The notes below the pieces were generated by a model that had not been told where the DNA came from, ran no database searches, and was given only the letters and a program-made list of their open reading frames with translations. From an uncultured Clostridia bacterium (lineage in GTDB: Bacteria; Bacillota; Clostridia; Oscillospirales; JAAYOS01): a stretch of DNA of 62,806 bases. The DNA is taken from contig CANPWY010000001.1 of NCBI GenBank assembly GCA_947585215.1, positions 1 through 62,806 on the forward strand, written 5' to 3'. A program made the translations under genes and the position numbers. Shown piece after piece: positions 1-62,806 of the stretch; the stretch's first letter is position 1; each line of letters opens with the position of its first letter.

Positions 1-299
1 AGCGGGCGCTCCCACGGGGCCTTTTCGCTTTCCGGGCGGGTGTCCGCCTCCGGGGTGGTGGCCTCCGGCGCTTTTTCCTCCGTGCCGGGGTTAAAAGTTT
101 CCGGCTCTTTGGCCTCTTCGCCAGGAACGGCGGCCTCGGCCTCGTTGTTCAGCGCCACATCGCCAACCTCCGGCTGGGCGGGGCCGTCCTGCTCCGGCGC
201 GGCGGGAGCGTCTTTGTCCGGGCCGGGTTCAGCTGGGGTAACGGCTTCATCCATTGTGATCTGCTCACCCTGGCCGGTGTTCAGTTTTTCTTCTTCCAC
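1..299 (-). CDS. hypothetical Pro/Glu/Ala-rich protein, N-terminal part (continues past left edge)
   Basis: The minus-strand frame is open to the window edge. GTG at 297-299 has GGAGG (complement of 307-311) 7 nt upstream. Product starts VEEEKLNTGQGEQITMDEAVTPAEPGPDKD..; no domain recognised. It is absent from the ORF track because it is partial. Confidence 0.3.
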   Translation of the reverse strand, partial: MEEEKLNTGQGEQITMDEAVTPAEPGPDKDAPAAPEQDGPAQPEVGDVALNNEAEAAVPGEEAKEPETFNPGTEEKAPEATTPEADTRPESEKAPWERP

Positions 300-379
300 T
301 TTCAAGCCTCCTTCATTTTTGTTGTCTTGCACAAAGTTTGCAGTTCATTTTCTACAAATTGCCGATTTTCTCTGGAAAT

Positions 380-405
380 AAAAAAGCCGGGCATTTCAGC
401 CCGGC
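380..405 (-). terminator. Rho-independent terminator-like hairpin (minus orientation)
   Basis: GCCGGGC (386-392) / GCCCGGC (399-405) form a stem with a 6-nt loop. The A-run at 380-385 gives a U-tract on the minus strand. It sits at the GC-rich/AT-rich junction. Confidence 0.5.
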
Positions 406-553
406 AGGGGGGATCGTACCGCCTCCTTTGAATTTGATATATGAAAACGCCGCCCGTAGTCTTGTTGGGCGGTGTAATCAGACTTTTGAATGAAACATCT
501 TTTTTGAGTTGTAAAAAATAAGGATAGAATAGAGGTAAACGACAAGATTCCGA

Positions 554-582
554 TTGCATCCATAATATTTTTCTGGTATAAT
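554..582 (+). promoter_or_regulatory. sigma-A type promoter for the ATPase/nuclease cassette
   Basis: TTGCAT (554-559), 17-nt spacer ending in TGG, TATAAT (577-582). GGAGG at 608-612 precedes the ATG at 618. Confidence 0.6.
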
Positions 583-617
583 AAAAATAATCTCTTGTTT
601 CCAAGCGGAGGTGTACC

Positions 618-2072
618 ATGCAGATTAGATTGAAAAATATTGGTGTTGTGAAAAACTCAACGATTATCATAGACGGTTTAACCGTAATCACGGGGAAAAA
701 CAACTCTGGGAAAACCACGGTTGGGAAAACGTTATACTCGCTTTTTGATGCAGTTGCTAATATGCAACACAAGGCAGAAAGCGACAAATGTGTTTATGTT
801 AAGAGAAAGCTAAATAATTTGGGTGATATTCTAGAATTTTTACGTTATTTCCGGGTTGCAGTTCGTGGCGACGCTCTTGGTATTCTTGAACCCTATCCTA
901 CCTTAAAAGACCTAGTTAGTGGGGAATACCGTCGGGAAATATCTCCAGAAACAATGGAAGAATTTCTGTATAGTTTGATTGATGAATTGAAAAATCTGGA
1001 TACCTCGTCTTTTGTCGAACAATTCGCAACAATTAGAAACTGGAGAGTTTCCAAAGCAAAAATAACAGATACTCAAAAAGATAAAATTAGAATTTCATTT
1101 GATAAACAAAAGGGACAGGCTATATCGTTACTGGAAAAATTAGTATGTGATATTCATAAAGATCCTGAGTTAATTGATTATGCTCGAGAGAGTATTAACC
1201 AGACGCTTAGAATTGAATTTTCTAATCAGATACAGCCAGTAAAAGGGCAAATTGGGACATCAGAGATAGAACTTTCGGATGATGATAAGGTATATTTCCA
1301 TTTCTCTATTGAAGATAATCTAATTGTTAATGATGGAGCACCTGTTTTTACCATTTCGCCATGCAAAAAAGTTTATCTCATAGATGATCCCTTTATTCTG
1401 GATGATATAGCCACGCCAGGATATTTCAGAGGGCGTGTCATGGAGGAACATGAATCGTTTTTTAACCCTGATCGGATAGGTTCGCATAATTTTAAATTAA
1501 AAAATGTCCTTAGAAATAGTAAAATATTGACGGTCTTTGAGCAAACAGTTCTGAATGATACGCTAAAGGAAACTAAAGCAAGAATTGATAACATATTGCC
1601 CGGTACTTTTGAGTTTTCTTCTGATGGAGAATATTATATTCACGATGGCTTAAAGTTACGGATACCTAATCTGGCAACTGGCTCGAAAATGTTTTCTATA
1701 ATAAAAATGCTCCTTAATAAAGGTGAAATTGATGATACAACCATGCTCATTTTAGACGAACCAGAAGCCCATCTTCATCCCGAGTGGCAGAATGCATTTG
1801 CAGAAATTATTGTGCTGTTAGTCAAAGAACTTAATGTGAATGTACTACTAACGACCCATAGTCCTAACTTTATGTTAGCAATAGATGCGTATATGCGTAA
1901 ATACAAAATTGCAGATAGGACAAATTTTTATCAAACCCAAATTGTAGAAGATGGATTTGTCCAGTATCATTGTGTTAATGATGATATGGGAATAATTTAT
2001 CAGGATTTCCTGCAATATTTATCAGAAGTTAAAATGCTACGCAACAAGTATCTTACAGATATAGAGGAATAA
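618..2072 (+). CDS. AAA_15/AAA_21-type (ABC/SMC-like) ATPase, defence-associated architecture
   Basis: 484 aa. Walker A is GKNNSGKTT at the N-terminus. After a long helical insert come Walker B MLILDEPEAHLHPEWQ and the H-loop LLTTHSPNF near the C-terminus. The gene is AT-rich relative to its flanks. Confidence 0.85.
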   Translation: MQIRLKNIGVVKNSTIIIDGLTVITGKNNSGKTTVGKTLYSLFDAVANMQHKAESDKCVYVKRKLNNLGDILEFLRYFRVAVRGDALGILEPYPTLKDLVSGEYRREISPETMEEFLYSLIDELKNLDTSSFVEQFATIRNWRVSKAKITDTQKDKIRISFDKQKGQAISLLEKLVCDIHKDPELIDYARESINQTLRIEFSNQIQPVKGQIGTSEIELSDDDKVYFHFSIEDNLIVNDGAPVFTISPCKKVYLIDDPFILDDIATPGYFRGRVMEEHESFFNPDRIGSHNFKLKNVLRNSKILTVFEQTVLNDTLKETKARIDNILPGTFEFSSDGEYYIHDGLKLRIPNLATGSKMFSIIKMLLNKGEIDDTTMLILDEPEAHLHPEWQNAFAEIIVLLVKELNVNVLLTTHSPNFMLAIDAYMRKYKIADRTNFYQTQIVEDGFVQYHCVNDDMGIIYQDFLQYLSEVKMLRNKYLTDIEE

Positions 2073-2074
2073 AC

Positions 2075-2755
2075 ATGTTTCCAATAGACATAAATATGTT
2101 TGCAGAAGAAAACTGGTCTATATATAAGAAACCTGTTACGGAGATATCTAAATCGAAAGATACCTCATTAGTTGAAAGTGATGTGGAATTGTACTGTTTT
2201 GACGATATTTGTGGTAGCCTTTATGAAGAGGATAAAAAGCCAACTTCTGCGGATGCCCTTATAATTAACGGGAAAATTATTGAATTAGTTGAGTTCAAGT
2301 CGGGTTTTAAGGATAAAATCACCAAGGAAAACTTTGATATAGAGCGAGGAAAATGTCCAAGAACCGGGGAGGTTTGTGGAGATTATTGGAAACTCTTTTT
2401 TGACAAAAGAAAAAAGGAAGTGGATGAATTAGTCTCAAACATTCGAATTAAGGCAGTTGAAAGTTTTATAACTTTGGAAAAAAATATATTCCCGTGTTGC
2501 CATCCATCCGAAGCATCTATATCCCTAAGATTTTTGGTAGTTATAGACGAGGATAATGTGGATGGGATGGAAGATACTCTTGCAGGTCTGGCTGGTTTTA
2601 CAGAAATAAAAGATAATCCCTATTCTTCGATAAGAAAGTCATTAAAAAGATTTACTCATTGTCAAGACAAAAATGGACTTCAGTACTTCTACGATGATAT
2701 TGAAGTGCTATCTGTTGCTGATTTCAAAAATTATTTGCGTTTACTTAAAAACTAA
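2075..2755 (+). CDS. small PD-(D/E)xK-like putative nuclease partner of the ATPase
   Basis: 226 aa, with ATG 2 nt after the ATPase stop (coupled). The motif ..SADALIINGKIIELVEFKSG.. fits D...E-x-K of restriction-endonuclease-like folds. No HNH or Toprim motif was seen. Confidence 0.55.
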   Translation: MFPIDINMFAEENWSIYKKPVTEISKSKDTSLVESDVELYCFDDICGSLYEEDKKPTSADALIINGKIIELVEFKSGFKDKITKENFDIERGKCPRTGEVCGDYWKLFFDKRKKEVDELVSNIRIKAVESFITLEKNIFPCCHPSEASISLRFLVVIDEDNVDGMEDTLAGLAGFTEIKDNPYSSIRKSLKRFTHCQDKNGLQYFYDDIEVLSVADFKNYLRLLKN

Positions 2756-2796
2756 ATGGTTTTGCAGACAAGTATTTATATTCCTGTGTATCAAAG

Positions 2797-2900
2797 CGCC
2801 CCTCAATAGCGTGCGTTGAGGGGTGCGTACACGCTTGTATTGGGAGAGCGCATGACTGGCAGTCATGAGGTCAGGGGTTCGATTCCCCTTATCTCCACCA
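2797..2900 (+). ncRNA. ssrA: 3'-terminal fragment of tmRNA (ssrA)-like RNA: helices + T-arm + acceptor 3' strand + CCA
   Basis: AGGGG-TTCGATT-CCCCT T-arm (2873-2889), then TATCTCC-A-CCA (2890-2900), which implies a G3:U70 alanine-type acceptor. Upstream hairpins are CCCCTCAA/TTGAGGGG and CATGACT/AGTCATG. No matching 5' acceptor strand (GGGGATA), D-arm or anticodon arm lies within tRNA distance. A full ~350-nt tmRNA cannot fit because the AT-rich CDS ends at 2755. Confidence 0.5.
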
Positions 2901-2973
2901 AACGGGTATTGGACGAACACCTATTATTTCAGCGGTGGATTCGCCGTGAAGGTGTTACTTTGATACCAAACAG

Positions 2974-3013
2974 AAACCGCCGTCTTAGATTGACTTCTAA
3001 GGCGGCGGTTTTT
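2974..3013 (+). terminator. Rho-independent terminator (downstream of tmRNA fragment; also faces the convergent permease gene)
   Basis: AAACCGCCGTCTTAG ... CTAAGGCGGCGGTTT stem (one G-T pair) followed by TTTTT. Confidence 0.7.
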
Positions 3014-3136
3014 ACATTTGTACATTGTAAACATTCCTCAAATAACAATTCATACACCAATGTTTCGGAGGGCACGGAAATCCTGACCGGGTTTTATTTA
3101 TGCAGCTTCGGACGGTATCTGCCATGCAACGGCTGC

Positions 3137-4351
3137 CTACTCCCTCGTTTGAAGCAGCTCTAGCGGCTTCTTCGCGCTCACGAGCAGACCTCCCGCGAGC
3201 GACGCGGCGGAGGCGAGCGCAAAATACGCGGCGGCGAAAGCCGCGATGAACGGCATGGCGTCCGCAAGGCTTCCGTCCGCGCAGTGAAACAGCGCGAGCG
3301 CCGTCAGTCCGAGCGTGAGTCCCGCGGCGCAGAGCGCCGCCTGTTCCAGAGTGAGTATGGCACAGACCTTCGCTTTCGACGTTCCGAGCACGCGCATTAT
3401 CGCGGCTTCCTTTGCCGACTGTATCACGACGAGCGCCGGTATCGCCGCGCCTATCAGCAGCACGGCGGCGGAAATCACCGGCAGGATGAGCTCGAGCGTG
3501 CCGGCGTTGGACTCGAGCGGATGCACCGTGTTCCGCAACTCATCGTCCTCATAGCGGAGCTTGAAGCCCGTGCCCTCAAGCACCTCGGCGGGGACGCGCA
3601 GATAAGCGTCGCTATCACGCAGGAGCTCGTTTTTCATTCGGAACTCGCAGTATCCTACCCCGACGCTGCCGCCGTCGTCATAGAAGTCCCCCTGTGCGAG
3701 CTCCGGCATCCACATCGGAACGATTATGTCGTTCGTGTCGAGCGCTTCACACTCGCAGGCTCCGACTATTCGGAACGCGCTGCCCTTTTTCTTCGATGCG
3801 GAGAGACTTTCGCGCTGCATCGGGTGCAGGCTGCTGAGATATACCTTGTCGCCGAGGCTGAACCCGCGCTCCGCAAGCAGCTCGCGGTTCACGATGCACA
3901 GATACTCCCCGGACTCGGCAAAGTCCGCCGCGCCGTAGCCGTCCAGATACTCTGTCTCCACGACCGTGAAGCGCTCCGGGTCATTTGTCGCCACCATGAA
4001 ATAGCTGTTGTCATAGACGGAACCGCCTCCGGGCGTAGGAACCGCGTTTTCGTCCGGGTCCACCCAGTAGAATGTACTGCGCGCGGTGGCGTAGAAGCTC
4101 TCGGAGAAGTCCGCCTCAAGCAGACTGTGAAGCGTTCCGTAGGATATTCCGCCGCTCTGTGTGCCGTTCTCGGAGACGACGACCGCGTCAACCTCGAGCG
4201 CCGCGTACATTTCCTCCACTCTCCCGCGCGTATCCTGCACGAGCAGCACGAACTGCCCGAGCGACGCTATGAGCGCCGCCGCGAGAAGCACGGACAAGAG
4301 CGATCTCAGCCTTGCCCTCGGAATATGCCGAAAGACGTATCTTAGTACCAT
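3137..4351 (-). CDS. ABC transporter permease, FtsX/MacB type (small paralogue)
   Basis: N-terminal TM, extracytoplasmic domain and a C-terminal three-TM FtsX bundle ending ..LELLQTRE. Preferred start is the ATG at 4349-4351 (MVLRYVF..) with AAGGAG 7 nt upstream. The ORF-track start at 4378 would overlap the ATPase gene. Confidence 0.85.
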   Translation of the reverse strand: MVLRYVFRHIPRARLRSLLSVLLAAALIASLGQFVLLVQDTRGRVEEMYAALEVDAVVVSENGTQSGGISYGTLHSLLEADFSESFYATARSTFYWVDPDENAVPTPGGGSVYDNSYFMVATNDPERFTVVETEYLDGYGAADFAESGEYLCIVNRELLAERGFSLGDKVYLSSLHPMQRESLSASKKKGSAFRIVGACECEALDTNDIIVPMWMPELAQGDFYDDGGSVGVGYCEFRMKNELLRDSDAYLRVPAEVLEGTGFKLRYEDDELRNTVHPLESNAGTLELILPVISAAVLLIGAAIPALVVIQSAKEAAIMRVLGTSKAKVCAILTLEQAALCAAGLTLGLTALALFHCADGSLADAMPFIAAFAAAYFALASAASLAGGLLVSAKKPLELLQTRE

Positions 4352-4355
4352 ATCG

Positions 4356-5018
4356 TTACTCCTTTGAAAGCCGCCCATCCGTCATACGATAGACGACGTC
4401 TGCCATGTCCGCGACCTCGCTGTCGTGAGTGACGACTATGACACAGCGGTTCTGCTCGGACGCGAGGCTTTTCAGTATCTCCATGACGGTGAGGGTGTTC
4501 TCGACGTCGAGGTTGCCGGTCGGCTCGTCTGCGAGTATCACCTTCGCGCCGGACGCGAGCGCCCGCGCTATCGCGACACGCTGCTGCTGTCCGCCGGAGA
4601 GGTTCGCGGGAAAGCGCCGCATCTCGTCCTCCGTGATGCCCACGTCTTCAAGGAGCTTCTTTGCCTCCGGCCGGGCGTCCGCCGGGGACTTGCCGACAAG
4701 CTCCATCGGAAAGCAGACGTTCTCGGTGACGGTGAGCAGTGGAAAGAGCTGGAACGCCTGAAAAATCATCGAGACCGACTCACGGCGGTAGCGGTCGAGG
4801 TCGAGCGTGCGTATCGGCACACCGTCGAGCAGGACGTCGCCCGACGTCGGCAGGTCAAGCCCCGCGAGCAGCGACAGGAGCGTGCTCTTTCCCGACCCGC
4901 TCGGGCCGATAAGAGCGTAGAGAGTACCTTCCTCAAAGTCACAGCTTGCGTCCGCGACGGCGGGACGCGGTGAGTTTTTGTAGCAGTAGCTGACGCTCTC
5001 AAGCGATAGTATGGACAT
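4356..5018 (-). CDS. ABC transporter ATP-binding protein (MacB/LolD-like)
   Basis: GPSGSGKSTLL Walker A, LSGGQQQRVAIARAL signature, ILADEPTGNLD Walker B. Start chosen at MSILSLE.. (ATG 5016-5018) because of AAAGGAGG upstream. Confidence 0.93.
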   Translation of the reverse strand: MSILSLESVSYCYKNSPRPAVADASCDFEEGTLYALIGPSGSGKSTLLSLLAGLDLPTSGDVLLDGVPIRTLDLDRYRRESVSMIFQAFQLFPLLTVTENVCFPMELVGKSPADARPEAKKLLEDVGITEDEMRRFPANLSGGQQQRVAIARALASGAKVILADEPTGNLDVENTLTVMEILKSLASEQNRCVIVVTHDSEVADMADVVYRMTDGRLSKE

Positions 5019-5037
5019 ATTCTGCCTCCTTTCGGCA

Positions 5038-6132
5038 TCACTCGCCGAACTCAAAGTAAAACGCGGTATTTTCGTACTTTCTGCCGTAGTCGTTTACAAA
5101 CGCGGGGGTATAGCGATACCTGCCGGAGAGGGACGGCGGATACAGCTCCATGGTGAGCTGCGCGATGCCGCCGTTTCGCTTTCCGCCTCCGCTCATTACA
5201 TCCCCGACTTCGCCCTTTATGACAGCCATCCCGTTCTCGACCTCCGTCCAGCTGTCGTTTTCGCTGTCATACTTCTCGAAGACGCCGCCCTTCGTCATGT
5301 TGATAAAGAAATCGACGCCGCTGTTGCACCTCACTAGAAAACCGACGTCCAGTCCCGGCTCTCCGAGATGCTCCTCGTCCTCCGACGACTCGAACGGGAG
5401 CATGGCGGCGGCGAGCAGGTCGTAGTCCTTTTCGGTCTTCGGTATAGTGACGTCAATAGTGACAGAATACACCTCGTCCCCGGTGGTAAGGGTATCCTCC
5501 ATGTAGTCGATACATTCGCGGAAATAGAGCGTATACCGGTAGATGCCGGGGTCTGCAAGCGGTAGCTTTACACGCACGGTGTTTTCTGCGCTCAGCCGTG
5601 CGATGTCCGTCTGTCCTTCCGTGGCGGCCGCTATATCGCTAAACGGAGAATCCACAATATCCACCGGCGTACCGAGCGACGCCTGCGTGTACCGCCTCCA
5701 TTTTCCTTCGCCGGCATATTTCTCGACGTAGCCCTCATAGTCTCCGGCTCGGATGCCGCCCAGGTCTTCCGCCACGACTTCACCGTTCGAGTAGCGCTCC
5801 GCCGTAAAAATCACGGGGAACTCCGCCTCGAACACAAACTCAAACTCGTAGTCGATGAGGCTGTAATAGGTCGCGCGGATACCCGTCGGCTTCAGCACGT
5901 CGATGTCTCCCGAGCACTCGCCGAGCATCGCCGCGACCGAGTTTGCGGAGAGGTCGCATATCGCCGCCGCCATTCCAAGCTCCTCACTGTCGGAGGAGGG
6001 AAGGACTACGACGGTCGGGTCGGACTCCGGCGTCGGGGAGGCAGACGGCTCCACGCTCAGGGTGGACGAGCACCCGGAAAGAAGCAGCGCCGCTGCGAGA
6101 AACACCGATACAAGACACAGCAAATTCTTCAT
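5038..6132 (-). CDS. lipoprotein of unknown function (paralogue A)
   Basis: Signal peptide plus lipobox LLLSGC. Shares blocks such as TVRVKLPLADPGIYRYTLYFRE with the 8303-9367 product. AAGGAGG RBS. Confidence 0.8.
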   Translation of the reverse strand: MKNLLCLVSVFLAAALLLSGCSSTLSVEPSASPTPESDPTVVVLPSSDSEELGMAAAICDLSANSVAAMLGECSGDIDVLKPTGIRATYYSLIDYEFEFVFEAEFPVIFTAERYSNGEVVAEDLGGIRAGDYEGYVEKYAGEGKWRRYTQASLGTPVDIVDSPFSDIAAATEGQTDIARLSAENTVRVKLPLADPGIYRYTLYFRECIDYMEDTLTTGDEVYSVTIDVTIPKTEKDYDLLAAAMLPFESSEDEEHLGEPGLDVGFLVRCNSGVDFFINMTKGGVFEKYDSENDSWTEVENGMAVIKGEVGDVMSGGGKRNGGIAQLTMELYPPSLSGRYRYTPAFVNDYGRKYENTAFYFEFGE

Positions 6133-6150
6133 AATAAATCGCCTCCTTCG

Positions 6151-8067
6151 TTATTTGCCGCCCTGAAGCAGCGTCAGCGGCGGCCTGCGCCCGATCTGCC
6201 GGAGTCCGGCTTCCGCAAACACAAGCAGCAGCACGAGAACTCCCGCACCGTACGGCAGCGCCGAGAGCGGAGAAACGGAGACGCTTATCGCACCGCCTGT
6301 TGCCTCGGCGAGCTTCAAGGCTATGTCCGTCACGATGCTCCGCATCGTGAGCATCGCGGCGGCACATCCGACCGCCGTTGCAGAGACGCCGAGTACGAAC
6401 AGGCCTATGAGCAGGGAGCGATTCGCGCCGCGCGACGGAACGCCGAGCGCGCGCATTATCCCGTACTCGTTTTTCCTCCGCAGGATGAACAGATACGCCG
6501 TGAGCGCAAGCGACAGGAGAAGCGCCGCCGCCATGGCGACAAAGCCGATGAGCGCGCCGGTGCGCATCGTCCGAAGCGTTCCGTCTATCCCGGCGTAGCC
6601 CATGTCATCTATCAGAAGCTTGTAGCCAAGCGCTTCAAGCTCGTCTCCGAGCTCGCTTTCGATTGCGGTCACGTCGCCCGGGGTCTTCAGTTCAAAGCTG
6701 AAGGTCGAGGGAAAGCAGAGAGGCTCGGTCTCACTTGGCCACGGGTAGGTTTCTTCCGGGACAAAGACGGTGTTTCGCATATACCGGAGCGCGTCGGTAT
6801 CTGCTCCGGACGCGGCGGCGCCGTCCTCACGGGGCGGCTCCGACCAGATGCCCACGACCTCGTAGGTGACGCTTTGCGGCTCAAAGCCGTATTCCGTGCG
6901 CGGAGCGCCGAGGGAAAAATACACATCCGGGTAGTACGCTTCCCGCGCCAGAACCTCTCCGCCGTAGCCCATGGTGTCCGGCTCTACGTCAAATGTTATC
7001 GTATCACCGACGCCGAGACCGTTTCTCTCGGCATATTCGGCGTTTATCACGCAGACTCGACCGGTGTCCTCGGGGGATATCATCCTCCCGTCCGATATGT
7101 AGAGCGAGCCGTCGTGAAAGCGCGGAAGGAGGGACATATCCGAGGTATACACCAGCTCCTGCGTATGCTGGTTCCTGTCCATCATCCGCACGAAATCGTT
7201 GTCGAGGTAAGCCAAATAGTCGTCTGACCCGGTCTTTTCCTCCTGCTCCGTCAGGTCTACGAGGCGGAACGGAAGCGTCCACGGCCACGGCGGAACGCAG
7301 GTCGAGTCCTGCATCAGACACGAGCCGTTTTCTATGGAGGTGCCGGGGTACGGCTCGAGCACCATCAGGTATCGGTGACCGGTCTCGATAGAATCGTACT
7401 CACCGTCGCCCGAAAACCCGGTGAGCGCAAAGGTATATTCGGGCTCCGCCATGGCGGGGATGTTGCCGTACTCGCGGACTTCAAACTTGGGGGTCACGCC
7501 CTCGGGGTACAGCTCCGCGTCGCCCGCTATGAGCCGTTCCACCTCATAGAAGGTGAGACCGTATGTCACCTGCTCGACGCCGTCCACCTCCCTTACCACC
7601 TTCGGACCGGCGAGGCATTCGACCTCGACCACCGCGCAGTCAAGCCACAGATCCTCCTCCGCGCTTCTTGCCGCCGGTTCGGTCGCGTTCTGCTGCCCCT
7701 CGGGGATTATTCCTCCGGCGACGTGCCTCACGCCGCCGCCTTTCACATACTCGGAGGACAGAACGAGTTCCCGCGCCTCATCGTCTATCGGGCAGTAGTA
7801 TCGCAGCGCGTCCATGTAGGCGTCTCCGTACAGAGCTCGGAGTATGGACGGATCTGCGGAATAAAAATCCAGATACTTCCGCTCGGTGCAGACGAGCGTA
7901 CCTACGGCGGTGTAGTGCTCCGCTACGTTTGAGATCATGCGGTTCGTGGCGGCGTACTCCATACCGCGGCTCACAAACGCGAAAGACGTCGCGGCGAGCA
8001 GAACAAACGTCACTAGCGTCTTCAGCGGCGAGCGGAAAAGCGTGATTACAGAGAGTTTAGGACGCAT
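6151..8067 (-). CDS. large FtsX/MacB-type ABC permease (paralogue A)
   Basis: Start at MRPKLSVITLFRSPLKTLVTFVLLAATSFAFVSRG (ATG 8065-8067, GGAGGAGG upstream). Large extracytoplasmic domain and C-terminal FtsX three-TM bundle ending ..PPLTLLQGGK. Confidence 0.85.
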   Translation of the reverse strand: MRPKLSVITLFRSPLKTLVTFVLLAATSFAFVSRGMEYAATNRMISNVAEHYTAVGTLVCTERKYLDFYSADPSILRALYGDAYMDALRYYCPIDDEARELVLSSEYVKGGGVRHVAGGIIPEGQQNATEPAARSAEEDLWLDCAVVEVECLAGPKVVREVDGVEQVTYGLTFYEVERLIAGDAELYPEGVTPKFEVREYGNIPAMAEPEYTFALTGFSGDGEYDSIETGHRYLMVLEPYPGTSIENGSCLMQDSTCVPPWPWTLPFRLVDLTEQEEKTGSDDYLAYLDNDFVRMMDRNQHTQELVYTSDMSLLPRFHDGSLYISDGRMISPEDTGRVCVINAEYAERNGLGVGDTITFDVEPDTMGYGGEVLAREAYYPDVYFSLGAPRTEYGFEPQSVTYEVVGIWSEPPREDGAAASGADTDALRYMRNTVFVPEETYPWPSETEPLCFPSTFSFELKTPGDVTAIESELGDELEALGYKLLIDDMGYAGIDGTLRTMRTGALIGFVAMAAALLLSLALTAYLFILRRKNEYGIMRALGVPSRGANRSLLIGLFVLGVSATAVGCAAAMLTMRSIVTDIALKLAEATGGAISVSVSPLSALPYGAGVLVLLLVFAEAGLRQIGRRPPLTLLQGGK

Positions 8068-8302
8068 AACGCAGCCTCCTCCCGCATATCCGCTTTTCCT
8101 GCCGCGCGGCTCCGCCGCGGGCCCTTCCGTCCAATCTACGACACAGCATTTTCGCACCTTCCTTCTTTTTCCCCCGGAGCGGACGTCTCGGGGCTTCTGT
8201 CCTATATATCCCACGAGACCCCGTGAAAATCTCGCACGGGACAGAAAAATTTGATGCCGTTTTAAAAGGTGCGATAATATTGCCTCCGTTTGCCGACGGC
8301 GC

Positions 8303-9367
8303 TCAGTCCGTCAGCGTAAGATACAGCGGCAGTTCATAGTCCGTTTTGTAGTCGTCCGTGAATATCGCCGTGAAGCGGTATTCGCCGCCCGGGTCGGGCG
8401 CGGAGAACCCTTGGGAGGAGGTGAGCAGTCCGTCTATGACGTTGCCGCTCATGGTATCTCCGGCGGGACCGCCCTCCGCCGTCAGGACGCTGCCCTCGAT
8501 TTCCGTCCACCCGTCCACGTCGGGCATTTCGAGCGTGCCTCCCTTTGTCAGATTGTAGCAAAGCAGCTCGCCGCTGTTGGAGCGGATGAGCGTATTCAGC
8601 GCGCAGAATGTACCGCCGTTCTCCCTGTCGGAACAGCGTCCGCCGAGCGCCAGAAGGTCGAATTCCCTGTCGCTTTTCGGTATCGTCACGTCGAAGGTTA
8701 TTGAAAAGAGCCTGTCGCCCGTGGTACAGTTTGCCGCAGTGTGGTCGATGTTCTCGCGGAAATAGAGGGTGTAGCGGTAGATGCCGGGGTCTGCGAGCGG
8801 CAGCTTTACCCGCACGGTCTTTTCGTCGCTCAGCGCGGGGACGTCCGACTCCTCGGGTCCCTCCGTCTCCGAAAGCTCGCCGAATGGGTCGTAGGGAACG
8901 GGCGTCCGCAGTCCCGCGCCGGAATATCGCGTATAACTTCCGTCCTCCCCGAGCCGTTCCACATAGCCCTCGGCGTCGGTGCGCTTGATGCTTTCGTCGG
9001 GGAGCGCTTCTCCGTCCTGATAGCGGTACGCGCTGAATGTCACCGGCATCTCGGCGTCGAATACGAATTCCAGCTCATACTCGGGTATGCTGTCGTATGT
9101 GCCGCGTATAGCCGCGGGCATGAGTACGTCCGTATCCCCGGAGCACTCGCCGAGCGTCGCTCCGACGGGACCGTTTGAAAGCGTATAATGCTCCCCGACA
9201 AGACCGAAGTCGGCGCCCTCGGGCGCGGGAACGACCGTGAGAGTCGAGACTGCGGACGGCGTGGGGGACGGCGGGAGCTCGACACTCACCGTCGAATCGC
9301 CGCAGCCGGACAGCGTCAGCAAAAGCGCGGCGGCAAGCGCTGCCAATGCACGGGCTCTAAACCTCAT
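8303..9367 (-). CDS. lipoprotein of unknown function (paralogue B)
   Basis: Lipobox LTLSGC. Collinear similarity to the 5038-6132 product. AGGGAGG RBS. Confidence 0.8.
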   Translation of the reverse strand: MRFRARALAALAAALLLTLSGCGDSTVSVELPPSPTPSAVSTLTVVPAPEGADFGLVGEHYTLSNGPVGATLGECSGDTDVLMPAAIRGTYDSIPEYELEFVFDAEMPVTFSAYRYQDGEALPDESIKRTDAEGYVERLGEDGSYTRYSGAGLRTPVPYDPFGELSETEGPEESDVPALSDEKTVRVKLPLADPGIYRYTLYFRENIDHTAANCTTGDRLFSITFDVTIPKSDREFDLLALGGRCSDRENGGTFCALNTLIRSNSGELLCYNLTKGGTLEMPDVDGWTEIEGSVLTAEGGPAGDTMSGNVIDGLLTSSQGFSAPDPGGEYRFTAIFTDDYKTDYELPLYLTLTD

Positions 9368-9383
9368 AAAAATACCTCCCTTT

Positions 9384-11249
9384 CTATTTTCCGCCCTGAA
9401 GGAGCGAGAGCGGCGACTGCTTTCCGATAATGTGCAGACCTAACGATGCGAATGCCGTCAGCAGGAAAAGAGCGCAAATTCCGAAAGCTGCCGCATGCCA
9501 CGGCGAAAAGCTCACGCTCGCTGCTCCGCCCGAGACCTCCGCCATTGATGCGGCCAGCTTCACGGCAAAGCTGCGAAGCATCAGCGCGCCTCCGGCACAG
9601 CCCGCCGCGTCTGCGGCGGCGGCTATCGGGAGCAGACCCGCGAGCAGCGAACGTCCCGCCCGTCCGGCGGGCACTCCCAGCGCTCTCATTATCGCGTACT
9701 CGCCCTTCCTGCGAACGATAAACAGATAGTTTATCAGAACGAGCGAGAGCAGCAGCGCCGCGCTCATGGCGGCAAAGCTGACAGCGGCGCCGGTCCTCAT
9801 GGAGCGGAAGGTCATCTCCACGCCGGAGTATCCCATGTCGTCTATTGCAAGCCTGTACCCGAGTTCTTCAAGCCGGCCGCTCAGCTCAAGCTCAAGGCCG
9901 CGCACGTCGCCCGGAGACTTCAGCGCGAAGCTGAAGGTCGAGGGAAAGCAGTACGGCGTGACCTCGTCTGTCCACGGATAGGCGGCCTCCGGCAGAAAGA
10001 CCGTGTTCGGTGAAAACATGAGGGCGTCCGTGTCCGCCATGCCCTCGATGCCGCCGTCCCTCGGCGGCTCGGCCCAGATGCCTACCACCTCGCAGGACGT
10101 TTGCACCGGCTCGAAATTGCAAGCCGTATACTCTCCGCCGAGCAGATAAAACTCGTTCGGGTCGTATATCTCGCGGGAAATGACCCTGCCTCCGTATGCC
10201 ATGGTGTTCGGTGTGGAGGTGAAGTCAACGGTATCGCCAATTTTTATCCCGTTCCGCGCAGCATACTCCGCATTTATGACGCAGACGCTGCCGGTGTCTT
10301 TCGGGGTTATCATGCGTCCCTCCGATATGTAAAGCGTACCGTCGTGGAACCTCGGCAGCTTCGACATATCCGAGGTAAAAACCATGTCCTGCTTGTGCGC
10401 GTTTACCTCCGTTATCCTGCCGTATCTGTCCTGCATCATATAGGCGTAATCCTCGGGGCTCACCGAACCCTTTTCCTGCTCTAAAAGCGTAAGGTCGAGC
10501 AGACGGTAGGGTATATCCGGCATGAAGTTCAGGTGATGCGGTCCCGTTATCCAGACCACGTCGGCGCCTCGGAAGCCGGTGGGCGTCAGCGCCAGAACGT
10601 AGCGATGGCCTTCGATAAGCTCCTCGTATACGCCTATGTCCGACGCGCGGGGGACTATGTAGAAGGTGTGTCCGTTTGCCGGATGCTGTCGCCCGTCCTC
10701 GCCTATGTAGAATTCCGGCTCCCGGCCGGGCGGGTAGAGCTCCGGGTCTCCGGCAAGCACCTCCTCGACCTCGTAGAATATCTCGGACTGGTTCGAGCCC
10801 TTATAGGTTGTAAGACTTTTCGCTATAACTATCGCGCTGTCGGAGTGCAGGTCGATAATCGACGAGTCCTGCACGTTCGGGTACTCCGTTATGCCGCCGG
10901 CGACATGGCAGACTTCGCACGACTCCACCCGGTCGGAAGCCGAAACAAGCCGGGCCGCCTCCGCGTCGATGGGGCAGTAGTATTGCAGCGCCTCCATAGG
11001 GCTGTCCCCAAAGGGCAGACCCGCGCCGCTCGGCTCGCGCCCGAAAAAGTCCCTATATCTTTGCTCCGTTGCGACGAGGGTGCCGACGGCGGAGTACCGT
11101 TGCTCGGCCGACGCGAGCACGCTCTCCGTAAGCTCATATTCTGCACCTCTGCTCACAAACGCGAAGGACGTCGCGGCGAGCAGTACAAAGGTCACGAGCG
11201 TTTTCAGCGGCGAACGCAAAACCGTCCACACGGAAAGCCGCGGGTTCAT
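9384..11249 (-). CDS. large FtsX/MacB-type ABC permease (paralogue B)
   Basis: Start at MNPRLSVWTVLRSPLKTLVTFVLLAATSFAFVSRG (AAGGAG upstream). Collinear with the 6151-8067 product and ends ..SPLSLLQGGK. Confidence 0.85.
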   Translation of the reverse strand: MNPRLSVWTVLRSPLKTLVTFVLLAATSFAFVSRGAEYELTESVLASAEQRYSAVGTLVATEQRYRDFFGREPSGAGLPFGDSPMEALQYYCPIDAEAARLVSASDRVESCEVCHVAGGITEYPNVQDSSIIDLHSDSAIVIAKSLTTYKGSNQSEIFYEVEEVLAGDPELYPPGREPEFYIGEDGRQHPANGHTFYIVPRASDIGVYEELIEGHRYVLALTPTGFRGADVVWITGPHHLNFMPDIPYRLLDLTLLEQEKGSVSPEDYAYMMQDRYGRITEVNAHKQDMVFTSDMSKLPRFHDGTLYISEGRMITPKDTGSVCVINAEYAARNGIKIGDTVDFTSTPNTMAYGGRVISREIYDPNEFYLLGGEYTACNFEPVQTSCEVVGIWAEPPRDGGIEGMADTDALMFSPNTVFLPEAAYPWTDEVTPYCFPSTFSFALKSPGDVRGLELELSGRLEELGYRLAIDDMGYSGVEMTFRSMRTGAAVSFAAMSAALLLSLVLINYLFIVRRKGEYAIMRALGVPAGRAGRSLLAGLLPIAAAADAAGCAGGALMLRSFAVKLAASMAEVSGGAASVSFSPWHAAAFGICALFLLTAFASLGLHIIGKQSPLSLLQGGK

Positions 11250-11433
11250 ACTTCCACTCTCCTTCCCGGAAGCGCAGCATATGGATGGCATAGGTGGCGG
11301 CGGCTTCCAAATTTGTTCTGCGGTTTTTTACGTCTCACGGCAGAGCCGCGCTTCCCGCAAAATAGCTCTTTACATATAAAGACAACAAAAAGCCCCGCGC
11401 GTTGCGCGGAAATTTGCCCGAACGGGGCGCGCC

Positions 11434-11462
11434 TTGCGCTTTGCCGAGAAGTGCGCTATAAT
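11434..11462 (+). promoter_or_regulatory. candidate promoter of the ECF sigma operon
   Basis: TTGCGC (11434-11439), 17 nt, TATAAT (11457-11462). Confidence 0.35.
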
Positions 11463-11524
11463 AACCGCATATAAAAACGGTGAAAACGGCGGCCTGCTTA
11501 AAGCCGCCGCTCGGAGAGGACACA

Positions 11525-12040
11525 ATGGGCAAAGAGGCACGAAACCGGCAAATTGAAAAGCTGTTTTATGAGCTGCATGACAGGCTCCGCGCCATAGCTC
11601 TCGCCTCCCTCGGCGAGACGCTTGCGGAGGACGCCGTGCAGGAGACCTTCGTCATAGCCTGCCGGAGCTATGACGCGCTGTCCTCAAGTCCGAACCCGCA
11701 GGGCTGGCTCGTGAACACCCTGAAACACGTCATAATGAAGACCATGCGCGCGCAGTCGCGCGAGGCGCGGAATACCTCGCCTCCGCCCGCCGGTGAGGAC
11801 GGGCCTGCGGAGGAACGGTTCCCGTCCGTTTCGGACGAATACACCTTCGAGCTTGAGGATGCGTTCGTGCGCGCCGTAGGCAGGGACGCTTACATACTTT
11901 ACCGGGAGCTGTACCTGCTTGGACTGCCGATAGCGGAGGTGGCCCGCAGGCACGGACTGACGGAGGACGCCTGCCGAAACCGCGCCTATCGGACAAGGAA
12001 GAAGCTGAAAAAGTTTTTTGAAGACGGACAAGATTTTTAG
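11525..12040 (+). CDS. ECF-type sigma-70 family RNA polymerase sigma factor
   Basis: Region 2 (..AEDAVQETFVIA..) and region 4 HTH (..LPIAEVARRHGLTEDACRNRAYRTRKKLKK). ATG at 11525 has GGAGAGGA upstream. Divergent from the ABC locus. Confidence 0.8.
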   Translation: MGKEARNRQIEKLFYELHDRLRAIALASLGETLAEDAVQETFVIACRSYDALSSSPNPQGWLVNTLKHVIMKTMRAQSREARNTSPPPAGEDGPAEERFPSVSDEYTFELEDAFVRAVGRDAYILYRELYLLGLPIAEVARRHGLTEDACRNRAYRTRKKLKKFFEDGQDF

Positions 12041-12079
12041 GCGCCGCGCGGGGATATATACAGCGAAGGAGAGGCATTC

Positions 12080-13222
12080 ATGAGCGAAGAAAAACGAGAC
12101 TTCTCAAAATACGATAAAATGAGCACCGAAGAGCTGAAGGAAGCCCTCCGGCGCTGTGCCGCGCAGACCGACGGCGACGCCGATGCGGAGCTGTATATTG
12201 CGGGGCTTGTCGCGGAGCGTGAAAAGCGGGAGCATCCGGAGAGGTACCCGGACGTCGGGGTCGAGTGGGAGCGCTTCAAGGCGCTCTATATGCCGCTTGC
12301 GGACGAAGCGGACGAGGAACGTGAGACTCCCGAGGTCAGCGCAAAGCCGCAGAAGTACCGCCGCAGGATGAGCATCGGGCGGAGGATAGCCGTCGGACTC
12401 GCCGCGGCGCTCCTGTTGTGCGCAGCGCTTGTGGGTACGGCGCTCGCGGTGAACGAGGATCTCCGCATAGCGGTATACAGGAGCCTCGGCAAGCACGCGT
12501 GGTTCGAGAGCGCCCGCGCGGATATGCTCGAACGCGCCCGGATAAACGAATTTCCGAACAAGGTAGCGCTCTGGCTGTATGACGAGCTGGAGAGAGAAGG
12601 CCTTTACGGCCGCGACTCTAAAACCGGCGAGCAGAGCGTGCTCTCCGTCTACCCTCTCGAATGGTCGGACACCGAGGGCGTATATGCGGGTCTCGTGTCG
12701 GTCGTCGGATCATCGGAAGACCCCGAGGCGGGCGGTGTCACCGAGGAGGTCTATATCGTAAAGCATACATGGACCGGCTACAAGATAACCGGCAGGTGCG
12801 GCTTTGAGCCGCCCGAGGAGGGCGAAAATATCACGCTCGGCAGGATAGACGATACGGACTATACGCTCATATACGGCTGCTTTGGCGACGACGAACGCCT
12901 CTATCAGACGCTTGACGATGGGACGAAGTCCTCCACGCCCATATTCAACGCGCTTCAGTTCTCGGACGGCTCGCTCACTGAGATAAGGACGTTCGGCAAG
13001 GATGTCGTGCGGGGCTGCGGCGTGACGTTTGTGGCGATAGCGTGGGGGGATCACCGCGACGCCGACGTGACTGATCTTGTCGAAGCAGATAACTGGATAT
13101 CAAGTATCGACGGACATGCCCCGACCGAGGATGAGCTGCAAATGCCGGAGTTCAGGCCGACGATCGTCCGAACCTACACCGAGATATTCGGAGAGGCGCT
13201 CCCCGAGCCGACGGGGCCGTAA
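12080..13222 (+). CDS. membrane protein, putative anti-sigma factor
   Basis: Lies immediately downstream of the ECF sigma gene. It has a cytoplasmic N-terminal segment, a single TM (IAVGLAAALLLCAALVGTALAV) and an extracytoplasmic C-domain. The call rests on position and topology only. Confidence 0.45.
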   Translation: MSEEKRDFSKYDKMSTEELKEALRRCAAQTDGDADAELYIAGLVAEREKREHPERYPDVGVEWERFKALYMPLADEADEERETPEVSAKPQKYRRRMSIGRRIAVGLAAALLLCAALVGTALAVNEDLRIAVYRSLGKHAWFESARADMLERARINEFPNKVALWLYDELEREGLYGRDSKTGEQSVLSVYPLEWSDTEGVYAGLVSVVGSSEDPEAGGVTEEVYIVKHTWTGYKITGRCGFEPPEEGENITLGRIDDTDYTLIYGCFGDDERLYQTLDDGTKSSTPIFNALQFSDGSLTEIRTFGKDVVRGCGVTFVAIAWGDHRDADVTDLVEADNWISSIDGHAPTEDELQMPEFRPTIVRTYTEIFGEALPEPTGP

Positions 13223-13281
13223 CAGGAGGAACGTTTTCGCTCCGCAATGAATCTCTTCTGTATGATTCATAATATGGGACC

Positions 13282-13309
13282 TTGACATTCCACAATTACC
13301 CTGTATAAT
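13282..13309 (+). promoter_or_regulatory. strong sigma-A type promoter at left end of the element
   Basis: TTGACA (13282-13287), 16 nt ending in TG, TATAAT (13304-13309). Confidence 0.6.
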
Positions 13310-13385
13310 AGAACATAAGTCCTGTTTTCTGCGTTCTCCTGACTTCCGATTTACATAACAAACCGTAAATCGGGAGGTCGCCGCA

Positions 13386-13913
13386 ATGACAATACGCGAA
13401 CACTTTGACCTGTACTCAGAGGTCGAGGTCACGGAGGAAGTCAGGAATTGTCTGAAGGAAACACGGGCCGAGCACATCCGCTGTAAAAACCGGGATTATC
13501 AGTACGGGGTACTCACCTATCTCTTTGGTACGGAGCGACCCCCGGACGGCGCCGGTTCCGAGGACACCGGCAGGCCGCTCTGCTCCCACGTTGAAATGCG
13601 GGGCGAATCGGCGGAGCGGAAGTTCTTTCGTCTGGAAGCGGAAAGAGCATATAGAAAGGCGATGTCCGAGCTTGGCAAGGTACAGCGGCGGAGGCTTGAG
13701 CTTCACTTCTTCGAAAATCTCAGCTTTACCGAAATCGCCCGGCGCGAAGGCGTTTCCGAGGGCGCGATAAGGCACCAGATCAAACGAAGCCTTACATATC
13801 TCCGCCGGAGGCTTACCGAGGACGGCTATACCCTTTCCGACCTGCTGCGTCCGTCATCGCTTCCGGCTGTGCTGTACAAGACCCGCAATTCCTATAAGAC
13901 CGTGCAGAAATAG
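13386..13913 (+). CDS. sigma-70 region-4 family transcriptional regulator (mobile-element type)
   Basis: C-terminal ..RRRLELHFFENLSFTEIARREGVSEGAIRHQIKRSLTYLRRRL is a sigma region-4 HTH. GGGAGG RBS. Confidence 0.65.
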   Translation: MTIREHFDLYSEVEVTEEVRNCLKETRAEHIRCKNRDYQYGVLTYLFGTERPPDGAGSEDTGRPLCSHVEMRGESAERKFFRLEAERAYRKAMSELGKVQRRRLELHFFENLSFTEIARREGVSEGAIRHQIKRSLTYLRRRLTEDGYTLSDLLRPSSLPAVLYKTRNSYKTVQK

Positions 13914-13923
13914 AACATACAAG

Positions 13924-13962
13924 AGACCTCGGGAGACGGCAAAGCCTCCCGAGGTCTTTTTT
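13924..13962 (+). terminator. Rho-independent terminator
   Basis: AGACCTCGGGAG / CTCCCGAGGTCT 12-bp stem followed by TTTTTT. Confidence 0.8.
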
Positions 13963-14243
13963 GAAAAAATTTTGATTTTCGTGTCCGAATTGCCCGGATT
14001 TTTAAGCTAATAGGTGTAGGGACATTTGCGGGCTCCGGCGTTTGCAGAGACCGAGTGTGCCGTTGCCGCGCGGTTGCCGTAAGATATAGTCAGCCTGCGT
14101 CTCACACCGTAACAAGCAGGGAACTTGTACGGCAAGTTCCCATCTGAACAGACGGCATTTCCGCCGTCTGTTTCTCTTTAGGGGCTTTGCCCCTAATACC
14201 CTGCAAAGAACCCCTAATGCCCCATTATGAAAGGAAGGATTTT

Positions 14244-14603
14244 ATGAACCGAAACGAAAAAGAAAAATTTGCTCGGCTCGAGATTCGGGTCATCCCAAAG
14301 GAAAAGGAAACCATTCGACAAATTGCCAAAGCATGCGGTCTGTCCGTCAGCGAATATGTGGTCAAACGAGCGCTGGGCTATGCACCCAAAGCGGTGCAGC
14401 CCGACGTCTTTTTTGATTTCTACGGCAAGCTGTGCGAGCTCATGAACCGGGAACTCACTCCCACAACCGAGGCGGCTATGCTGAAGCTGTTCGACGAGAT
14501 CCATGCCTCGCTAATCGACGCGCCGAAGCGGACGAGGCAGGAGATCGTGAAGGAGGTGACAGCGTGGCAAGCACCGGATTCTGGCCCGTCAAGTCCCGAT
14601 TGA
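14244..14603 (+). CDS. mobC: MobC-family mobilization (relaxosome accessory) protein
   Basis: ..ARLEIRVIPKEKETIRQIAKACGLSVSEYVVKRALG.. is the RHH/MobC pattern. ATG at 14244 has AAGGAAGGA upstream. Confidence 0.75.
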   Translation: MNRNEKEKFARLEIRVIPKEKETIRQIAKACGLSVSEYVVKRALGYAPKAVQPDVFFDFYGKLCELMNRELTPTTEAAMLKLFDEIHASLIDAPKRTRQEIVKEVTAWQAPDSGPSSPD

Positions 14604-15940
14604 AGGCAGTCCTCGACTACGCCGAAAATTCAGACAAGACGACTCCGCCGGAATACCTTGATTCGGATTTGTACGCCGCATTGCGCTATGCCGAAAACGA
14701 CGGGAAAACCGACCGAAAGCTGTTTGTCGGCGGCATCAACTGCTCGGCGCAGAAGGTTTATGCCGAGATGACTGCCGTACAGCGTCGGTTCGGCATGAAG
14801 GGCAAGGTTGTCGCCTATCACGGCATACAGAGTTTCAAATCCGGCGAGGTCACGCCGGAGCAGGCGTTTGAAATCGGCAAGGAAACGGTGAGAAGAATGT
14901 GGAGCGACCGTTATCAGGTGCTTGTGACCGTTCATCTGAATACGGACAATCTGCATTGTCATTTCGTTGTCAACCCCTGCTCGTTTCGGGACGGTGCAAA
15001 ATTCAAAAACAAAATCGGCGATCACAAGGAGCTGCGCAAAATATCCGATGAAGTTTGTCGGGAACACGGTCTGTCTGTATTGGAAAACAGCGAGTTTTAC
15101 AGTAATGGTAAAATGGAATACTGGGCACACAAGTCCGGCAGGCTCACCCATCGGAGGCAACTGCGGAAAGATTTGGACGAGGCACTCTCGAAGTGCTCCG
15201 GCTATAAGAGCCTTGAATACTATCTGCAATCTCTCGGCTATCATTTGGAACGGGATTTTCGCTATGAACACCCGTCCGTAACAGCAGATGGGTGGCAACG
15301 GGCCGTCCGCATTAACAGCCTCGGAGAAGAATACTCCAAAGAGCGCATCCGGGAGCGGCTGTTGGAAAATCAGCGAAAGCCGGAACTGTATGCAGTCGTA
15401 TACCCCGAACGTAAACGAAAGCCGCTGTTGTCCCTCGAATACGAATACCGCAAGGCGCAGCAGATGGATACGGTGACGCTGCTGTTTCAAATCTTCATCG
15501 AACTGCTGAAGCTCTGCACCGGCGGCAATATTGAGCGGCAGCCTGACCGTCCCTTATCCCCGATGATGCGGGCGGAGGTGAAAAAGTTGGATCAATATTT
15601 GGAGGAATACAATCTCCTTTGCGACAACAACATTCAGTCGCCAAAGGAGCTTTTGCTATTTTGGGAGAACCTTTCAGCCAAAATCAACGCACTGGAAAAG
15701 GCACGATACGCCCTGAGGTTGAAATTACGGCGGGCAAAATTGCCGGAAGAGGACGCCGCTTTGAAAGAACGGGCAAAGGAGATCACGCGGCAGATCATGC
15801 CTTTACGCAAAGAATTACAGATTGCCAAACGCATCGAGGAGCATATTCCGAAAATCCGTGCGGTTCTCGACGCAGAGCGGCAGATCGAAATGAGACGAAA
15901 CGACTTGATGATGAGGAAAGAACGAGGTGCTGAACGATGA
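14564..15940 (+). CDS. relaxase/mobilization nuclease (Relaxase PF03432-like)
   Basis: GTG at 14564 has AAGGAGG 7 nt upstream and overlaps the mobC end. N-terminus is ..FWPVKSRLKAVLDYAENSDKT. Histidine triad is HLNTDNLHCHFVVNP. Confidence 0.85.
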   Translation: MASTGFWPVKSRLKAVLDYAENSDKTTPPEYLDSDLYAALRYAENDGKTDRKLFVGGINCSAQKVYAEMTAVQRRFGMKGKVVAYHGIQSFKSGEVTPEQAFEIGKETVRRMWSDRYQVLVTVHLNTDNLHCHFVVNPCSFRDGAKFKNKIGDHKELRKISDEVCREHGLSVLENSEFYSNGKMEYWAHKSGRLTHRRQLRKDLDEALSKCSGYKSLEYYLQSLGYHLERDFRYEHPSVTADGWQRAVRINSLGEEYSKERIRERLLENQRKPELYAVVYPERKRKPLLSLEYEYRKAQQMDTVTLLFQIFIELLKLCTGGNIERQPDRPLSPMMRAEVKKLDQYLEEYNLLCDNNIQSPKELLLFWENLSAKINALEKARYALRLKLRRAKLPEEDAALKERAKEITRQIMPLRKELQIAKRIEEHIPKIRAVLDAERQIEMRRNDLMMRKERGAER

Positions 15941-16779
15941 ATGGAAAAATAAACATACCGGAAATGCTTTCGGTTGAAAAGCTGCGTCCCTTTGAGGGCC
16001 ATCCCTACAAGGTCTTGGACAACGGTGAGATGGACGACCTGACCGAAAGCGTTCGGGAAAACGGCGTCCTGTCTCCGCTGATCGTGAGGCCGCTGGAGGG
16101 CACAGACGAATACGAGGTCATAAGCGGCCACCGGAGACTTCGCGCCGCGGAGAGGGCGGGTATGCAGAGCGTCCCCGCCTTTGTCTATGAAATCAACCGT
16201 GACGAGGCGGCGGTCCTGCTGGTGGACAGCAACCTCCATCGGGAACATATCCTACCGAGCGAGAAGGCGTTTGCCTACAAGCTGAAGATGGATGCCCTGG
16301 CCCACCGGGGCGTCACTTGTGGACAAGTTGGCCACAAGTCCCGCGACGGTATCTCCGACACAGACAGCGGCCGCACCGTTCAGCGGTATATCCGCCTTAC
16401 AAAACTTATCCCGGAGCTGCTTCAAATGATGGACGAGGGCCGCATCGCCTTCTCCGTGGGTGTGGAGCTGTCCTTCCTCTCAGAACAGTCCCAACGCGAC
16501 CTGTTGGATGCCATCGACCTGAGCGACTGCACCCCATCTTATTCGCAGGCGGTTCGACTTCATAAGGCGGATCGGGAAGGACTGCTCACCGATGCGGTAA
16601 TAGAGGGGATTATGCGGGAAGAAAAAGCGAACCAGCGGGAGATGTTCAGGCTGCCGATGGAACAGATCCGCAAGTATGTCCCAAATGCCAATCCCAAACA
16701 GGCGGAGGATTTCGTTCTCAAAGCTTGCGAGTACTACAAGAATTTCCTCATCCGGCAGCGGGATCGGGATTCCCGGTAA
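15937..16779 (+). CDS. ParB N-terminal (ParB/Srx nuclease-like) domain protein
   Basis: ..LSPLIVRPLEGTDEYEVISGHRRLRAAERAG.. ATGA overlap with the relaxase stop. Confidence 0.85.
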   Translation: MNGKINIPEMLSVEKLRPFEGHPYKVLDNGEMDDLTESVRENGVLSPLIVRPLEGTDEYEVISGHRRLRAAERAGMQSVPAFVYEINRDEAAVLLVDSNLHREHILPSEKAFAYKLKMDALAHRGVTCGQVGHKSRDGISDTDSGRTVQRYIRLTKLIPELLQMMDEGRIAFSVGVELSFLSEQSQRDLLDAIDLSDCTPSYSQAVRLHKADREGLLTDAVIEGIMREEKANQREMFRLPMEQIRKYVPNANPKQAEDFVLKACEYYKNFLIRQRDRDSR

Positions 16780-16791
16780 AGAAGCTCGCCT

Positions 16792-16959
16792 ATGGAGAAG
16801 GATGTGAAAGTCGATGCAAACGAGGTGCAACTCTCAAAAGAACTGCTGACCTCGTTTGCAAAATTTCTTGCCTCGGAAATCTGTAAGTTTTACGGATCTG
16901 AGGAGGGCAAAGCCTATTATGAGGCATGGCTCAAGCGGCATTCCGAAGACGCCGCCTGA
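16792..16959 (+). CDS. small hypothetical protein (55 aa)
   Basis: The ORF MEKDVKVDANEVQLSKELLTSFAKFLASEICKFYGSEEGKAYYEAWLKRHSEDAA fills the gap between parB-like and the recombinase. It is below the ORF-track length cut-off. No function recognised. Confidence 0.35.
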   Translation: MEKDVKVDANEVQLSKELLTSFAKFLASEICKFYGSEEGKAYYEAWLKRHSEDAA

Positions 16960-17053
16960 AGCCGGCGGGAAGCAATCAGCTCGTTCGACTGCTTCCCATA
17001 CATATGACTTTTACAAAAGAACGAACTACAATCAAGAGAACGGAGGAATGAAC

Positions 17054-18685
17054 ATGAAGGTAGTCATCTATGCTCGGTTTTCGAGCCACAGTCAGACAGA
17101 GCAGTCCATCGAAGGACAGTTGAAAGTCTGTTACGAATACGCCCAAAGCAACGGATATACCGTTGTTGACGAATATATCGACCGGGCGCAAAGCGGAAAG
17201 ACAGACAATCGGTTGGAGTTTCAGCGTATGATAGCCGACAGCGAGAAGCATACCTTTGAAGGTGTGCTGGTTTATCAGCTTGACCGCTTTGCCAGAAACC
17301 GCTATGACAGCGCCATCAACAAATCCAAATTAAAGAAAAACGGTGTGCGGGTCATCTCGGCTAAGGAGAATATCGCGGATGACCCATCGGGCATTTTGGT
17401 CGAGGGTGTGCTGGAAAGCATGGCGGAGTATTATTCTGCCGAGCTTTCTCAGAAAATCAACCGAGGTATGTCGATCAATGCGGAAAAATGCCTGTCCAAC
17501 GGCAGCAATCCGGGGCTTGGCTTCAAGGTCGATTCCGACCGGCGCTTTTATGTGGATGAAGATGAAGCCGCCATTGTGAGAGAGATTTTTGAACGGTATG
17601 CCGCCGGGGAAACAAAAACAGAGATCATAAGGGATTTACAGCGGCGCAAGGCGAAAACCTCATTGGGCAAGGAGTTCAGCAACAACAGCCTAAGCCGGCT
17701 TTTGAGCAACAAGCGCTATATCGGAGTGTATATGTATAAAGGACAGGAAACGCCGGGAGGAATGCCGAGAATTTTAGACGACGATTTGTTTTACCGGGTA
17801 CAGTCGATCCTGAACAAAAACAAATCCGCTCCTGCCCGTACCTACGGCGAAGGCGAATATCTCTTGACCACGAAGCTGTTTTGCGGCTACTGCAAAGAAA
17901 TGATGGTCGGGTACGGCGGTACGGGAAAGCGGGGGCGGCAATATCACTACTATAACTGCAAAAAAGCCAGAAAGAGAAAGTGCAAAAAGAAGATCGTTGC
18001 AAAACAGTTTATCGAAGACCGTGTCGTGGCAAAATGTCTGTCCCTGCTTACCGAAGAAAATATGGCGTTTATTGCAAAAGCCGTTGCGGAAGAATGCAGC
18101 AAAAGTCCCGACAGCTATTCGGTGAAGGCGTTAAAAAAGGCCATTCAAGAGGCAGACATCGCCATAGAGAATCTTTGGCGAGCCATCGAACAGGGACAAT
18201 CGGTCGCCATGCTGACGGAGCGACTGAATCAACGCAAAGCGGAGAAAGAAGAGCTGGAAGAACAGCTTGCCGTCGAGCAGAACAGGAATATCTGCCTGAC
18301 CGAGCCGCAAATCCATGCTTTTCTGGACTATGTTCGCAATCTGCCTGCAGACGATATTAACAAACGCCGGGCGATCATCAACATTTTTGTCCACTCGATC
18401 TACCTGTACGACGATTATTTTACCTTAATTCTCAATGCCGGCAGGCGGCCGCTGCGCGTTGAGAACATTCCGCTGGACGACATCGAAATGTCATTCGGCG
18501 GAGATACATATTTAGAGTACAGGTGTTCATCTATGAAAACCTCTGCTCCACCAGAAGGTCTGATGACCGGAAAAGGCTTGTTATCGAAAGATGACAAGCC
18601 TTTTTTCATATTCGGATCGATGCGTACCGGCATTTCCGCCCTCTATGCAGTTGCCCCGAACTATATAAACTTCACTGCCCGATAA
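17054..18685 (+). CDS. large serine recombinase (resolvase/invertase N-domain + recombinase + zinc-ribbon)
   Basis: MKVVIYARFSSHSQTEQSIEGQ.. contains the catalytic Ser context, and there is a ..CGYC..YYNC.. zinc ribbon. ATG at 17054 has GGAGG 6 nt upstream. Confidence 0.92.
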   Translation: MKVVIYARFSSHSQTEQSIEGQLKVCYEYAQSNGYTVVDEYIDRAQSGKTDNRLEFQRMIADSEKHTFEGVLVYQLDRFARNRYDSAINKSKLKKNGVRVISAKENIADDPSGILVEGVLESMAEYYSAELSQKINRGMSINAEKCLSNGSNPGLGFKVDSDRRFYVDEDEAAIVREIFERYAAGETKTEIIRDLQRRKAKTSLGKEFSNNSLSRLLSNKRYIGVYMYKGQETPGGMPRILDDDLFYRVQSILNKNKSAPARTYGEGEYLLTTKLFCGYCKEMMVGYGGTGKRGRQYHYYNCKKARKRKCKKKIVAKQFIEDRVVAKCLSLLTEENMAFIAKAVAEECSKSPDSYSVKALKKAIQEADIAIENLWRAIEQGQSVAMLTERLNQRKAEKEELEEQLAVEQNRNICLTEPQIHAFLDYVRNLPADDINKRRAIINIFVHSIYLYDDYFTLILNAGRRPLRVENIPLDDIEMSFGGDTYLEYRCSSMKTSAPPEGLMTGKGLLSKDDKPFFIFGSMRTGISALYAVAPNYINFTAR

Positions 18686-18904
18686 GAAAGCCGGCTGCTG
18701 CGGCATTATGTCGGCCTTTGATGCTATTTTTGACAGTGAGATCCCCGGTAAGGAAGCAACGTTGAATTTCTGCAAGAAGTACAAAAAGCAGGCGAAATGG
18801 AGTAGGAAGAGCTCCGCTTCGCCTGCCAAAATCATTATATTTGCAGTTTTAGACAGCCATATGCTTCCTTGCACTTGGCGTGAGACAGAGTTTTGACAGA
18901 TCGA

Positions 18905-18930
18905 GAGGGCGGCGCGAAAGCGCCGCCCTC
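18905..18930 (-). terminator. GC-rich hairpin downstream of the nucleotidase gene (no clear U-tract)
   Basis: GAGGGCGGCGC-GAAA-GCGCCGCCCTC is a perfect 11-bp stem. Confidence 0.45.
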
Positions 18931-18939
18931 TATTCAGGA

Positions 18940-21411
18940 TCACGCCTCGACGTACATCCGAAGCATCTGAGCGATCTCGGCTCTGGTGGCGATGCCGCGG
19001 GGGACGAGCGTTATGTCACGGCCGCTGATGATGTCGCTGTAGACGCACCAGGAAAGGGCGTCAACGGCCCACGCGGACGCCTCGCCCGCATCCGGGAAAT
19101 CGAGCTCCGCGCGCCCCGCGGGGGCGCCGTTTTTAGTCGTCTCATAGCGGAAAAGCATCTCCGCAAGCTCCTCACGGGTGATGAGGCTGTCCGGCAGGAA
19201 GCGTCCGCCGCTCCCCAGGGCTATGCCCTCGCTTGCCGCCCAGCGAACCGCCTCGGCATACCACGCGTCCTCCTCCACATCGGGGAACGGCATGGTGAAG
19301 TCAACGCTTTCTGCACCGTCCAGGTTCCAAATGGTCATGACCGCCTCGGCGCGGGTGGTGAAGCCGTTGGGATCGAAGGTCGCGGCGCTCTTGCCGGACA
19401 TGACTCCCTGCTCCCAGGCCCAGTTGACGGTGTCCCAGAACCAGTCGTCGCGGTCAACGTCCGTAAAGGCCATCGGCGGGACAACGGCAAACGAAAATTC
19501 GCAGTAACCGGTTTTTGTTGTCACGGTGCCGGAGCCGGAGTAGTTGTTCACATAGACCGGCGTGTCGCACTCGTCAAGGAAGATGGCGTGCGCCCCCTTG
19601 GGGACGGTGATGTTCAGCTTCCCATCCTCGTCCGTGACGTACGCTTTCGCCGCGCCGCCGTCAACGGAGGCGTGGACGGTTTCCCCGATCAACGGGTTGC
19701 CGCTCCGGCCTGTTACGGGGATGGAGACGGCGTACTCCGCCGGGGAGCGGTCGTTGGCATAGAGAATGCGGTTCTGGGTGACGGAGTATTCGAGGGGCTT
19801 CGTGCCGCCGGCTGTGAGCTCCAGGAGGTAGTCGCGGACGATGGAGTCCTCTCCGCCCAGCTCTCCAAGCTGCGTCCCGTCCGCTATACCGGCAACGGAG
19901 CTTGCCACGTAGCCGTTGGTGGCAAGAAGGATCGTCGTGGCGCTGTCTCCCCTGTCGAGCTTTGTGCCGTCATCCAAGACGACGCCGGTCACCTTCGCGC
20001 CGCTCTCACCCGCCGGGTCGTAGGTGTAGGTGAAGCCGCTGACCTGGAGGAAGCTGCCGCTGACCCTTTCGCGCTGGAGAAGTCCCGTCTCGTCCTGGCC
20101 TGTCATAGTAAGGCCCACCTCCAGCGCCGCGTAAAGCTGCGCCGGCGTGACGGACTTTATAACCACCATGTTCCCGTGGTTGAAGGCGTCCAGAATGTCG
20201 CCGTAGGTCACGTCGCCCCGGTACATCGGGACCGCGATGCCGCCGCCGTTCTCAACGGCCACCACGGGAAGATCCAGACCCTGAGTGTCCGCAAATTCAC
20301 CGGCGACCTGAGCAAAGGCGTCGGTAACAAGGTCGCCGTAGGCGGTCTCCACGATGCGGCTCTCGGAGTAGTCCCAATAGACGTTTCCGCCCCATACGGG
20401 GGTCTCGTTATAGATGAGCTTTCGATCCAGAAGGGCGCTCTGGGATTTCTTTATCCCGGCCAGCGTCTCGGTCATGACTTCCTTTACCCGCGCGAGCCTG
20501 CTTTCTTTGGCGTCGTCAAGGCCCTCAAAGCTGTATGCGGCGGCCTCGGCAGCGTCGATCACCTCGCCGGAGGCCGTGACAGTGCCATTGGAGAAGGTGA
20601 GCGTCAGATGGCCCATGGCGGAGAGCATCGTTCCGGCCTGCACCATGGGTACGGACTTGCCGCCGCGCTTGTAGGGCGTCCCGTCCTCCAAGGTGTGGCT
20701 GTGGCCGTCCACAACGGCCGTCACCAGCGCCAGCTCCTCATCGCTGAGTCCGTCCAGAAGCTGCGTGGACGTGGTCTCCACCGCCGCTTCGTTGTTCCCC
20801 ATGTGGCAGACGAGAACGATGGCGTCGGCCTTGCCCTTCAGCGCCGCAAGCTCCCGCTTGACGGCGGTGATCTCGCTTTCAAACTTCACGCCCTCAAGCC
20901 CTGCGGGGTTGGCGTTAGAGAGGGTATTGGCCGTAGTCACGCCGATGAACGCGATCTTCAGACCGGCGCGCTCCACAACAGTGTGCCCCTCAAAAAGCGG
21001 CTCCCCGTCCAGCGTCACGTTGGCGGAGACCACGGGGAAATTGGCGCACTCGGCGTTGGAGCGCAGCCGGCTCACGCCGAAATCAAACTCGTGGTTCCCG
21101 GGAACCATCACGTCATAGGCTGCGGCGTTCATCATCGTGATTACATCCTGACCCTCGCTGATGGTGGCGAAGGACGCGCCCTGGGTGGCGTCTCCGGCGT
21201 CTACAAGGATGGAGTTGTTCCCTGCCACTGCGATGGACGCCACCTGCTCAAGCCCGATGGCCGCGTCCCCCGCCTCCACCACGCCGTGGATGTCGTTGGT
21301 GGAGAAGATGTCCACCGTCACCGCCTCGGCCGCCAGCGCCGGCCCCGGCACGAGCGCCAGAAGCAGCGCGAGACACACAAAAAACGCTGTGATTTTCTTC
21401 ATTTTCAACAC
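18940..21411 (-). CDS. bifunctional metallophosphatase/5'-nucleotidase with C-terminal SLH cell-wall anchor
   Basis: Signal peptide; calcineurin-like motifs (..FSTNDIHG.., ..GNHEFDFG..); three SLH repeats at the C-terminus (FTDVDRDDWFWDTVNWAWEQG.., FPDVEEDAWYAEAVRWAASEG.., FPDAGEASAWAVDALSW..). Confidence 0.9.
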   Translation of the reverse strand: MLKMKKITAFFVCLALLLALVPGPALAAEAVTVDIFSTNDIHGVVEAGDAAIGLEQVASIAVAGNNSILVDAGDATQGASFATISEGQDVITMMNAAAYDVMVPGNHEFDFGVSRLRSNAECANFPVVSANVTLDGEPLFEGHTVVERAGLKIAFIGVTTANTLSNANPAGLEGVKFESEITAVKRELAALKGKADAIVLVCHMGNNEAAVETTSTQLLDGLSDEELALVTAVVDGHSHTLEDGTPYKRGGKSVPMVQAGTMLSAMGHLTLTFSNGTVTASGEVIDAAEAAAYSFEGLDDAKESRLARVKEVMTETLAGIKKSQSALLDRKLIYNETPVWGGNVYWDYSESRIVETAYGDLVTDAFAQVAGEFADTQGLDLPVVAVENGGGIAVPMYRGDVTYGDILDAFNHGNMVVIKSVTPAQLYAALEVGLTMTGQDETGLLQRERVSGSFLQVSGFTYTYDPAGESGAKVTGVVLDDGTKLDRGDSATTILLATNGYVASSVAGIADGTQLGELGGEDSIVRDYLLELTAGGTKPLEYSVTQNRILYANDRSPAEYAVSIPVTGRSGNPLIGETVHASVDGGAAKAYVTDEDGKLNITVPKGAHAIFLDECDTPVYVNNYSGSGTVTTKTGYCEFSFAVVPPMAFTDVDRDDWFWDTVNWAWEQGVMSGKSAATFDPNGFTTRAEAVMTIWNLDGAESVDFTMPFPDVEEDAWYAEAVRWAASEGIALGSGGRFLPDSLITREELAEMLFRYETTKNGAPAGRAELDFPDAGEASAWAVDALSWCVYSDIISGRDITLVPRGIATRAEIAQMLRMYVEA

Positions 21412-21566
21412 TCCTTTTTGAAAAATGGTCTTATAGCCCCTCGATCGTCTCCCACAGGAGCCTCTACGGGTCGCTTCCCCCGGATATCCGGCCGTCGAAA
21501 ACCGATGTGGGTTCGACTCCCGTCAGCTAAAAGGGTAGTACAGCGCGGGAAATTTGTCAATAGCCC

Positions 21567-21642
21567 TGTCCCGAAACGCAAAAAACACGACCTGAAATGC
21601 GCCAACATGCATTTCGGGTCGTGTTTTTGACGATTCGGGACA
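21567..21642. repeat. long imperfect palindrome (34-nt arms, 8-nt loop)
   Basis: The left arm at 21567-21600 pairs with the right arm at 21609-21642 in 30/34 positions. A second copy of the right arm alone lies at 29408-29441 (29/34 identical). Confidence 0.8.
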
Positions 21643-21648
21643 AAGTGG

Positions 21649-21677
21649 TTGACAAGCGGGCAGATTTTTCCGATACT
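21649..21677 (+). promoter_or_regulatory. candidate promoter of MT-STAS module 1/2 operon
   Basis: TTGACA (21649-21654), 17 nt, GATACT (21672-21677). The same arrangement is duplicated at 29448-29476. Confidence 0.5.
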
Positions 21678-21817
21678 GTAAGCGATAAATTCCGCCACTG
21701 CGATAGGATAATCGTGTTCGACGGAGGTCGCATCGCGGAGGACGGTACCTGCGACGAGCTTATCGCCCAAACGGCGTCTTCGCCGAGCTTGCGGCACGGC
21801 AAAGGCCGGATACGTAA
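21666..21817 (+). pseudogene. decayed C-terminal remnant of an ABC exporter ATPase
   Basis: ..SDKFRHCDRIIVFDGGRIAEDGTCDELIAQ matches the ..ADRIIVLxxGRIxExGTHxELxA tail of ABC exporters. After CAA(A) at about 21768-21771, the typical ending NGVFAELAARQRPDT* continues only in the +1 frame (1-nt deletion). No Walker motifs lie upstream. Confidence 0.55.
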
Positions 21818-21860
21818 GCCCCTTTGGGGCCTTTATATAGAGAGAAAGGGAGAAAACAAG

Positions 21861-23168
21861 ATGGATGAACTGAGAGAACGTACAAACCCCGTGTTCAACA
21901 CGGCCAAGGCCACGCTTTTGCATCTGACGGAGGCGGGGAACGCCGACGCCGCCATGATGGCGGAGACGCTGGGCCTTGATCTCAAGGGCATGACCCACAG
22001 CGACGAGGGAAAAACGGCAATGGGCCAGTCCAACGTTGCCATCGTGGAGCTGCGCTACCGCTCCATGAACGCTTTCATTGAGGCCACGGGCGCAAAGACT
22101 ATCGTGGACCTGCCCTGCGGCTACACGCCCAGAGCCCTGGAGGACTTTATCGCGGATAAGCGCTACATCGCCTGCGACCTCCCGGCGGTGGCGGAGGAGA
22201 TGGGTCCGCTGATAGAAGGGATATTGGCCCGGCGCGGCCAAAAGCGGGACGTTGCCTACCACGGCGTGGACGCCACAAACTACGCTTCCCTACGCTTTGC
22301 GCTGGAGGGGGCCCAGGGCTCGCTGTGCGTCACCACCGAGGGACTTTTGATGTACCTCACCGAGCCGGAGCTTGTCGCCCTCATGGACAACGTTTGGCGC
22401 GTTTTGAAAGAATTCGGCGGGGTGTGGATCACCCAGGACCCGGAGGTCGGGCGGGTGTACATAGCGATGACCGTGGCGGCCCAGAGCCGCGACCCTGCCG
22501 CCGCCAAAGCGGCTATGGAGGCCCTGGCCGACGGCGCCGACATGGGTACGGTCCTCAAGGCCATGGCGGGGGACCAGGGCCAGTCCACCCTGAACGCCTC
22601 CAAAAACACCTTTGGCGGCGCGGCGGACGTGAAATTCGGCAATGTCCTGAGCTACCGGCCGGAGCAGGCCGAGGCGGCAATGAAGGAGTCTCTCCGCGCC
22701 CATGGCCTTAAGGTGGAGCTGACGCCCCTGGCGGCGCGGATGCCGGAGCTTCAAAGCCTGTCCCCTGAGCGGACGGAGATCGCGCGTCACGCCCTGGAGC
22801 GGGTGAACCTCTGGACCGTCACCCCGGACGGGGCCGGGAGCGGGTCCGGCCCGGAGGCGGACGGCGCTTTCGGCGTGGAGACCGCCATAAACGGCCCGGA
22901 GCTCACCGTCACCCTCCAGGGCAGGGTGGACTCCCTCACCGCGCCGGAGTTCCTGGCGGCCTTTGAAAAGGCGGCGGAGGGGAGGACCCTGACGGCCGCG
23001 AAGGTGGATATGTCGAAGCTTGCGTACATCTCCTCCGCCGGTCTGCGGGTGCTGCTCATTATGACAAAGCGCGTTGGCGGGGGCCATGTGACTGTCACCG
23101 GGGCAAACGAGATCGTCCGCTCCATCTTTGAGCAGACGGGCTACGACGACATCCTGACAATTCAATGA
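21861..23168 (+). CDS. SAM-methyltransferase-like (LCMT/TcmP-like) - STAS domain fusion protein, paralogue 1
   Basis: 435 aa starting MDELRERTNPVFN.. (RBS GGGAG). Motifs IVDLPCGYTPRAL and TTEGLLMYLTEPE. C-terminal SpoIIAA-like STAS: ..VDMSKLAYISSAGLRVLLIMTKR..GANEIVRSIFEQTGYDDILTIQ. Confidence 0.8.
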   Translation: MDELRERTNPVFNTAKATLLHLTEAGNADAAMMAETLGLDLKGMTHSDEGKTAMGQSNVAIVELRYRSMNAFIEATGAKTIVDLPCGYTPRALEDFIADKRYIACDLPAVAEEMGPLIEGILARRGQKRDVAYHGVDATNYASLRFALEGAQGSLCVTTEGLLMYLTEPELVALMDNVWRVLKEFGGVWITQDPEVGRVYIAMTVAAQSRDPAAAKAAMEALADGADMGTVLKAMAGDQGQSTLNASKNTFGGAADVKFGNVLSYRPEQAEAAMKESLRAHGLKVELTPLAARMPELQSLSPERTEIARHALERVNLWTVTPDGAGSGSGPEADGAFGVETAINGPELTVTLQGRVDSLTAPEFLAAFEKAAEGRTLTAAKVDMSKLAYISSAGLRVLLIMTKRVGGGHVTVTGANEIVRSIFEQTGYDDILTIQ

Positions 23169-23192
23169 ACCTATCAAAAAGGAGCGATAAAT

Positions 23193-23420
23193 ATGGCGGA
23201 ACTGAACGAGAAAGACCTGGAGAAGGTCTCAGGCGGCACCTTGGAGATACCTGAGGAGACGATCAAAAAGTTGCACGTCCCGGTGGTCGATGCCAATCAC
23301 ACCTGCCCGCTCTTCGGCCGGGAGGACGGCACCGAAATGACCTGCTCCCACTGCATCCACGCCGTAGTCAGCGGGGGCGTCTACTACTGCGTGGACTACA
23401 TGTACAGCAAATATCATTAA
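23193..23420 (+). CDS. double-glycine-leader Cys-rich precursor-like peptide P1
   Basis: 75 aa with RBS AAGGAG. Leader is MAELNEKDLEKVSGG. The core has C-x13-CxxC-x12-C. Confidence 0.65.
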   Translation: MAELNEKDLEKVSGGTLEIPEETIKKLHVPVVDANHTCPLFGREDGTEMTCSHCIHAVVSGGVYYCVDYMYSKYH

Positions 23421-23491
23421 GAAAAAGGCGGTCGCGGTGAAAAAGCGGTTTACCGCGGCGATAGCGCGTAAATAAAAAGGAGACTCCTATC

Positions 23492-24808
23492 ATGGACAAC
23501 ATTCAAAAATTGCGAGAGGAAACCAACCCCGTATTCAACACGGCCAAGGCCACGCTGCTGCAGCTGGCTGAGGCGGGCCACGCGGACGCCGCCCTGATGG
23601 CGGCGAGGCTGGGTCTTGATCTGGCGGGCGTGACCTACAGCGACGAGGGGAAAAAGGCTATGAGCCGGTCCAACGTCGCCACTCTGGAGCTGCGATATCG
23701 CTCCATGAACGCCTTTATCGAGGCTACGGGCGCGAAGACCGTTGTGGACCTGCCCTGCGGCTATACGCCCCGGGCTTTGGAGGGCTTTATCGCCTATAAG
23801 CGCTACATCGCCTGCGACCTGCCGGCGGTAACGGACGAGATGGGCCCGCTGGTGGAGAAAATATTGGCCGAGCGGGGTCAGAAGCGAAAAGTAGCCTACC
23901 GCGGCGTGGACGCCACAAATTACGCCTCTCTCCGGGCGGCGCTGGAAGGGGTCGAAGGGCCGCTGTGCATCACTACCGAGGGACTTTTGATGTACCTCAC
24001 CGAGCCGGAGCTTGCCGCCCTGATGGACAATATCCGCCGCATTCTGGATGAGTTCGGCGGCGTGTGGATCACTCAGGACCCGGAGGTCAGCCGCGTGTAC
24101 ATATCTATGACCATGGTGGTCATGAACGACTCCGCCAAGGCAAAGGCGGCTGTGGAGGCTCTGGGCAGAAGCGCCAACATGAGCGAGGTTCTCAAAGCCA
24201 TGGCGGGCGACAAGGCTCAATCCGCCCTGAACGCCACCAAAAGCACCTTCAGCGGCGAGGCGGACGTAACATTTGGAAACGTGATGCTGGTCCGGGGCAC
24301 GCCGGAGCAGTTCGCCGCGGCGAAGGAGGCTCTCCGCGCCCACGGCCTGAAGGCAGAGCTGTCGCCTGTGGCGGAGCGGATGCCGAGGCTCGGGAGTCTG
24401 GACCCCGAGCGGACGGAGCTTGCCCGGCAGGCTATGGAGCACATCAACCTCTGGACCATCACCCCGGACGGGGCCGGGAGCGATCCCGCCGTGCGGACGG
24501 GCGGCGAATTCGGCGTGGAGACCGCCGTGAACGGCTCGGAGCTCACCGTCACCCTGCGCGGCCGGGTGGACTCGCTCACCGCGCCGGAGTTCCTCGCCGC
24601 CTTTGAAAAGGTCGCCGGGGAGAACACGCTCACCGCCGCGACGGTGGATATGAGCGGTCTTGAGTACATCTCCTCCGCCGGGCTCCGCGTCCTGCTCATT
24701 ATGACAAAGCGCCTCGGCGCGGGCAGCGTGACCGTCACCGGCGCAAACGAGCTCGTCCGCTCCATCTTCGAGCAGACCGGCTATGACGACATACTGACAA
24801 TTCGGTGA
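23492..24808 (+). CDS. SAM-methyltransferase-like - STAS fusion protein, paralogue 2
   Basis: 438 aa, collinear with paralogue 1 (VVDLPCGYTPRAL, TTEGLLMYLTEPE, YISSAGLRVLLIMTKR). Confidence 0.8.
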   Translation: MDNIQKLREETNPVFNTAKATLLQLAEAGHADAALMAARLGLDLAGVTYSDEGKKAMSRSNVATLELRYRSMNAFIEATGAKTVVDLPCGYTPRALEGFIAYKRYIACDLPAVTDEMGPLVEKILAERGQKRKVAYRGVDATNYASLRAALEGVEGPLCITTEGLLMYLTEPELAALMDNIRRILDEFGGVWITQDPEVSRVYISMTMVVMNDSAKAKAAVEALGRSANMSEVLKAMAGDKAQSALNATKSTFSGEADVTFGNVMLVRGTPEQFAAAKEALRAHGLKAELSPVAERMPRLGSLDPERTELARQAMEHINLWTITPDGAGSDPAVRTGGEFGVETAVNGSELTVTLRGRVDSLTAPEFLAAFEKVAGENTLTAATVDMSGLEYISSAGLRVLLIMTKRLGAGSVTVTGANELVRSIFEQTGYDDILTIR

Positions 24809-24827
24809 CCGTGGGGAGGGAAAAGAG

Positions 24828-25571
24828 ATGTCCGCTGTGAAAAAACATGCCATACGGCTGGCGGCGCTGGCGCTGGCGGTGTTCCCGGTTCTGGGTGCGT
24901 GCGGTAAGGCGGAGACAAAGAGCGTCTCCCCGGAGGACGCCTCGGGCTTCGTCTCGCTGGCGGAGGCGGTGCCGGACGTTATCTTGGAGATACGCTACTA
25001 CTCCACCTACAACTTCGTGGGCGACAGAATAGCGGGCTACGAGGAGCCGTGCGCCCTCCTGACCTGCGAGGCGGCGGAGGCGCTGAAGGGCGCGGCCGCC
25101 GACGCGATGGAACAGGGATACCGCCTGAAGGTCTACGACGCCTACCGCCCACAGACGGCGGTGGACAACTTCGTGGAGTGGGCGGAGGACACGGACGACA
25201 CCCGCATGAAGGCGTATTTTTACCCGGAGCTTGACAAGTCCGTCCTCTTTGAACAGGGCTACATCGCCGCCAAGTCCGGCCACAGCCGGGGGAGCACTTT
25301 GGACCTGACCCTCTTTGACATGGCCGCAGGCAAGGAGCTGGACATGGGCGGCACCTTCGACTACTTCGGGGAGCTCAGCCACCCCGACTATGTGGGGGAC
25401 CTGACGGCGGAACAAATCGAAAACCGCAATATTCTCCGGGACATCATGGTGACTAACGGCTTTAACCCCTTGGCCGAGGAGTGGTGGCACTTCACATTAG
25501 CCGACGAGCCCTACCCGGACACCTATTTCACTTTCCCGGTCTCGAGCGAGTCCGTGACAACCGACAAATAA
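24828..25571 (+). CDS. VanX/DdpX-type D-Ala-D-Ala dipeptidase (peptidase M15D) with lipoprotein signal
   Basis: Lipobox VLGAC. Motifs ..KSGHSRGSTLDLTLF.. and ..EEWWHFTL.. match VanX zinc/catalytic motifs. Confidence 0.85.
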   Translation: MSAVKKHAIRLAALALAVFPVLGACGKAETKSVSPEDASGFVSLAEAVPDVILEIRYYSTYNFVGDRIAGYEEPCALLTCEAAEALKGAAADAMEQGYRLKVYDAYRPQTAVDNFVEWAEDTDDTRMKAYFYPELDKSVLFEQGYIAAKSGHSRGSTLDLTLFDMAAGKELDMGGTFDYFGELSHPDYVGDLTAEQIENRNILRDIMVTNGFNPLAEEWWHFTLADEPYPDTYFTFPVSSESVTTDK

Positions 25572-25590
25572 CCCTGAAGGAGGAAAAAAC

Positions 25591-25809
25591 ATGACTGACG
25601 AGAAGAAAACGGCGCCGGACGCCCTGAACGAAGAGGCTCTGGAGAAGGTCTCCGGCGGAATCAGAGCTTCAGATGTCCAATGTTTTATGCAGAATAACTG
25701 CAATTATTGCCGCCGCATTATTGACTGGACCTGTCCCTACGGCTCAATAGAGAAGACAGTTGAGAAATTGGGAAGGTACGGCAGTTGCCCCGAGAAGGAG
25801 ATGTTCTGA
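25591..25809 (+). CDS. double-glycine-leader Cys-rich precursor-like peptide P2
   Basis: 72 aa with RBS GAAGGAGGA. Leader is ..[11 protein letters not shown]. Core is C-x6-CNYC-x7-CPY..C. Confidence 0.65.
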
Positions 25810-25914
25810 GGCGAACGATAATAGGAAAATTTTAGGAGGTTGCCTCCGAATCAACGGCGCTGGCAGAAGAAAAACAGGGCTGACCGGAATCTCCCGATCC
25901 GCCTACCGTGACGG

Positions 25915-25953
25915 AAGAGGCCGTCCTTATAGATGGCCTCTTTTTACTTTTTT
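25915..25953 (+). terminator. Rho-independent terminator (25 nt upstream of the next start codon)
   Basis: AAGAGGCC / GGCCTCTT stem with a 12-nt loop, followed by TTTTTACTTTTTT. Confidence 0.75.
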
Positions 25954-25978
25954 GAAGAAAACACAAGGAGGAACGACA

Positions 25979-28900
25979 ATGAAGGGATATTCCAAAAAGG
26001 TGCGGCTGGGAGCGTTGGCGCTGGCGGTGCTGATGCTTCTATGCCTGCTCACGGCCTGCGGCAAGAAGGACGACGCGATTGAGACGCTTGCCGAGCTTGA
26101 CAAGGCCGGGCACACCGTGGGCGTGGCTATGGGCTCCTCCGGCGACAAGGCGGTGACCGAGAACTTCCACAACGTGGAGATCAGCCGCTACTCCGACAGC
26201 GCCACCGCGTATATGGCGGTACAGCAGGGGAAGCTGGACGCCTTCGCCTTTGACGCCACCATGCTCCGCTACGCCATCTCCGGCGGCCTCGAGGGGGTCA
26301 AGATACTGGATGAGACCATGGGGGACATCACGGACATCGCCATCGGCGTCTCCCGTAAGACCGACATCCCCGACCTTGTGGAGAAGATAAACGCCTTTCT
26401 CGCCTCCATCCGGGACGACGGGACGCTGGACGACATGAAGCTCCGGTGGATCGAGAAGGCCGACGAAACAATGCCCGACATCCCCCTGCCCGAGGACCCG
26501 GAGGTCACGCTGACGGTGGGGACGACCGGGTTTGTGATGCCCTTCAGCTACTACAAGGACAACAAGCTCTGGGGCTTCGACATCGAGATGGCCACCCGCC
26601 TTGCCGCCTATCTGGGGGTGGGGGTGGAGTTCAATCTCTACGACTTTGACGGCGTCATCGCCGCCGCAGAGACCGGCGTCATAGACTGCGTCATGACGAA
26701 CCTGAACGTCACGCCGGAGAGACAGGAAGTAATCGACTTCTCCGACCCCATCTACACCTCCGAGACCGCCTTTCTTGTCCGTTCCGGCGAGGCGGAGAGC
26801 GGGCAGGCCATCACGGAGCTTTCCCAGCTCGACGGCAAGCGCCTCGGCGTCGCCATCGGCTCCACCTTTGACGATATCATAGACAGCACCTTCCATGACA
26901 CCGAGAAGCTCTACTACGAAAACTACTCCGACATGGCGGAGGCGCTGAAGCAAAATAAGCTGGATGGCTTTTTAATAGACGAGCCGGTGGCCCGGGTGCT
27001 GTGCACGGAGGTCGGCGGCGTCACGTGGCTTCCCGATATGCTCCGGGAGGACAGCTACGCCATTGCCATGCCAAAGACGGACAAGGGCGCGCGGCTCCGG
27101 GATGAGTTCAACGAATTCCTCGCGAAAATCCGCGCCGACGGGACCCTCGAGGAGATCGAGGACGTCTGGTTCGGTACGGACGAGCAGGCGCAGACGGTGG
27201 AGGACCCGGCAGACCTGCCCGCTACGAACGGCACCATTGAATACGCCGGCGCGCCGGGCATGGAGCCGCTCAGTTACATGAAAAATAACCGTCTGATGGG
27301 CTACGACGTGGACCTCGTGACCCGCTTCTGCAAGGAATACGGCTACGGTTTACATATCCAGATCGTGGAATTTTCCACCATGCTGGCGGGAATGGAGGCC
27401 GGAAAGTACGACATCGGCGCCGGGGGCATCACCGTCTCCGACGAGCGGGCGGAGAAGATGAACTTCACCGAACCCAACTACACCGGCGGCGTAGTGGTGG
27501 CGGTGGCCGGCGGCGAGGAGACCGAGGACGGCAGCTTCTTTGAGCGCCTCGCCATCAGCTTTGAAAAGACCTTCATCCGGGAAAACCGGTGGGAGATGAT
27601 CCTCTCCGGCCTCGGTGTCACGGCTGTTATCTCCCTCTTCTCCGCCGTCTTCGGCACGATCCTAGGCTTCGGGATGTGCATGGCCCGCCGGAGCCGCTTC
27701 CGCGTTCTCTCCGGCGCCGTGGCGTGCCTTGTGAGGGTAATTCAGGGCGTGCCGCTGCTCGTGCTGCTGATGGTACTCTTTTACATCGTCTTCGCCGGGG
27801 TGAACATCAGCGGCGTGATGGTGGCCATCGTGGCTTTCTCCATCAACTTCGCGGCCTATGTCTCGGAGATGATGCGCACGGGCATCGCCGCCGTGGACGA
27901 GGGTCAGCGGGAGGCCGCCGCGGCTCTTGGCTTCGACAGGGTGAAGACCTTCACGCGGATCATCGCGCCTCAGGCGGCGCGGCATGTTTTACCCGTCTAC
28001 CGGGGCGAATTCATCTCCCTCGTGAAGATGACCTCCGTCGTGGGCTATATCGCGGTGCAGGATCTGACGCGTGTGACGGACCTTATCCGCAGCGCCACCT
28101 TTGAGGCGTTCTTCCCGCTCATTGCCTCGGCGGTCATCTACTTCTTGTTGGCGTGGCTGCTCACCTCGGTGCTGAGCATCGCGGAAAAGCGGCTGGATCC
28201 CAAGCGCCGGCCCCGGAGGACCTTCGACGGGTTGGACGCCGCCGCTGTTGCCCCCGCCTCCGCCGGTTTCGCGGACACGGGTGCGGACACGGACGAGCCC
28301 CTTATCACCATCTCTCACCTTGAAAAGGTCTACCCCAACGTCACGCCCCTGAAGGACGTGAACACTCAGATACATAGGGGCGACGTAGTCACCATTATCG
28401 GCCCCTCCGGCACCGGCAAGAGCACGCTCCTGCGGTGCCTCAACAGGCTGGAGACGCCCACCGGCGGCAGTATCCTTGCCTTCGGCCGGGAGCTGACCAC
28501 GGCAAAGCCCAAGGAGCTCAGCGCGGTGCGCCGGAGGATGGGCATGGTGTTCCAGTCCTTCAACCTCTTCGGCCACCTGACGGTGATGGAGAACATCATT
28601 CTGGCCCCCATGCTCCTCAAAGGCGTGCCGGAAAAGGACGCGGTGGCGAATGCCATGCGGCTTCTGCGCATGGTCGGCATGGCGGAGAAGGCCGACCGCT
28701 ACCCCGACGAGCTCTCCGGCGGCCAGCGCCAGCGCGTGGCCATCGCCCGTACCCTTGCCATGGAGCCGGAGGTCGTCCTCTTTGACGAGCCCACCAGCGC
28801 CCTCGATCCCACAATGGTGGGCGAGGTGCTGAGCGTCATGAAGCAGCTCGCGGCGGAGGGGCTCACCATGCTCATCGTCACCCACGAGATGCAGTTCGCA

Positions 28901-29383
28901 CACGACGTGTCCACCCGCATCTTCTACATGGATCAGGGCGTCATCTTCGAGGAGGGCACCCCGGAGGAGATCTTCGACCACCCCAAAAAGGACCGGACCC
29001 GCGTCTTCGTCCGGCGGCTCAAGACCCTCTCCCTCTCGGCGCAGTCCCCGGATTACGACTTCATCGGACAGTCCGAGAGTCTCCGCCGGTTCGGCGAGAA
29101 GAACCTGCTCGGCCGCAAGCGTGTGTTGGGTATGCAGACCGTGTACGAGGAGATTTTGGCCCAGAGCATCGTCCCCAACCTGGGCGCCTCCTTCCCGGTG
29201 GACGTGGCGGTGGAATACTCCGAAAAGGAGGACGCCCTCACCATGCGCTTCATATGGAGCGGCGCGGACTTCGACCCCATGCAGGAGGGGGGCGAGCTGT
29301 CCGTCAAGCTGGTGCAGGCCGCCGTTCAGAGCTGTGAGCACACCTATACGGACGGCGAGAACCGACTCATCTTCACCCTGTGA
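25979..29383 (+). CDS. fully fused amino-acid ABC importer: lipoprotein-anchored family-3 SBP domains + HisM/GlnP-type permease + GlnQ-type ATPase + extra C-terminal domain
   Basis: Start at MKGYSKK.. (AAGGAGGA RBS) with lipobox LLTAC. SBP_bac_3-like repeats; a TMD with ..[13 protein letters not shown].. (EAA loop); an NBD with [26 protein letters not shown] and [12 protein letters not shown]. About 125 aa follow the NBD. It is one uninterrupted 1134-codon frame. Confidence 0.85.
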
Positions 29384-29447
29384 GAGCCGTCAAGAGGCGG
29401 AAAACATGCAATTCGAGTCGTGATTTTGTCGTTTCGGGACAAACCCA

Positions 29448-29476
29448 TTGACAACCGCTCCGAAGTTTCGGATACT
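29448..29476 (+). promoter_or_regulatory. candidate promoter of MT-STAS module 3 operon
   Basis: TTGACA (29448-29453), 17 nt, GATACT (29471-29476), inside a 73-nt segment homologous to 21605-21677. Confidence 0.5.
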
Positions 29477-29538
29477 TAAACTGAATTGATTTAGACTTAC
29501 CGCAAAATTACAAACTCATCGGAAAGGACGGCATCAAA

Positions 29539-30777
29539 ATGGACGAACTGAGAGCGAGGACCAACCCCTCATATAACTCGGCGAAATCGACCCTGGTATA
29601 TCTCATGGGAGCCGGGGACGAGAACGCGGCCATGATGGCGGGCGAGCTGCACATCGAGCCGGACGAGACGTTCGGGGAGGGGCAGAAGAGCGCCCTGAGT
29701 CTGGGCATGATGGCGCAGGTAGACGCCTTCCACGAAACTATGAACCGGCTTCTCGCCGCCGTGCCGGAGCAGACTGTCGTGGACCTTGGCTGCGGCTACA
29801 CTCCCCGGGCGCTGTGGGAGGGGCTTTCCGCCAAGCGCTTCATCGGCTGCGACCTGCCCATCGTCATCGATGATATGGCTCCGCTGATGAAAAAGCTGCT
29901 TGCGGGCAAAAACCGCCCCGCCCCCGCGGAGTACAAGGCGGCGGACTTCACAAACTACGACTCTCTGCGCGCCGCTCTGAACGGCGTGGAGGGGCCGGTG
30001 TGCCTCACGAGCGAGGGAACGCTGACCTACCTCACCCAGTCAGAGGTGCGGCAGCTCTGCGCCAACGTGCGCCGGGTGCTTACGGAGTTCGGCGGCCGCT
30101 GGCTCACTCCCGACCCGGAGGCTGGCAAGCGCACCATCGGAACGCTGAGAGCCGTGATGGGCGAGGAGGCCATCAAAAACATGATGAGCGCCTTCAACAC
30201 CCTGTCCACCCAGTCGGACGTGACGGTGGGGAACAACGATCTGGTGATGCGCTTCGGAGAGTCGGACAGCTTTGAGAAGGCGACGGCCCTTCTCTCCGAA
30301 AACGGCCTGAAGGCGAAGCCGCTCCCCATGGGCGAGTACATGCCCGAGCTGAAGGTCTTCTCCCGGCTGAACGAGCAGCAGCGCGAGTCGATGAAAAATC
30401 TGTACGCGGGCCTGACGGTCTGGGAGATCACCCCTGACCCGGACTGGAAGGAGCCCGTCCGGGAGACGGGCGGCGCGTTCGGCGTCGAGACCGCCGTGAA
30501 CGGCACGGAGCTCACCGTCACCCTGCGCGGCCGGGTGGATTCGCTCACCGCGCCGGAGTTCCTCGCCGCCTTTGAGAAGGTCGCCGGGGAGAACACGCTC
30601 ACCGCCGCGACGGTGGATATGAGCGGCCTTGAGTACATATCCTCCGCTGGACTCCGAGTCCTGCTCATCATGACGAAGCGCCTCGGCGCGGGAAACGTAG
30701 TCGTCACCGGCGCAAACGAGCTCGTCCGCTCCATCTTCGAGCAGACGGGCTATGAAGACATCCTGACGCTCCGCTGA
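29539..30777 (+). CDS. SAM-methyltransferase-like - STAS fusion protein, paralogue 3
   Basis: 412 aa with VVDLGCGYTPRAL and TSEGTLTYLTQSE. The STAS half is nearly identical to paralogue 2. Confidence 0.8.
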   Translation: MDELRARTNPSYNSAKSTLVYLMGAGDENAAMMAGELHIEPDETFGEGQKSALSLGMMAQVDAFHETMNRLLAAVPEQTVVDLGCGYTPRALWEGLSAKRFIGCDLPIVIDDMAPLMKKLLAGKNRPAPAEYKAADFTNYDSLRAALNGVEGPVCLTSEGTLTYLTQSEVRQLCANVRRVLTEFGGRWLTPDPEAGKRTIGTLRAVMGEEAIKNMMSAFNTLSTQSDVTVGNNDLVMRFGESDSFEKATALLSENGLKAKPLPMGEYMPELKVFSRLNEQQRESMKNLYAGLTVWEITPDPDWKEPVRETGGAFGVETAVNGTELTVTLRGRVDSLTAPEFLAAFEKVAGENTLTAATVDMSGLEYISSAGLRVLLIMTKRLGAGNVVVTGANELVRSIFEQTGYEDILTLR

Positions 30778-30806
30778 CAAAACAAATCGCAAAGGGGGAA
30801 CAAGCA

Positions 30807-31016
30807 ATGAACGACGAAAAGAAGCTCGACGAGAAGACCTTGGAGGAAGTCACCGGCGGGGATCTGCTTAGTACCGGCGACCCGGATATACCCGCCGGAA
30901 GCTGCAGCGAATGCGCGTGTACCGCCGTCACCTGCCCTTATTCTAACAATTTGAGTATCCTGTTGAAGAAAAGGTCAGGCGAGGAAAAATGCCTCGCGTA
31001 CATCCCCAGAACCTGA
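30807..31016 (+). CDS. double-glycine-leader Cys-rich precursor-like peptide P3
   Basis: 69 aa. Leader MNDEKKLDEKTLEEVTGG; core ..GSCSECACTAVTCPY..C..; RBS AAGGGGGA. Confidence 0.7.
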   Translation: MNDEKKLDEKTLEEVTGGDLLSTGDPDIPAGSCSECACTAVTCPYSNNLSILLKKRSGEEKCLAYIPRT

Positions 31017-31032
31017 CAAGGGGGAACAAACA

Positions 31033-31257
31033 ATGAACGACGAAAAGAAGGCCTTGGACGACAAGACCTTGGAGGACGTCACCGGCGGGGGCGATTATCT
31101 CACAGACCTCAGGACCTTCGTAGACATTTTTATGCATCACAACTGCTTGCAGTGCGCCAGATTCGAGGGGGATAACTGCCCCTACGACGGCCCGATCGAG
31201 ATGTACAACACCTATAAAATCGGCGCCGCAATCTGCCGGGAAAAACAGCCTATATAA
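31033..31257 (+). CDS. double-glycine-leader Cys-rich precursor-like peptide P4
   Basis: 74 aa. Leader MNDEKKALDDKTLEDVTGG; core ..HHNCLQCARFEGDNCPY..C.. Confidence 0.7.
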   Translation: MNDEKKALDDKTLEDVTGGGDYLTDLRTFVDIFMHHNCLQCARFEGDNCPYDGPIEMYNTYKIGAAICREKQPI

Positions 31258-31281
31258 TATAAGGACAAGGAGGAAAAAACA

Positions 31282-31491
31282 ATGAACGACGAAAAGAAGC
31301 TGGACGAGAAGACGTTGGAAGAAGTCACCGGCGGGGAGCTGATGGGCAATGCCAGCCCGGATCTGCCGTCGAGAGGATGCAACGATTGCGCGTGCAGCGG
31401 CCCGGACTGCCCCTATAGAAGTAACATAGATATCCTGATGAAAAAAAGGTCAGGCGAGGAAAGATGCTACCAGTTTATTCCCAAATCATGA
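31282..31491 (+). CDS. double-glycine-leader Cys-rich precursor-like peptide P5
   Basis: 69 aa. Leader MNDEKKLDEKTLEEVTGG; core ..RGCNDCACSGPDCPY..C..; RBS AAGGAGGA. Confidence 0.7.
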   Translation: MNDEKKLDEKTLEEVTGGELMGNASPDLPSRGCNDCACSGPDCPYRSNIDILMKKRSGEERCYQFIPKS

Positions 31492-31508
31492 AAAAAGGAG
31501 GAACACCC

Positions 31509-31718
31509 TTGAATGACGAAAAGAAGCTCGACGAAAAGACGTTGGAAGAAGTCACCGGCGGCGAGCTGATGGGCAGCGTCACCCCGGAGATACCGACGGG
31601 CAGCTGCGCTTATTGCGTACATAACGGCCCGAACTGTCCACATATAGACAACAAGAACTTTATGCTGAATATGTTGTCGGGCAAGGGAACCTGCTATTCG
31701 TTCCACCCCATAGACTGA
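31509..31718 (+). CDS. double-glycine-leader Cys-rich precursor-like peptide P6 (TTG start)
   Basis: Aligns with P3/P5 only if it starts at TTG 31509 ((M)NDEKKLDEKTLEEVTGG), which has AAGGAGGA 6 nt upstream. Core is ..GSCAYCVHNGPNCPH..C.. The ORF-track ATG at 31464 would overlap P5. Confidence 0.6.
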   Translation: MNDEKKLDEKTLEEVTGGELMGSVTPEIPTGSCAYCVHNGPNCPHIDNKNFMLNMLSGKGTCYSFHPID

Positions 31719-31764
31719 TACACTCTCGGCAAGCGGGGCGTCGGGGGTCCTTGATGAAAATTTT

Positions 31765-31801
31765 GGGCGATTTCCGCGAACGCGGAAATCGCCCCTTTTT
31801 T
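31765..31801 (+). terminator. Rho-independent terminator closing the peptide operon
   Basis: GGGCGATTTCCGCG-AA-CGCGGAAATCGCCC is a perfect 14-bp stem followed by CTTTTTT. Confidence 0.85.
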
Positions 31802-31863
31802 ATATTCTAAGCAATGCGCACCGGCGCTCTTGTTGTTCCGACGATGTTCCTTTACATATAGGC

Positions 31864-32874
31864 TCAGTTTGTCTTTTCCTCGATGCCCTTGGAGCGGCGG
31901 CGCTGGTCGTCCACGAAGGAGCGGGTGTCTCCGGCGGTCTCGGGCTGGTCCTCGAAGACGGTGGGCTGGTTGAGGACGATCTGCGGGAACGGGACGTTGA
32001 TGTTGTTCTGGTCGAACATGAGCTTGAGCTCGCGGTTGAGGTCACGCTGTACCTGATAGACGTCCTCCTCGCGGCACTTGGCAACGAAGAGAAGGTCCAC
32101 GCTGGAGGCCGCAAGGGCGTTGACGCCCTTGTAGAACGGGCCGTCGACGATGGAGGGGATGCGCTCGCGGATGCCCTGCAGGTTCTCGCTTATCACCCGC
32201 TCCACATGGGGGATGGACTCGCCATACTCGATGCTGATGTACGACTTGGCCACGGAGAGCTCCTGCGTCTGGTTGACGATGGTGCTGATGGCGCTGTTGT
32301 TGATGATCTTCACGTTGCCGCCGGCGTCCACTATCTTCGTGGTGCGCACGCCGATCTCCTGCACGGTGCCGCGCCAGTCGTCGATGACGACGATGTCGCC
32401 CACCTGATATTCGCCCTCAAGCACGATGAAAAGCCCCGCGATGATGTCCGCCACAAGGCTCTGCGCGCCAAGGCCGATGACGAGAGACAATATCCCGGCG
32501 CTTGCGATGAGCGTCGCGGTGTTGACGCCCCATGCGCCGAGCACCATGAGCGCGCCGGCGATGAGAATTATCCACCGGAGGAAGCTGTTGACGAGCTTTG
32601 CCACGGTGATGCCCCGGTTGTTGCCCCGGAACATGCGGTCAATCAGCCGGCGAATGACCGTGGACAGAACGAACGCCACGGTGATTATCTGGATGCTCTT
32701 TATCAGCGCGGGGATTTTCTGCCAAGCGGTCTGGATAACGTAGTTGCCGCTCACGGAGCGGTTGAATACCGACTCCTCCCCGTAGATGTACGGCGTGAGC
32801 ACAAGCGCCGCCACCGTGACGGTCACAAACAGCGCTATGAGGATGATCTTTCCGATGGATGGTTTCTTTTTCAT
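31864..32874 (-). CDS. small-conductance mechanosensitive channel (MscS family)
   Basis: Three N-terminal TMs, then ..GDIVVIDDWRGTVQEIGVRTTKIVDAGGNVKIINNSAI.., which is the MscS beta-domain signature. Confidence 0.88.
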   Translation of the reverse strand: MKKKPSIGKIILIALFVTVTVAALVLTPYIYGEESVFNRSVSGNYVIQTAWQKIPALIKSIQIITVAFVLSTVIRRLIDRMFRGNNRGITVAKLVNSFLRWIILIAGALMVLGAWGVNTATLIASAGILSLVIGLGAQSLVADIIAGLFIVLEGEYQVGDIVVIDDWRGTVQEIGVRTTKIVDAGGNVKIINNSAISTIVNQTQELSVAKSYISIEYGESIPHVERVISENLQGIRERIPSIVDGPFYKGVNALAASSVDLLFVAKCREEDVYQVQRDLNRELKLMFDQNNINVPFPQIVLNQPTVFEDQPETAGDTRSFVDDQRRRSKGIEEKTN

Positions 32875-32891
32875 TGTCTTTGCTCTCCTTT

Positions 32892-33707
32892 TTATATTTT
32901 GACCTTAGCCGTGTAGAGGACCAGTTCTCTTTGGTGCGCGGATGGGTCGGATGTCTCGCAGGTGACGGTGAAGGTCGCCGTCCGGCCAAGGAGCCCCGCC
33001 CTTATTGCCACGTCTATTTTCTGCTCGTCCGTGGGGCTGCCCGTAAAAACGCACTCGGACACGCGTCCGTCCTCGTCGGTCAGTGTGGCCCGGAAATTGT
33101 CCCACCAACCGTTTTCATCCACAAGGGACATGGTGAAGTGGAAGTACCCGTCCACGTTGCAGGTACACTCGTGCTCGATGCCGAGAAAGCTCGTCACCGG
33201 CGGGAGCTCGCTCGTGGAGACGGTCTGCTCGTCCAGAGTTATATCCCCCAGCGCCGAGGGCATGACCACCGCCACGGTGTAGCTCATCCCGGGGGTGAGC
33301 TCGGCGGCGGTGAGACTGTTTTCTCCTTCCGCCAGTGGGAAGGAACGGCGCGTGAAGTCGTTGTACACGAGGGCGGAGAGGTCGCCGCCGCTTTTCGTCA
33401 CGTCCACGTTGAAGGTGATGGCGGTGTCCGTACTGTCCGAGAAGACGATGTCTGCCTCCGCTCTCGGCGGCAGAAGACCGCCAGCGGCCGCCATGACTAT
33501 GATAGCCGCCACGGCCACAACTCCCACAGCGGGCGGGAGGGTGCGGCCGCGCTTTTTCTTTTTTCTCGGTCTGCCACGTGGGTATTCCTCCGCCGCCCGC
33601 CACTCGGAAACGTCCCTATCCTCCGACGGCAGGGGATTTTCCGGGCAGGAGACGGATTCCTCCGGCGTCCGTGCGTATTCGCTCACGGGGCGATTATATT
33701 CCTCCAC
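32892..33707 (-). CDS. single-pass membrane protein of unknown function
   Basis: Charged N-terminus, TM (VGVVAVAAIIVMAAAGGLL) and a beta-rich ectodomain. Likely start is GTG at 33705-33707 (GGGAGG 8 nt upstream). The track start at 33716 overlaps the upstream stop (GTGA). Confidence 0.6.
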   Translation of the reverse strand: MEEYNRPVSEYARTPEESVSCPENPLPSEDRDVSEWRAAEEYPRGRPRKKKKRGRTLPPAVGVVAVAAIIVMAAAGGLLPPRAEADIVFSDSTDTAITFNVDVTKSGGDLSALVYNDFTRRSFPLAEGENSLTAAELTPGMSYTVAVVMPSALGDITLDEQTVSTSELPPVTSFLGIEHECTCNVDGYFHFTMSLVDENGWWDNFRATLTDEDGRVSECVFTGSPTDEQKIDVAIRAGLLGRTATFTVTCETSDPSAHQRELVLYTAKVKI

Positions 33708-33712
33708 TTCGT

Positions 33713-36700
33713 TCACCTCCCGGCATTGTCTTGCTTTTCGTTTTTACGTCTGAATAGGAGCTGTGCGGCGACGCAGACCGCAAAGAGCGCCGCGAGGCCG
33801 ATAAGGGTCCACCAGCGGCTCGCCGGCGGCTCGCGCAGAGCGTCCAGCTCCGCCGTAAACTCCTCGTAAAGGGCGTCCATGTCGCTCTGAGGGTCGCCGT
33901 CCCTTCCCTCGGCGGGGAGACCGGCGGCCAAGTTCGTGTATGTATCGAGAAGCCCGTCCAAAGCCTCGCCGTCGTAACGGCCGGTCTCTTTTGCCTTAGC
34001 GATCGCGGCCTTCGCGCTGTTCTCGAAGCGCTGGAGGCGTTGCGCCTGCCGTGTCTCAAGCTCCACATCCTCATAGGCCGCCCGGAGGCTGTCAAAGCTC
34101 TCATCCGGGGCGCTCGCCTCAAATTCCACGGCTTTCAGCACGCCGATACAGCGGTCAAAGACCTCACGGACGAACTCGCCGTCATGCTCCCGCAGGAGCT
34201 TTTCCGCCTCGTCCAGAAGCCGGGTCTTTAACTCCTCGAAGGCCGCCCTTTCGGCGCTGTCCTCGCCGGATGTGTCCGGGGACTCCGGGCGGTCGGGTTC
34301 GTCCGAGCCGTCCGTGCCGGAGGAATCGGGCTGCGTGGGTTCTGTGGCGCCGGGTTCGGAGTCGTTTGACTCGGAATCAGTGGGTTCGGAATCAGCGGAT
34401 TCGGAATCGTTAGACTCGGAGTCGTTTGACTCGGAGTCGTTAGGTTCGGAGTCGGTGGGTTCGGGGTTGGTCGGCGTGGGCTCGGCAGACTCGGAGTCTG
34501 CGGGCGTCTGGGCGGAGTTTCTCAGAGCCTCCGCCTCGGCGCGGACGTCCCCAAGGAGACCGGCGACCTCCGCTATCGTTCCGCTGCTCTCTGCGATTTT
34601 TGCGGCCACGCTCTCCCGGACGTCGTCAATGGCCTTGATGACCCGGGCATTGTCGCCGGGCTGTTTCAGAGCTTCCAGCGCCGCATCTACGGCCTCGGCC
34701 AGAGCCGCGTTTGCCGCGGCGCAGTTTTGCGCCGCGCCGATGGCCTCCACAGCCTCGGCGACCCTCGGATCCTCCGGGTCCGTGACGCTCTCACCCGTTA
34801 TGGCGTTGTAGGCGGCGAGGTATTCCGTTTGGGCGGCGGCGATCTCAGTCTTGCGCTGAGCCTCCAAATCGGCTCTCAGCGTCTCTGTCAGCTCCGCCAA
34901 GGACGCGATCTTGCCCTCTCCGGCGGCAGCTGTTGCCTTACTCATGTTCTCTATGACTGTATCTACCAAGGCCTGAACCGCGTCGGAGTCCTCCGTCCGA
35001 TTCACAAGCCCCTCGGCCGCGGAGGTCAGAGCATCCCGGAGGGCGTCGTTCATGGCCGACGTGTCCTGCGCCTGTCCTATGGCCGCCAGAGCCTCCTTCG
35101 CGGGAGAGGCGGCGGGGTCGGGGACGGCGCCCGTGAGGTTTTCCGCACCGTCCAGATATTCTTTCTGAGCCTGTCCTTGGGCGGCCTTCAGGGCAAAGGC
35201 GGTCGCCGCCTCGGCCACTATATCGTCCAGCGTCTGCCGCGCGGCGGCAAGGCCGCGGGAGAGGGTCACGTTTCGGACATCCTCCAACGCCGATGCTTTC
35301 AGCGTCGCAAGCTCCTCCCGAGCCGCTTCGTACATCTCTGTGTTGCCATACTGCGCCGCCAGCGCCTCGATCTGCCTCTCGGCGGCGGCCTTGTAGCTGC
35401 CCAGAGCGGCGGCGTTGGCGGCGGCCTGCTCCGACGCCTGTTGTGCGTCTATTTTGTTCTTAGTCTCCCGAGCCACGGCGGAGAGGTCGGCGAGCGCCCC
35501 GACGGCGTCGGCGGCGTCGACGGCCTCCTGCACGGCGGCTTTGCCTTCCTCCACGAGCTTCTGCACGGCGGAGGAGCTGTTTTTCCAGGCCTCGTCAAGG
35601 AGCGCGTTCACCTTCTCCTGCAGAAGCGCGTTCATCGCCGCGGTATCAGCCGCTTCCGCCAGCGCGAAGGCCGTGTCCACGGCCTCCCGGGCGGCGGCGT
35701 CGGTACCGGTGGGCAGACCTGTATGAGCGTCCACGGGAAGCGCCTCGCCGGTGAGAGCCTCGCGGCTCTCCAGATAGTCTTGGAATGCCTCGCCGGCGTC
35801 CTTGGCGTGGGTCAACGCTCCGTCGAGGGCGCTCACCGCGTCGTCCATCTTATCTGTATCCCCCGCCGCGCCGGCGATGTCGTCATAGGTCTGCTCCAGC
35901 GCCTGCCCGGCCAAAGTTTTGGCGCGGGGCGTCAGGTCATTCGCGGCGACAAAATCGTTATACTTTTTCTGTGCGTTCTGCGCCGGCACGACGGCGTCAG
36001 TGAAGCTCGCCATGGCATCGTCCACGGCCTTCTTATCCGCCGCGCCCTGAACGGAGTTGGCGTAGGTCTCGCAGAAGTCCTCCAGACCCGGCGTTTCCGC
36101 CGCCTTGCTCCGTATCTCCGCCGCCGTCAGGCTCCGGTAGGCAGTGAGGGGATCCGGCAGGGGCACGCTCTCCCCGCTGGACTGGTGACTCGCCAGGGCG
36201 TCATCCACCAGAGCCTTCGCGCCCTCGGGAAGGTCGTTATAGGCGTCGACACCATCGCCGACCGTTTCCTTCGTGCCCATCGGTGCGGGGTTTTGCACCG
36301 CATCCTTCATCGCCGGAAGGTACTCGTCAAGCCACGTATCGGCGGCCAGTCTGTCCCGTGCCGCCTCCAGCTCCGCGAGGCGCTCCCGCTCCAGCTCCGT
36401 CACCTCATTGAGGGCGAGATCGGTCACGACGTCTGTGGTGCCGGTAAACGTACCCTCGAGCGTTGTATATTGCGCGAGAGCGTCGGCGGGGTCAGTGCCG
36501 GCTGCGGCTTTCCACGCAGCATATGCCGCCTCAAACGCCGATTTTTCCGCGTTCTGTGCCGCCGTCAGTGTCGCGAACACGCCGCCGGGGCAAGGAACCG
36601 CCGCGCTGGGTATGGTGTCCGACCCCGCCGGCGTGCGGGCGAGGACAGTGTACTGTGTTTTCTCCAAAAGGCCGGTAAAGGAGAGCCTGCCGTCAGTACC

Positions 36701-39481
36701 CGGCGTCTGCCATGCAGTGTACGCCGTACTTCCGCCGCTTTCATGGGACAGCCGGAATTCAAGACCCCGGTATGCGGCGAGAACGTCGAGCGTGAGGCTC
36801 GCGTTCGTAACGTCCGCGAGCGTCACGACCTCCCCGTCAAACTCCGGGGCCGCCTCCGGTTCGCCCATGTGGACGGTGACGATGTTTTCGTCCACCTTGA
36901 AGGTGGCGTTGCCTCCGTCCAGCGCGGCGTCGCCGGGAAGGGCAGTGCCGGAGAAGGACGTGTAAGCCCCGGCCTCGGTGAGGTATGTGGTGCCCTCCGG
37001 GGCGGTGATGATTTTAGTTTGATTGTCGTAGAGGAGCACGTTGAGTTCGGGACCGGCAAAGTCCTGCTCCACGCCGTCAAACGTGGGCTTGAGCCGCGTG
37101 TCCGTATATGCCGCCGCCGTCGCGCCCGTAAAGTCGATGGTTCCGCTGACGACGCCATCGGTCAGCGTAAGCGTCGCTGTGTGGGTATCGGCCTCCACGG
37201 TGAAGGCGGTAATTGCGGGGTCGCAGGTACCGGAAACCTCCAGCTTGTTTGGCTCGGTCTGGGTAAACTCCAGCGCGTAGCCGCTGCGGGAGAGTGTCGT
37301 CGTGCCGCCTTCCGTCGTCGTGCGGTAAAAGACATTGGTCCCGCCGTCGGGGACGGGCGTGGCGTAGGCGGGCGCTGTACCTGTCCACTTGGCCATCGGA
37401 CCGAAGTATTTTCCCCCGCCGGTGAAATCCAGCGTCAGCTGTGTTCCGGTGTACCCGGTCAGGTCTGCGCATGCCTCGAAAGAGGTCGTGGTGTCCACCA
37501 CAATGCACGAGTCGTCGATGTGGACCTTGCCGGTGATGCCGGGCGTGCCGGTGACGGTGAGCTTGCCTACGGCCTTGCCTTCGATGAAGGGCTTGGTGAC
37601 GGCGCTTGCGTAGTCCTCGGCGCTGTATTTATTATAAAGGTATAGGGCGTTTTTGTCGCCGGTGGTGGCCGCAACCGTGCCGCCGGAGACGGTCAGCGTC
37701 CCGCCCTCCTCAACCGAGAGGACGCCCAAATTGTTGAGAGAACTGTTGCCGGTGATAACCGCAACGCCGGAGACGACAGTCGTTGCCCCGCCGTAGATGG
37801 TCTGTATCGCCGCGCCCTTCTGTTGGGACATACAGCCGATGATGGAACCGCCTGACACGGTGACGGATGGGGCGCGCGTTCCGGCGTAGCTGCCGTTCTC
37901 GTCCGGCTTGCAGACGTTCATGATGCCGCCGCCCTCGCGGGAGTAGCAGTTTTGGATAGCACCGCCGTCCATGGTGAGGACGCCGCCGGCCTCGTTGCGC
38001 ACGCCGCCGCCGTAGTTCTGCGAGCCAAAGCCTGCGCCCGGCGCGGCGTAGTTGTTGTCGTTATTCTGTACGGTCGCGCCGGCTGTGATGTTCAGCGTCC
38101 CGGCGTTGACTATCACCGGGGCGTGGGCGGTGATGCCGGTGTTGCCCGTCACGACCGTCCCCGCGCCGCCGTAGCCGTCGTCGCTGATGCTTATGCCGCC
38201 CGTCCACACGGCTCCTCCGTCTAGAGTGATGTTTCCAAGGGTGAGCGTGGCCCCATCGGCCACCTTCACCAGAGCGTCCGTGTTCCCGTCGGCGCGCTTG
38301 ACGGTGACTGTGACGCCAACGGTCAAGAATTCCGGCACGTTTGAAGTTGGAACGTGCTTTTGCACGCTGGAAAAGGTAATATTTGCGCCGGCCGGAATGG
38401 TCAGCGTCTTGGAAATCAAAACCTCGGTGGTGTCCAGTTCGTGGTTCTGATCGTTGGCGTATGTGGCGAAATACACCGTGCCATCAACCGATGTGCCAAT
38501 GTCGTCTATCGCCTTCTGTGGGTCGGCATAGTCTTTCCATGTGCCGTCCGAAAGCTTAAGCGCCGCCGCGATGGTATCAGCCTGTATCAGCAAAAGTCCG
38601 GGGTCTTGCGGGTCAAACGTATACCCCGGATTTCGCACCAGCAAATTGCTCTTGAGCGTCGCGGCGTCGAGACCTGTGCTGCTTTTTACATATACCACGC
38701 CGCCGCCCAGCTGCGACGCCGGGTTCTCAAACTCCACTGTCAGCTTGCTATCGAGCGTTCCCGTCACGTCCACGGTGCCGCGATTTTCGTTTCCGGCGTT
38801 GCTCCCGTCGTACCCGATGGCGATACCGTCGCCCAAACCGCTGACACTGCCCGCGACCGTGACCGTCGCGCCGTCCTCGAGGTAGATGCCGTTGCCGAAG
38901 GACGCCTCGTTGTTCTGCACGGCGGCGCCGCTCACGGTGACGTACTCGGCGTCGGCGGACACGTACACCGCGCCGCCCTTGCTGCTCGCGTTGTTGCCGA
39001 TGAGCTTCACGCCGCTCCCGATGTCAAGCGACCCGCCGGCGCCCACGTACACCGCGCCGCCGTTTTCGGCCTGCCCGGAGGCGGCGGTGACGGTGAGGTT
39101 GCTGAGCGTCAGCTTGGCGTTCTGGACGGTGAAAGTGCTGAAGTCCCCGGAGCGTGTCAGGGTGGGCTCGACATCTCCGGCTTCTCCCACGACCGTCACA
39201 TTCTTGCCGGAGACAGTGGTAAGACCCGCGTCTACGGCGGCGTTGCCGAGAACGTGTATGGTTCCTCCGCCCGCCGGCAGGGCGTCATACGCGTTCTGAA
39301 GTGATGGGTAGACGGTCTTCTCGCCGTCCTCATCCAGATAGATGCCGCCGGAGAGGGTCACGGTGACGGTGCCGGTCCAGGTTTTGGCCTTCAGGTTCTT
39401 ATTCCCCGCGAAGGAAGCGGTGACGGTGGCGGTGCCCATCTTGCCCCCGGCATGAAAGACGTTCCCTTCAAAGGTGCCCAC
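33713..39481 (-). CDS. giant surface protein, C-terminal 1922-aa portion (no own signal peptide): beta-helix repeats, long Ala/Glu/Gln helical repeats, Ser/Asp/Glu tandem repeat, C-terminal TM anchor
   Basis: GGAVYV/GGGV/GGAIQ parallel-beta-helix-like repeats; about 700 aa of helical repeats; ..ESNDSESNDSESNDSE..; C-terminal WWTLIGLAALFAVCVAAQLLFRRKNEK. It is in frame with the 39512-40552 ORF across a single TAG. Confidence 0.75.
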   Translation of the reverse strand: MGTFEGNVFHAGGKMGTATVTASFAGNKNLKAKTWTGTVTVTLSGGIYLDEDGEKTVYPSLQNAYDALPAGGGTIHVLGNAAVDAGLTTVSGKNVTVVGEAGDVEPTLTRSGDFSTFTVQNAKLTLSNLTVTAASGQAENGGAVYVGAGGSLDIGSGVKLIGNNASSKGGAVYVSADAEYVTVSGAAVQNNEASFGNGIYLEDGATVTVAGSVSGLGDGIAIGYDGSNAGNENRGTVDVTGTLDSKLTVEFENPASQLGGGVVYVKSSTGLDAATLKSNLLVRNPGYTFDPQDPGLLLIQADTIAAALKLSDGTWKDYADPQKAIDDIGTSVDGTVYFATYANDQNHELDTTEVLISKTLTIPAGANITFSSVQKHVPTSNVPEFLTVGVTVTVKRADGNTDALVKVADGATLTLGNITLDGGAVWTGGISISDDGYGGAGTVVTGNTGITAHAPVIVNAGTLNITAGATVQNNDNNYAAPGAGFGSQNYGGGVRNEAGGVLTMDGGAIQNCYSREGGGIMNVCKPDENGSYAGTRAPSVTVSGGSIIGCMSQQKGAAIQTIYGGATTVVSGVAVITGNSSLNNLGVLSVEEGGTLTVSGGTVAATTGDKNALYLYNKYSAEDYASAVTKPFIEGKAVGKLTVTGTPGITGKVHIDDSCIVVDTTTSFEACADLTGYTGTQLTLDFTGGGKYFGPMAKWTGTAPAYATPVPDGGTNVFYRTTTEGGTTTLSRSGYALEFTQTEPNKLEVSGTCDPAITAFTVEADTHTATLTLTDGVVSGTIDFTGATAAAYTDTRLKPTFDGVEQDFAGPELNVLLYDNQTKIITAPEGTTYLTEAGAYTSFSGTALPGDAALDGGNATFKVDENIVTVHMGEPEAAPEFDGEVVTLADVTNASLTLDVLAAYRGLEFRLSHESGGSTAYTAWQTPGTDGRLSFTGLLEKTQYTVLARTPAGSDTIPSAAVPCPGGVFATLTAAQNAEKSAFEAAYAAWKAAAGTDPADALAQYTTLEGTFTGTTDVVTDLALNEVTELERERLAELEAARDRLAADTWLDEYLPAMKDAVQNPAPMGTKETVGDGVDAYNDLPEGAKALVDDALASHQSSGESVPLPDPLTAYRSLTAAEIRSKAAETPGLEDFCETYANSVQGAADKKAVDDAMASFTDAVVPAQNAQKKYNDFVAANDLTPRAKTLAGQALEQTYDDIAGAAGDTDKMDDAVSALDGALTHAKDAGEAFQDYLESREALTGEALPVDAHTGLPTGTDAAAREAVDTAFALAEAADTAAMNALLQEKVNALLDEAWKNSSSAVQKLVEEGKAAVQEAVDAADAVGALADLSAVARETKNKIDAQQASEQAAANAAALGSYKAAAERQIEALAAQYGNTEMYEAAREELATLKASALEDVRNVTLSRGLAAARQTLDDIVAEAATAFALKAAQGQAQKEYLDGAENLTGAVPDPAASPAKEALAAIGQAQDTSAMNDALRDALTSAAEGLVNRTEDSDAVQALVDTVIENMSKATAAAGEGKIASLAELTETLRADLEAQRKTEIAAAQTEYLAAYNAITGESVTDPEDPRVAEAVEAIGAAQNCAAANAALAEAVDAALEALKQPGDNARVIKAIDDVRESVAAKIAESSGTIAEVAGLLGDVRAEAEALRNSAQTPADSESAEPTPTNPEPTDSEPNDSESNDSESNDSESADSEPTDSESNDSEPGATEPTQPDSSGTDGSDEPDRPESPDTSGEDSAERAAFEELKTRLLDEAEKLLREHDGEFVREVFDRCIGVLKAVEFEASAPDESFDSLRAAYEDVELETRQAQRLQRFENSAKAAIAKAKETGRYDGEALDGLLDTYTNLAAGLPAEGRDGDPQSDMDALYEEFTAELDALREPPASRWWTLIGLAALFAVCVAAQLLFRRKNEKQDNAGR
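34352..34500. repeat. imperfect 15-bp tandem repeat (about 10 units) inside the giant surface gene
   Basis: Units of the form GGTTCGGAGTCGTTT / GACTCGGAATCAGTG / GACTCGGAGTCGTTA encode (S/T/P)(N/T/A)DSE pentapeptides on the minus strand. Confidence 0.8.
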
Positions 39482-39511
39482 GTCCGGGTCGCCGCAGGTA
39501 TAGGTGACGCC

Positions 39512-40552
39512 CTACGCTCTCACCGCCGGCGTCAGCGCTCCGCCGCCGGTGAGAGCGTAGGGCGTCGTGCTGTGGGGGTTGACGGTGAAGTCCGTGGGCA
39601 GCTCGCCCGTGGGCTCGGCCTGGGCGATGGACCAGGTGAGGGATTTAAGGCCGGTGGAGCCGTCCTGCCAAGTGTAGCCGGACTTGGGCACCATAAGGAT
39701 CGTATAGCTTCCCGCATCCGTGGCGAAATAATCGCCCACCATGGTGACGTCGGCGCCGGCGGCCGTGTAAATCGGGTGTATCTGCACACTGCCGGTGTAG
39801 ACGGGCGCGTGGGGCTGGATGGTATAGAGGGTGAGCAGCGCCTCCACGGTACTGCTCACCTTGTTCCCCGTACTGCCGCCCCCGCCGGACCCCGAGCTGC
39901 TGGCAACGTGTATATAATTCTCATTATCGGGATAAGAGCTCATGGTGCCATTCATTAGCACTTCAATACCGGTTTTCATAAAGTACGCCCGGTATAGCGA
40001 TGTCGAATAACCGCCGTCTGACAGGTAAGTGTATGCCTTGAAAAATATCCGCCCATCCTCGTCCTTGTAGAGGTTCGAGCCGAGCTGTGCATAGCTCATA
40101 TTGACATAGTCGCTGGCGGTAAATGCCATATGATAGTCAAGCGACACATTGCTGTTCGCACCTTGATACTTCTTGAATTGTCCGGAGTTATTGTATTTAT
40201 ACACCGTCCAGTATTCGCCCGACTGCTTATTGCGCATACCGTAATTGCCGGATATGGGGTTGCTCATAGGGGACACATACGATGTGCTCTCGTTCAGGTA
40301 CAGCTTCACCGCGTTTTGCCCTGTTATGCTTCCCGTTCCCTGGACAGTCTCATAGACGTACACGCTTTGGCCCAGTTCCCAGTATGTATTTAACTCGCCA
40401 AGCTCCGAGGCAGACACCGTCGTCTCCGCGATGGGCATGATCCCGGCGTTTGCCGCTTGGGCGCGGCCGGACACCGCCGACAGCGGCGCCGTCTGCAACG
40501 CCAGAAGGAGCACCATAAGGGTGCTCACAAGCCTCCTGCACGTTTTCTTCAT
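39512..40552 (-). CDS. giant surface protein, N-terminal portion with signal peptide (ends at in-frame TAG)
   Basis: Start at MKKTCRRLVSTLMVLLLALQTAPLSAVSGRAQA (ATG 40550-40552, GGGAGGG upstream). Stop TAG at 39512-39514. The downstream ORF continues in the same frame. Confidence 0.75.
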   Translation of the reverse strand: MKKTCRRLVSTLMVLLLALQTAPLSAVSGRAQAANAGIMPIAETTVSASELGELNTYWELGQSVYVYETVQGTGSITGQNAVKLYLNESTSYVSPMSNPISGNYGMRNKQSGEYWTVYKYNNSGQFKKYQGANSNVSLDYHMAFTASDYVNMSYAQLGSNLYKDEDGRIFFKAYTYLSDGGYSTSLYRAYFMKTGIEVLMNGTMSSYPDNENYIHVASSSGSGGGGSTGNKVSSTVEALLTLYTIQPHAPVYTGSVQIHPIYTAAGADVTMVGDYFATDAGSYTILMVPKSGYTWQDGSTGLKSLTWSIAQAEPTGELPTDFTVNPHSTTPYALTGGGALTPAVRA

Positions 40553-41082
40553 ACCGGGTTTCCCTCCCAATTCGACTGTTTTCGACCGGTACATACAACT
40601 TTTATTATTATACACTCTTTCTCCCATTGGCGCAATCCCAGGGGCAAAAAGTACGCTTATCTCACAGAGCAGGGCTTCCGCGTCCCTTCTGCCACGATAG
40701 CCGCGCTCCGCTTACAAAGTCCTCGCTGTCATCTTGGCACGGAAAATGCCGGCTTCTCTCTCGTTTGCGGAGAGACCGGCATTTCTTGTCTGTTGACAAT
40801 TCATACTATTCCGGTCAGGAGCTTGTCAACCTGAGTTTCAATAACGCACATTGTCCGGAGGAGCCTGAACGGGGGCATAAAAAACACGGCTCGGGAGCCC
40901 GCAAAGTCAAAAGTATGCCCCCGGCAAAATTGATTTTGCGGTTGAATTTTACGGCAAATCGAAGTATGATATGTAGTGAAAGAGCCTGAGTGATATACCG
41001 ACATAAAGCTCATTTCAGCTCAGCGCAACTACGATAACGTCACCTTGCTGATCACCGGTAAAATGTTCGGAGGTGTTTCAAA

Positions 41083-41967
41083 ATGCGGCCGGGACTTGAC
41101 AAATTCATGATGAATCTGAGGCTGGAATCAAAGCAACTGGAGAATCAGGCGAAACCGCCGATCACCTCCCCCGACGTAGTACAGACTGCGGATTTTACAT
41201 TTTCAAAATTCTGCCCGCTCGGACACACGGGTGACAGCGGAGCCCTGCTGTTGGCACGGCAAAAGGGGAACCGTCAGAAGCGGTATGTTGTTAAGCATGC
41301 CCATACTGACTGCGCTTGCAATGAGTATGTATACACGAAGCTCGCTCAGGCGATGGGGTATACAATGCCCGGGGCGGTCCTGTTCCGGCTTTCTCCCGCG
41401 GAAAAGCGTACGTATTTCAAAACGGAATACATAATCGGCATACGGTACCTGGATTTGAAGATAGCGTCGCCAACCTACGCTGAGATTCGAGAGATGGCGG
41501 TCAACTGGCAGGAATACTTTTCTTTTTGCGGAATGTATGCCATGTTTAGGGAAGGAGACACTCTTGAAACACCCCTCGCACAGGACAACAAAATCTACCG
41601 CATTGATACAACGGATGCGTTTCCGATCAACTCCTGTCAGCTTTATATGGCAGGGGTAGACAGAGATATCGGCACGGGCAACCCGCGTACTGCTGTGAAA
41701 GAGCAGCTTTTGTCCGCCGACCTTTCAAATGTGCTGCAAAAAAGCGAGTGCGACTCTAACCTTCATAACTGTCAGGCAAAAGACAAAAGCTGTATTCCGT
41801 ATTTCCTGGAACCTTTTTCGCGAATTCAGGAAATAAGCAACGACTATATTGATGATTTCCTGAACACGCTGTGCTATTTTTATCCGGATTTTATCGGGGA
41901 GTATCTGAACCGATATATTTCCGCACTACAGGCGCAATGCGCCGATTATTTGAAAGAGAAGCGGTGA
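41083..41967 (+). CDS. hypothetical protein, possibly kinase-like fold
   Basis: 294 aa with GGAGG RBS. ..KRYVVKHAHTDCACNEYVYTKLAQAMG.. resembles the beta3-Lys/alphaC-Glu region of HipA/PI-kinase-like folds. This is a weak assignment. The gene is less GC-rich than its neighbours. Confidence 0.5.
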   Translation: MRPGLDKFMMNLRLESKQLENQAKPPITSPDVVQTADFTFSKFCPLGHTGDSGALLLARQKGNRQKRYVVKHAHTDCACNEYVYTKLAQAMGYTMPGAVLFRLSPAEKRTYFKTEYIIGIRYLDLKIASPTYAEIREMAVNWQEYFSFCGMYAMFREGDTLETPLAQDNKIYRIDTTDAFPINSCQLYMAGVDRDIGTGNPRTAVKEQLLSADLSNVLQKSECDSNLHNCQAKDKSCIPYFLEPFSRIQEISNDYIDDFLNTLCYFYPDFIGEYLNRYISALQAQCADYLKEKR

Positions 41968-42104
41968 GAACAAATCTTTGCCGATCCGCGCACAGTCCGC
42001 GGGCGAAACCCGCAGATCGGATTTTGCCCGCAAAAGGTCGGGAGGGGCTTTCGCCCCTCCCGTTTTTACAGCCTTGTTGTACGTGCGCTTAGCGGACGGT
42101 TCGC

Positions 42105-45100
42105 TTACTTCACGATGTTCTCGCAGAAGCGCATGAGTATCGTCGCGATCTGAGCGCGGATGGCTCCACCGTTCGGCGCGAGCGTCGTCGCGGTCGTGCC
42201 GTTGATGAGCTCGGTGCCGACAGCCCAGCTCATCGGAGCGGCCGCGTAGCTCTGGACGCTCGCGGCGTCCGTGTAACCGGTGAGGCTGGAGGTCGTCGTC
42301 ACGTCGTACTTCTTGTACGCGGCGTAGCGATAGAGTATCGTCGCGGCCTCCTCGCGGGTGAGATCGCGGTCGGGGCGGAAGGTTCCGTCGCCGTAGCCGC
42401 CGACTATACCGTTCGCCGCCGCCCAGTTGATGGCGTCGGAGTACCACTCGCCCGCCGCTACATCGCTGAACGGAATGTTCTTCGTGACAGCAGGCTCACC
42501 GTCGAGACGATACAGGATAGTCACAAGCATCGCGCGGTTGGTCTGAGCGTTAGGAGCAAATGTCGTCTCGCCGGTGCCGTCCATGAGGCCGTTCTTCACG
42601 ACGTAGTTGATGGCGTCAACATACCACGCGGTCTGGTCGACGTCATAGAACCTAGTGGACGGAGCGGGACGGAACGACGGAGAGCTCGGCTCGGGCTGCG
42701 TGGTGGGCGGGGTAACGACGTCCGCATAGTCCGGCACGCCGTTCTCGTTGTCGTCGATGGCCCAGACGGCGTAGGCGTACTGGGAGCGGGCGTCACGCAG
42801 CCAGCGGTAGGTCTTTCCGGCTGCACCGGTCGGATTGCTGTCCGGGGTGAGGAGCCAGCTGGCGGCTTGAGTTGCGTTGTTAGCTACTCCGTGGACGAAT
42901 TTGGACCAGCCCAGCTGGACGTAATGATGGTACACAGAGCCGTCCGCTTTATAGTCCGTCCGGGTCAGCGTACCGGAGAAGTTGAACTCGATGTAGGCGC
43001 CGATATGGTATTGAGCAGTTGACGAGGGAAGTGTACCTTCGATCTCAGGCGTGACATCGGCCGGCAGTGTGCCGTCCAAATCGGCGTTATCATACCAGAC
43101 AGGTGTGAGCAGCGTGTCTTCCTCAAGATAATCGGGCACATCGTTGCCGTTCTTGTCCACTGCCCAGACGGCGTAGAGGGTCGCACCGCCCTCAAGCAGG
43201 GTTACGGAGTGAGTCAGTTCCGTAGCCTGGGTAATCGGATCAGGTATTTGTGTCAGGCTCCAGCCGACCAGCGTCGCGTCCTGTCTCCGGATCATGTCCT
43301 TGGCCGCATCGACCGAGAACATATCGTCGGTGGTGACGGAGCTGCCTACCGCGTGGAAATGCGAGCATGTGTAGAAGATACCGTCAGTGATCGTCACGTT
43401 AGCGCCGGTCTGAGCCACGCCGCCGTTTACATGATAGCTGACCTGAGCGGAACCGGTCTTATAACTCCCCGCCGCGTAAACAGCGTGGAAGGTGACCGTT
43501 TTATTGCTTTCGGTGATCTCAGTGGCAGGATCCCAAGTGTAATGGAACGCCAGAGAGGAGTCCTTGCTGTGATCGGCGAGAACGCCGAGGTTACTTGCCG
43601 TGCTCCAACCGGCAAAAACGTTTTCGCCACTTACCAGATCGGAGGACTGAGGCAGGTTGTACTGGATGCCGGCAAGCAGGCCGGTCATGTCGGCAGGCTT
43701 GGTGCCGGTGGCGCCGGTGCCGATGTCAAACGTGATGGTGTATTTCGTTTCGTCGTAGTCGGGCTGACCGTTGCTGTTCAGGTCCTGAGCCCACACGGCG
43801 TAGACGACCTTCTCCCGGTCGGTCAGAGTGACCTCCGTCACTATCTTATCGGATTCCGTGGGTGCCGCGGTGAACGGTGTCTCGACATATGTCTCGCTCC
43901 AGCCGATGAACACCACGGGAACGTTATCCAGCGTCTCGCGCCACGCTTCGCCCTCAGCGGGCTTCCACAGGGAGGCGGTGGAGTTGTGGGCGTAGAGGAT
44001 GTGGTCAGCGTCGATCACGGACTGCGGCGGATTCATGGCGCCGGGGTACTGATAGTCGATAGTCACGTACTGGTTTGTGTCGCGCGTCTCGCCGCAGACG
44101 GAGCAGACGCTGCTGGTGCCGATAGTGCCCCAGGTGTGAGCGATGCCGCGGAACTCGACTTCCTGCCCGCAGACAGTGCACTGCGCGGTGAACTCGTCGG
44201 TGCATTTCTTCCCCGTACCGTCTGATTTATAAGTATCGGCAGGGGCGGTGTGCTCGGTCATGGGAATGGTCTCGAAGATGCGGGAAGCCTCGTCGGTCTC
44301 ACCGCAGACGGTGCATGTCTTAACGAGGGTGCGGAGCCCGGTCTTTTCGCATGTGGCAGGTTCGATTGTGTGAGTCGAATCGCCCTTGTAGTCCGCGTCT
44401 TCCTTAAGTTCGCTCCAGGTGTGGTCGGTGGTGGGGATGTCTATCTTGAGGGTCGCGCCGCACTTCTGGCAGGTGAGGGTATGTTCGCCCTTTGTGGTGC
44501 AGGTGGCAGCCTTTGTCACCGACTCCGTCCAGGCGTGGTTGCCGTCCGCACAGAGAGGATCACTGCCCTGACTGATTGTCTCCGTATACGTGCAGCCGGC
44601 ATTTGAGCACTTGAGGCTGCCGTTTTCGCCAGGTACGAGAACATGGGTCGTGGCGGGCGTGGTGACTTCTTCCCACGTAAAATTGCAATCTTGACGGGCG
44701 CATGTATACTCAGTTGTGGTAGGCTCGGTGCAGAGAGTAGGTTTCTTTTCTGTCCCGCTCGACGGCTTCAGATGCCCCAACGCGTCGATCGCTACCTGAT
44801 ACTCATCAAGGCACGTCGTGCAGGTGTAGGTGTCGTAACCCGGCTCGGTGCAGGTGGGGTCTTTATGTCCGTCTGCAACCGCAGCACCCTTAGTATGCTC
44901 ATGGAGCTTATATTCCACTTCGCTCGCGGTGAGGCCGGAAGAGCGGAAGATGTCCTGCATACGCTCGAGGTCGGCTTCGTCCTTATACTCTACAGTGATA
45001 GTGCCGTCAATTTTGGCATTTTCATTTTCTACCGCACGAATATCGCCGCCGGGATAAACGGTGATATTGCCCTTAACAGCGCCATCACCATCAAGGATCA

Positions 45101-46622
45101 GCTCACCGCCGGCCTTGACGTCGATATTGCCCGTAATAATGCCCTCGTTGACAGCATTGCCGCCGACTGCGATGGTAACATTGCCGGTAATTGAACCTTT
45201 ATTGTCAAACCGGCTCTTCTGATCCCCGGTATATCCGGGCATGTGCTCAATGATGACATTGGCCTCGACTTCTCCCTCGGTTCCGTTCGTAAACAGAGAA
45301 CCGTCGTGAATGCGGACTTCACTTCCGGTGATCTTGCCTTCATTGGTGACTTCGGGGAAATAATACTTCCCCGCCTGCTCAAACGACATCAGGTAAAGGT
45401 TTCCGGTGATCGTTCCCTTGGTATCCAGCTTTCCTTCGCCCCAGGCGTAGACGTTACCCCCAAAAGTGAAATTCGGGCCTATATTAGCGGAATTTAAGGA
45501 ACCGATGGCGATATCGCCCCAGCTGTCGCCGTCCCACTTCTCTTGGGTATAGTGGACATTGTCACGGATAGTGCCTCCGTTCAGCACGATCGTATCTCCG
45601 TCGCCGCCGTTCTGAGCTAGAGCGCTGACACGGCAGCCGGTGTTTCCAGAGATCTCGCCGCCATTCATGGTAAACTTGCCTTTGCTGTGGACATAGATGA
45701 CCTGATCCCAAACATTGTTTGGGCCTTTGAGACCGAGATTCTCGTAAATCTTGCCGCCGCTCATGACCAGTTCTCCGCCGATAGCCATGCAGACGACGCC
45801 GTTGCTCTCGTAGCCAACATTTTCATAGATCTCGCCACCCGAGATCGTCATGACAGCTCCTGTATAGATGTCGAACAGTCCGCCGTTAAATGTAGCATAG
45901 TTCTTGTAAATTTTAGCGCCGTCAGATATATTGACTGTGATATTGGAGCTGGTTCCAGTTCCCACGATTACTCCGTGATTACTGGTATTATTGAATAGTT
46001 CCGCATTCTTGATCTCAATCGTCGAATTTTCGGTATTGGAGTAAACGACACCCAAATTATTACCGGGCGCATAGAATCCGCTGATTTTCGTGCCGCCGTC
46101 CAGAGTCAGCGTACCGCCCGCTACAACAATCAGGTTCGCTGTCGAAGTGACCCCATCACTTTGAGCAGTAATGAGAGGTTTTTGGGTAATATTGTGAACC
46201 TGAAATTTTAACGAAGTTGCTTTTGCTTCCTCAAGATTGGTCTCATTAAAGCTCCACTTGCCGCCGGCGTCGATGGTGACGCCTTGGAGCGTCAAAGCGG
46301 CGCCGTTTGAAACGGTGAACATCGTGCCGGTATAGCTTTCGCCGTATTTGACGGTATGGCTGCCGTCGCCGACGATGGTAACATCATGGCTGATGGTCAA
46401 CGCCGCGGTGACCTCAATATCTCCGGTTAAGGTGATCTTGGTGTTGCTTGCTTCATTAAGCGCTGATTGCAACGCCTCAAAATTAGCCGCCGCTGTCTCA
46501 CTTCCGCCGCCTTCCGCCGCCGCGAAGGCAGTTCCCGGTACCAGCGTCAGCACCATGCAGAGCGCCAGAACCAGAGACAATACTTTTTTCCTCATTTTCT
46601 GATCGTGCTCCTTTCGATTCAT
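42105..46622 (-). CDS. giant SLH-anchored surface protein (beta-helix repeats, Cys-rich repeats, 3 C-terminal SLH domains)
   Basis: Signal peptide ..LVLALCMVLTLVPGTAFAAAEGG; repeated CTxxGxxTxTCxxCG modules; SLH repeats (FYDVDQTAWYVDAINYVVKNGLMDG, FSDVAAGEWYSDAINWAAANGIVGG, YTDAASVQSYAAAPMSWAV). The start may instead be MRKKVLS at 46595. Confidence 0.88.
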   Translation of the reverse strand: MNRKEHDQKMRKKVLSLVLALCMVLTLVPGTAFAAAEGGGSETAAANFEALQSALNEASNTKITLTGDIEVTAALTISHDVTIVGDGSHTVKYGESYTGTMFTVSNGAALTLQGVTIDAGGKWSFNETNLEEAKATSLKFQVHNITQKPLITAQSDGVTSTANLIVVAGGTLTLDGGTKISGFYAPGNNLGVVYSNTENSTIEIKNAELFNNTSNHGVIVGTGTSSNITVNISDGAKIYKNYATFNGGLFDIYTGAVMTISGGEIYENVGYESNGVVCMAIGGELVMSGGKIYENLGLKGPNNVWDQVIYVHSKGKFTMNGGEISGNTGCRVSALAQNGGDGDTIVLNGGTIRDNVHYTQEKWDGDSWGDIAIGSLNSANIGPNFTFGGNVYAWGEGKLDTKGTITGNLYLMSFEQAGKYYFPEVTNEGKITGSEVRIHDGSLFTNGTEGEVEANVIIEHMPGYTGDQKSRFDNKGSITGNVTIAVGGNAVNEGIITGNIDVKAGGELILDGDGAVKGNITVYPGGDIRAVENENAKIDGTITVEYKDEADLERMQDIFRSSGLTASEVEYKLHEHTKGAAVADGHKDPTCTEPGYDTYTCTTCLDEYQVAIDALGHLKPSSGTEKKPTLCTEPTTTEYTCARQDCNFTWEEVTTPATTHVLVPGENGSLKCSNAGCTYTETISQGSDPLCADGNHAWTESVTKAATCTTKGEHTLTCQKCGATLKIDIPTTDHTWSELKEDADYKGDSTHTIEPATCEKTGLRTLVKTCTVCGETDEASRIFETIPMTEHTAPADTYKSDGTGKKCTDEFTAQCTVCGQEVEFRGIAHTWGTIGTSSVCSVCGETRDTNQYVTIDYQYPGAMNPPQSVIDADHILYAHNSTASLWKPAEGEAWRETLDNVPVVFIGWSETYVETPFTAAPTESDKIVTEVTLTDREKVVYAVWAQDLNSNGQPDYDETKYTITFDIGTGATGTKPADMTGLLAGIQYNLPQSSDLVSGENVFAGWSTASNLGVLADHSKDSSLAFHYTWDPATEITESNKTVTFHAVYAAGSYKTGSAQVSYHVNGGVAQTGANVTITDGIFYTCSHFHAVGSSVTTDDMFSVDAAKDMIRRQDATLVGWSLTQIPDPITQATELTHSVTLLEGGATLYAVWAVDKNGNDVPDYLEEDTLLTPVWYDNADLDGTLPADVTPEIEGTLPSSTAQYHIGAYIEFNFSGTLTRTDYKADGSVYHHYVQLGWSKFVHGVANNATQAASWLLTPDSNPTGAAGKTYRWLRDARSQYAYAVWAIDDNENGVPDYADVVTPPTTQPEPSSPSFRPAPSTRFYDVDQTAWYVDAINYVVKNGLMDGTGETTFAPNAQTNRAMLVTILYRLDGEPAVTKNIPFSDVAAGEWYSDAINWAAANGIVGGYGDGTFRPDRDLTREEAATILYRYAAYKKYDVTTTSSLTGYTDAASVQSYAAAPMSWAVGTELINGTTATTLAPNGGAIRAQIATILMRFCENIVK

Positions 46623-47014
46623 TATTTGCGCGGGGAGCTTTTTTGCGGCCGTCCGTCCCTCCCGTTCTCCGCCCGGACAGGCGGGATCGCGGGCTGCGGC
46701 AAGCCCGGATCGCCGCTGTCAGGCAGAGCATGAAAGGAGACGGAGAAGCCGTGAGAAAGCTTCTCCTCCCGCCTTTCCGCGTTTGCGGAAAAGCGGGAGC
46801 AAACTCTTTCCCGAGGTAGACCACGCATTTGCGGAAAATCTTACCTTTTCGCAAATTCGGCGCATATGTCGTTTTGCCTAATTATATCACCATTAAATTG
46901 AAAATACCAGACCTCTTTCATAAAAATTTTCGAGAATTCCCGTGCGGTTTTTCTCTTCGTTTGTTTTGCCAAAAAGTAAAGGTTTTCGCAAATTTTCCCG
47001 CCCAAAAAGTCACC

Positions 47015-47043
47015 AAATTTGCCTGTCACTGACAGGCAAATTT
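47015..47043. promoter_or_regulatory. perfect 14-bp inverted repeat (candidate operator)
   Basis: AAATTTGCCTGTCA-C-TGACAGGCAAATTT lies about 125 nt upstream of the aldo-keto reductase start, in an AT-rich intergenic region. Confidence 0.4.
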
Positions 47044-47167
47044 TCATCCTCGGAATTATTTCCCGCGGGGACGGCGCGCCGCTTGCCATTCCGCCGGCGG
47101 CGGTGTATAATGTTCTCATAAATTACGGCGCGGCGGAGACGCGGCCGCGCGCACAACGGAGGTCGTT

Positions 47168-48286
47168 ATGAAAAAACTGGGGTTCGGACTTATGCGCCTG
47201 CCGCATATCGGGAGCGACCCGGCGCAGGTGGACATGGAGCAGATGAAAAAGATGGTCGACATGTTCATGGAGAAGGGCTTTACATACTTCGACACGGCGT
47301 GGATGTACAACGGCTTTGCAAGCGAGCGTGCCACGAAGGAGGCACTCGTCGACCGCTACCCGCGCGAGAGCTTCACGCTCGCGACGAAGCTCCACGCCGG
47401 GTTCTTCGACTCGCTCGAGGATCGGGATAAGGTATTCAACGCACAGCTCGAAAAGACCGGCGCGGGATACTTCGACTACTATCTGATACACGGTATAGAG
47501 GAGAGCATGTACCCGAAGTACGAGCGCTTCGACTGCTTCAACTGGCTCGCGGAGAAGAAGGCGCAGGGCCTCGTGAAGCACATCGGCTTCTCGTTCCACG
47601 ACACGCCGGAGCTGCTCGACGAGATACTCACAAAGCACCCGGATGTGGAGTTCGTGCAGCTCCAGCTCAACTACCTCGACTGGGAGAGCGAGTGGATACA
47701 CTCCCGCGAGTGCTACGAGGTCGCGCGGAAGCACGGGAAGCCGATAATCGTGATGGAGCCGGTCAAGGGCGGCACGCTCGCGCGCGTGCCGGAGGAAGCG
47801 GAAAAGCTCTTCAAGGAGCGCGAGCCGAATATGAGCGTCCCGAGCTGGGCGCTGCGCTTTGCCGCGAGCCTCGAGGGCGTCATGGTCGTGCTCAGCGGAA
47901 TGTCCTCCGTGGAACAGATGGAGGACAACCTCGCCTGCATGGACTCGTTCAAGCCCCTCAGCGAGGAGGAGAAGGCGCTCTGCTTCAAGGCGGCGGAGAT
48001 CATAAACGCGCAGATAGCCATTCCCTGCACCGGATGCAGCTACTGCACCGAGGGATGCCCGATGCACATCGCGATACCGCAGTATTTCTCGCTCTACAAC
48101 GAGGATATGCGCGAGCACCTCGAGGAGAAGGGTTGGACGATAAACTTCTCGAACTATGAGATCCTCGGCGGCAAGTTTGGCAAGGCGTCCGACTGCGTGG
48201 CGTGCGGTCAGTGCGAGGGCGTCTGCCCCCAGCATCTGCCCGTAATTGAAAATCTGAAGAAGGTCGCGGCGCACTACGGCGCGTGA
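47168..48286 (+). CDS. aldo/keto reductase with C-terminal 4Fe-4S ferredoxin-type domain
   Basis: ..GFTYFDTAWMYNGFASE.. AKR core. C-terminal motifs are CTGCSYCTEGCP and CVACGQCEGVCP. GGAGG RBS. Confidence 0.9.
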   Translation: MKKLGFGLMRLPHIGSDPAQVDMEQMKKMVDMFMEKGFTYFDTAWMYNGFASERATKEALVDRYPRESFTLATKLHAGFFDSLEDRDKVFNAQLEKTGAGYFDYYLIHGIEESMYPKYERFDCFNWLAEKKAQGLVKHIGFSFHDTPELLDEILTKHPDVEFVQLQLNYLDWESEWIHSRECYEVARKHGKPIIVMEPVKGGTLARVPEEAEKLFKEREPNMSVPSWALRFAASLEGVMVVLSGMSSVEQMEDNLACMDSFKPLSEEEKALCFKAAEIINAQIAIPCTGCSYCTEGCPMHIAIPQYFSLYNEDMREHLEEKGWTINFSNYEILGGKFGKASDCVACGQCEGVCPQHLPVIENLKKVAAHYGA

Positions 48287-48502
48287 CGCGCCGCTTCGAC
48301 ACATACAAAACACCGGCGGGACGTTTTTTGTCCCGCCGGTGTTTGTTGCAGATTTTGTTGTGTTGCGGCGCATCCGGTCATCAAACAGCGAAATGTTATT
48401 CGGTGCGCGGTTTGCTCCGCGCAAAAAATTTTCGCGAAACCTGTCCGAAAACACGCCGCTGTTTGCATATTACCAATAGAAAGAACGAAAGGAGGAGTCC
48501 CC

Positions 48503-50374
48503 ATGCGTCCGCAACTTTCGATAATCACGCTGTTCCGCTCGCCGCTGAAGACTATGGTGACGTTTGTGCTGCTGCTCGCGACGTCGTTTGCGTTCGTTTC
48601 GCGCGGCGCGGAGTACGCCGCTACGGTGCGCGAGATCGACCGCGCCGAGGCGGAGTATTCTGCTGTCGGAACCGTGCAGCGCACGACGAACTCCTACTAT
48701 GACTTCATGGACGCCGCGGGCATGGGCAGCGCGGAATATATCGAACGTCAAAGCACGGCGGTACTCCCTATCGAGCGGGAAGTGCTCGGCATCATCGAGG
48801 CGTCGCCGTATGTCGCGCGCAGCGAGATAAGACAGGTGAGCGGAGGCCTTTCGGGGGAACTGACAAACGTCGTCGAACAGCCGCTCAGCGCGCTCCCGGA
48901 CTATTCGGACTGGTCGTGGTTCTGGACAAAGAACACCTTCGAGATGGACTCTTGTTTTGTCATCGCCAGACCCAACTCGGAAAGTTACTATGCGGTTCCG
49001 TCTTTTACTGTTGACGATGTGCTTATCGCCGCAGATGATTCGGTGATCCATGTCGGGCAGACAATAAGCGTGTGGGAAAAGGAAATAGGTTCTGATAAAG
49101 AATTGCAAAGCCGGTTATTCGGCGATCTTGCTGTCACAGATAGATACCTTTTGGCGCTGAATACGGAATTGGATAGCGAAAAGTCCGATTTCAAAGTAAT
49201 TATCGACTATGTTGACTGTCCCGTCGTAAATATCGCTCGTCTCGAACGCGACTACGGAGTGACCGACTATATCTCGGCGCTGAGAGAACCGGAGAAGTAC
49301 GGCATCCCGACCGTGTCCTCCGACGAAGCGCCGGTTATCTCCACGCTCGACTGTATGCGGATACTTTATCATAATTTTCACACAAGCGAAGTCGTTTACA
49401 CATCGGACATGAGCCTCATACACAAGTTCAAATCCGGAGATATGTATATTGCGGACGGCAGGGCTCTTGAAGCGGGAGAGACCGCGGACGTTTGCATCGT
49501 CGGGGCGGACTTCGCCGCGCTCAACGGTCTCGCCGTCGGGGATACGGTGACGCTGAACCTCACCGCCGACACGCTGACGCACAGCGGCAAGGTGTTTGCC
49601 CGCGAGGCTCCGTATCCCGCAAGTCCGGACGTCTTCGGTGAGTATCGCCTTACCGAACGCGGGCTTCCCGAGTTACAAAAGACCTTTGAGGTTGTGGGGA
49701 TATGGACGGATGGGCATTTTGACGTGGAGGATCCCTATACATATGCGCTGAACACCATATTCGTTCCCGCGTCCTGCTGCCCATGGGCGGGGCAGATTGA
49801 GCCGGCTCCGCTTCCCTCGACCTTCTCATTTGAGTTGGAGCATCCCGGCGACATGGCGCTGATACAGGACGAGCTCGGGGACAAGCTCGCCGCTCTCGGC
49901 TACGAGCTCGTCATAAACGACGAGGGCTACGCCGCGGCGAAGCCCTCCTTCGACTTCATGAAGCTCTCGTCGCTGATAGGGTTTGTCGGAATGGCGCTCG
50001 CGTTGCTGCTGTCGCTTGTACTTATAACGTATCTGTTCATCATTAGAAAAAAGCACGACTACGCGATAATGCGCGCTCTCGGAACTCCCGTCCCGCGCGC
50101 AAACGCTTCTCTGCTTGTCGGACTGTTCGCACTCGCGCTCGCGGCGGTACTGCTCGGAACGGCGCTCGCCGTCGCCGCGACGAGCGGCTTTGCCTCCGAC
50201 CTCTCAGCGCAGATAGGCGAGGTCACCGGCGGCGAAGTCGCGGCGACGCTGCCGGGCTGGACGTTCGGAGCGTTCGGCGCGGGCACGCTCGCGCTCCTGC
50301 TCGTGTTCGCGTGGGTCGGACTGGTGAGGATTGGACGGATACCGCCGCTTGCGCTGCTGCAAAACAGGGCATAG
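48503..50374 (+). CDS. large FtsX/MacB-type ABC permease (orphan paralogue C)
   Basis: MRPQLSIITLFRSPLKTMVTFVLLLATSFAFVSRG.. is collinear with the products at 6151-8067 and 9384-11249 and ends ..PPLALLQNRA. No adjacent ATPase or lipoprotein gene. Confidence 0.85.
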   Translation: MRPQLSIITLFRSPLKTMVTFVLLLATSFAFVSRGAEYAATVREIDRAEAEYSAVGTVQRTTNSYYDFMDAAGMGSAEYIERQSTAVLPIEREVLGIIEASPYVARSEIRQVSGGLSGELTNVVEQPLSALPDYSDWSWFWTKNTFEMDSCFVIARPNSESYYAVPSFTVDDVLIAADDSVIHVGQTISVWEKEIGSDKELQSRLFGDLAVTDRYLLALNTELDSEKSDFKVIIDYVDCPVVNIARLERDYGVTDYISALREPEKYGIPTVSSDEAPVISTLDCMRILYHNFHTSEVVYTSDMSLIHKFKSGDMYIADGRALEAGETADVCIVGADFAALNGLAVGDTVTLNLTADTLTHSGKVFAREAPYPASPDVFGEYRLTERGLPELQKTFEVVGIWTDGHFDVEDPYTYALNTIFVPASCCPWAGQIEPAPLPSTFSFELEHPGDMALIQDELGDKLAALGYELVINDEGYAAAKPSFDFMKLSSLIGFVGMALALLLSLVLITYLFIIRKKHDYAIMRALGTPVPRANASLLVGLFALALAAVLLGTALAVAATSGFASDLSAQIGEVTGGEVAATLPGWTFGAFGAGTLALLLVFAWVGLVRIGRIPPLALLQNRA

Positions 50375-50540
50375 TTGTGCGAGTCTGCTCCTGTCGAACG
50401 GCTTTACGCTCAAGGGCGTTCAGGAATATCTCGGTCATGCGGACATTCAAATGACGGCGAACATTTACGGACACCTTGATACAGCGCGAAAAAAGGAGCT
50501 CGCCGACAGGCTCTCCGGAAGTATATTCGGGGCTTGTTAG
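50364..50540 (+). pseudogene. C-terminal remnant of a tyrosine recombinase/integrase
   Basis: ..HSCASLLLSNGFTLKGVQEYLGHADIQMTANIYGHL.. matches the box II region (H-x-x-R/..LGH..T..Y.H with the catalytic Tyr) of phage-type integrases. Only about 58 codons remain, starting inside the end of the permease gene. Confidence 0.65.
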
Positions 50541-50581
50541 AAAACCGTTAGAAATGCGCATCGCGGGAAATCGGACAGAAA

Positions 50582-50620
50582 GAAAAAGTTCCGAATTTCC
50601 GCGAAAACGCGGAAATTCGG
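50582..50620 (-). terminator. Rho-independent terminator downstream of tRNA-Pro
   Basis: CCGAATTTCCGCG-AAAA-CGCGGAAATTCGG is a 13-bp perfect stem. There is a U-tract on the minus strand (complement of AGAAAAAG). Confidence 0.75.
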
Positions 50621-50629
50621 AACCTAATG

Positions 50630-50705
50630 TGGTCCGAGTGACAGGACTTGAACCTGCGGCCTCTTGACCCCCAGTCAAGCGCGCTACCAGCTGCGCCACA
50701 CCCGG
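50630..50705 (-). tRNA. tRNA-Pro (anticodon GGG), CCA encoded
   Basis: Manual cloverleaf: acceptor CCGGGTG/CACTCGG (one G-U), D arm GCGC-AGCTGGTA-GCGC, anticodon arm CTTGA-CTGGGGG-TCAAG, variable AGGCC, T arm GCAGG-TTCAAGT-CCTGT, discriminator A, CCA. Confidence 0.9.
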
Positions 50706-50806
50706 ATACGCCTCTTTACAGCTCAACTATTGTATCACAACGGCGGCGCGATGTCAAGCGTGAAGAGGCGGAGATATTGCAAATATATTTCGCCGCGCGC
50801 GGCGCG

Positions 50807-51469
50807 TCAGACGATGCCTCCGTTCCAGTCGAAGCCGACGGCCTCGAAGAACACCTTGCATATAAGCGCACAGCCGATGTGGTTGGGGTGTACGCGGTCC
50901 CAGGTTATCACGGAGGAGTACATGTGCTCCATGAACCGGTCAAATCCAGCCTGGACGTCCGCGAGTGGGAGCGCGTACTTCGCCGCGAGCTCCGCCACGA
51001 CCTCACAGCGCCGGTCAATCTCTGCGCGCATCGGGTCCGAACGGTTGGGCTCGAGGTAGTATGGCGTCATCAGCACCATGCCCTTCACGCGCGGCAGAGT
51101 CGTTTCGATGAGCCGCTCGAGCGTCTCGCGGTAGTATTCGACGGTGAGGTGCTGTTCGTGGAAGTGCGGCGAGTCGAACCGCCGCCACACGTCGTTGACG
51201 CCTATCATCACCGCGACCCAGTCCGGAGAATCGTCCAGAACATCCTCCTGCCAGCGGGCGGCGAGCTCACTTATGCGGTCGCCGCTCACGCCGCGGTTGA
51301 CGACGCGCAGGTCTAGCTGCGGGTACATTGCGTCGAAGAACCCGGCGATATAGCTGACATAGCCGTTGCCGTAAGCGCCGAAGAGACCTTCGCCCGAGGG
51401 ACGGGCGCGCCCGGCGTCGGTGACCGAGTCGCCGGCAAAGATTATCTTGTCATGCGCGGAAAAGAGCAT
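50807..51469 (-). CDS. SGNH/GDSL-family hydrolase
   Basis: N-terminal ..IIFAGDSVTDAG.. (GDS block), ..GVND.., and C-terminal ..DRVHPN.. (DxxH). GGGAGG RBS. Confidence 0.85.
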   Translation of the reverse strand: MLFSAHDKIIFAGDSVTDAGRARPSGEGLFGAYGNGYVSYIAGFFDAMYPQLDLRVVNRGVSGDRISELAARWQEDVLDDSPDWVAVMIGVNDVWRRFDSPHFHEQHLTVEYYRETLERLIETTLPRVKGMVLMTPYYLEPNRSDPMRAEIDRRCEVVAELAAKYALPLADVQAGFDRFMEHMYSSVITWDRVHPNHIGCALICKVFFEAVGFDWNGGIV

Positions 51470-51704
51470 ATGGCAGTCCTCCCGATATGTTTTTGTAAGT
51501 CAAGTATAGTCCTTTCAAGGGCGGATTGCAAGCCCGCGGGGGCGCGATCTGTCGTATTAGACCGAAAGGACGCCGCTTGCACGGCGCCCTTTCGGTCGGA
51601 TGAGAGTGAAAGTATGGAGGAGGTCAATAGTGGAGGATAGTCGGAGAATGTTTCGGGGATGCGGTGAGGCGCATCCGTAGTTAGCTATTGCTAACTACGG
51701 TTTA

Positions 51705-51733
51705 AGTTTACCACCGCTAACAAGACTTGTCAA
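51705..51733 (-). promoter_or_regulatory. candidate promoter upstream of a structured ~230-nt leader of the SGNH hydrolase gene
   Basis: On the minus strand: TTGACA (complement of 51728-51733), 17 nt, TAAACT (complement of 51705-51710). Confidence 0.4.
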
Positions 51734-51912
51734 GTGGTACGCCGAAAATTTTCTGTACAAAAGACTGCGCGGGGGAGAGCCGTCCCGTGCGCGAAAATTC
51801 GGCGGCGCGGCGCTGTCGGGCAGGAAAGAGCGTCGCACCAAATCGCAGGAATCAGGACACGGCCGAGCCGCCGGAAACGCGGAGCGGGACACGGCGCCGA
51901 GCTGCCGGAAAC

Positions 51913-51942
51913 AAAAAACGGGAGACCGCGACGGTCTCCCGT
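51913..51942 (-). terminator. Rho-independent terminator after the ftsH / small-ORF unit
   Basis: CGGGAGACCG-CGA-CGGTCTCCCG stem. The A6 run at 51913-51918 gives a U-tract on the minus strand. Confidence 0.8.
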
Positions 51943-51983
51943 TTCGTATTTGCTTTCGGCCGGAAGGGTTCCGGCGGCGGTCC

Positions 51984-52136
51984 TCAAATGACCTCGTAGG
52001 AGAAGTTTTCATACTTCACCCGGTCGCCCTCGTCCGCTTCCGGAAGCAGCGCGCGGGCGAGCAGACTCTCCGAGCCGTCCGCATCCGAGCGGAGCACGAG
52101 GTAGTCACCTTCGACGCGAATTACAGTGTAAATCAT
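51984..52136 (-). CDS. small DUF3006-like protein (50 aa)
   Basis: MIYTVIRVEGDYLVLRSDADGSESLLARALLPEADEGDRVKYENFSYEVI matches the pattern M.Y.V.R.EGD.aVLe..dG....v.r..LP..a.EGD. Below the ORF-track length cut-off. Confidence 0.55.
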   Translation of the reverse strand: MIYTVIRVEGDYLVLRSDADGSESLLARALLPEADEGDRVKYENFSYEVI

Positions 52137-52164
52137 GATCTCTCCGTGAAAAACGTCCGAAATA

Positions 52165-54054
52165 TTACTCAGCGTTGTCGCTTTCGGTCGATGTGGGCAG
52201 AGCGTGCGAGAACTCGTAGTCCGCTATCAGGACGCGGAACTCCTCGCCGGAGAGCGTCTCCTTTTCGAGGAGCGCCGTCGCGAGCGAGTCCATCAGCGGC
52301 AGGTTATCCGCGAGGATCTGCTTCGCGTCCGAGTGGCACTCGCGGATTATCTCGAGCACTTCCTCGTCGACCTTCGTGGCGGTCTCGAGGGAGCACTGCA
52401 TGCTCATGTCGTCCCCGAGGTAGGGGTTCGGGTTGGTGGCGAGCCCCATCATGTCGAAATGCTCGCTCATACCGTAGCGCGTGACCATATTCCGCGCGAG
52501 GTTTGTGGCCTTCTCGATGTCGTTTGAAGCGCCGCTCGAGACCGCGCCGAACTTTATCTCCTCGGCGGCGCGTCCGCCGCAGAGCTTCTTTATCTCGGTG
52601 AACGCCTCGTCCCGCATGAGGAGGTATCTGTCCTCCTCCGGCGCGTTCATCGTGAAACCGAGTGCGCCCATCGTGCGCGGGACTATCGTTATCTTCTGGA
52701 CGGGGTTTTCGGTGCCGCACTTGACGGCGACGAGCGCGTGGCCTATCTCGTGGTAGGCGACAAGGCGCTTCTCCTTGTCGCTGAGGACGGCGCTCTTCTT
52801 CTCCGCGCCGGCGAGCACGAGGTCGACCGAGCCGAGCAGGTCGCTCTGGCGGACGAACTTCCGCCCGTCGCGCACGGCTGCTATCGCCGCCTCGTTGACG
52901 ATGTTCGCGAGCTCCGCGCCGCTGACGCCGGCGGTCTGCTTGGCTATCGAGCCAAAGTCGACGTCCTCGCCGCAGCGGACGGTGCGCGCGTGGACCTTGA
53001 GTATCGCCTCACGTCCGGCGAGGTCGGGCATCTCGACGACTATGCGGCGGTCGAAGCGGCCGGGACGGAGCAGGGCCGGGTCGAGGACTTCGGGGCGGTT
53101 CGTCGCGGCGAGAATAATGACGCCCTTAGAGCTGTCGAAGCCGTCCATCTCACTGAGCAGCTGGTTCAGGGTCTGCTCGCGCTCGTCGTTGCCGCCGTAC
53201 TGGCCGGAGTTGCGGCTCTTGCCTATCGCGTCCACCTCGTCGATAAAGACGATGCAGGGCGCCTTCTCCATGGCCTGCTTGAAGAGGTCGCGCACGCGCG
53301 CGGCGCCGACGCCGACGAACATCTCGACAAAGTCCGAGCCGGTTATCGAGAAGAACGGAACGTGCGCCTCACCGGCGACCGCCTTCGCAAGCAAAGTCTT
53401 GCCGGTGCCGGGAGGGCCGACGAGCAGAGCACCCTTCGGAAGCTTCGCGCCTATCTCGGCGTAGATCTGCGGGCTCTTGAGGAAGCCGACGAGCTCCTTG
53501 AGGCTCTCCTTCGCCTCGTCCTGACCGGCGACGTCCTCAAAGGTCACGCCGGTGGACTCCTCGCCGTAAATCTTGGCGGTGTTCTTTCCGAAGCTCATCG
53601 CGCTTCCGGCTCCGCCGCCGCCCTGACGGGAGATCATCCGCATGATGAAGAAGAACGGCAGGAGCATTATCACCATCGGCAGAAGCCAGCTGATAAGAAT
53701 GGAAAGCCAGCTCTCCTGCTCAAAGACCGGCGTGAAGTGTACCCCGGCGGCGTAGAGCTTGTCGACAAGCCCCTCGTCCTCGCCGCTCATACGCATGACG
53801 CGGCAGACGCGCCCGCCGAGAGTCGAGTCGCTCTTCAGCTGGTAGAGTATATAGGTGTCGTAGACCTCGGCGACGTCTATCTCCTTTGCCGCCACCGAGT
53901 TAAGAAATACGTCGTAGCCGACGTCGGTTATCTGCGCCTCGCGCAGCATCGGCAGAATAAAGAGGTTCACGAACAGCACGAGAGCGATGACTATCGCGAG
54001 ATAGATTATCGTACTGCGCCTCTTCTTCTGCTGGTTGGGAAGCTTCATCTTCAT
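52165..54054 (-). CDS. ftsH: ATP-dependent zinc metalloprotease FtsH
   Basis: [20 protein letters not shown]alker [10 protein letters not shown] Walker B, the SRH region, and the HEIGHALV zinc site. Confidence 0.97.
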
Positions 54055-54246
54055 TTAAGTCCTCACAAAATATAAATTCGGCGAGCAGGCCGAGCCATAC
54101 GCCAAAATAATAGTATCACACATATCCCGGTTTGTCCAGAAAAAGCGAAAAGATTTACGGAATGTTCACGTTTTGGACATAATCAACCGGAAAAGGAAGC
54201 ACAGAGCGACCGCTCTGTGCTTCCGCAATGCTTTGCCGTCCTGCGA

Positions 54247-55395
54247 TCACTTCACGCTCGCACCGGCGATAAAGACTCTCTCGGGCTTTACGCCGAGGGC
54301 GAGCGGGTCGCCGGAGTAGAGGTTGATGTCAGCGTAGAAGCCAGGTTCGAGCTTGCCGACAGTGCCCGCGATGCGGGCGGCCTGCGCCGCCCAGACGGTG
54401 ATGGCGCGGAGCGCGTCGTCACGGCTCATGCCGGCGCAGTGCGCAAGCCCCGCGCACATCGGCAGGTACTGCTCGGGTATGACGTCATGGTCGGTGCAGA
54501 TGGCGGGCTCGAGGCCGGCCTTCGCGAGCACGACGGGATTGTCAAAGCTGAGGTGCGTTATCTCCGGTTTGGAGCGGCCGTGCAGCGACGGGCCGGTAAT
54601 GACGCTCGCATTCTCGCTCTTCAGCTCGTCGGCTATCAGGAGACCGTCGGTGCAGTGAACGATGGTGTAGTCGAGGTCAAATTCCTTGGCTATGCGTATC
54701 GCGGTAAAGATGTCGTCCGCGCGGTGGGCGTGGAAGTGCGCGACGAGCTCGCGCTTCACGACCGGCACGAGCGCCTCAAGCTTGAAGTCGAGCGGCGGGA
54801 GCTTTGTCGGGTCGTCTCCGGCGGCGTCCTTCTTTGCGGCGTACTCCTTGGCCTTGTACAGCGCCTCGCGGATGGTGGCGGCGGTGGCCATGCGGGTGGT
54901 CGGGGTACGGCCCTTGCTGTTGTAGACGCGCTTCGGGTTCTCACCGAGGGCGAACTTCATGCAGACCTCGGTCTTGACCGCCATGTTGTCTATCCGCTTG
55001 CCGTGGGTGTGGGTCGCGATAAAGCGGCCGCCTATCGGATTGGCGCTGCCAGGGCCGGTGACGACGGTGGTGACGCCGGCGTCCACAGCCTCGCCGAGGG
55101 TGCGGTCCATCGGGTTTATCGAGTCGACGGCGCGGAGGTGCGGGGTGACGGGATCGACGGCCTCGTTGATGTCCATGCTCTCAAAGCCGAGCGAGTCGCC
55201 CATGAGGCCGATGTGGGTGTGGGCGTCTATCCAGCCGGGGTAGGCGGTGAGGCCGGCGCCGTCTATGACCTCGCCGTAGCCGCCCGCGGGCGGATCGCCT
55301 GCGCCGACGGCGGCGATTTTGTCGCCGTCCGTGATTATGTAGCCGTGTTCGACGGTCTTGCCGTCGCTCCAGATCTTTATGTTCTTTATTACCAT
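54247..55395 (-). CDS. amidohydrolase-family metallo-hydrolase
   Basis: ..PGWIDAHTHIGL.. is the HxH metal motif. Start at MVIKNIKIW (ATG 55393-55395, AAAGGAG upstream). Confidence 0.8.
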   Translation of the reverse strand: MVIKNIKIWSDGKTVEHGYIITDGDKIAAVGAGDPPAGGYGEVIDGAGLTAYPGWIDAHTHIGLMGDSLGFESMDINEAVDPVTPHLRAVDSINPMDRTLGEAVDAGVTTVVTGPGSANPIGGRFIATHTHGKRIDNMAVKTEVCMKFALGENPKRVYNSKGRTPTTRMATAATIREALYKAKEYAAKKDAAGDDPTKLPPLDFKLEALVPVVKRELVAHFHAHRADDIFTAIRIAKEFDLDYTIVHCTDGLLIADELKSENASVITGPSLHGRSKPEITHLSFDNPVVLAKAGLEPAICTDHDVIPEQYLPMCAGLAHCAGMSRDDALRAITVWAAQAARIAGTVGKLEPGFYADINLYSGDPLALGVKPERVFIAGASVK

Positions 55396-55495
55396 ACCTG
55401 TGGCTCCTTTCGGCTGTGAATGAATAAACTGCCGCACAGCCCGCAAATTATAGAAATATTATACTACGTCCGTTCGGTTTTGTAAACAGCGAGTG

Positions 55496-56125
55496 TCAGC
55501 GGTGAAAGTCGCCCATGACAAGCTCGAGGATATGAACGGCCTTCCCGCCGCCCGCCTCTATGCCAAGGGTACAGCGGTTGCAGCAGGCGACGATGTACTC
55601 AGTGTCAAACTTCGCGACCTCTTCGCGCATAAGGGCCTCCTCGACCTCGCGCGGCATCTCGAATATCCGCTTTCCCGGGTACTGTGCAAGCAGGGCGACG
55701 TTCTCCGGCTTCCTCGGCTCGAAGTGGAGGTTTCCGCAGAAGACCGAGTTTGCCCCCGCGTCCTCCGGCTCCCGGACGGATATATTCATCTTCTTCAGCA
55801 GACTACGAACGGCGCGGTGTACCTCGGGGTGCTCGCGGTCGCGCCAACAGTCCTGTACGCCGACGGTGAGACCGGAGCAGTCGGGGAAGGGGAATTCATC
55901 GTCCGCGTCAAAGTATTCGTACACGCTCATGAGCGGGAGACGCCCGTCAAGGGTCTCGCGGCACGCCTGACAGTGGTAGAGACCGACCTCGCCCGAGGCG
56001 TACTCGTTTTTGTCAAAGCGACAGCATCCCGCTGTCGGCATGCGCTCCGAGAGTAGCGCGCGGAGCTTCCTCGCGGTCTCGGGGCGCATTTTCGTGAAGT
56101 TACAGCTCGGGAAGTAGACGTACAT
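55496..56125 (-). CDS. Cys-rich (CCG-like) domain protein, function unknown
   Basis: 209 aa with a strong GGAGG RBS. Cys clusters are PSCN..GCC.., ..HCQAC.., ..FCGN.. and ..ACCNRC.. The assignment is tentative. Confidence 0.55.
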   Translation of the reverse strand: MYVYFPSCNFTKMRPETARKLRALLSERMPTAGCCRFDKNEYASGEVGLYHCQACRETLDGRLPLMSVYEYFDADDEFPFPDCSGLTVGVQDCWRDREHPEVHRAVRSLLKKMNISVREPEDAGANSVFCGNLHFEPRKPENVALLAQYPGKRIFEMPREVEEALMREEVAKFDTEYIVACCNRCTLGIEAGGGKAVHILELVMGDFHR

Positions 56126-56143
56126 ATCAGATCCTCCTTGCGG

Positions 56144-56953
56144 TTATCGCGCGTCCGCGCGGCGAAGCTCCTCCTCGAGGACGTCCGCGAAGCGCTGAAT
56201 GTCCGGCCCGAGCGTGTCCACTCGGGCGGCGACGTCCTCGCGCGCGAAGAGCGCCGGGTTCCGGCGGACGTCGAGCGCGAGCGTGAGCGCCTCCGGCACG
56301 GGACAGATACCGTCCTCGAGCGCGCGCTCGCCGGCGAGAGTCTTCGGCAGGACTTCGCCGGTGCGGAGGGTGTAGATGCCCCTCGCAATATCGAGGAGCC
56401 ACCCGAAGGTGTAGAGACTGCGCCCCGTCGTGGAGCCGTACATGCGGATGCTCTCGAAGTGACGCCGCACGTCGCGGCGGAGATCGGAGTATGACGGCGG
56501 CGTCAGCGCGGCGCGGACGTCCGCGCCGCAGAGCAGTCGCCCGAAGTGCAGAAGCTCGTACATGCAGAAGCTGTCGAAGCGGTACGCGTCGGTGACGCGC
56601 TCGCCGCTCGTACCCCAGCAGACGACGCGGTCGGGAGAGCCGTCGAGAAAAGATTTGAGCGTCAGCATCCCGCCCTCGAAGGAGCGGTAATACGGGTCGT
56701 CCGGCTCGCGTGCGAGCATCGTCTGTCGGAGCGTGACGAGCCGCGCGGCCTGCTCCTCCGTTATTTTCTTTTCGGTGAGGACAAGTATGTCTATGTCGCT
56801 CCAGCCGAGCCGAAAGTCGTCCATGACGCAGGAGCCGTAGAGGTAGACCGACGGCGCGGCTCCGTCGAGGATCTCCGCTATCGCCGAGGTCATCTTTTGG
56901 ACGGACTCCTCGCGGCGGCGCTCTTCGGCGGGAGCGTTTGTGTTCACTATCAC
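56144..56953 (-). CDS. nucleotidyltransferase-domain protein (aminoglycoside adenylyltransferase-like)
   Basis: ..VYLYGSCVMDDFRLGWSDIDILVLT.. is the G-S..D-x-D nucleotidyltransferase motif. The start is ambiguous (GTG 56953 or ATG 56893). Confidence 0.65.
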   Translation of the reverse strand: MIVNTNAPAEERRREESVQKMTSAIAEILDGAAPSVYLYGSCVMDDFRLGWSDIDILVLTEKKITEEQAARLVTLRQTMLAREPDDPYYRSFEGGMLTLKSFLDGSPDRVVCWGTSGERVTDAYRFDSFCMYELLHFGRLLCGADVRAALTPPSYSDLRRDVRRHFESIRMYGSTTGRSLYTFGWLLDIARGIYTLRTGEVLPKTLAGERALEDGICPVPEALTLALDVRRNPALFAREDVAARVDTLGPDIQRFADVLEEELRRADAR

Positions 56954-56963
56954 GGCTCGGCGC

Positions 56964-57884
56964 TCAGTGTCCGCCGAGCCACTCGCAGGCGCGGGTCGCG
57001 GCGACGGCGCCGTCCGCGCAGGCGGTGACTATCTGGAATATCGGCTTCCGGCGGAGGTCGCCCGCGACGAACAGCCCGTCCCCGACGGTGCAGTTCTCGT
57101 CCACAGCGGCGTATCCTCCGTCGTCAAGCGGGACGTTCCAGCCGAGCCACGCGCTCTCGGGCACGGTCCCGACCGCGACGAAGACGCCGGCGCAGTCTAT
57201 CCTCTCGTCCGCGCCGCCCTTCAGGTCCTCGAGGGTGAGGCCGCTCACCATCCCGTCCGTGCCGTGTATCTCGCGGACGCGGCGGAACAGCTTCCACTCT
57301 ATGTTCGGCGTCGCCTTAGCGCGCTCGACGAGCGTGCCCTCGGCGCGGAAGCCGTCGCGGCGGTGTATGAGCGTAACCTTGCGGCAGATGCGGGAGAGGT
57401 AGAGCGCGTCCTCAAAGGCGACCGAGCCTCCGCCCACAACCGCGACGTCTCGCCCGCGGAAGAAACCGCCGTCGCAGGTCGCGCAGTAGCTGACGCCCAT
57501 GCCGGCGTACTCCTCCTCGCCGGGGCATCCGAGCTTGCGGCGCACTGCGCCGGTCGCGGCTATGACCGCGCGGCTGAGCAGTTCGCCCTTGCTCGTCTCG
57601 AGCACCCAGACGCCGTCCTCGCGGCGGGAGAGGCTCTTCACGCCGGCGCGGCGTATCTCCGCGCCGAGGTGCTCCGCCTGCTCGCGCATCTTTCCGGCGA
57701 GCTCGCCGCCGTCTATCGAGAGAAAGCCGGGGTAGTTCTCTATATCGACGGTCTGCGAGACCTGCCCGCCGACGCCGAGCGTCTCGAGTATCACCGGCTG
57801 CACGCCCGCCCGCGCCGCATATATCCCGGCGGTGAGACCGGCGGGACCGGCGCCGACTATCACGAGTTCAAGAATATCACTCAT
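56964..57884 (-). CDS. trxB: thioredoxin-disulfide reductase
   Basis: VIVGAGPAGLTAGIYAARAG FAD motif, CATCDG redox centre, VAVVGGG NADPH motif. Confidence 0.95.
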   Translation of the reverse strand: MSDILELVIVGAGPAGLTAGIYAARAGVQPVILETLGVGGQVSQTVDIENYPGFLSIDGGELAGKMREQAEHLGAEIRRAGVKSLSRREDGVWVLETSKGELLSRAVIAATGAVRRKLGCPGEEEYAGMGVSYCATCDGGFFRGRDVAVVGGGSVAFEDALYLSRICRKVTLIHRRDGFRAEGTLVERAKATPNIEWKLFRRVREIHGTDGMVSGLTLEDLKGGADERIDCAGVFVAVGTVPESAWLGWNVPLDDGGYAAVDENCTVGDGLFVAGDLRRKPIFQIVTACADGAVAATRACEWLGGH

Positions 57885-58085
57885 AAGAAAACCTCCTATA
57901 TTTCGACAAAAGTCGTCATTTTAAGCTCTTTACAAGGGTATAAAGTTATGATATTATAATGTCACGGCTTATCCCCGTAGGCCGCCGAGGCGGCCGGCAA
58001 GTTCATATCTTTATCCCACAACCCAACTCACTGGGGCGCTTCCGAGAGATCGGCAAGCGCCCGCTTTTTATCCGATTTTGCCGTC

Positions 58086-58113
58086 AAAAGGGCACGGAGT
58101 TGCCTCCGTGCCC
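58086..58113 (-). terminator. Rho-independent terminator after the S1-domain gene
   Basis: GGGCACGGAG-TTGC-CTCCGTGCCC stem. The A4 run at 58086-58089 gives a U-tract on the minus strand. Confidence 0.7.
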
Positions 58114-58136
58114 TATATGTTTTCCGAAGAAAGGCT

Positions 58137-58598
58137 TTACATACCGCCCCTGCCGCCTCTGCGGCGGTTCTTCTTTGCGGCGTAGAGGCCGGAGCCCGCG
58201 AGGTTCTTCTTGGACTCCTGCATGAAGTGGCTGAGACGTTCCTCAAATGCCTCCTGCCCGGTGAGCGGAGCCTGCGCCTGAGGCTGGGGCGCCGCAAACT
58301 CGGAGCGCTGCCGCGGCGGACGCTCCTGAGAGGAGCGCGCGGGACGCTCGGGACGTTCCGGAGGCGGCAGAGCCTTCTTGATGGAAAGGCTTATCCTTCC
58401 GCCCTCACCGGTGGAGACGACCTTGACCGTGACCCTGTCGCCGACCTTCAGGTGCTCGTTTATGTCCGTGACGTAGGTGTTCGCGACCTCGGAGATATGT
58501 ACAAGCCCCGTCTCGCCCGAGTCAAGCTGTACGAACGCGCCGAACGCGGCTATTTTAACGACCTTGCCCTCTAACTTCTGCCCAACTTCAACCGCCAT
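58137..58598 (-). CDS. S1 RNA-binding domain protein (YabR/YugI-like)
   Basis: ..GQKLEGKVVKIAAFGAFVQLDSGETGLVHISEVANTYV..VGDRVTVKVV.. S1 fold with a basic tail. It has the conserved position after divIC. Confidence 0.9.
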   Translation of the reverse strand: MAVEVGQKLEGKVVKIAAFGAFVQLDSGETGLVHISEVANTYVTDINEHLKVGDRVTVKVVSTGEGGRISLSIKKALPPPERPERPARSSQERPPRQRSEFAAPQPQAQAPLTGQEAFEERLSHFMQESKKNLAGSGLYAAKKNRRRGGRGGM

Positions 58599-58619
58599 AT
58601 ATGTCAGTTCGCCCTTTCC

Positions 58620-58898
58620 TTAATTGGATACATCGTAGAAGATGATCTCATTTGAGCTGACATACCCCAACTCGTCCCGCGCGGCGTCCGCTATGGTATC
58701 CTCGCTCGCGGCGGAATCAAGAAGTTCCTGCACGATGGAGTTTTCGCGCTTCTGCCGGTCTATTTCGAGCCGAACCGCCGCCTGGCGTTCTTCCGCGTCG
58801 CGAATGTCGAGGCGGAGCTTCACTATCGTCACCGCGCCCCAGACGGCTATAACGAGGACCGCTATCCGCAGCAGCAGACTTACGCGCCTTCTCTTCAT
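58620..58898 (-). CDS. divIC: septum formation initiator (DivIC/FtsB family)
   Basis: MKRRRVSLLLRIAVLVIAVWGAVTIV TM segment followed by a coiled coil. ATG 58896-58898 has AAGGAGG 8 nt upstream. Confidence 0.8.
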   Translation of the reverse strand: MKRRRVSLLLRIAVLVIAVWGAVTIVKLRLDIRDAEERQAAVRLEIDRQKRENSIVQELLDSAASEDTIADAARDELGYVSSNEIIFYDVSN

Positions 58899-59382
58899 CG
58901 CCGGAACCTCCTTCATTTACGGTATATGTCAAATCTATCATACACCTTTTTTTGTCGGAAGGAAAGAGTTTTTTTGAGTATTTCTCAAAAAGTTTTCGAG
59001 CTTTTCCGAGCACTGCCGCCGTCCGACTCACGAGAAGACGGAACGGAAGCAGCATTTTGCCTATAAGGAAGATGACGGCGGCGAGAAGCTTGTACCCCGT
59101 GCGGAGCAGAAGAGGGCTGAGCGTGAGACCATACAGGACGAGGCCGCAGCCGAGCCCGATGAGCGCGTAGAGGCGCAGCTCACCGCCGAGGGTGCGCATC
59201 ACGAGCGCGGCGGCGGTGACTGCGGCGACGACCCAGAAAAGGATGTCACATATCACCGTGACGGCTGTGCTTCGGAACCTGCCGCGGAATATCCGCCCGA
59301 CGTCGTACACCGCGCCGAGGAGCGCGCCCGCGAGCGCGCAGACGGCAAACGCCCGCACCTGTTCGCTTATTACGAGCTCCAT
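58717..59382 (-). CDS. yabQ: spore cortex biosynthesis protein YabQ-like
   Basis: The hydrophobic N-terminal 110 aa resemble YabQ and sit directly after yabP (TAATG overlap). The Arg-rich tail runs 182 nt into divIC in another frame, so the true 3' end is uncertain. Confidence 0.65.
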   Translation of the reverse strand: MELVISEQVRAFAVCALAGALLGAVYDVGRIFRGRFRSTAVTVICDILFWVVAAVTAAALVMRTLGGELRLYALIGLGCGLVLYGLTLSPLLLRTGYKLLAAVIFLIGKMLLPFRLLVSRTAAVLGKARKLFEKYSKKLFPSDKKRCMIDLTYTVNEGGSGDEEKARKSAAADSGPRYSRLGRGDDSEAPPRHSRRGRTPGGGSARNRPAEARKLHRAGTS

Positions 59383-59660
59383 TATCCGAACAGCCGCCGG
59401 AAGAACCCGCCGCCGGTGCTCCGCTCCTCCTCGTACTCGAGCGAGGACACCTCGCCCTCTATGACGAGCTCGCCCATATCAAGACTCAGCCGCTCGATGT
59501 GCAGACCCGCTCCGTGTATGACGAGCAGTCCGCGCGAAGTGTCCGCGACGATGCTCGCCTCGTCGAAGCTCGATACGTCCTGCACTCCGGTGACGCTCAG
59601 GTGCTCGCGCTCGTCGAGCACGAGGCTGTGCGGCATCTCCGCCATGTTTTCGTTTGGCAT
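59382..59660 (-). CDS. yabP: sporulation protein YabP
   Basis: ..HSLVLDEREHLSVTGVQDVSSFDE..LVIHGAGLHIERLSLD.GELVIEGEV..L.Y is the YabP pattern. Confidence 0.88.
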   Translation of the reverse strand: MPNENMAEMPHSLVLDEREHLSVTGVQDVSSFDEASIVADTSRGLLVIHGAGLHIERLSLDMGELVIEGEVSSLEYEEERSTGGGFFRRLFG

Positions 59661-59715
59661 AGACTCACCTCCTCGGATGAGTCTATGCGGCCGAGCCGCG
59701 GGATAGAAGTACAGG

Positions 59716-59961
59716 CTAGTCGCGGAGCTCGCGGTACATCACGGGCGCGTCCGCCTTGGTCGCGTTTTCGGTGACGGCTATGACCTCGACCTTGACCCCG
59801 CGCGCGCCGAGGCGTATCTCTATGACGTCCCCGGGGGAGACGGAATAGCTCGCGCGCGCCGGCTTGCCGTTGACAAGGACGCGCTCCGCGTCGCACGCTT
59901 CGTTTGCGACGGTGCGGCGCTTTATCAGCCGCGATACCTTCAGATATTTGTCAAGACGCAA
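59716..59961 (-). CDS. S4-domain RNA-binding protein (YabO/Hsp15-like)
   Basis: (M)RLDKYLKVSRLIKRRTVANEA..RVLVNGKPARASY.V.PGDVIEI. TTG start at 59961 has GGAGGG 7 nt upstream. Confidence 0.88.
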   Translation of the reverse strand: MRLDKYLKVSRLIKRRTVANEACDAERVLVNGKPARASYSVSPGDVIEIRLGARGVKVEVIAVTENATKADAPVMYRELRD

Positions 59962-60033
59962 GATGTTTCCCTCCGTTGAGGATAAATATGCCGCCGCAAA
60001 AAGCTTGCGGCGGCATTGAAAGATTGCTTTTGC

Positions 60034-60309
60034 TTACTTTGCAATGGCGTCCTTGAGACCCTTGCCGGCCTTGAAGACCGGAGCCTTGGACGCGGGAATC
60101 TCAATGCTCTCTTTGGTGCGCGGGTTGCGGCCGGTGCGGGCGGAGCGCTCCTTGACTTCGAAGGTGCCGAAGCCAACGAGAACTACCTTGTCACCGCTCT
60201 TGAGCGAGTCGGCTATGACGTCGGTAAAAGCCGCGACGGCCTTGTCGGCGTCCTTCTTGGAAAGACCGGTACGCTCGGCGACAGCGTTGACGATATCTGC
60301 CTTGTTCAT
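60034..60309 (-). CDS. hup: HU family DNA-binding protein
   Basis: MNKADIVNAVAERTGLSKKDADKAV..FGTFEVKERSARTGRNPRT.E.I.IPASK.P.FKAGK. Confidence 0.97.
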   Translation of the reverse strand: MNKADIVNAVAERTGLSKKDADKAVAAFTDVIADSLKSGDKVVLVGFGTFEVKERSARTGRNPRTKESIEIPASKAPVFKAGKGLKDAIAK

Positions 60310-60421
60310 GTTACATTCCTCCTGCGTTTTTTGGGAAATCCTTGATTATTCTTCACGGGACGGGAACCGTCCCGATGAATACTTCCGAAACCGGACGAAC
60401 ACCTCCGCGCGGCGTCTCCGA

Positions 60422-61183
60422 TCACAGACCTTCGCGCTTTGCTTCGTCCCAGAGCTCGCTCTGGCGCTCCTCGCTCATCTCCGAGAGATCGCCGCCGGTG
60501 CGCTCGACATAGTCGAAGCGCCGCGCGAACTTGTCACAGCTGAGCTCGAGCGCACGCTCGGGGTCGACGCCCTTCGCCCTTGCGACGTTGACGGCGGCAA
60601 ACAGCAGATCGCCGACCTCGTCCTCGGCGGAGCGACGCCCGGTCGAGGCGCGGCACTCTTCGATCTCCTCGGCAAGGTCGCTCCACGGCTCGCGCAGTCT
60701 GAAGCCGCTCTTGGCCGCGCGGGACTGCATCTTCTCCGCGCGGAGGAGCGACGGAAGCGAGCGCGCCACGGTGCTCACCGTCTTGCGGTAGGTGCCGCCC
60801 TTGTCCTCACGCTTGATGTTGTCCCACGTGGCGAGGACTTCACCGGCGGTCTCCGCACTAACGTCTCCGAAGACGTGCGGGTGGCGGTGAATGAGCTTCT
60901 TGCACTCCGCATCGCAAACCGCGTTGATGTCAAACGACCCCTGCTCCTCCTCCATGAGGGCGTGGAACACGACCTGGAGCAGTACGTCCCCGAGCTCCTC
61001 GAGGAGCAGTGCGCGGTCGCCGGTGTCAATAGCTTCGCACGCTTCGTAGGCTTCTTCTATCATGCTCTGCCTGATAGACTCGTGAGTCTGTTCACTGTCC
61101 CACGGACATTCCGCCCTGAGGACGACCATCAGACGCACCAGATCGTCGAAACCGTACGAATCCTTGTAATCAAAATCTATCAC
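60422..61183 (-). CDS. mazG: MazG-family nucleoside triphosphate pyrophosphohydrolase
   Basis: ..LRAECPWDSEQTHESIRQSMIEEAYE..EELGDVLLQVVFH.. The domain pattern is duplicated. Confidence 0.92.
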   Translation of the reverse strand: MIDFDYKDSYGFDDLVRLMVVLRAECPWDSEQTHESIRQSMIEEAYEACEAIDTGDRALLLEELGDVLLQVVFHALMEEEQGSFDINAVCDAECKKLIHRHPHVFGDVSAETAGEVLATWDNIKREDKGGTYRKTVSTVARSLPSLLRAEKMQSRAAKSGFRLREPWSDLAEEIEECRASTGRRSAEDEVGDLLFAAVNVARAKGVDPERALELSCDKFARRFDYVERTGGDLSEMSEERQSELWDEAKREGL

Positions 61184-61279
61184 ATCTTCACCCCATTTGC
61201 AAGCATTTTTCGATAGTTTTTTCTTTTCATCTATAAAATTCTCACCACGGAGGCGAGCATTTCATCTTATTTTATCCTT

Positions 61280-62806
61280 TTATCTGATGTGCAGAAGGTC
61301 GGCTATCTTCTCGCCCTTCGGCAGCATCGCGAGATCCTCGCGCGTGACGGCGTGCAGGAGCAGTATGCACACGAAGTAAACTATGACCGCTATGACTATC
61401 GCCCCAAGCACCGCCAGCTTCTCGCCGGTGACCCTCGAGAGGAGGCCGTTCGACGCCCACGCGGCGGCGGCCATTATCACGGTCGCGATAAGCGGACGGC
61501 CGAACATCCGCAGTACGTTCGGCGCGGGATCGATATGGCGCGAGATGATGATGAGGTTCAGCACCATTATCGTGCAGTAGCAGAGACCGGTGCCGACCGG
61601 CGCGCCGTTGATGTTTATCTCCGGCCGGCCGATGAGGAACCAGTTCGAGACGATCTTCACCACCGAGCCGCAGAGCATCGTGTAGACGGGTATGCGGACC
61701 TTGCCGAGCGACTGGAGCGTGGCGTTCGAGAGCATGATGACGCAGTTGAAAAAGACCGATATCGCGAGTATCGAGAGCGGAAGCGCGGCGGCGGCCGCCT
61801 CGTCGAGCCGCGCGGGGAAGAGCAGGCGGAGAATGGGGCCGCTCAGCACCGAAAGTCCGGCGGCGGCGGGGAGGGCGAGAAGCCCGGTGACGCGCATGCC
61901 CGTCTCTATAGTGCGGCTCGCGCCGCGGTTGTCGCCCCGGGCGAGCGCCGCCGCGACTGCGGGGACTATCGCCGTCGAGAACGGTACGATGAACGCGGAG
62001 GGGAAGTTGAAGAGCGTCTGCGCGAGGCCGTAGGAGCCGTAGAGCCAGGTGGCGCGCTCCTCCGTGAAGCCCGCCGCCGACTGGAGACGGTTGAGCACCA
62101 GCGCGGAGTCGATGAGGTTAGTTATGGCGAGGACGCCGGAGCCTATCGTTATCGGTATCGCTATCGAGAGGAGGTTCTTTGTGATGTCGCTCTGGGTGCG
62201 GCCGGACATCGGCCCGTCCGGAGTGGAGCGGCGGTCGAAGGCTCGCCGCAGTATCAGGAACACCGAGCCGAGCACCGTGCCTATCGTCACGCCGCCTATC
62301 GCTCCGGCGGCGGCGATCTCCTGCGGGTATCCCGCATTCAGGAGCCACATTGTAAACATTATCCCGAAAACCAGCTTGCTGAGCGCCTCGATTATCTGAC
62401 TCAAAGCCGTCGGGACCATGTTCATGACGCCCTGGTAGTACCCACGGAAGACGCTCATCACCGCGACAAAGAAGCTCGCGGGAGCTATCATGCGGATGGT
62501 GTACACCGCGCGCGGGCTCTTCATCAGCCCGGAGGCTATAGGCTGCGCGAATATGAACATCAGCGCGGAGCCCGCAAAGCCGATGATGAGGAAGGTGCTC
62601 ATCGCGGCGCGGAATATACGCTTGACGTCGCCGCCCTGACCCTTCGTGGTGGACTCGGCGACCATCTTGCTGACGGCTACCGGAAGTCCCGCAGTGCTTA
62701 TGACGAGCAGGACGTTGTAAACGCTGTAAGCGATATTGAAGTAGCCGAAGCCGGTGCCGGTGAGGAGGTTGCCGAGCGGTATCTTGAATACCGCGCCTAT
62801 CACCTT
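61280..62806 (-). CDS. MOP-superfamily flippase (SpoVB/YabM-like polysaccharide/peptidoglycan-precursor transporter), N-terminus outside window
   Basis: Multi-TM protein with ..GFGYFNIAYSVYNVLLVISTAGLPVAVSKMVAE.. The frame is open to the right edge. Confidence 0.85.
   Translation of the reverse strand, partial: KVIGAVFKIPLGNLLTGTGFGYFNIAYSVYNVLLVISTAGLPVAVSKMVAESTTKGQGGDVKRIFRAAMSTFLIIGFAGSALMFIFAQPIASGLMKSPRAVYTIRMIAPASFFVAVMSVFRGYYQGVMNMVPTALSQIIEALSKLVFGIMFTMWLLNAGYPQEIAAAGAIGGVTIGTVLGSVFLILRRAFDRRSTPDGPMSGRTQSDITKNLLSIAIPITIGSGVLAITNLIDSALVLNRLQSAAGFTEERATWLYGSYGLAQTLFNFPSAFIVPFSTAIVPAVAAALARGDNRGASRTIETGMRVTGLLALPAAAGLSVLSGPILRLLFPARLDEAAAAALPLSILAISVFFNCVIMLSNATLQSLGKVRIPVYTMLCGSVVKIVSNWFLIGRPEININGAPVGTGLCYCTIMVLNLIIISRHIDPAPNVLRMFGRPLIATVIMAAAAWASNGLLSRVTGEKLAVLGAIVIAVIVYFVCILLLHAVTREDLAMLPKGEKIADLLHIR

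Follow-up and report, generated by a model that had tools for sequence, protein, structure and literature searches.

In the genome of a gut Clostridia bacterium, six genes for cysteine-rich peptides with double-glycine (GG) leaders form an island, interleaved with three genes for MT-STAS, an uncharacterised LCMT-like SAM-methyltransferase fused to a STAS domain. The question raised by this locus is whether the fusion and the peptides form a self-sufficient system. The window that we analyzed is a stretch of 62.8 kb, and the island occupies its positions 21.55-31.8 kb. Our results demonstrated that the island encodes GG-leader peptides resembling bacteriocins or pheromones and belongs to those that NHLP/Nif11-type exporters serve; the best reading of its present state is a decayed peptide export island with MT-STAS as a recruited accessory.

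A search for the GG-leader pattern on both strands of the window matched exactly six ORFs and nothing else. All six are on the forward strand, have strong RBSs as the earlier note had claimed, and carry hydrophobic leader residues (V at -4, L at -7 and L at -12, read off the sequences). P1 (23193..23420; 75 aa; leader MAELNEKDLEKVSGG) has a core unlike those of P2 (25591..25809; 72 aa), P3 (30807..31016; 69 aa), P4 (31033..31257; 74 aa), P5 (31282..31491; 69 aa) and P6 (31509..31718; 69 aa), so that the CxxC..CP(Y/H)..C core attributed to the whole set holds for P2-P6 only, with CPY in P2-P5 and CPH in P6. The latter starts with TTG at 31509, not ATG, and its RBS is aaaggagga. Comparison with orthologues and paralogues gave dN/dS values of 0.09-0.41, and the peptide genes are therefore real and under purifying selection; the P1 orthologue in the related locus L086 is 85% identical (dN/dS 0.24). 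P1 scored 16.1 against the bacteriocin_sig model TIGR01847 (cut-off 15.7), and the window leaders matched neither the NHLP nor the Nif11 models. With leaders of 15-23 aa that end in GG and have hydrophobic residues at -4, -7 and -12, and with several tandem peptide genes, the island resembles class II bacteriocin and peptide-pheromone loci; its relatives additionally have small membrane-protein genes after the peptide genes and an adjoining C39 peptidase/ABC exporter. Unlike class II loci, the window lacks an exporter, an accessory protein and any recognisable immunity gene, its cores with four cysteines are zinc-ribbon-like, and a gene for a methyltransferase-STAS protein of 412-438 aa heads each operon, which is not a feature of class II loci as described.

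The first operon has the order MT-STAS1, P1, MT-STAS2, M15 peptidase, P2, and the second the order MT-STAS3, P3 to P6. We found both to be driven by one conserved type of direct-repeat promoter. Copy 1 (21604..21677, forward strand) has the repeats TTCGGGTC (21613-21620) and TTCGGGAC (21634-21641), with a spacing of 21 nt, and then TTGACA (21649), 17 nt and GATACT (ending at 21677); in copy 2 (29403..29476, forward strand) the repeats TTCGAGTC (29412-29419) and TTCGGGAC (29433-29440) are followed by TTGACA (29448), 17 nt and GATACT (ending at 29476). This element is also conserved 5' of the MT-STAS genes of L082, L087 and L086b; L001 and L002 have a diverged form of it. On the same strand, the first transcription unit ends in a terminator-like hairpin (25913..25944), and the MT-STAS3-P3-P6 operon, together with the island, ends in a strong terminator (31765..31794; a 13-bp stem, then a T-run). 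The claim that small ORFs follow each MT-STAS gene stood for paralogues 1 and 3, where the next peptide gene begins after 24-29 nt, and fell for paralogue 2, which has no peptide of its own: the gene that precedes P2 encodes an M15 (VanX-like) D-Ala-D-Ala dipeptidase (24828..25571, forward strand; Pfam PF01427, E 2.4e-42). L086 has this gene conserved in the corresponding place, and homologues of it adjoin standalone STAS genes in L034, L062 and L065. Another conserved passenger, syntenic in L001, L086 and L082, is a single-polypeptide amino-acid ABC importer (25979..29383, forward strand) with two SBP_bac_3 domains, permease, ATPase and a C-terminal extension of ~190 aa. At the left edge of the island, a repeat search located an unstranded inverted repeat (21554..21655; 47-nt arms, 81% complementary, 8-nt loop) that overlaps promoter copy 1; miRNA-hairpin Rfam matches at these positions are spurious and arise from the hairpin. 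The window also contains a mobile element at 13.4-18.7 kb.

The three paralogous MT-STAS ORFs described previously were all recovered on the forward strand. Paralogue 1 (21861-23168; 435 aa) and paralogue 2 (23492-24808; 438 aa) belong to subtype A, the former with a 28-aa Ala-rich insert in its MT half, and paralogue 3 (29539-30777; 412 aa) to subtype B. The STAS half was recognised in each by Pfam PF01740 (E 3e-13 to 1e-12) and by TIGR00377 (54.5-55.1 bits; cut-off 53.45). The assignment of the N-terminal half to the LCM/TcmP-like methyltransferases is weaker by sequence: the Pfam LCM model (PF04072) gave 14.1, 18.7 and 25.7 bits for paralogues 1, 2 and 3, and with a cut-off of 22.3 bits only paralogue 3 therefore passes. 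It is backed by fold, since the N-terminal ~300 residues of an AF2 model (pLDDT 84.4) have as their best structural matches the SAM-methyltransferase folds of LCMT-1/PPM1, TYW4, TcmP and ML2640c/Rv0731c, all but TcmP being named among the best PDB matches, and the C-terminal part lies within 1.1 A rmsd of SpoIIAA. Identity to the LCM relatives is 12-18%, and the shared motifs are (V/I)DLGxG..., DLP, an acidic residue before the adenine pocket and EGxxxYL; within MT-STAS, VDL(P/G)CGYTPRA, DLP, D(A/F)TN and (T/S)EGxxxYL are invariant. In alignment, the phospho-Ser position of RsfB/SpoIIAA-type STAS proteins falls on the invariant STAS segment YISSAGLRVLL. These data establish that MT-STAS joins a SAM methyltransferase of LCMT/TcmP fold, its SAM motifs intact, to a STAS domain of SpoIIAA type in which the phosphorylatable serine is retained. 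The STAS fusion sets it apart from the LCM family, and no description of such a fusion was found in the literature searched, in keeping with the earlier view that the architecture fits no described class.

A tandem duplication specific to this lineage, with a repeat period of 1640 nt, gave rise to paralogues 1 and 2, which both map onto a single gene in L086 (1500-3103). Between paralogues 2 and 3 the STAS segments are 95% identical, compared with 44% for the MT halves (dS 0.25 and 0.94, respectively), a division that parallels the conserved leaders and divergent cores of the peptides.

What the earlier note did not contain is the 3' end of an NHLP-type exporter gene (ABC permease/ATPase subunit), left as a remnant of ~120 nt at 21691-21813 on the forward strand. 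It shares 81% nucleotide identity with the 3' ends of intact exporter genes in L086 (597-720) and L087 (7656-7786), and in translation it corresponds to the C-terminal ~30 residues of the HlyB and NHLM_micro_ABC2 models. It has been reported that NHLP/Nif11 precursors are exported by a set of three proteins, an HlyD-like adaptor (TIGR03794), a C39-peptidase ABC protein (TIGR03796) and a second ABC protein (TIGR03797), and neither STAS domains nor this methyltransferase were linked to this export (Haft et al. 2010, PMC2887384). In collinear relatives (L087, L086, L020 and L092) such a set is directly 5' of the MT-STAS gene. L087 has the order STAS, sensor, HlyD, C39, ABC, ABC, MT-STAS, peptide; L086 is collinear with the window and has its ABC gene intact; L020 has C39-ABC, ABC, an ECF sigma factor and MT-STAS, followed by 4-5 GG peptides; and in L092 HlyD, C39-ABC and ABC are within 3 kb of MT-STAS. 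ABC2 of L087 scored 733 bits (cut-off 709), and ABC1 of L092 had the ABC1 family as its best match at 753 bits, under the cut-off of 853. The exporter genes have thus been lost from the locus in the window genome, where only the 120-nt stub is left, and the view that the island goes without a C39-peptidase exporter is not supported by the comparison with relatives. The likeness to NHLP/Nif11 systems extends to the L020 peptides, whose Nif11-like leaders have Nif11 as their best, sub-cut-off, family match, in contrast to the short window leaders. Also unlike in NHLP/Nif11 systems, there is no TOMM, LanM, radical-SAM or nitrile-hydratase-related maturase; radical-SAM, LanM and YcaO enzymes were absent from the window, as noted before, and likewise from every gene-called relative.

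We examined how far MT-STAS and the peptides travel together. The family is Clostridia-wide (~500 clusters), and no neighbour is universal among 107 full-length loci. GG peptides were found 3' of MT-STAS only in the clade of the window and in one distant lineage, L020, and not in about 100 other full-length loci; 80 loci (532 kb) of the rumen branch contained zero NHLP exporters and only 1-3 possible GG ORFs, and L001 and L002, which are orthologous loci, retain MT-STAS and its promoter with no peptide genes or remnants. Conversely, peptide homologues are paired with a small membrane protein with no MT-STAS within 8 kb in L174 and L178. Synteny is thus conserved only in part, in the lineages named, and the association is facultative on both sides; given the exporters of the relatives, the supposition that MT-STAS is the sole conserved partner of these peptides is not supported. 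One may ask whether the two are mere neighbours in a variable island, MT-STAS having a housekeeping or unrelated metabolic role and GG cassettes having been inserted by chance in one lineage and then inherited. The family's highly variable neighbourhoods are compatible with this, as are the rearrangement-prone region (the mobile element, truncated exporter, tandem duplication and passengers M15 and importer) and the fact that most peptide-associated loci come from one clade of closely related MAGs. We nevertheless consider it improbable, because MT-STAS occurs independently with other peptides or exporters in L020 (33% identity) and L092 (43%), the cassette is kept despite different flanks in L081 and L083 (the unit recurs likewise in L082/L087 and L086), the genes are co-transcribed from a shared, conserved and regulated promoter, and by a rough estimate the probability of an NHLP exporter in a random 16-20 kb window is well under 1%, compared with three independent lineages observed.

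The context of the STAS domain bears on another possibility. Its subfamily includes standalone STAS proteins of 98 aa, whose genes adjoin dCache-HAMP-SpoIIE-HATPase_c_2 sensors and NHLP exporters, and in some cases GG peptides; this subfamily is normally paired with a SpoIIE (PP2C)/HATPase_c_2 sensor, often near NHLP exporters. Fold and serine position resemble those of SpoIIAA/RsbV antagonists, which differ in having no covalent methyltransferase, and the partner-switching output suggested earlier gains support from this gene context. Regulation through a STAS module is known from SiaABCD. Such modules also control enzymes or transporters in HenR-STAS of Anabaena (PMC13555669) and in MlaB-MlaF (PMC7367683). 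MT-STAS might thus be a signalling protein, its STAS domain a substrate or partner of the sensor encoded beside exporters and its MT half a regulated output or SAM-sensing input on another target, or its STAS domain might modulate an ABC ATPase as MlaB does MlaF, the peptides being unmodified, class-II-like members of a shared regulon. Most MT-STAS genes, which have no nearby peptide, would fit, as would L001 and L002 with their peptide-free gene and promoter, the solitary pairs of peptide and small TM protein and the same-strand ABC exporter pairs directly upstream in several unrelated contexts (L008, L128 and L145/146). However, the window contains no kinase, phosphatase or sigma/anti-sigma partner, and such a role leaves unexplained the divergence of MT subtypes, the co-duplication with peptide cassettes, the first-gene position with its short gaps, and the absence of any enzyme other than MT-STAS from the L020 cluster of exporter and peptides. 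We regard it as possible, though unlikely.

Joint duplication with peptide genes in a cassette-like pairing, several copies per genome and the persistence of peptide-free copies (L001, L002 and many other loci) would also suit an immunity factor that methylates the cellular target of the peptides, as in some antibiotic producers, with the peptide-free copies as orphan immunity genes. This is very improbable: exported peptides normally act at the envelope, whereas the MT-STAS model has no signal peptide or TM segment and is cytoplasmic, conventional immunity-like small membrane proteins are already present 3' of the peptides in L081, L083 and L178, and an enzyme-first gene order is atypical of immunity genes.

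We return to the reading of MT-STAS as a recruited accessory. In the window lineage, and independently in L020, it may have been co-opted into the peptide pathway as an accessory enzyme in the cytoplasm that most likely methylates the precursors before export, possibly under phospho-control; to judge from its fold relatives, a carboxyl group would be the target. Among MT-STAS-peptide loci, no second enzyme class is recurrent. It has been reported that PIMT-type O-methyltransferases occur in RiPP clusters for lasso peptides, lanthipeptides, graspetides and pamtides (PMC13001092, PMC10787088). Both cases would involve a broadly distributed SAM-dependent methyltransferase family with a subset recruited beside precursor genes; PIMT enzymes, unlike the LCM-like MT-STAS, have no STAS domain and accompany a primary maturase, whereas the island has no other maturase. 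None of the characterised LCM-family members acts on leader-bearing ribosomal peptides, and the cores of the window clade and of L020 have no obvious acceptor in common. The divergent MT halves would handle the divergent cores, and the conserved STAS domain could serve for docking or regulation, its counterpart being the conserved leader, the exporter ATPase or a partner-switching kinase/phosphatase. Besides the facultative association and the lack of a common acceptor, several points count against this reading: we know of no precedent for STAS as a leader-binding domain, the pairing of MT subtype and peptide type is not strict (L176), and L081 and L083 have two tandem MT-STAS genes before one peptide.

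Our best explanation as a whole, an exporter-decayed island with MT-STAS recruited for what is most likely precursor methylation and with STAS in docking or regulation, is put forward tentatively. As the relatives reveal, the exporter genes are part of the island proper and have disappeared from it in this genome, and MT-STAS is therefore an optional accessory of a GG-peptide export pathway rather than a self-sufficient new system.

The six small ORFs of the island at 21.55-31.8 kb (P1-P6), which had been put forward as double-glycine (GG) leader peptides, are real genes, because they have strong RBSs, show dN/dS of 0.09-0.41 against orthologues and paralogues, and are the only ORFs on either strand of the whole window that match the GG-leader pattern. 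P6 starts at a TTG codon at 31509, and a leader peptide of the island reads MNDEKKLDEKTLEEVTGG. The TIGR01847 model recognized P1 just above its cut-off (16.1 vs. 15.7), scored P3, P5 and P6 at 13.0-13.2, and did not match P2 or P4; none of the six matched the NHLP (TIGR03793) or Nif11 (TIGR03798) models. A core of the form CxxC..CP..C is shared by P2 to P6, in which four cysteines and one proline are invariant, but not, as the earlier note had it, by all six, since P1 has a different core. About 60 family members were found with the peptide profile. When 80 loci were translated in six frames and searched with a six-peptide profile, nothing significant emerged outside the window's clade, and a core-motif regular expression matched only in the window and in L081 (L-numbers denote loci from other genomes). 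An AlphaFold2 model of P5 from a six-sequence alignment (pLDDT 52.8) was uninformative as to a zinc-ribbon or a disulfide fold.

The peptide genes lie in two operons with three genes for methyltransferase-STAS fusions (MT-STAS), and the sequence just 5' of the first of these, when translated, gives the C-terminal ~30 residues of an ABC exporter. Related contigs carry intact exporter genes, and this ~120-nt stretch (21691-21813) shares 81% nucleotide identity with the 3' ends of those genes. Beyond this 3' remnant we found no cognate C39-peptidase ABC exporter at the locus, and the rest of the window contained no exporter, C39 peptidase, kinase, phosphatase, LytTR or other obvious regulator; the exporter has therefore been lost at this locus. 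L087, L020 and L092 have intact or near-intact exporter sets, and L086 has an ABC gene; these exporters are of the NHLP/Nif11 type (TIGR03794/6/7; HlyD-like protein, C39-ABC and a second ABC), the second ABC of L087 scoring above the equivalog cut-off. The locus L087/L088 (MT-STAS 73% identical) encodes in order a 98-aa STAS protein, a dCache-HAMP-SpoIIE-HATPase_c_2 sensor, an HlyD-like protein, a C39 peptidase, two ABC proteins, MT-STAS, an 82-aa GG peptide and PAP2. The locus L086/L085 is collinear with the window and encodes an ABC exporter, AIM24, subtype-A MT-STAS, a P1 orthologue, an M15 peptidase, two GG peptides, a fused amino-acid ABC importer, subtype-B MT-STAS and three GG peptides. 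Taken together, these results show that the island, now partly decayed, is one for GG-leader peptides and belongs to the NHLP-exporter type, with MT-STAS genes standing first in its operons. The earlier view of MT-STAS as the sole conserved partner of the peptides does not hold, as the exporter set adjoins MT-STAS in these relatives. Signs of decay were also seen elsewhere, where assembly errors are possible: at L087 2950-5591 the HlyD-like gene is cut to 144 aa and the C39-ABC is broken into pieces of 169 and 549 aa, and at L030 7713-8459 an MT-STAS gene has an internal deletion that leaves 248 aa.

The three MT-STAS ORFs were found at 21861-23168, 23492-24808 and 29539-30777 (paralogues 1 to 3). 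Their assignment to LCM-like methyltransferases stood at the level of fold and was marginal at the level of sequence: with the Pfam LCM model (PF04072), whose cut-off is 22.3 bits, the paralogues scored 14.1, 18.7 and 25.7, paralogue 3 alone passing, and precomputed Pfam assigns LCM to a minority of homologues. When paralogue 3 was modelled with AlphaFold2 from a 19-sequence alignment (pLDDT 84.4) and the model compared with the PDB by Foldseek, the N-terminal half showed the predicted SAM-binding Rossmann fold, a class I methyltransferase fold nearest to LCMT-like structures. The top matches were 2ob2/1rjd (PPM1), 3giw, 2zwa (TYW4), 6id6 (Rv0731c), 2uyo/2uyq (ML2640c) and 3o7w (LCMT-1), with E-values from 6e-8 to 4e-6, and for the N-terminal ~300 residues the best PDB matches were PPM1/LCMT-1, TYW4, DUF574, Rv0731c and ML2640c. 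Among 19 diverse members including the three paralogues, D82, G86, D105-L106-P107, D136, E159 and Y164 are invariant, and we read these residues as putative SAM motifs, namely the Gly-rich loop, the acidic residue after strand 2 and the acidic residue before the adenine pocket.

The C-terminal half is a SpoIIAA-like STAS domain, as had been proposed. All three paralogues passed the cut-offs of PF01740 (48-50 bits vs. 22.6; E about 1e-13) and TIGR00377 (54.5-55.1 bits vs. 53.45), and the C-terminal ~100 residues of the paralogue 3 model superposed on SpoIIAA (1tid_B, 1thn_B and 1th8_B) with an rmsd of 1.1-1.2 Å over 103-104 residues; RsbV (6m36) was also matched. The segment YISSAGLRVLL, with S368 and S369, is invariant in diverse homologues, and its ISSAGL aligns with MSSAGL in 4hyl and LGSVGL in RsfB (8ih8), which places the second serine at the position of the RsfB/SpoIIAA-type serine; the choice of the MT-STAS serine that corresponds to SpoIIAA Ser58 is our own presumption. 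The serine at the start of helix 2 is thus conserved and predicted to be phosphorylatable.

Paralogues 1 and 2 both map to one subtype-A gene of L086 and repeat with a period of 1640 nt. Because they match this single gene, what had been described as a triplication consists of three copies that represent two ancestral subtypes and one recent tandem duplicate. Likewise, the pairing of each MT-STAS with peptides holds for paralogues 1 and 3 and not for paralogue 2, which is followed by an M15 gene. Identity between paralogues 2 and 3 is 95% in the STAS domain (dS 0.25) and 44% in the methyltransferase half (dS 0.94), and this uneven divergence indicates gene conversion together with strong constraint on the STAS domain. 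The contrast between conserved STAS and divergent methyltransferase halves has a parallel in the peptides, whose leaders are conserved and whose cores diverge.

A 74-nt element is common to the 5' regions of paralogues 1 and 3 and contains two copies of TTCG(G/A)G(T/A)C at a spacing of 21 nt and, after them, TTGACA-17-GATACT. This direct-repeat promoter is kept in L082, L087 and L086b and occurs in a diverged form in L001 and L002, from which we conclude that the MT-STAS operons are co-regulated by a common factor. An inverted repeat at 21554-21655 (47-nt arms, 81% complementary), one arm of which is also complementary to a copy at 29408-29454, overlaps the first copy of the promoter element and is a candidate terminator, operator or recombination scar. 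A tRNA or tmRNA attachment site at 21430-21560, considered because of the motif 'GGTTCGACTCC', was rejected: ARAGORN and Rfam gave no match, and permissive Rfam matches nearby were hairpin artefacts of the 47-nt inverted repeat. At L081 5740-8593, an MT-STAS/peptide cassette adjoins a quorum-sensing-type pair, a LytTR regulator and an HATPase_c_5 (AgrC/ComD-like) kinase, along with a 61-aa zinc-ribbon ORF. We did not assign the operator to LytTR, because the direct-repeat promoter is absent beside this pair.

The fusion itself is widespread, with more than 600 full-length matches in Oscillospiraceae, Lachnospiraceae, Ruminococcus, Eubacterium, Monoglobus and others, all annotated merely as 'STAS domain-containing protein'. 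A census with the methyltransferase half only gave 499 clusters at 50% identity; since most of these are 400-440 aa long, the dominant architecture is the fusion. Across 107 full-length MT-STAS loci there is no universal neighbour, the commonest real ones being a ~425-aa protein without Pfam match (11), ABC exporters (9) and a PAP2-like protein (8). GG peptides lie directly 3' of MT-STAS in the window's clade (L081, L082, L083, L086, L087). Outside it, L020 (33% identity) encodes a C39-ABC, a second ABC, an ECF sigma factor and MT-STAS, then four to five peptides with unrelated cores and Nif11-like leaders (16-21 bits, below the cut-off of 32.3), and L092 (43% identity) has an HlyD/C39-ABC/ABC set within 3 kb of MT-STAS. 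The rumen branch (80 loci, 532 kb) yielded no NHLP exporter and one to three plausible GG ORFs, and in the orthologues L001 and L002, from one MAG, MT-STAS is kept and peptide remnants were not found. Three new peptide contexts make the reverse synteny incomplete: L176 has MT-STAS nearby on the opposite strand, and L174 and L178 have none within ~8 kb of the peptide, which is accompanied only by a small membrane protein. A strict pairing of subtype A with P1-type and of subtype B with CxxC..CP-type peptides is contradicted by L176. The expected synteny of MT-STAS with GG-leader ORFs is therefore present in the window's clade and L020 and absent from most loci; the link is restricted to particular lineages. 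The many MT-STAS loci that have no peptide gene would suit a coincidence of neighbours, and the recurrence of the arrangement in the window's clade and in L020 would not; we regard coincidence as quite unlikely.

The ~425-aa protein occurs in L009, L011, L022, L023, L025, L103, L111, L123, L126, L132 and L176, and it often directly adjoins MT-STAS. Searches of its sequence against Pfam, NCBIfam and the PDB gave no match, and the sole motif seen is an invariant His in Hxxx(D/G)G, which resembles that of condensation/acyltransferase enzymes. In L123 and L176 it lies directly 5' of a GG-leader peptide, followed in L176 by two MMPL transporter genes, and it may itself be a peptide-modifying enzyme.

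The STAS half of MT-STAS shares its subtype with standalone STAS proteins of 98 aa that are encoded beside a fused SpoIIE-HATPase_c_2 sensor, which is also present in L087/L088. These parts form a recurrent clostridial module of a 98-aa STAS protein, a dCache-HAMP-SpoIIE-HATPase_c_2 sensor and an NHLP-type HlyD/C39-ABC/ABC exporter, seen in full in L048 and L087/L088 and in part in L040, L065, L073 and L075. NHLP exporters, M15 peptidases and GG peptides likewise occur in several standalone-STAS loci, with GG-leader ORFs near the STAS gene in L032, L041, L050, L075 and L079. Partner switching classically controls sigma factors; judged from gene content, this module suggests that it may control peptide export. 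A purely regulatory role for MT-STAS, exerted by partner switching, would suit the conserved serine and the sensor; no SpoIIAB-like kinase or PP2C phosphatase was found in the 62.8-kb window. We consider this role rather doubtful.

No known maturase family was found in the window or related loci, as the earlier note had observed for the window, nor was an RRE, and MT-STAS is the only recurring enzyme in the peptide loci, with synteny restricted to clades. The island follows the same peptide and export logic as double-glycine bacteriocin and NHLP/Nif11 systems (PMC2887384), an account whose main text makes no mention of STAS. The methyltransferases previously reported from RiPP clusters are homologous to PIMT (PMC13001092, PMC10787088) and, unlike MT-STAS, are not LCM-like and carry no STAS fusion. 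Regulation of an enzyme or of an ABC ATPase by a STAS module has precedents (PMC13555669, PMC7367683); in the literature searched we found no report of STAS regulatory modules with peptide exporters, and no description of the MT-STAS fusion or its link to GG peptides. Given the exporter context and the lineage-limited link, the proposal of a self-contained new peptide-modification system is unsupported as stated. Instead, we tentatively favour the view that this lineage recruited MT-STAS as an accessory to its peptide pathway, where it would most likely act as a precursor methyltransferase with STAS docking or phospho-regulation.

The M15 (VanX-like) D-Ala-D-Ala dipeptidase gene inside the island (24828-25571) has homologues of 61-65% identity beside same-subtype standalone STAS genes in L034, L062 and L065, and its possible role is in immunity or the cell wall. 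Immunity by methylation of the peptide target has also been considered for MT-STAS itself, and we hold this to be highly improbable. Between the operons lies a single-polypeptide amino-acid ABC importer (25979-29383) with two SBP_bac_3 domains, permease, ATPase and a ~190-aa C-terminal extension, which is conserved 5' of subtype-B MT-STAS in L001, L086 and L082.

Several other features of the window were recorded. An integrative mobilisable element at 13386-18685 (GC ~0.52 vs. ~0.61 in the flanks) carries a sigma-r4/HTH gene, a MobA/VirD2 relaxase (14432-15940), ParB-N (15937-16779) and a large serine recombinase (16856-18685). The low-GC region 1-3000 (0.40) encodes an AAA_15/AAA_21 ATPase (618-2072) and a 226-aa partner without Pfam match. 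Part of a tRNA-like sequence was matched at 2833-2889 (30.8 bits), and the region may be a foreign insert that adjoins a tRNA remnant. On the minus strand, a 1922-aa Ala/Glu-rich protein without Pfam match (33713-39481) and a 1505-aa SLH-anchored protein with a pectate-lyase-like adhesive domain (42105-46622) are probably cell-surface proteins.

Neither the MT-STAS family nor its context has been characterised, and both are open to experimental testing. If the rival readings are right, the locus is an ordinary bacteriocin-like island in partial decay, and the fusion simply adds to the signalling enzymes that have yet to be characterised. At its most specific, MT-STAS would represent a new class of peptide-maturation enzyme, a reading that we rate as unlikely: the STAS domain of this LCMT-fold methyltransferase would dock the conserved GG leader or the ATPase of the NHLP exporter, the dCache-SpoIIE-HATPase_c_2 sensor would phosphorylate and dephosphorylate the STAS serine, and an extracellular signal would thereby gate, through partner switching, the methylation and export of ribosomal peptides. 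Were this so, partner switching would be coupled to the maturation of RiPPs or bacteriocins in a way not described before. If MT-STAS methylates GG-leader peptides, it would be a tailoring-enzyme family new to ribosomal peptide natural products, and recognition or regulation would become a new function of the STAS domain, in gut and rumen Clostridia that are abundant and have been little studied. Independently of methylation, the module of STAS protein, sensor and exporter suggests that partner switching may regulate peptide export.

What the first reader, a model, noticed from the sequence alone, without database searches (positions are those of the whole stretch)
30807..31718. Array of four paralogous precursor genes with near-identical leaders and diversified cores carrying a metal-ligand-like CxxCx(C/H)xxxxCP motif
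P3-P6 share the leader MNDEKK(L/A)D(E/D)KTLE(E/D)VTGG while their cores diverge. Fixed Cys positions are retained: P3 CSECACTAVTCPY, P5 CNDCACSGPDCPY, P6 CAYCVHNGPNCPH, P4 CLQCARFEGDNCPY, P2 (25591) [14 protein letters not shown]. Each also has one distal Cys 15-20 residues further on. The Cys-to-His swap at the third ligand position in P6 and the trailing CP resemble a compressed ferredoxin or zinc-knuckle ligand set. This suggests metal binding, or two defined disulfide/thioether bridges, rather than random Cys content. A conserved leader with a hypervariable core is the usual signature of diversifying secreted peptides. P6 needs a TTG start to match its siblings.
Basis: seen in the sequence. 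Interest (0 to 1): 0.65.

Follow-up and report, generated by a model that had tools for sequence, protein, structure and literature searches.

The report
Exported four-cysteine peptide gene array
Four tandem small genes in an uncultured rabbit-gut Oscillospiraceae genome encode secretion-leader peptides of an undescribed family with four invariant cysteines, so they belong to a known kind of system (a quorum-sensing-type bacteriocin-like locus) but have a new core.

Summary
P3 to P6 (30807-31718, + strand) are four tandem ORFs, each with a ribosome-binding site. Their 18-19 residue leader ends in Gly-Gly and is under strong purifying selection (dN = 0, dS 0.37-0.82). Their cores diverge (dN/dS about 0.5-0.6).

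The family is real and is not captured by Pfam or NCBIfam. It has 139 representative clusters. In 114 aligned members only the second Gly and four Cys are invariant (N-C-x2-C-x5-8-C-P-Y...C).

Syntenic loci show the rest of the system:
- a C39-peptidase exporter of the NHLP type;
- an AgrC-like kinase and a LytTR regulator;
- arrays of up to 17 such peptides, some with canonical zinc-ribbon cores.

The window keeps only a 3' remnant of the exporter.

The P3-P6 operon starts with a methyltransferase-STAS fusion gene. It sits behind a conserved promoter with two direct repeats 21 bp apart, which is the LytTR architecture.

Best reading: these are exported, Cys4-stapled mini-proteins of a bacteriocin-like or pheromone regulon. 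I could not resolve whether the cysteines hold disulfides or a metal.

The parts
29412..29438 (+). Two direct repeats (TTCGAG / TTCGGG cores, full repeats about CAATTCGAGTCGTG and CGTTTCGGGACAAA), start to start 21 bp. Putative LytTR-type response-regulator binding site of the P3-P6 operon.
   Evidence: The same module occurs 20 times (13 distinct) in 1.46 Mb of related loci and 0 times in 20 shuffles. It is seen in front of GG-peptide arrays, methyltransferase-STAS operons, an AIM24 operon and a flavodoxin-like gene; three sites had no downstream gene assigned. The architecture matches the pln promoters (PMC2714321).
29448..29476 (+). Promoter-like TTGACA-17-GATACT, 10 nt downstream of the repeats.
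   Evidence: Identical hexamers occur at 21649-21677.
29539..30777 (+). First gene of the operon: a 412-aa fusion of an LCM/TcmP-like class I SAM methyltransferase domain and a C-terminal SpoIIAA-like STAS domain.
   Evidence: Pfam LCM 1.2e-05 and STAS 1.2e-12. AF2 mean pLDDT 85. Foldseek hits to DUF574, ML2640c, PPM1 and LCMT1, and to SpoIIAA/RsbV at rmsd 1.1-1.2 A. The ISSAG serine motif is conserved.
30807..31016 (+). P3 precursor, 69 aa. Leader 1-18 (MNDEKKLDEKTLEEVTGG), core with 5 Cys.
31033..31257 (+). P4 precursor, 74 aa. Leader 1-19, core with 4 Cys. Representative of the commonest core type (helix-N-C-x2-C...C-P-Y...C).
   Evidence: AF2 core pLDDT 79-90 with helices 20-38, 42-46 and 54-61.
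31282..31491 (+). P5 precursor, 69 aa, 5 Cys.
31509..31718 (+). P6 precursor, 69 aa, TTG start, 4 Cys plus His at the variable position.
   Evidence: The orthologue uses ATG at the same position.
31765..31804 (+). Intrinsic terminator (13-bp stem with 9 GC pairs, then a T tract) that ends the operon.
25591..25809 (+). P2 precursor (72 aa), same family. Followed by a terminator at 25913-25944.
23193..23420 (+). P1 precursor (75 aa). GG leader MAELNEKDLEKVSGG with a different 4-Cys core.
   Evidence: (P0016 orthologue).
21613..21677 (+). Second copy of the repeat-plus-promoter module, in front of the first methyltransferase-STAS operon. A third, divergent copy lies at 21570-21596 on the minus strand.
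21861..23168 (+). Methyltransferase-STAS paralogue 1. The true start is at 21861; the longer ORF from 21597 runs through the promoter and an ABC remnant.
23492..24808 (+). Methyltransferase-STAS paralogue 2 (438 aa).
21690..21814 (+). Remnant of the C-terminus of the NHLP-type exporter subunit ABC2. It matches residues 684-725 of the 747-aa protein of L005. The rest of the exporter, AIM24, the regulators and the kinase are missing from the window.
24828..25571 (+). VanX-like M15 D-Ala-D-Ala dipeptidase with a lipoprotein signal, embedded in the locus.
   Evidence: Conserved in L005.
25976..29383 (+). Single-polypeptide amino-acid ABC importer (lipoprotein signal, two SBP_bac_3 domains, permease, ATPase), conserved inside the locus.

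Best explanation
P3-P6, together with P2 and P1, are precursors of exported peptides of the double-glycine type. They are the cargo genes of a quorum-sensing-type, bacteriocin-like or pheromone-like locus of an uncultured rabbit-gut Oscillospiraceae bacterium.

Proposed mechanism:
1. The operon (methyltransferase-STAS gene, then P3-P6) is transcribed from a promoter activated by a LytTR-family response regulator. The regulator would bind two direct repeats 21 bp apart, just upstream of the -35 box. The repeats are shown; the binding is inferred.
2. The disordered, acidic 18-19-residue leader, with hydrophobic residues at -4, -7 and -12 and Gly-Gly at -2/-1, is recognised by a C39-peptidase ABC exporter of the NHLP type. 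That exporter is present in syntenic loci and deleted here apart from a 3' remnant, so in this genome it must be supplied from elsewhere. The leader is cut after Gly-Gly during export. This step is inferred.
3. The released 51-55-residue core folds into a compact helical mini-domain. Four invariant cysteines (C-x2-C at the helix 1/helix 2 junction, C-P before helix 3, and one C near the C-terminus) converge as a structural staple. The staple is either two disulfides or one Cys4 metal site. I rate these about equally likely.
4. The core surface diversifies between paralogues, as in blp/pln bacteriocin arrays and in prochlorosin-type precursor arrays.

The target activity (antimicrobial, signalling or metal capture) is not established.
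For: Anatomy:
- Four tandem ORFs with ribosome-binding sites, one promoter and one terminator.
- The leader fits the GG type. There are sub-threshold hits to TIGR01847 and ComC for the window peptides. One sibling passes the ComC cut-off at 24.1 against 20.4 bits.
- The leader is under purifying selection (dN = 0, dS 0.37-0.82), against core dN/dS of 0.49-0.63.
- AF2 gives a disordered leader (pLDDT about 54) and a confident helical core (pLDDT 79-90).

Family:
- 139 representative clusters.
- Only the second Gly of the leader and four Cys are invariant in 114 sequences.
- 100 of 148 cores have exactly 4 Cys.

Synteny:
- L005 matches the window from 21822 onward. Upstream it carries STAS, a SpoIIE/HATPase_c_2 sensor, a HlyD-like protein, a C39 ABC1 (catalytic Cys present) and ABC2, which passes the TIGR03797 cut-off at 728.5 against 709.4 bits. 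AIM24 follows.
- L093/L094 carry 17 tandem GG peptides next to a HATPase_c_5 kinase and a LytTR regulator.

Promoter:
- The module occurs at 29412 and 21613. It recurs in front of peptide arrays in L012, L018, L091 and L093. It also occurs in front of methyltransferase-STAS genes in L002, L005 and, as a TTCAGG variant read by eye, in L010. There are 20 hits (13 distinct) against 0 in shuffles.
- The LytTR promoters of the pln regulon have the same layout of 9-bp repeats, a 12-bp spacer, then the -35 box (PMC2714321).

Modifying enzymes:
- No lanthipeptide synthetase, radical SAM or YcaO gene appears among the window ORFs scanned or in the precomputed Pfam annotation of the loci looked up that way.
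Against: - The window itself has no C39 exporter, kinase or LytTR gene, so export and regulation in this genome rest on synteny with other metagenome-assembled genomes.
- No immunity-type small membrane protein is visible in the P3-P6 operon or in the 17-gene array, which is unusual for true bacteriocins.
- The window peptides stay below the curated cut-offs of TIGR01847 and ComC.
- There is no expression or processing data.
- The chemical state of the four Cys is unknown. I had no model coordinates to measure S-S distances, and Foldseek found no PDB analogue.
Confidence: 0.65

Rival explanations
1. Metal-centred reading. The four invariant Cys form a tetrahedral Zn(II) site, or a site for another thiophilic metal. 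The peptides act, after export into the anoxic and reducing gut lumen, as metal-dependent mini-proteins or as ribosomal metal-capturing peptides. This is a variant of the best explanation that differs in the chemistry and possibly in the function.
For: - Peptides with the same leader, in the same arrays and loci, have textbook zinc-ribbon cores (CPKC...CSRC, CPCCG...CFYCG, CPSCG...CPKC, CPVCG...CPGCG).
- Their only core matches in Pfam are zinc-ribbon or zinc-finger families, all below threshold.
- 35 of 148 type-A cores carry a fifth, odd Cys. A reduced metal site tolerates this better than a two-disulfide fold does.
- No thiol-disulfide oxidoreductase is recognisable in the loci.
- The producers are gut Oscillospiraceae, which are strict anaerobes by general knowledge.
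Against: - P2-P6 themselves have one C-x2-C and two single Cys, not two knuckles. They have no zinc-ribbon HMM match and are predicted helical.
- No Cys-to-His or Cys-to-Asp exchange occurs at any of the four positions in 114 sequences.
- By general knowledge, ABC exporters of this type pass unfolded cargo, and known Cys-containing class II bacteriocins use disulfides.
Confidence: 0.3
2. RiPP reading. The peptides are substrates of a tailoring enzyme. One candidate is the co-transcribed LCM-like methyltransferase-STAS protein, which would methyl-esterify a carboxyl group. The other is a remote Cys-modifying enzyme (lanthipeptide synthetase or radical SAM) that makes thioethers from the conserved Cys.
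For: - In the window two of the three methyltransferase-STAS paralogues are immediately followed by a peptide gene (P1; P3-P6). P2 follows the second paralogue after the M15 gene, 782 nt downstream.
- The same adjacency occurs in L002, L005, L013, L014 and L033.
- The SAM-binding motifs are conserved.
- The nearest structures include the protein-carboxyl methyltransferases PPM1 and LCMT1.
- A conserved leader with hypervariable cores is the prochlorosin pattern, in which the synthetase is remote (general knowledge).
Against: - Only 19 of 97 methyltransferase-STAS genes with enough flank have a GG peptide just downstream, and these are few non-redundant cases.
- An 87%-identical copy stands alone between clpB and icd.
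- The family is widespread in Clostridia without such peptides.
- Large peptide arrays exist without an adjacent methyltransferase: L001/L009 behind a Sel1-repeat protein, and the L093 17-gene array.
- No Ser/Thr positions are conserved in the cores.
- No lanthipeptide, radical SAM or YcaO gene appears among the window ORFs scanned or in the annotated flanks.
- The STAS domain suggests a regulatory partner-switching role instead.
Confidence: 0.12
3. Intracellular reading. The ORFs encode small cytoplasmic Cys4 proteins, for example regulators that act with the STAS partner-switching proteins. The N-terminal segment is not a cleaved leader.
For: - The window lacks any exporter.
- The genes are co-transcribed with a cytoplasmic STAS fusion protein.
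- By general knowledge, zinc-ribbon siblings are typical of intracellular proteins.
Against: - The N-terminal segment has the spacing of a GG leader, is the most strongly conserved part and is predicted disordered.
- Syntenic loci encode a complete C39 exporter with its catalytic Cys.
- Arrays of 7-17 diversified paralogues are typical of secreted cargo, not of regulators.
Confidence: 0.06

Closest known systems
Double-glycine (GG) peptide loci of Gram-positive bacteria: the blp locus of Streptococcus pneumoniae and the pln locus of Lactobacillus plantarum (class II bacteriocins and their inducing peptides)
   Same: - A short leader ending in Gly-Gly, with several paralogous cargo genes in tandem.
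- A C39-peptidase ABC exporter in the syntenic locus.
- An AgrC/ComD-type kinase plus a LytTR regulator in the syntenic locus.
- Promoters with two direct repeats spaced 21 bp, directly upstream of -35.
   Different: - The cores are 51-55-residue helical mini-domains with four invariant Cys. They are not short amphipathic or GxxxG peptides, and there is no Pfam or NCBIfam match.
- No immunity genes are evident.
- The operons begin with a methyltransferase-STAS gene.
- A SpoIIE/HATPase_c_2 partner-switching module, AIM24, a dipeptidase and an amino-acid importer are embedded in the locus.
- The host is an anaerobic Oscillospiraceae bacterium.
NHLP/Nif11-leader precursor systems with the three-gene NHLM exporter (TIGR03794, TIGR03796, TIGR03797), including prochlorosin-type arrays
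   Same: - The exporter in the syntenic locus is of this type. ABC2 passes the equivalog cut-off, and ABC1 and the HlyD-like protein match partially.
- Many precursors share a near-identical leader ending in GG and have hypervariable, Cys-rich cores.
   Different: - The leader is 18-19 residues, not the 70-80-residue NHLP or Nif11 domain, and there is no hit to those leader models.
- No cyclodehydratase or lanthipeptide synthetase is nearby.
Disulfide-stapled GG-leader bacteriocins (glycocins such as sublancin and glycocin F; pediocin-like class IIa)
   Same: A GG leader, export by a peptidase-ABC transporter, and a helical core held by four Cys.
   Different: - Glycocins have two C-x6-C pairs on a helical hairpin and need a glycosyltransferase. 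Class IIa peptides have the YGNGV box.
- Here the pattern is C-x2-C-x5-8-C-P...C, and there is no glycosyltransferase and no YGNGV box.
Zinc ribbons, rubredoxin knuckles and the ferredoxin C-x2-C-x2-C-x3-C-P motif
   Same: - Four invariant Cys, including one C-x2-C and a C-P.
- Sibling peptides in related loci carry true CPxCG...CPxCG pairs.
   Different: - P2-P6 have only one knuckle-like pair.
- The spacing is not that of ferredoxin, and the extra Cys/His is not conserved.
- The predicted fold is helical, with no HMM match.

Membership tests
Double-glycine leader peptides (substrates of C39-peptidase ABC exporters) | N-terminal leader of about 15-30 residues ending in Gly-Gly, with hydrophobic residues at -4, -7 and -12 | tested here: met
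   In MNDEKKLDEKTLEEVTGG, V is at -4, L at -7 and L at -12. The second Gly is invariant in 114 homologues.
Double-glycine leader peptides (substrates of C39-peptidase ABC exporters) | Match to the curated leader models (TIGR01847 bacteriocin_sig, PF03047 ComC) above cut-off | tested here: inconclusive
   The window peptides score 13.0-13.2 bits against a cut-off of 15.7, and 12.9-15.0 against 20.4. One sibling passes ComC at 24.1 bits. 6 of 114 family members match ComC at E <= 0.01.
Double-glycine leader peptides (substrates of C39-peptidase ABC exporters) | A C39-peptidase ABC exporter encoded with the peptides | tested here: not met
   No C39 or exporter gene is in the window, only a remnant of the ABC2 C-terminus at 21690-21814. 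The feature is met in the syntenic locus L005.
Double-glycine leader peptides (substrates of C39-peptidase ABC exporters) | Leader cleaved after Gly-Gly and core exported | not testable with these tools
   Needs an in vitro C39 assay or proteomics.
Class II bacteriocins | Antimicrobial activity with a cognate immunity gene in the operon | tested here: not met
   There is no further ORF between P6 and the terminator, and no small membrane-protein gene in the operon. Activity is not testable here.
LytTR/HPK10 peptide-pheromone regulon (blp/pln/com type) | Promoters with two about 9-bp direct repeats separated by about 12 bp, directly upstream of -35 | tested here: met
   Present at 29412-29438 and 21613-21639, with TTGACA 10 nt downstream. 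The module is conserved in 13 distinct sites of related loci and absent from shuffles. Reference architecture: PMC2714321.
LytTR/HPK10 peptide-pheromone regulon (blp/pln/com type) | Adjacent AgrC/ComD-type histidine kinase and LytTR response regulator | tested here: not met
   Absent from the window. Present next to the 17-peptide array in L093/L094 and confirmed as LytTR-type by NCBIfam hits to LytR, BtsR and AgrA.
NHLP/Nif11 precursor systems | NHLP (TIGR03793) or Nif11 (TIGR03798) leader domain of about 70-80 residues | tested here: not met
   The leader is 18-19 residues and has no NCBIfam hit to those models.
NHLP/Nif11 precursor systems | Three-gene NHLM exporter (TIGR03794, TIGR03796, TIGR03797) | tested here: inconclusive
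   Only a remnant is in the window. In syntenic L005, ABC2 scores 728.5 bits against a cut-off of 709.4. ABC1 is split, at 553.8 against 853.3. The HlyD-like protein is a 158-aa partial match.
Zinc ribbon / rubredoxin-type Cys4 site | Two C-(P)-x-C(-G) knuckles on beta-hairpins | tested here: not met
   P2-P6 have one C-x2-C plus C-P plus a single C. They have no zinc-ribbon HMM hit and a helical AF2 model. The feature is met by sibling peptides of other loci.
Zinc ribbon / rubredoxin-type Cys4 site | Stoichiometric metal bound by the four Cys | not testable with these tools
   No model coordinates were returned, so there is no geometry check. Needs metal analysis.
Ferredoxin-type [4Fe-4S] motif | C-x2-C-x2-C-x3-C-P with all four Cys conserved | tested here: not met
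   The spacing in P3/P5 is C-x2-C-x-C-x4-C-P. The third Cys is present in only 4 of 127 homologues.
Glycocins | Two C-x6-C pairs forming nested disulfides, and a glycosyltransferase in the cluster | tested here: not met
   The Cys spacing differs. No glycosyltransferase appears in the window locus or in L005.
RiPP tailored by the adjacent methyltransferase | Consistent co-occurrence of enzyme and precursor across genomes | tested here: not met
   19 of 97 enzyme copies have a GG peptide directly downstream. Close homologues stand alone. Peptide arrays also occur without the enzyme.

The most novel reading that the evidence does not exclude
Anaerobic gut Oscillospiraceae export, under peptide-pheromone control, whole arrays of ribosomally made Cys4 mini-proteins. 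These comprise the new helical N-C-x2-C...C-P-Y...C fold and genuine zinc ribbons fitted with secretion leaders. They would function outside the cell as metal-binding modules, that is, secreted zinc- or iron-dependent effectors or ribosomal metallophores. Their production would be coupled to a phosphorylatable methyltransferase-STAS partner-switching output that belongs to the same regulon.
Probability: 0.18. Interest if true: 0.75.

Novelty: new variant of a known kind. Interest (0 to 1): 0.5.

Why it matters
The peptides belong to a well-known kind of system: GG-leader cargo of a peptidase-ABC exporter under LytTR control. Three features are new.

- The core is a family of at least 139 sequence clusters that no curated library describes. 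It has an unusually strict Cys4 signature.
- It shares its leader with secreted zinc-ribbon-like peptides. I know of no described exported zinc ribbons, though I did not search the literature exhaustively.
- It sits in a regulon that also contains an undescribed methyltransferase-STAS fusion widespread in Clostridia.

If the cores are antimicrobial, they are a new scaffold from an uncultured herbivore-gut lineage. If they bind metal outside the cell, they would be a new class of ribosomal metal-binding exoproducts.

The conserved promoter module also gives a simple handle for finding the whole regulon in metagenomes.

Tried and rejected
1. Pfam and NCBIfam scans of P2-P6 gave only sub-threshold leader hits and no core family. 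A scan of all 114 aligned members gave ComC for 6 and DUF5651 for 3, which is not a family assignment.

2. Foldseek of the P4 model against the PDB gave no match at E <= 10. A profile search of PDB sequences with A4 gave only noise (sirtuin-2 at E about 0.3) and a leader-only similarity to a Nif11 protein at E about 1.

3. The ferredoxin or five-ligand idea is rejected because the fifth position is not conserved.

4. The methyltransferase-STAS protein as a dedicated peptide-tailoring enzyme is weakened by the genome survey.

5. A search for the exporter, kinase, regulator, partner-switch sensor and Sel1 protein in the window by tblastn found nothing beyond the ABC remnant.

6. Rfam on the whole window gave only two tRNA hits. 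Permissive Rfam on 21380-21640 returned microRNA hairpin models, which merely reflect the palindrome made by the two divergent promoter modules.

7. A direct-repeat search for attachment sites around the mobile-element genes at 11-22 kb found nothing convincing.

8. The third word-indexed protein search, with the large alignment, added few members. The exhaustive HMMER search was the useful one.

9. Literature searches for GG-leader zinc-ribbon or four-cysteine peptides in Clostridia found no description of this family.

10. I could not measure Cys-Cys distances, because model coordinates are not exposed.
Full report
**Observation**

The region 30807-31718 holds four tandem + strand ORFs:
- P3 at 30807-31016
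- P4 at 31033-31257
- P5 at 31282-31491
- P6 at 31509-31718, with a TTG start

Each ORF is preceded by an AAGGAGG- or AAGGGGG-type ribosome-binding site at the same distance.

A six-frame scan for the leader motif found six such ORFs in the whole window. All lie between 23.2 and 31.7 kb. The sixth is a more distant one, P1 at 23193-23420.

The TTG start of P6 is supported in two ways. The database gene call for this ORF uses it (P0001). The orthologue in L095 has ATG at exactly that position, and the next gene in L095 uses GTG.

**Leader against core**

Among P3, P5 and P6, which align without gaps, the leader codons show 3-5 synonymous changes and no non-synonymous change (dN = 0, dS 0.37-0.82). 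The cores show dN 0.39-0.57 and dN/dS 0.49-0.63.

So selection on the protein maintains the identical leader. Recent duplication does not explain it. The cores are much less constrained, although they are not under demonstrable positive selection overall.

The leader MNDEKKLDEKTLEEVTGG has V, L and L at -4, -7 and -12 and Gly-Gly at -2/-1. That is the spacing of double-glycine leaders. The curated leader models are hit only below threshold (TIGR01847 at 13.2 against 15.7 bits; ComC at 13-15 against 20.4 bits). One sibling peptide from a related locus passes the ComC cut-off.

**The family**

A word-indexed search found 17 relatives. An exhaustive HMMER search of 1.84 billion representatives found 139 clusters at E <= 1e-3 and 38 at E <= 1e-10.

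In an alignment of 114 members, the only invariant columns are the second Gly of the leader and four Cys (C38, C41, C49 and C68 in P4 numbering).

The consensus core is an amphipathic stretch, then N-C-x2-C, a loop of mostly 6-7 residues, C-P-Y(-G), a helix, and a last Cys often followed by Pro. 100 of 148 cores have exactly four Cys and 35 have five.

It is Leu or Tyr in more distant members of the P3/P5/P6 subfamily.

The conserved unit is therefore a Cys4 set. The ferredoxin-like C-x2-C-x-C-x4-C-P appearance is specific to a few close paralogues.

Neither Pfam nor NCBIfam has a model for the core.

**Structure**

AlphaFold2 was run on P4 with the 114-sequence alignment. It gives:
- a disordered leader (pLDDT about 54);
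- a confident core (pLDDT 79-90);
- helices at 20-38, 42-46 and 54-61;
- a beta-bridge between residues 41 and 73.

The C-x2-C thus sits at the junction of helices 1 and 2. The C-P precedes helix 3. The last Cys lies in the C-terminal strand that packs back on the C-x2-C.

No PDB structure resembles the model, and no PDB sequence matches the profile.

**Genomic context in the window**

The operon has these parts:
- two direct repeats at 29412-29438;
- a TTGACA-17-GATACT promoter at 29448-29476;
- a 412-aa gene at 29539-30777;
- P3 to P6;
- a strong terminator at 31765-31794.

The 412-aa protein is a fusion of two domains. One is a class I SAM methyltransferase domain of the LCM/TcmP group. The other is a SpoIIAA-like STAS domain with the phosphorylatable-serine motif ISSAG conserved. 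Evidence:
- Pfam LCM 1.2e-05 and STAS 1.2e-12;
- a PDB profile match to SpoIIAA/RsbV;
- AF2 mean pLDDT 85;
- Foldseek hits to DUF574, ML2640c, Rv0731c, PPM1 and LCMT1, and to SpoIIAA at rmsd 1.1 A;
- conserved SAM-binding motifs in 28 homologues.

Two paralogues lie upstream, at 21861-23168 and 23492-24808. P1 directly follows the first. P2 follows the second after a VanX-like M15 lipoprotein dipeptidase (24828-25571). A single-polypeptide amino-acid ABC importer (25976-29383) separates the two operons.

No lanthipeptide synthetase, radical SAM enzyme, YcaO or glycosyltransferase was found among the window ORFs that I scanned.

**Related loci give the missing parts**

The closest relatives are metagenome-assembled genomes of uncultured Oscillospiraceae from rabbit gut.

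L005 is syntenic with the window from 21822 onward. Upstream of that point L005 carries:
- a 98-aa STAS protein;
- a dCache-HAMP-SpoIIE-HATPase_c_2 sensor;
- a HlyD-like 158-aa protein (TIGR03794, partial match);
- a C39-peptidase ABC subunit with the catalytic Cys (TIGR03796, split into two genes);
- a second ABC subunit that passes the TIGR03797 cut-off (728.5 against 709.4 bits);
- AIM24.

In the window only residues 684-725 of that second ABC subunit survive, at 21690-21814. No exporter, kinase or regulator is anywhere in the 62.8 kb.

L093/L094 extend the picture further to the left. There are 17 tandem GG-leader genes, followed by a HATPase_c_5 (AgrC/ComD-type) kinase and a LytTR response regulator. 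Next come the STAS and sensor genes that begin L005.

This is the gene set of a blp/pln-type bacteriocin or pheromone locus combined with an NHLP-type exporter.

**A shared promoter**

The two operon promoters of the window share about 85 bp. The shared part has two repeats, CA(A/T)TTCG(A/G)GTCGTG and CG(A/T)TTCG(G/A)GACA. They are 21 bp apart start to start, then 10 nt, then TTGACA-17-GATACT. A third copy points the other way at 21570-21596.

A pattern for the whole module finds 20 sites (13 distinct) in 1.46 Mb of fetched loci and none in 20 shuffles. Downstream genes were identified as follows:
- GG-peptide arrays in L012, L018, L091 and L093;
- methyltransferase-STAS genes in L002 and L005;
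- the AIM24-peptide operon in L091;
- a flavodoxin-like gene in L093;
- three further sites (L013, L014, L036) had no downstream gene assigned.

Read by eye, the stand-alone methyltransferase-STAS copy in L010 also has the module as a TTCAGG variant.

Two 9-bp repeats with a 12-bp spacer directly upstream of -35 is the documented architecture of LytTR-regulated bacteriocin promoters (PMC2714321). That the LytTR protein of L093 binds these repeats is an inference.

**The methyltransferase-STAS protein**

The fusion is widespread in Clostridia: 586 hits at E <= 1e-5 among the candidates scored, and 250 genome loci.

Only 19 of 97 copies with enough flank have a GG peptide just downstream. These are few non-redundant cases, and all are in this rabbit-gut lineage. 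An 87%-identical copy lies alone between clpB and icd. Large peptide arrays also occur without it, for example behind a 2804-aa protein made of 62 Sel1 repeats.

I therefore regard it as a co-regulated member of the regulon. It is probably an output or sensor of the STAS/SpoIIE/HATPase_c_2 partner-switching module, rather than a dedicated tailoring enzyme. O-methylation of the peptides is not excluded.

**Metal or disulfide**

For metal:
- The same leader is attached, in the same arrays, to cores with textbook zinc-ribbon pairs (CPKC...CSRC, CPCCG...CFYCG, CPSCG...CPKC, CPVCG...CPGCG).
- Their only Pfam similarities in the core are to zinc-ribbon or zinc-finger families, all below threshold.
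- A quarter of type-A cores have an odd fifth Cys.
- The producers are gut anaerobes.
- No thiol oxidoreductase is recognisable in the loci.

For disulfides:
- The peptides carry an export leader, and known Cys-containing GG-leader bacteriocins use disulfides.
- P2-P6 have only one knuckle-like pair, are predicted helical and match no metal-binding model.
- None of the four positions is ever His or Asp in the 114 aligned sequences.

I cannot decide between them with these tools, and I rate them about equal. Thioether or other modification is a minor third option.

**Verdict**

The specific five-ligand, ferredoxin-like reading does not.

The system is a new variant of a known kind. It is GG-leader cargo of a LytTR-controlled locus with an NHLP-type exporter. 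It differs in three respects:
- an undescribed Cys4 helical core family;
- zinc-ribbon siblings that carry secretion leaders;
- an unusual methyltransferase-STAS gene at the head of each operon.

In this particular genome the locus has lost its exporter and regulators. The break lies next to mobile-element genes.

Noticed in passing
window 21411-21860: Synteny with related loci (L005, L024) starts at about 21822. The stretch at 21690-21814 is a remnant of the exporter ABC2 C-terminus. Two back-to-back copies of the promoter module (21570-21596 minus strand, 21613-21639 plus strand) form a palindrome that Rfam scores as microRNA-like hairpins. The leftward module, which in L093 drives a flavodoxin-like gene, here faces a stretch containing a tRNA T-arm-like GGTTCGACTCCC (about 21508-21521) and then the SLH 5'-nucleotidase gene. 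This looks like a deletion or rearrangement scar.
   Followed up: partly
window 12080-18685: A mobile-element gene set lies just left of the truncated locus: a MobA/VirD2 relaxase (14432-15940), a ParB-like protein (15937-16779) and a large serine recombinase (16856-18685). No flanking direct repeats were found.
   Followed up: partly
window 618-2889: A low-GC island (0.34-0.37, against about 0.60 elsewhere) carries an AAA_15/AAA_21 ATPase (618-2072) and a 226-aa ORF with no family. It lies next to a partial tRNA hit at 2833-2889. It may be a horizontally acquired defence-type cassette.
   Followed up: no
window 22800-23168, 24450-24808, 30420-30777: The three methyltransferase-STAS paralogues are only 45-55% identical overall. 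Their last about 100 residues (the STAS domain) are far more alike than the rest, and nearly identical between paralogues 2 and 3. This suggests gene conversion or a shared partner, as with RsbR paralogues.
   Followed up: partly
window 25976-29383: A complete amino-acid ABC importer is encoded as one 1135-aa polypeptide (lipoprotein signal, two substrate-binding domains, permease, ATPase). It is conserved inside the peptide locus together with a lipoprotein VanX-like D-Ala-D-Ala dipeptidase (24828-25571). In L089 a C69 dipeptidase and separate SBP and permease genes take the same place. I have no explanation for a dipeptidase plus importer inside a peptide-export locus.
   Followed up: partly
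L005 11077-11271, L024 2557, L093 3997-4179 and 4427-4603: Short Cys-poor acidic GG-leader peptides (for example ...TKAKTSKDWIDDARDWVKQLYGENENKEEP) alternate with zinc-ribbon-type peptides in the arrays. They may be partner peptides or the inducing pheromones.
   Followed up: no
L036 2836-3500, L046 about 2915 (minus strand): A different GG-leader peptide type has Gly-rich C-x-C repeats (DGCFCFGGGGGE..., ACGCPLVGGGTGHG...) and 6-7 Cys, near methyltransferase-STAS genes.
   Followed up: no
L001 812-9226, L009 2-7948, L091 1-6845: Giant proteins lie next to peptide arrays. The L001 protein is 2804 aa with 62 Sel1 repeats and directly precedes the array, and the L009 protein (2648 aa) likewise precedes one. 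The L091 protein (3045 aa) is on the opposite strand, separated from the peptide genes by an integrase gene. Only the L001 protein was scanned against Pfam.
   Followed up: partly
L093 8453-9751: A 432-aa protein with no Pfam or NCBIfam match but with an HxxxDG-like motif (FHALTDGAG) lies between the LytTR regulator and the STAS gene. It may be a condensation- or acyltransferase-like enzyme.
   Followed up: no
window 33713-39481 (minus strand): A 1922-aa ORF with long Ala/Glu-rich helical stretches, a run of SESNDSE-type acidic repeats and a C-terminal membrane anchor. It was not scanned against any family library. A 1505-aa SLH/pectate-lyase-like protein lies at 42105-46622.
   Followed up: no

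What the first reader, a model, noticed from the sequence alone, without database searches (positions are those of the whole stretch)
39479..39514. Single in-frame TAG splits a roughly 2,300-aa surface protein inside an Ig-like domain
The ORF 39512-40552 has a signal peptide. The ORF 33713-39481 has no signal peptide and carries the C-terminal TM anchor. They are in the same frame, separated only by TAG (39512-39514) and 10 sense codons. The sequence reads ..GGGALTPAVRA-TAG-GVTYTCGDPDVGTFEGNVFHAGGKMGTATVTASFAGN.., which is a continuous Big/Ig-like repeat. Possible explanations are a recent nonsense mutation (pseudogene), a sequencing error, a population polymorphism or phase switch of a surface antigen, or low-level read-through.
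Basis: seen in the sequence. Interest (0 to 1): 0.6.

Follow-up and report, generated by a model that had tools for sequence, protein, structure and literature searches.

The report
Hairpin-copying mutation truncates giant surface protein
A single stop codon really does cut a 2,279-codon surface-protein gene of a probable rabbit-gut bacterium in two, and it was most likely written by a known replication error that copied 16 bases backwards from just upstream, so this is a freshly broken gene and not a new way of reading the code.

Summary
One TAG (39514-39512, minus strand) is the only stop in a 2,279-codon frame running from ATG 40552, which has a GGGAGGG ribosome-binding site, to the stop at 33713. 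The frame has a signal peptide at one end and a membrane anchor at the other.

- **Relatives:** Four relatives from other assemblies, two of them rabbit-gut Oscillospiraceae MAGs, are uninterrupted at this position. The three with known downstream genes have the same neighbours.
- **New point:** The TAG lies in the 3' arm of a 26-nt inverted repeat (25/26 complementary, 9-nt loop). The 5' arm is the conserved coding sequence T-P-Y-A-L-T-G-G. The 3' arm is its reverse complement, and it replaces 7 nt of the relatives with 16 nt. This adds three codons and the TAG, which is the complement of CTA in CCC-TAC.
- **Mechanism:** The relatives keep only short micro-stems. This is the signature of a quasipalindrome template-switch mutation.
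- **Recoding excluded:** The genome shows no PylS and no tRNA-CUA, and TAG is an ordinary stop. The downstream part has no good start signal and no signal peptide.
- **Domain:** The break lies in a loop of a Big_2-like Ig domain.
- **Age:** There are no further lesions, so the break is recent.

This scan has already noted the same kind of event on other DNA.

The parts
33713..40552 (-). Interrupted gene for a giant secreted, C-terminally membrane-anchored surface protein (2,279 codons including the internal TAG)
   Evidence: Full-length intact relatives P0001, P0002 and P0004. Same downstream neighbours in all three.
40562..40568 (-). Shine-Dalgarno-like GGGAGGG, 9 nt before ATG 40552
   Evidence: read directly from the sequence.
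39515..40552 (-). Upstream fragment of 346 aa: signal peptide, an N-terminal domain with almost no relatives outside its own family, and the first strands of the Ig-like domain
   Evidence: (P0007). Residues 1-240 have no relative outside the family except one weak hit.
39347..39619 (-). Big_2-like Ig domain (about residues 312-402) that the stop interrupts, in the loop before strand GVTYT
   Evidence: Pfam itself is below threshold.
39541..39566 (-). 5' (ancestral) arm of the inverted repeat, GACGCCCTACGCTCTCACCGGCGGCG. It encodes the conserved T-P-Y-A-L-T-G-G.
   Evidence: I1. The same codons are present in the relatives.
39532..39540 (-). 9-nt loop GAGCGCTGA, in the same orientation as in the relatives (not inverted)
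39506..39531 (-). 3' (derived) arm CGCCGGCGGTGAGAGCGTAGGGCGTC, which matches the reverse complement of the 5' arm at 25 of 26 positions
39512..39527 (-). Derived 16-nt block GGCGGTGAGAGCGTAG, which replaces CACGTCC or CACGTCG (7 nt) of the relatives. The net change is +9 nt.
   Evidence: The block matches the local reverse complement at 15 of 16 positions; none of 20,000 shuffles reaches 15.
39512..39514 (-). The in-frame TAG, the complement of CTA in CCC-TAC of the 5' arm
39437..39439 (-). ATG used by the public gene call for the 1,908-aa downstream ORF (P0003). It is preceded only by GGGGG with a 4-nt spacer, and the relatives have CTG (Leu) here.
33716..39511 (-). Downstream 1,932 codons with no signal peptide: rest of the Ig domain, GGAVYV-type repeat regions, long Ala/Glu-rich stalk, acidic repeats and membrane anchor. 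There are no further stops or frameshifts.
33752..33814 (-). C-terminal hydrophobic anchor WWTLIGLAALFAVCVAAQLLF, followed by a basic tail
   Evidence: by inspection.
32892..33716 (-). Conserved 274-aa partner gene of unknown function. Its GTG start overlaps the giant gene's stop (GTGA).

Best explanation
The TAG is a by-product of one replication template-switch (quasipalindrome) mutation. The ancestral coding sequence, still seen in the relatives, held a weak imperfect inverted repeat. Its outer stem was GACGCC/GGCGTC and its inner stem GGCG/CGCC, around unequal interiors. During DNA synthesis the growing strand left its template at the inner micro-stem. It then copied the other arm backwards (the codons for P-Y-A-L-T-G-G). 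It returned to the proper template at GGCGTC. This replaced 7 nt by 16 nt, made the repeat 25/26 complementary, added three codons (A-V-R), changed Thr to Ala, and wrote TAG as the complement of CTA. The result is a recently inactivated or truncated allele of a giant surface protein. The 346-aa N-terminal fragment can still be exported but has no stalk or anchor. The remaining 1,932 codons lack an export signal and a convincing start, so they are probably not made in useful form. Shown here: the sequence anatomy, the intact relatives and the absence of recoding machinery. Inferred: the mechanism of origin, the loss of function, and that the sequence is the true majority state in the sampled population.
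For: The inverted repeat has 26-nt arms, 96% complementarity and a 9-nt loop. As DNA it folds at -38.6 kcal/mol (z -9.6, 0 of 200 shuffles as good), against -9.8 to -18.1 kcal/mol (z +0.5 to -2.2) for the same stretch in four relatives. As RNA it folds at -58.8 kcal/mol. The 5' arm matches the relatives' codons, and the 3' arm is where the window departs from them: 16 nt in place of 7. The derived block matches the reverse complement of the local sequence at 15 of 16 positions; the best of 20,000 shuffled blocks reached 14. The copy carries the window's own GCT codon, seen as AGC, where the three relatives compared there have GCC or GGC, so it was templated from this lineage's own arm. All four relatives are open across the site. 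In the three with known downstream genes the 271-272-aa gene follows, and in the two whose contigs reach far enough MscS follows that. Downstream dN/dS is 0.33-0.41, the same range as between intact relatives. No second stop occurs in 1,932 codons, which limits neutral drift since the break to under about 1.9% divergence at 95%. No tRNA with a CUA anticodon was found, and the best PylS match is 20 bits against a cut-off of 178. TAG ends about 20% of long open frames. Among 90 long hairpins in the 2.0-Mb assembly, this is the only one interrupting a long gene. The mechanism is described in PMC7202029 and PMC8604942.
Against: No reads could be inspected, and no second assembly of this allele exists in the collections searched. 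That the sequence is real and dominant in the population therefore rests on reasoning about how assemblers work. One of the 26 pairs is mismatched, so either the copy was imperfect or a later change occurred. Polarity rests on four relatives at only 62-69% protein identity, with no close sister genome. The genome is a 90.9%-complete MAG with only 31 tRNA genes assembled, so the absence of a suppressor tRNA is not proof.
Confidence: 0.78

Rival explanations
1. Library or assembly artefact. The hairpin-forming block arose by fold-back or template switching in vitro (end-repair, PCR or amplification chimera), or by a graph error at a palindrome, and the organism's real gene is intact.
For: Only one assembly holds this sequence. 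It is a fragmented MAG of 222 contigs. Reads could not be checked. In-vitro polymerases also switch templates at inverted repeats (general knowledge).
Against: The site is 23 kb from the nearest contig end. The sequence leaves and rejoins the gene in frame after exactly one arm, where a fold-back chimera would keep running backwards. The relatives' contigs carry SPAdes-style NODE names, so a de Bruijn assembly is likely here too. Such an assembly can only spell words present in reads, and the true and copied paths share only 4-6 nt, far below any word size (inference). No other long gene in the assembly is interrupted by such a hairpin, so there is no sign of a systematic artefact.
Confidence: 0.13
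2. Programmed decoding of TAG, by pyrrolysine, a suppressor tRNA or context-driven read-through, so that a full-length protein is still made.
For: The frame is perfectly open on both sides. A very stable mRNA hairpin of -58.8 kcal/mol encloses the stop. The tRNA set is incomplete.
Against: No PylS was found above threshold (20 bits against 178). No tRNA-CUA was found. TAG ends about 20% of long frames and is not enriched between same-frame ORF pairs. The relatives have a Ser codon here, not TAG, so nothing at the site is conserved as a recoding signal. The TAG is explained as a passive copy of CTA.
Confidence: 0.03
3. A functional split or a reversible switch. Either the two parts are made as separate working proteins, or the hairpin is a contingency site that turns the adhesin off and on.
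For: A public gene call exists for both parts (P0007 and P0003). An ATG with an upstream GGGGG lies 25 codons after the TAG, where the relatives have CTG. Surface proteins are often phase-variable (general knowledge). A relative lacking this whole Ig domain exists (P0009).
Against: The split falls inside one Ig-like domain, with strands on each side of it. The downstream part has no signal peptide. GGGGG with a 4-nt spacer is a poor site compared with the true GGGAGGG with 9 nt. No simple-sequence tract or invertible segment is present at the site. The replaced 7 nt are gone, so no templated route back exists.
Confidence: 0.04

Closest known systems
Quasipalindrome-associated template-switch mutations (Ripley 1982 model; the E. 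coli thyA hotspot and lacZ QP reporters of the Lovett laboratory, as summarised in PMC7202029)
   Same: An imperfect inverted repeat becomes a more perfect one through a single event. One arm is copied onto the other, with switches at short micro-homologies. The result is a cluster of base changes plus a length change within a coding sequence.
   Different: This is a natural event in an uncultured gut Clostridia genome, inferred from comparison with relatives and not observed in a reporter. The copied tract (16-20 nt, giving a 26-nt arm) is longer than the 4-bp corrections of the reporters, and one pair remains mismatched.
Inverted-repeat arm homogenisation in yeast coding genes (PMC8604942)
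   Same: Template switching between short inverted repeats inside genes produces multinucleotide changes and several neighbouring amino-acid replacements. An arm can grow from 5 bp to 16 bp, as in REG2.
   Different: Those cases were amino-acid replacements in genes that stayed open. Here the copied sequence happens to spell a stop codon and truncates the protein. The spacer here is not inverted.
E. coli gnd with an in-frame TAG inside a perfect 13-bp inverted repeat
   Same: A stop codon and a perfect hairpin were created together by palindrome copying, inactivating a gene (not re-tested here).
   Different: It involves a different organism and gene, and a shorter arm.
Large Gram-positive surface adhesins with Ig-like modules on a long stalk (for example SraP, whose binding-region fragment 4m03 is among the fold matches)
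   Same: Both have a signal peptide, an N-terminal variable region, a Big_2-like Ig module, repeat regions and a long low-complexity or helical stalk. The protein evolves faster than neighbouring housekeeping genes.
   Different: There are no Pfam or NCBIfam hits at all. The protein is anchored by a C-terminal membrane helix, and no LPXTG motif was noticed on reading the translation. The N-terminal 240 aa have almost no relatives among 1.84 billion representative proteins. Membership in any named adhesin family is not shown.

Membership tests
Quasipalindrome template-switch mutation | The derived sequence is the reverse complement of nearby sequence, far beyond chance | tested here: met
   Arms are 25/26 complementary. 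The derived block matches at 15 of 16 positions, against a maximum of 14 in 20,000 shuffles. The fold z-score is -9.6.
Quasipalindrome template-switch mutation | The ancestral state is an imperfect inverted repeat with micro-homologies at the switch points | tested here: met
   L002 keeps both the outer GACGCC/GGCGTC and the inner GGCG/CGCC micro-stems. The other relatives keep them only in part: all four have the CGCC end, three of the four have GGCGTC, and GACGCC is seen in L002 only. The stretch folds only weakly in all four.
Quasipalindrome template-switch mutation | Polarity: the perfect form is derived | tested here: met
   Four relatives share the short open form. The long form carries a stop. 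The copy contains the window-specific GCT variant of the 5' arm. No close sister genome was available.
Quasipalindrome template-switch mutation | The sequence exists in the organism's DNA, not only in an assembly | not testable with these tools
No second assembly was found.
Recent pseudogene or truncated allele | Intact orthologues in the same gene neighbourhood | tested here: met
   P0001, P0002 and P0004 are each followed by the 271-272-aa gene, and MscS follows in the two loci whose contigs reach far enough. L010 is open across the site.
Recent pseudogene or truncated allele | No independent translation and export signals for the downstream part | tested here: met
   There is no AGGAGG-like site before GTG 39481 and only GGGGG with a 4-nt spacer before ATG 39439. 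There is no signal peptide. This is by inspection, not by experiment.
Pyrrolysine or suppressor decoding of TAG | PylS (with PylBCD) and a tRNA with a CUA anticodon in the genome | tested here: not met
   The best PylS_Cterm match is 20.4 bits against a cut-off of 178. There is no CUA anticodon among the 31 tRNA genes found. The genome is 90.9% complete. PylBCD were not searched.
Pyrrolysine or suppressor decoding of TAG | TAG conserved at the site in relatives, or TAG depleted as a terminator | tested here: not met
   Relatives have TCC or TCG. TAG ends 338 of 1,650 long open frames.
Phase-variable (contingency) surface gene | A simple-sequence tract or an invertible segment at the switch point | tested here: not met
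   Only the inverted repeat and chance-level short repeats lie within 330 nt of the site.
Big_2 bacterial Ig-like domain (PF02368) | Score above the Pfam gathering threshold | tested here: not met
   There is no Big_2 hit even at E up to 10. The only Ig-type hit is Big_3_5, at E 0.18.
Big_2 bacterial Ig-like domain (PF02368) | Profile-level homology to bona fide Big_2 repeats, and an Ig-like fold | tested here: met
   hhalign gives 97% probability and E 1e-10 against repeats. These include those of P0013, which scores Big_2 at E 2.4e-28. The best Foldseek matches are Big_2/Ig-like domains, at E about 3e-3 and TM 0.52-0.56, on a model of pLDDT 68. I would call the domain 'Big_2-like' and not a proven member.

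The most novel reading that the evidence does not exclude
The truncation is not a dead end but a selected state. Gut populations of this bacterium would repeatedly switch off, or convert to a shed soluble form, a fast-evolving giant surface protein by hairpin-copying at this quasipalindrome. The site would then act as a one-way mutational hotspot for antigen or phage-receptor loss, with the exported 346-aa N-terminal fragment still active.
Probability: 0.06. Interest if true: 0.45.

Novelty: already known. Interest (0 to 1): 0.2.

Why it matters
The practical value lies mainly in annotation and interpretation.

- **Annotation:** The two public gene calls (346 aa and 1,908 aa) are halves of one broken gene. 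They should not be read as two proteins, as a recoded TAG or as a switch.
- **Mutation process:** This is a clean natural example of a replication template switch writing a stop codon, three extra codons and a 26-bp hairpin in one step inside a coding sequence. Such clusters are easily mistaken for several independent mutations or for regulatory hairpins.
- **Protein family:** The gene belongs to an uncharacterised, fast-evolving family of giant anchored surface proteins, so far seen in only a few assemblies. Two of these are named rabbit-gut Oscillospiraceae MAGs. Its N-terminal domain has almost no relatives, and that may be the more interesting object for anyone studying host or phage interactions of these bacteria.

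Tried and rejected
- **Other assemblies of the same allele:** All four searches came back empty.
  - An exact 28-nt pattern with the stop codon left free found nothing in metagenome contigs.
  - A protein-based scan of metagenome contigs found nothing.
  - The exact cluster look-up shows one contig only.
  - A fragment-length protein search across the site found only the window's own product.
- **Close relatives:** None of the 40 related genomes searched holds the gene, including 5 of the same genus.
- **Family libraries:** Pfam and NCBIfam gave nothing for either part or for an intact relative.
- **Structure of the first 415 mature residues:** The model was too poor to use (pLDDT 42.5), so nothing can be said about the fold of the N-terminal domain.
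- **Solved structures by sequence profile:** There were no significant matches.
- **Simple TCG-to-TAG point mutation:** I first read the lesion this way, after the codon alignment. I dropped this once the inverted repeat showed that the +9 nt, the Thr-to-Ala change and the TAG are one templated block.
- **Genome-wide TAG recoding:** Rejected. TAG is no more common between same-frame ORF pairs (42 of 171) than among terminators (338 of 1,650).
- **Intrinsic terminator:** Rejected, because no T-run follows the hairpin.
Full report
**1. The observation**

On the minus strand the sequence reads GCG CTG ACG CCG GCG GTG AGA GCG TAG GGC GTC ACC TAT ACC, with TAG at 39514-39512. Translating 40627-33713 gives 2,305 codons with a single internal stop. 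The ORF list gives 39512-40627 upstream and 33713-39481 downstream in the same frame. The downstream ORF's first possible start (GTG) lies ten sense codons after the TAG. The true start is ATG 40552 (MKKTCRRLVSTLMVLLLALQTAPLSAVSGRAQA..., a Sec-type signal peptide by inspection). It is preceded by GGGAGGG with a 9-nt spacer. The C-terminus ends in a hydrophobic helix and a basic tail.

**2. One gene, intact elsewhere**

A search of 5.8 billion proteins, restricted to residues 150-700 of the read-through product, found three full-length relatives. P0001 (2,280 aa), P0002 (2,266 aa) and P0004 (2,246 aa) are 58-63% identical over 99-100% of that region. The only other strong hit was the window's own downstream ORF.

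All three run straight through the site. Each is followed by the same 271-272-aa gene, and the mechanosensitive-channel gene follows that in the two loci whose contigs reach far enough, as in the window. A further relative in the species-representative genomes (L010) is open across the site in the stretch fetched.

The records of two of these relatives are titled 'uncultured Oscillospiraceae bacterium isolate Lapin-0xx', that is, rabbit-gut MAGs. The window's genome is a 2.02-Mb MAG of 222 contigs, 90.9% complete.

**3. What the lesion really is**

The codon alignment shows that the window does not differ from its relatives by one base. Between CTG ACG CC and GGC GTC ACC, the relatives have 7 nt (CACGTCC or CACGTCG). 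The window has 16 nt (GGCGGTGAGAGCGTAG), a net gain of 9 nt.

The repeat search then showed a 26-nt inverted repeat with a 9-nt loop and 96% complementarity at 39506-39531 and 39541-39566. On the coding strand:

- **5' arm:** GACGCCCTACGCTCTCACCGGCGGCG. It encodes the conserved T-P-Y-A-L-T-G-G and resembles the relatives.
- **3' arm:** CGCCGGCGGTGAGAGCGTAGGGCGTC. It is the reverse complement of the 5' arm at 25 of 26 positions and contains the whole derived block.

The TAG is simply the complement of CTA in CCC-TAC. The copy also carries AGC, the complement of the window's own GCT codon, where the three relatives compared there have GCC or GGC. It was therefore templated from this lineage's own 5' arm.

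The statistics support this:

- The derived 16-mer matches the local reverse complement at 15 of 16 positions. In 20,000 shuffles of the block, the best local match never exceeded 14.
- As single-stranded DNA the stretch folds at -38.6 kcal/mol (z -9.6). The same stretch in four relatives folds at -9.8 to -18.1 kcal/mol (z +0.5 to -2.2).
- Of the micro-stems, L002 keeps both pairs (GACGCC/GGCGTC and GGCG/CGCC). The other relatives keep them only in part: all four have the CGCC end, three of the four have GGCGTC, and GACGCC is seen in L002 only.
- The loop keeps its original orientation.

This is the defining anatomy of a quasipalindrome-associated template-switch mutation. In such an event the nascent strand uses the other arm as template and returns, leaving a more perfect palindrome. 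PMC7202029 summarises Ripley 1982 and the E. coli thyA and lacZ work. PMC8604942 describes the same process in yeast coding genes, including an arm growing from 5 to 16 bp. One event accounts for the three extra codons (A-V-R), the Thr-to-Ala change and the stop.

**4. Is it an artefact?**

No second assembly of this allele exists in any collection I could search.

Several points argue against an artefact:

- The site is mid-contig.
- The sequence rejoins the gene in frame after exactly one arm.
- The true and copied paths share only 4-6 nt. A graph assembler could not jump between them without reads that spell the junctions. This is inference; SPAdes-type NODE names are seen for the sister MAGs.
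- In a scan of the whole assembly for hairpins with arms of at least 18 nt, 90 were found. Nearly all are intergenic, and this is the only one that interrupts a long gene (382 and 1,930 open codons on its two sides).

I put an in-vitro or assembly origin at about 0.13.

**5. Is the TAG decoded?**

- ARAGORN finds 31 tRNA genes, none with a CUA anticodon.
- The PylS C-terminal model scores 20 bits against a cut-off of 178.
- TAG terminates 338 of 1,650 open frames of at least 300 codons. It is not enriched between same-frame ORF pairs (42 of 171).
- The relatives have Ser codons at the aligned position.

Nothing suggests recoding.

**6. Are the two parts separate proteins?**

The break lies inside one small domain. 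The stretch from about residue 312 to 402 matches repeats of giant surface proteins on both sides of the break (for example query 306-388 against P0008). One of the matched proteins (P0013) scores Pfam Big_2 at E 2.4e-28 on the aligned stretch. A profile-profile comparison with such repeats gives 97% probability and E 1e-10.

A five-sequence AlphaFold model of the domain (pLDDT 68) is all-beta. Its best matches are Big_2/Ig-like domains: T5 pb6, Big_2-CBM56, phage decoration domains and lambda gpV. These score E about 3e-3 and TM 0.52-0.56.

Pfam itself does not reach threshold, so 'Big_2-like' is the right wording. The stop sits in the loop before strand GVTYT.

The downstream part has no signal peptide. 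Its candidate starts have poor ribosome-binding sites: there is none before GTG 39481, and only GGGGG with a 4-nt spacer before ATG 39439, which is the start used by the public gene call P0003.

**7. Age**

Downstream of the stop, dN/dS against the relatives is 0.33-0.41, the same as among the intact relatives. With dS of at least 0.47, however, this says little about the recent past.

More telling is that 2.8% of possible single-base changes in the 1,932 downstream codons would create a stop. The absence of any second stop therefore limits neutral drift since the break to under about 1.9% divergence at 95% (median 0.4%). The break is recent. The alternative that the downstream part is still useful has no other support.

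**8. The gene itself**

- **Libraries:** No curated family library recognises any part of it.
- **N-terminal domain:** Residues 1-240 have no relatives among 1.84 billion representative proteins beyond the family itself and one weak hit.
- **Variable and conserved parts:** Against the relatives, the block of residues 1-43, which holds the signal peptide, is 91% identical to one relative. Residues 44-330 are the most divergent part (27-64% in 50-residue blocks). Much of the rest is 60-90% identical.
- **Rate:** Overall the protein (62-69% identity) and its 274-aa partner (69-78%) evolve much faster than the adjacent MscS gene (88-92%). This is what one expects of an exposed surface protein.
- **Repeat region:** After the Ig-like domain come GGAVYV-type repeat regions. 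These are weakly similar (E 7e-6) to the pectate-lyase-like adhesive region of the neighbouring SLH-anchored giant protein.
- **Stalk and anchor:** A very long Ala/Glu-rich region follows, then an acidic repeat tract and the membrane anchor (the architecture beyond the Ig domain is by inspection).

**9. Verdict**

The lesion is a known kind of mutation seen in a natural setting, and the most likely consequence is loss, or shedding, of a giant surface protein in this population. This scan has already noted the same kind of event on other DNA, for example an E. coli gnd with a TAG in a 13-bp perfect repeat. Interest is low. The main value is a correct reading of the two gene calls, plus a clean example for those who study template-switch mutagenesis.

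Noticed in passing
Own genome G000, e.g. C15:19838-19896, C130:4355-4413, C101:2976-3031, C22:6090-6142, C125:2276-2324, C182:1768-1816, C13:12678-12724: A dispersed family of about 50-nt near-perfect hairpins with 3-4-nt loops. The stem interior varies, but most share the stem base (TTCGC...GCGGGC / GCCCGC...GCGAA) and a 3' tail of the type GCCGYCGGAC (some variants, e.g. ACCACCGGAC). They look like a REP-like or terminator-like repeat family.
   Followed up: no
P0009 (257-aa protein from the representative library): A relative of the giant protein in which the Ig-like domain carrying the TAG here is missing altogether (..PYALTGG|IYLMEGG..), as if deleted between the flanking T/S-G-G codons. 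Its tail looks out of frame. This domain may be a recurrent site of rearrangement.
   Followed up: no
window 39835-40447 (about residues 36-240 of the giant protein): The N-terminal domain has essentially no relatives among 1.84 billion representative proteins outside its own small family; the one weak hit is P0031 at E 2.6e-4. AlphaFold could not model it (pLDDT below 50).
   Followed up: partly
window 31864-40552 compared with L002, L006 and L007: The locus shows mosaic divergence. The first 43 residues of the giant protein, which hold the signal peptide, are 91% identical to one relative, while the next 290 residues are only 27-64% identical in 50-residue blocks. The giant protein and its 274-aa partner evolve much faster than the adjacent MscS gene.
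   Followed up: partly
window 42105-46622 (-): A second giant surface protein (1,505 aa) has three SLH domains and a pectate-lyase-like adhesive domain. It shares weak similarity (E 7e-6) with the repeat region of the interrupted protein.
   Followed up: partly
window 32892-33716 (-): A conserved 274-aa gene with one predicted membrane helix and no family match. Its start overlaps the giant gene's stop (GTGA), so the premature stop 5.8 kb upstream may also lower its expression.
   Followed up: no
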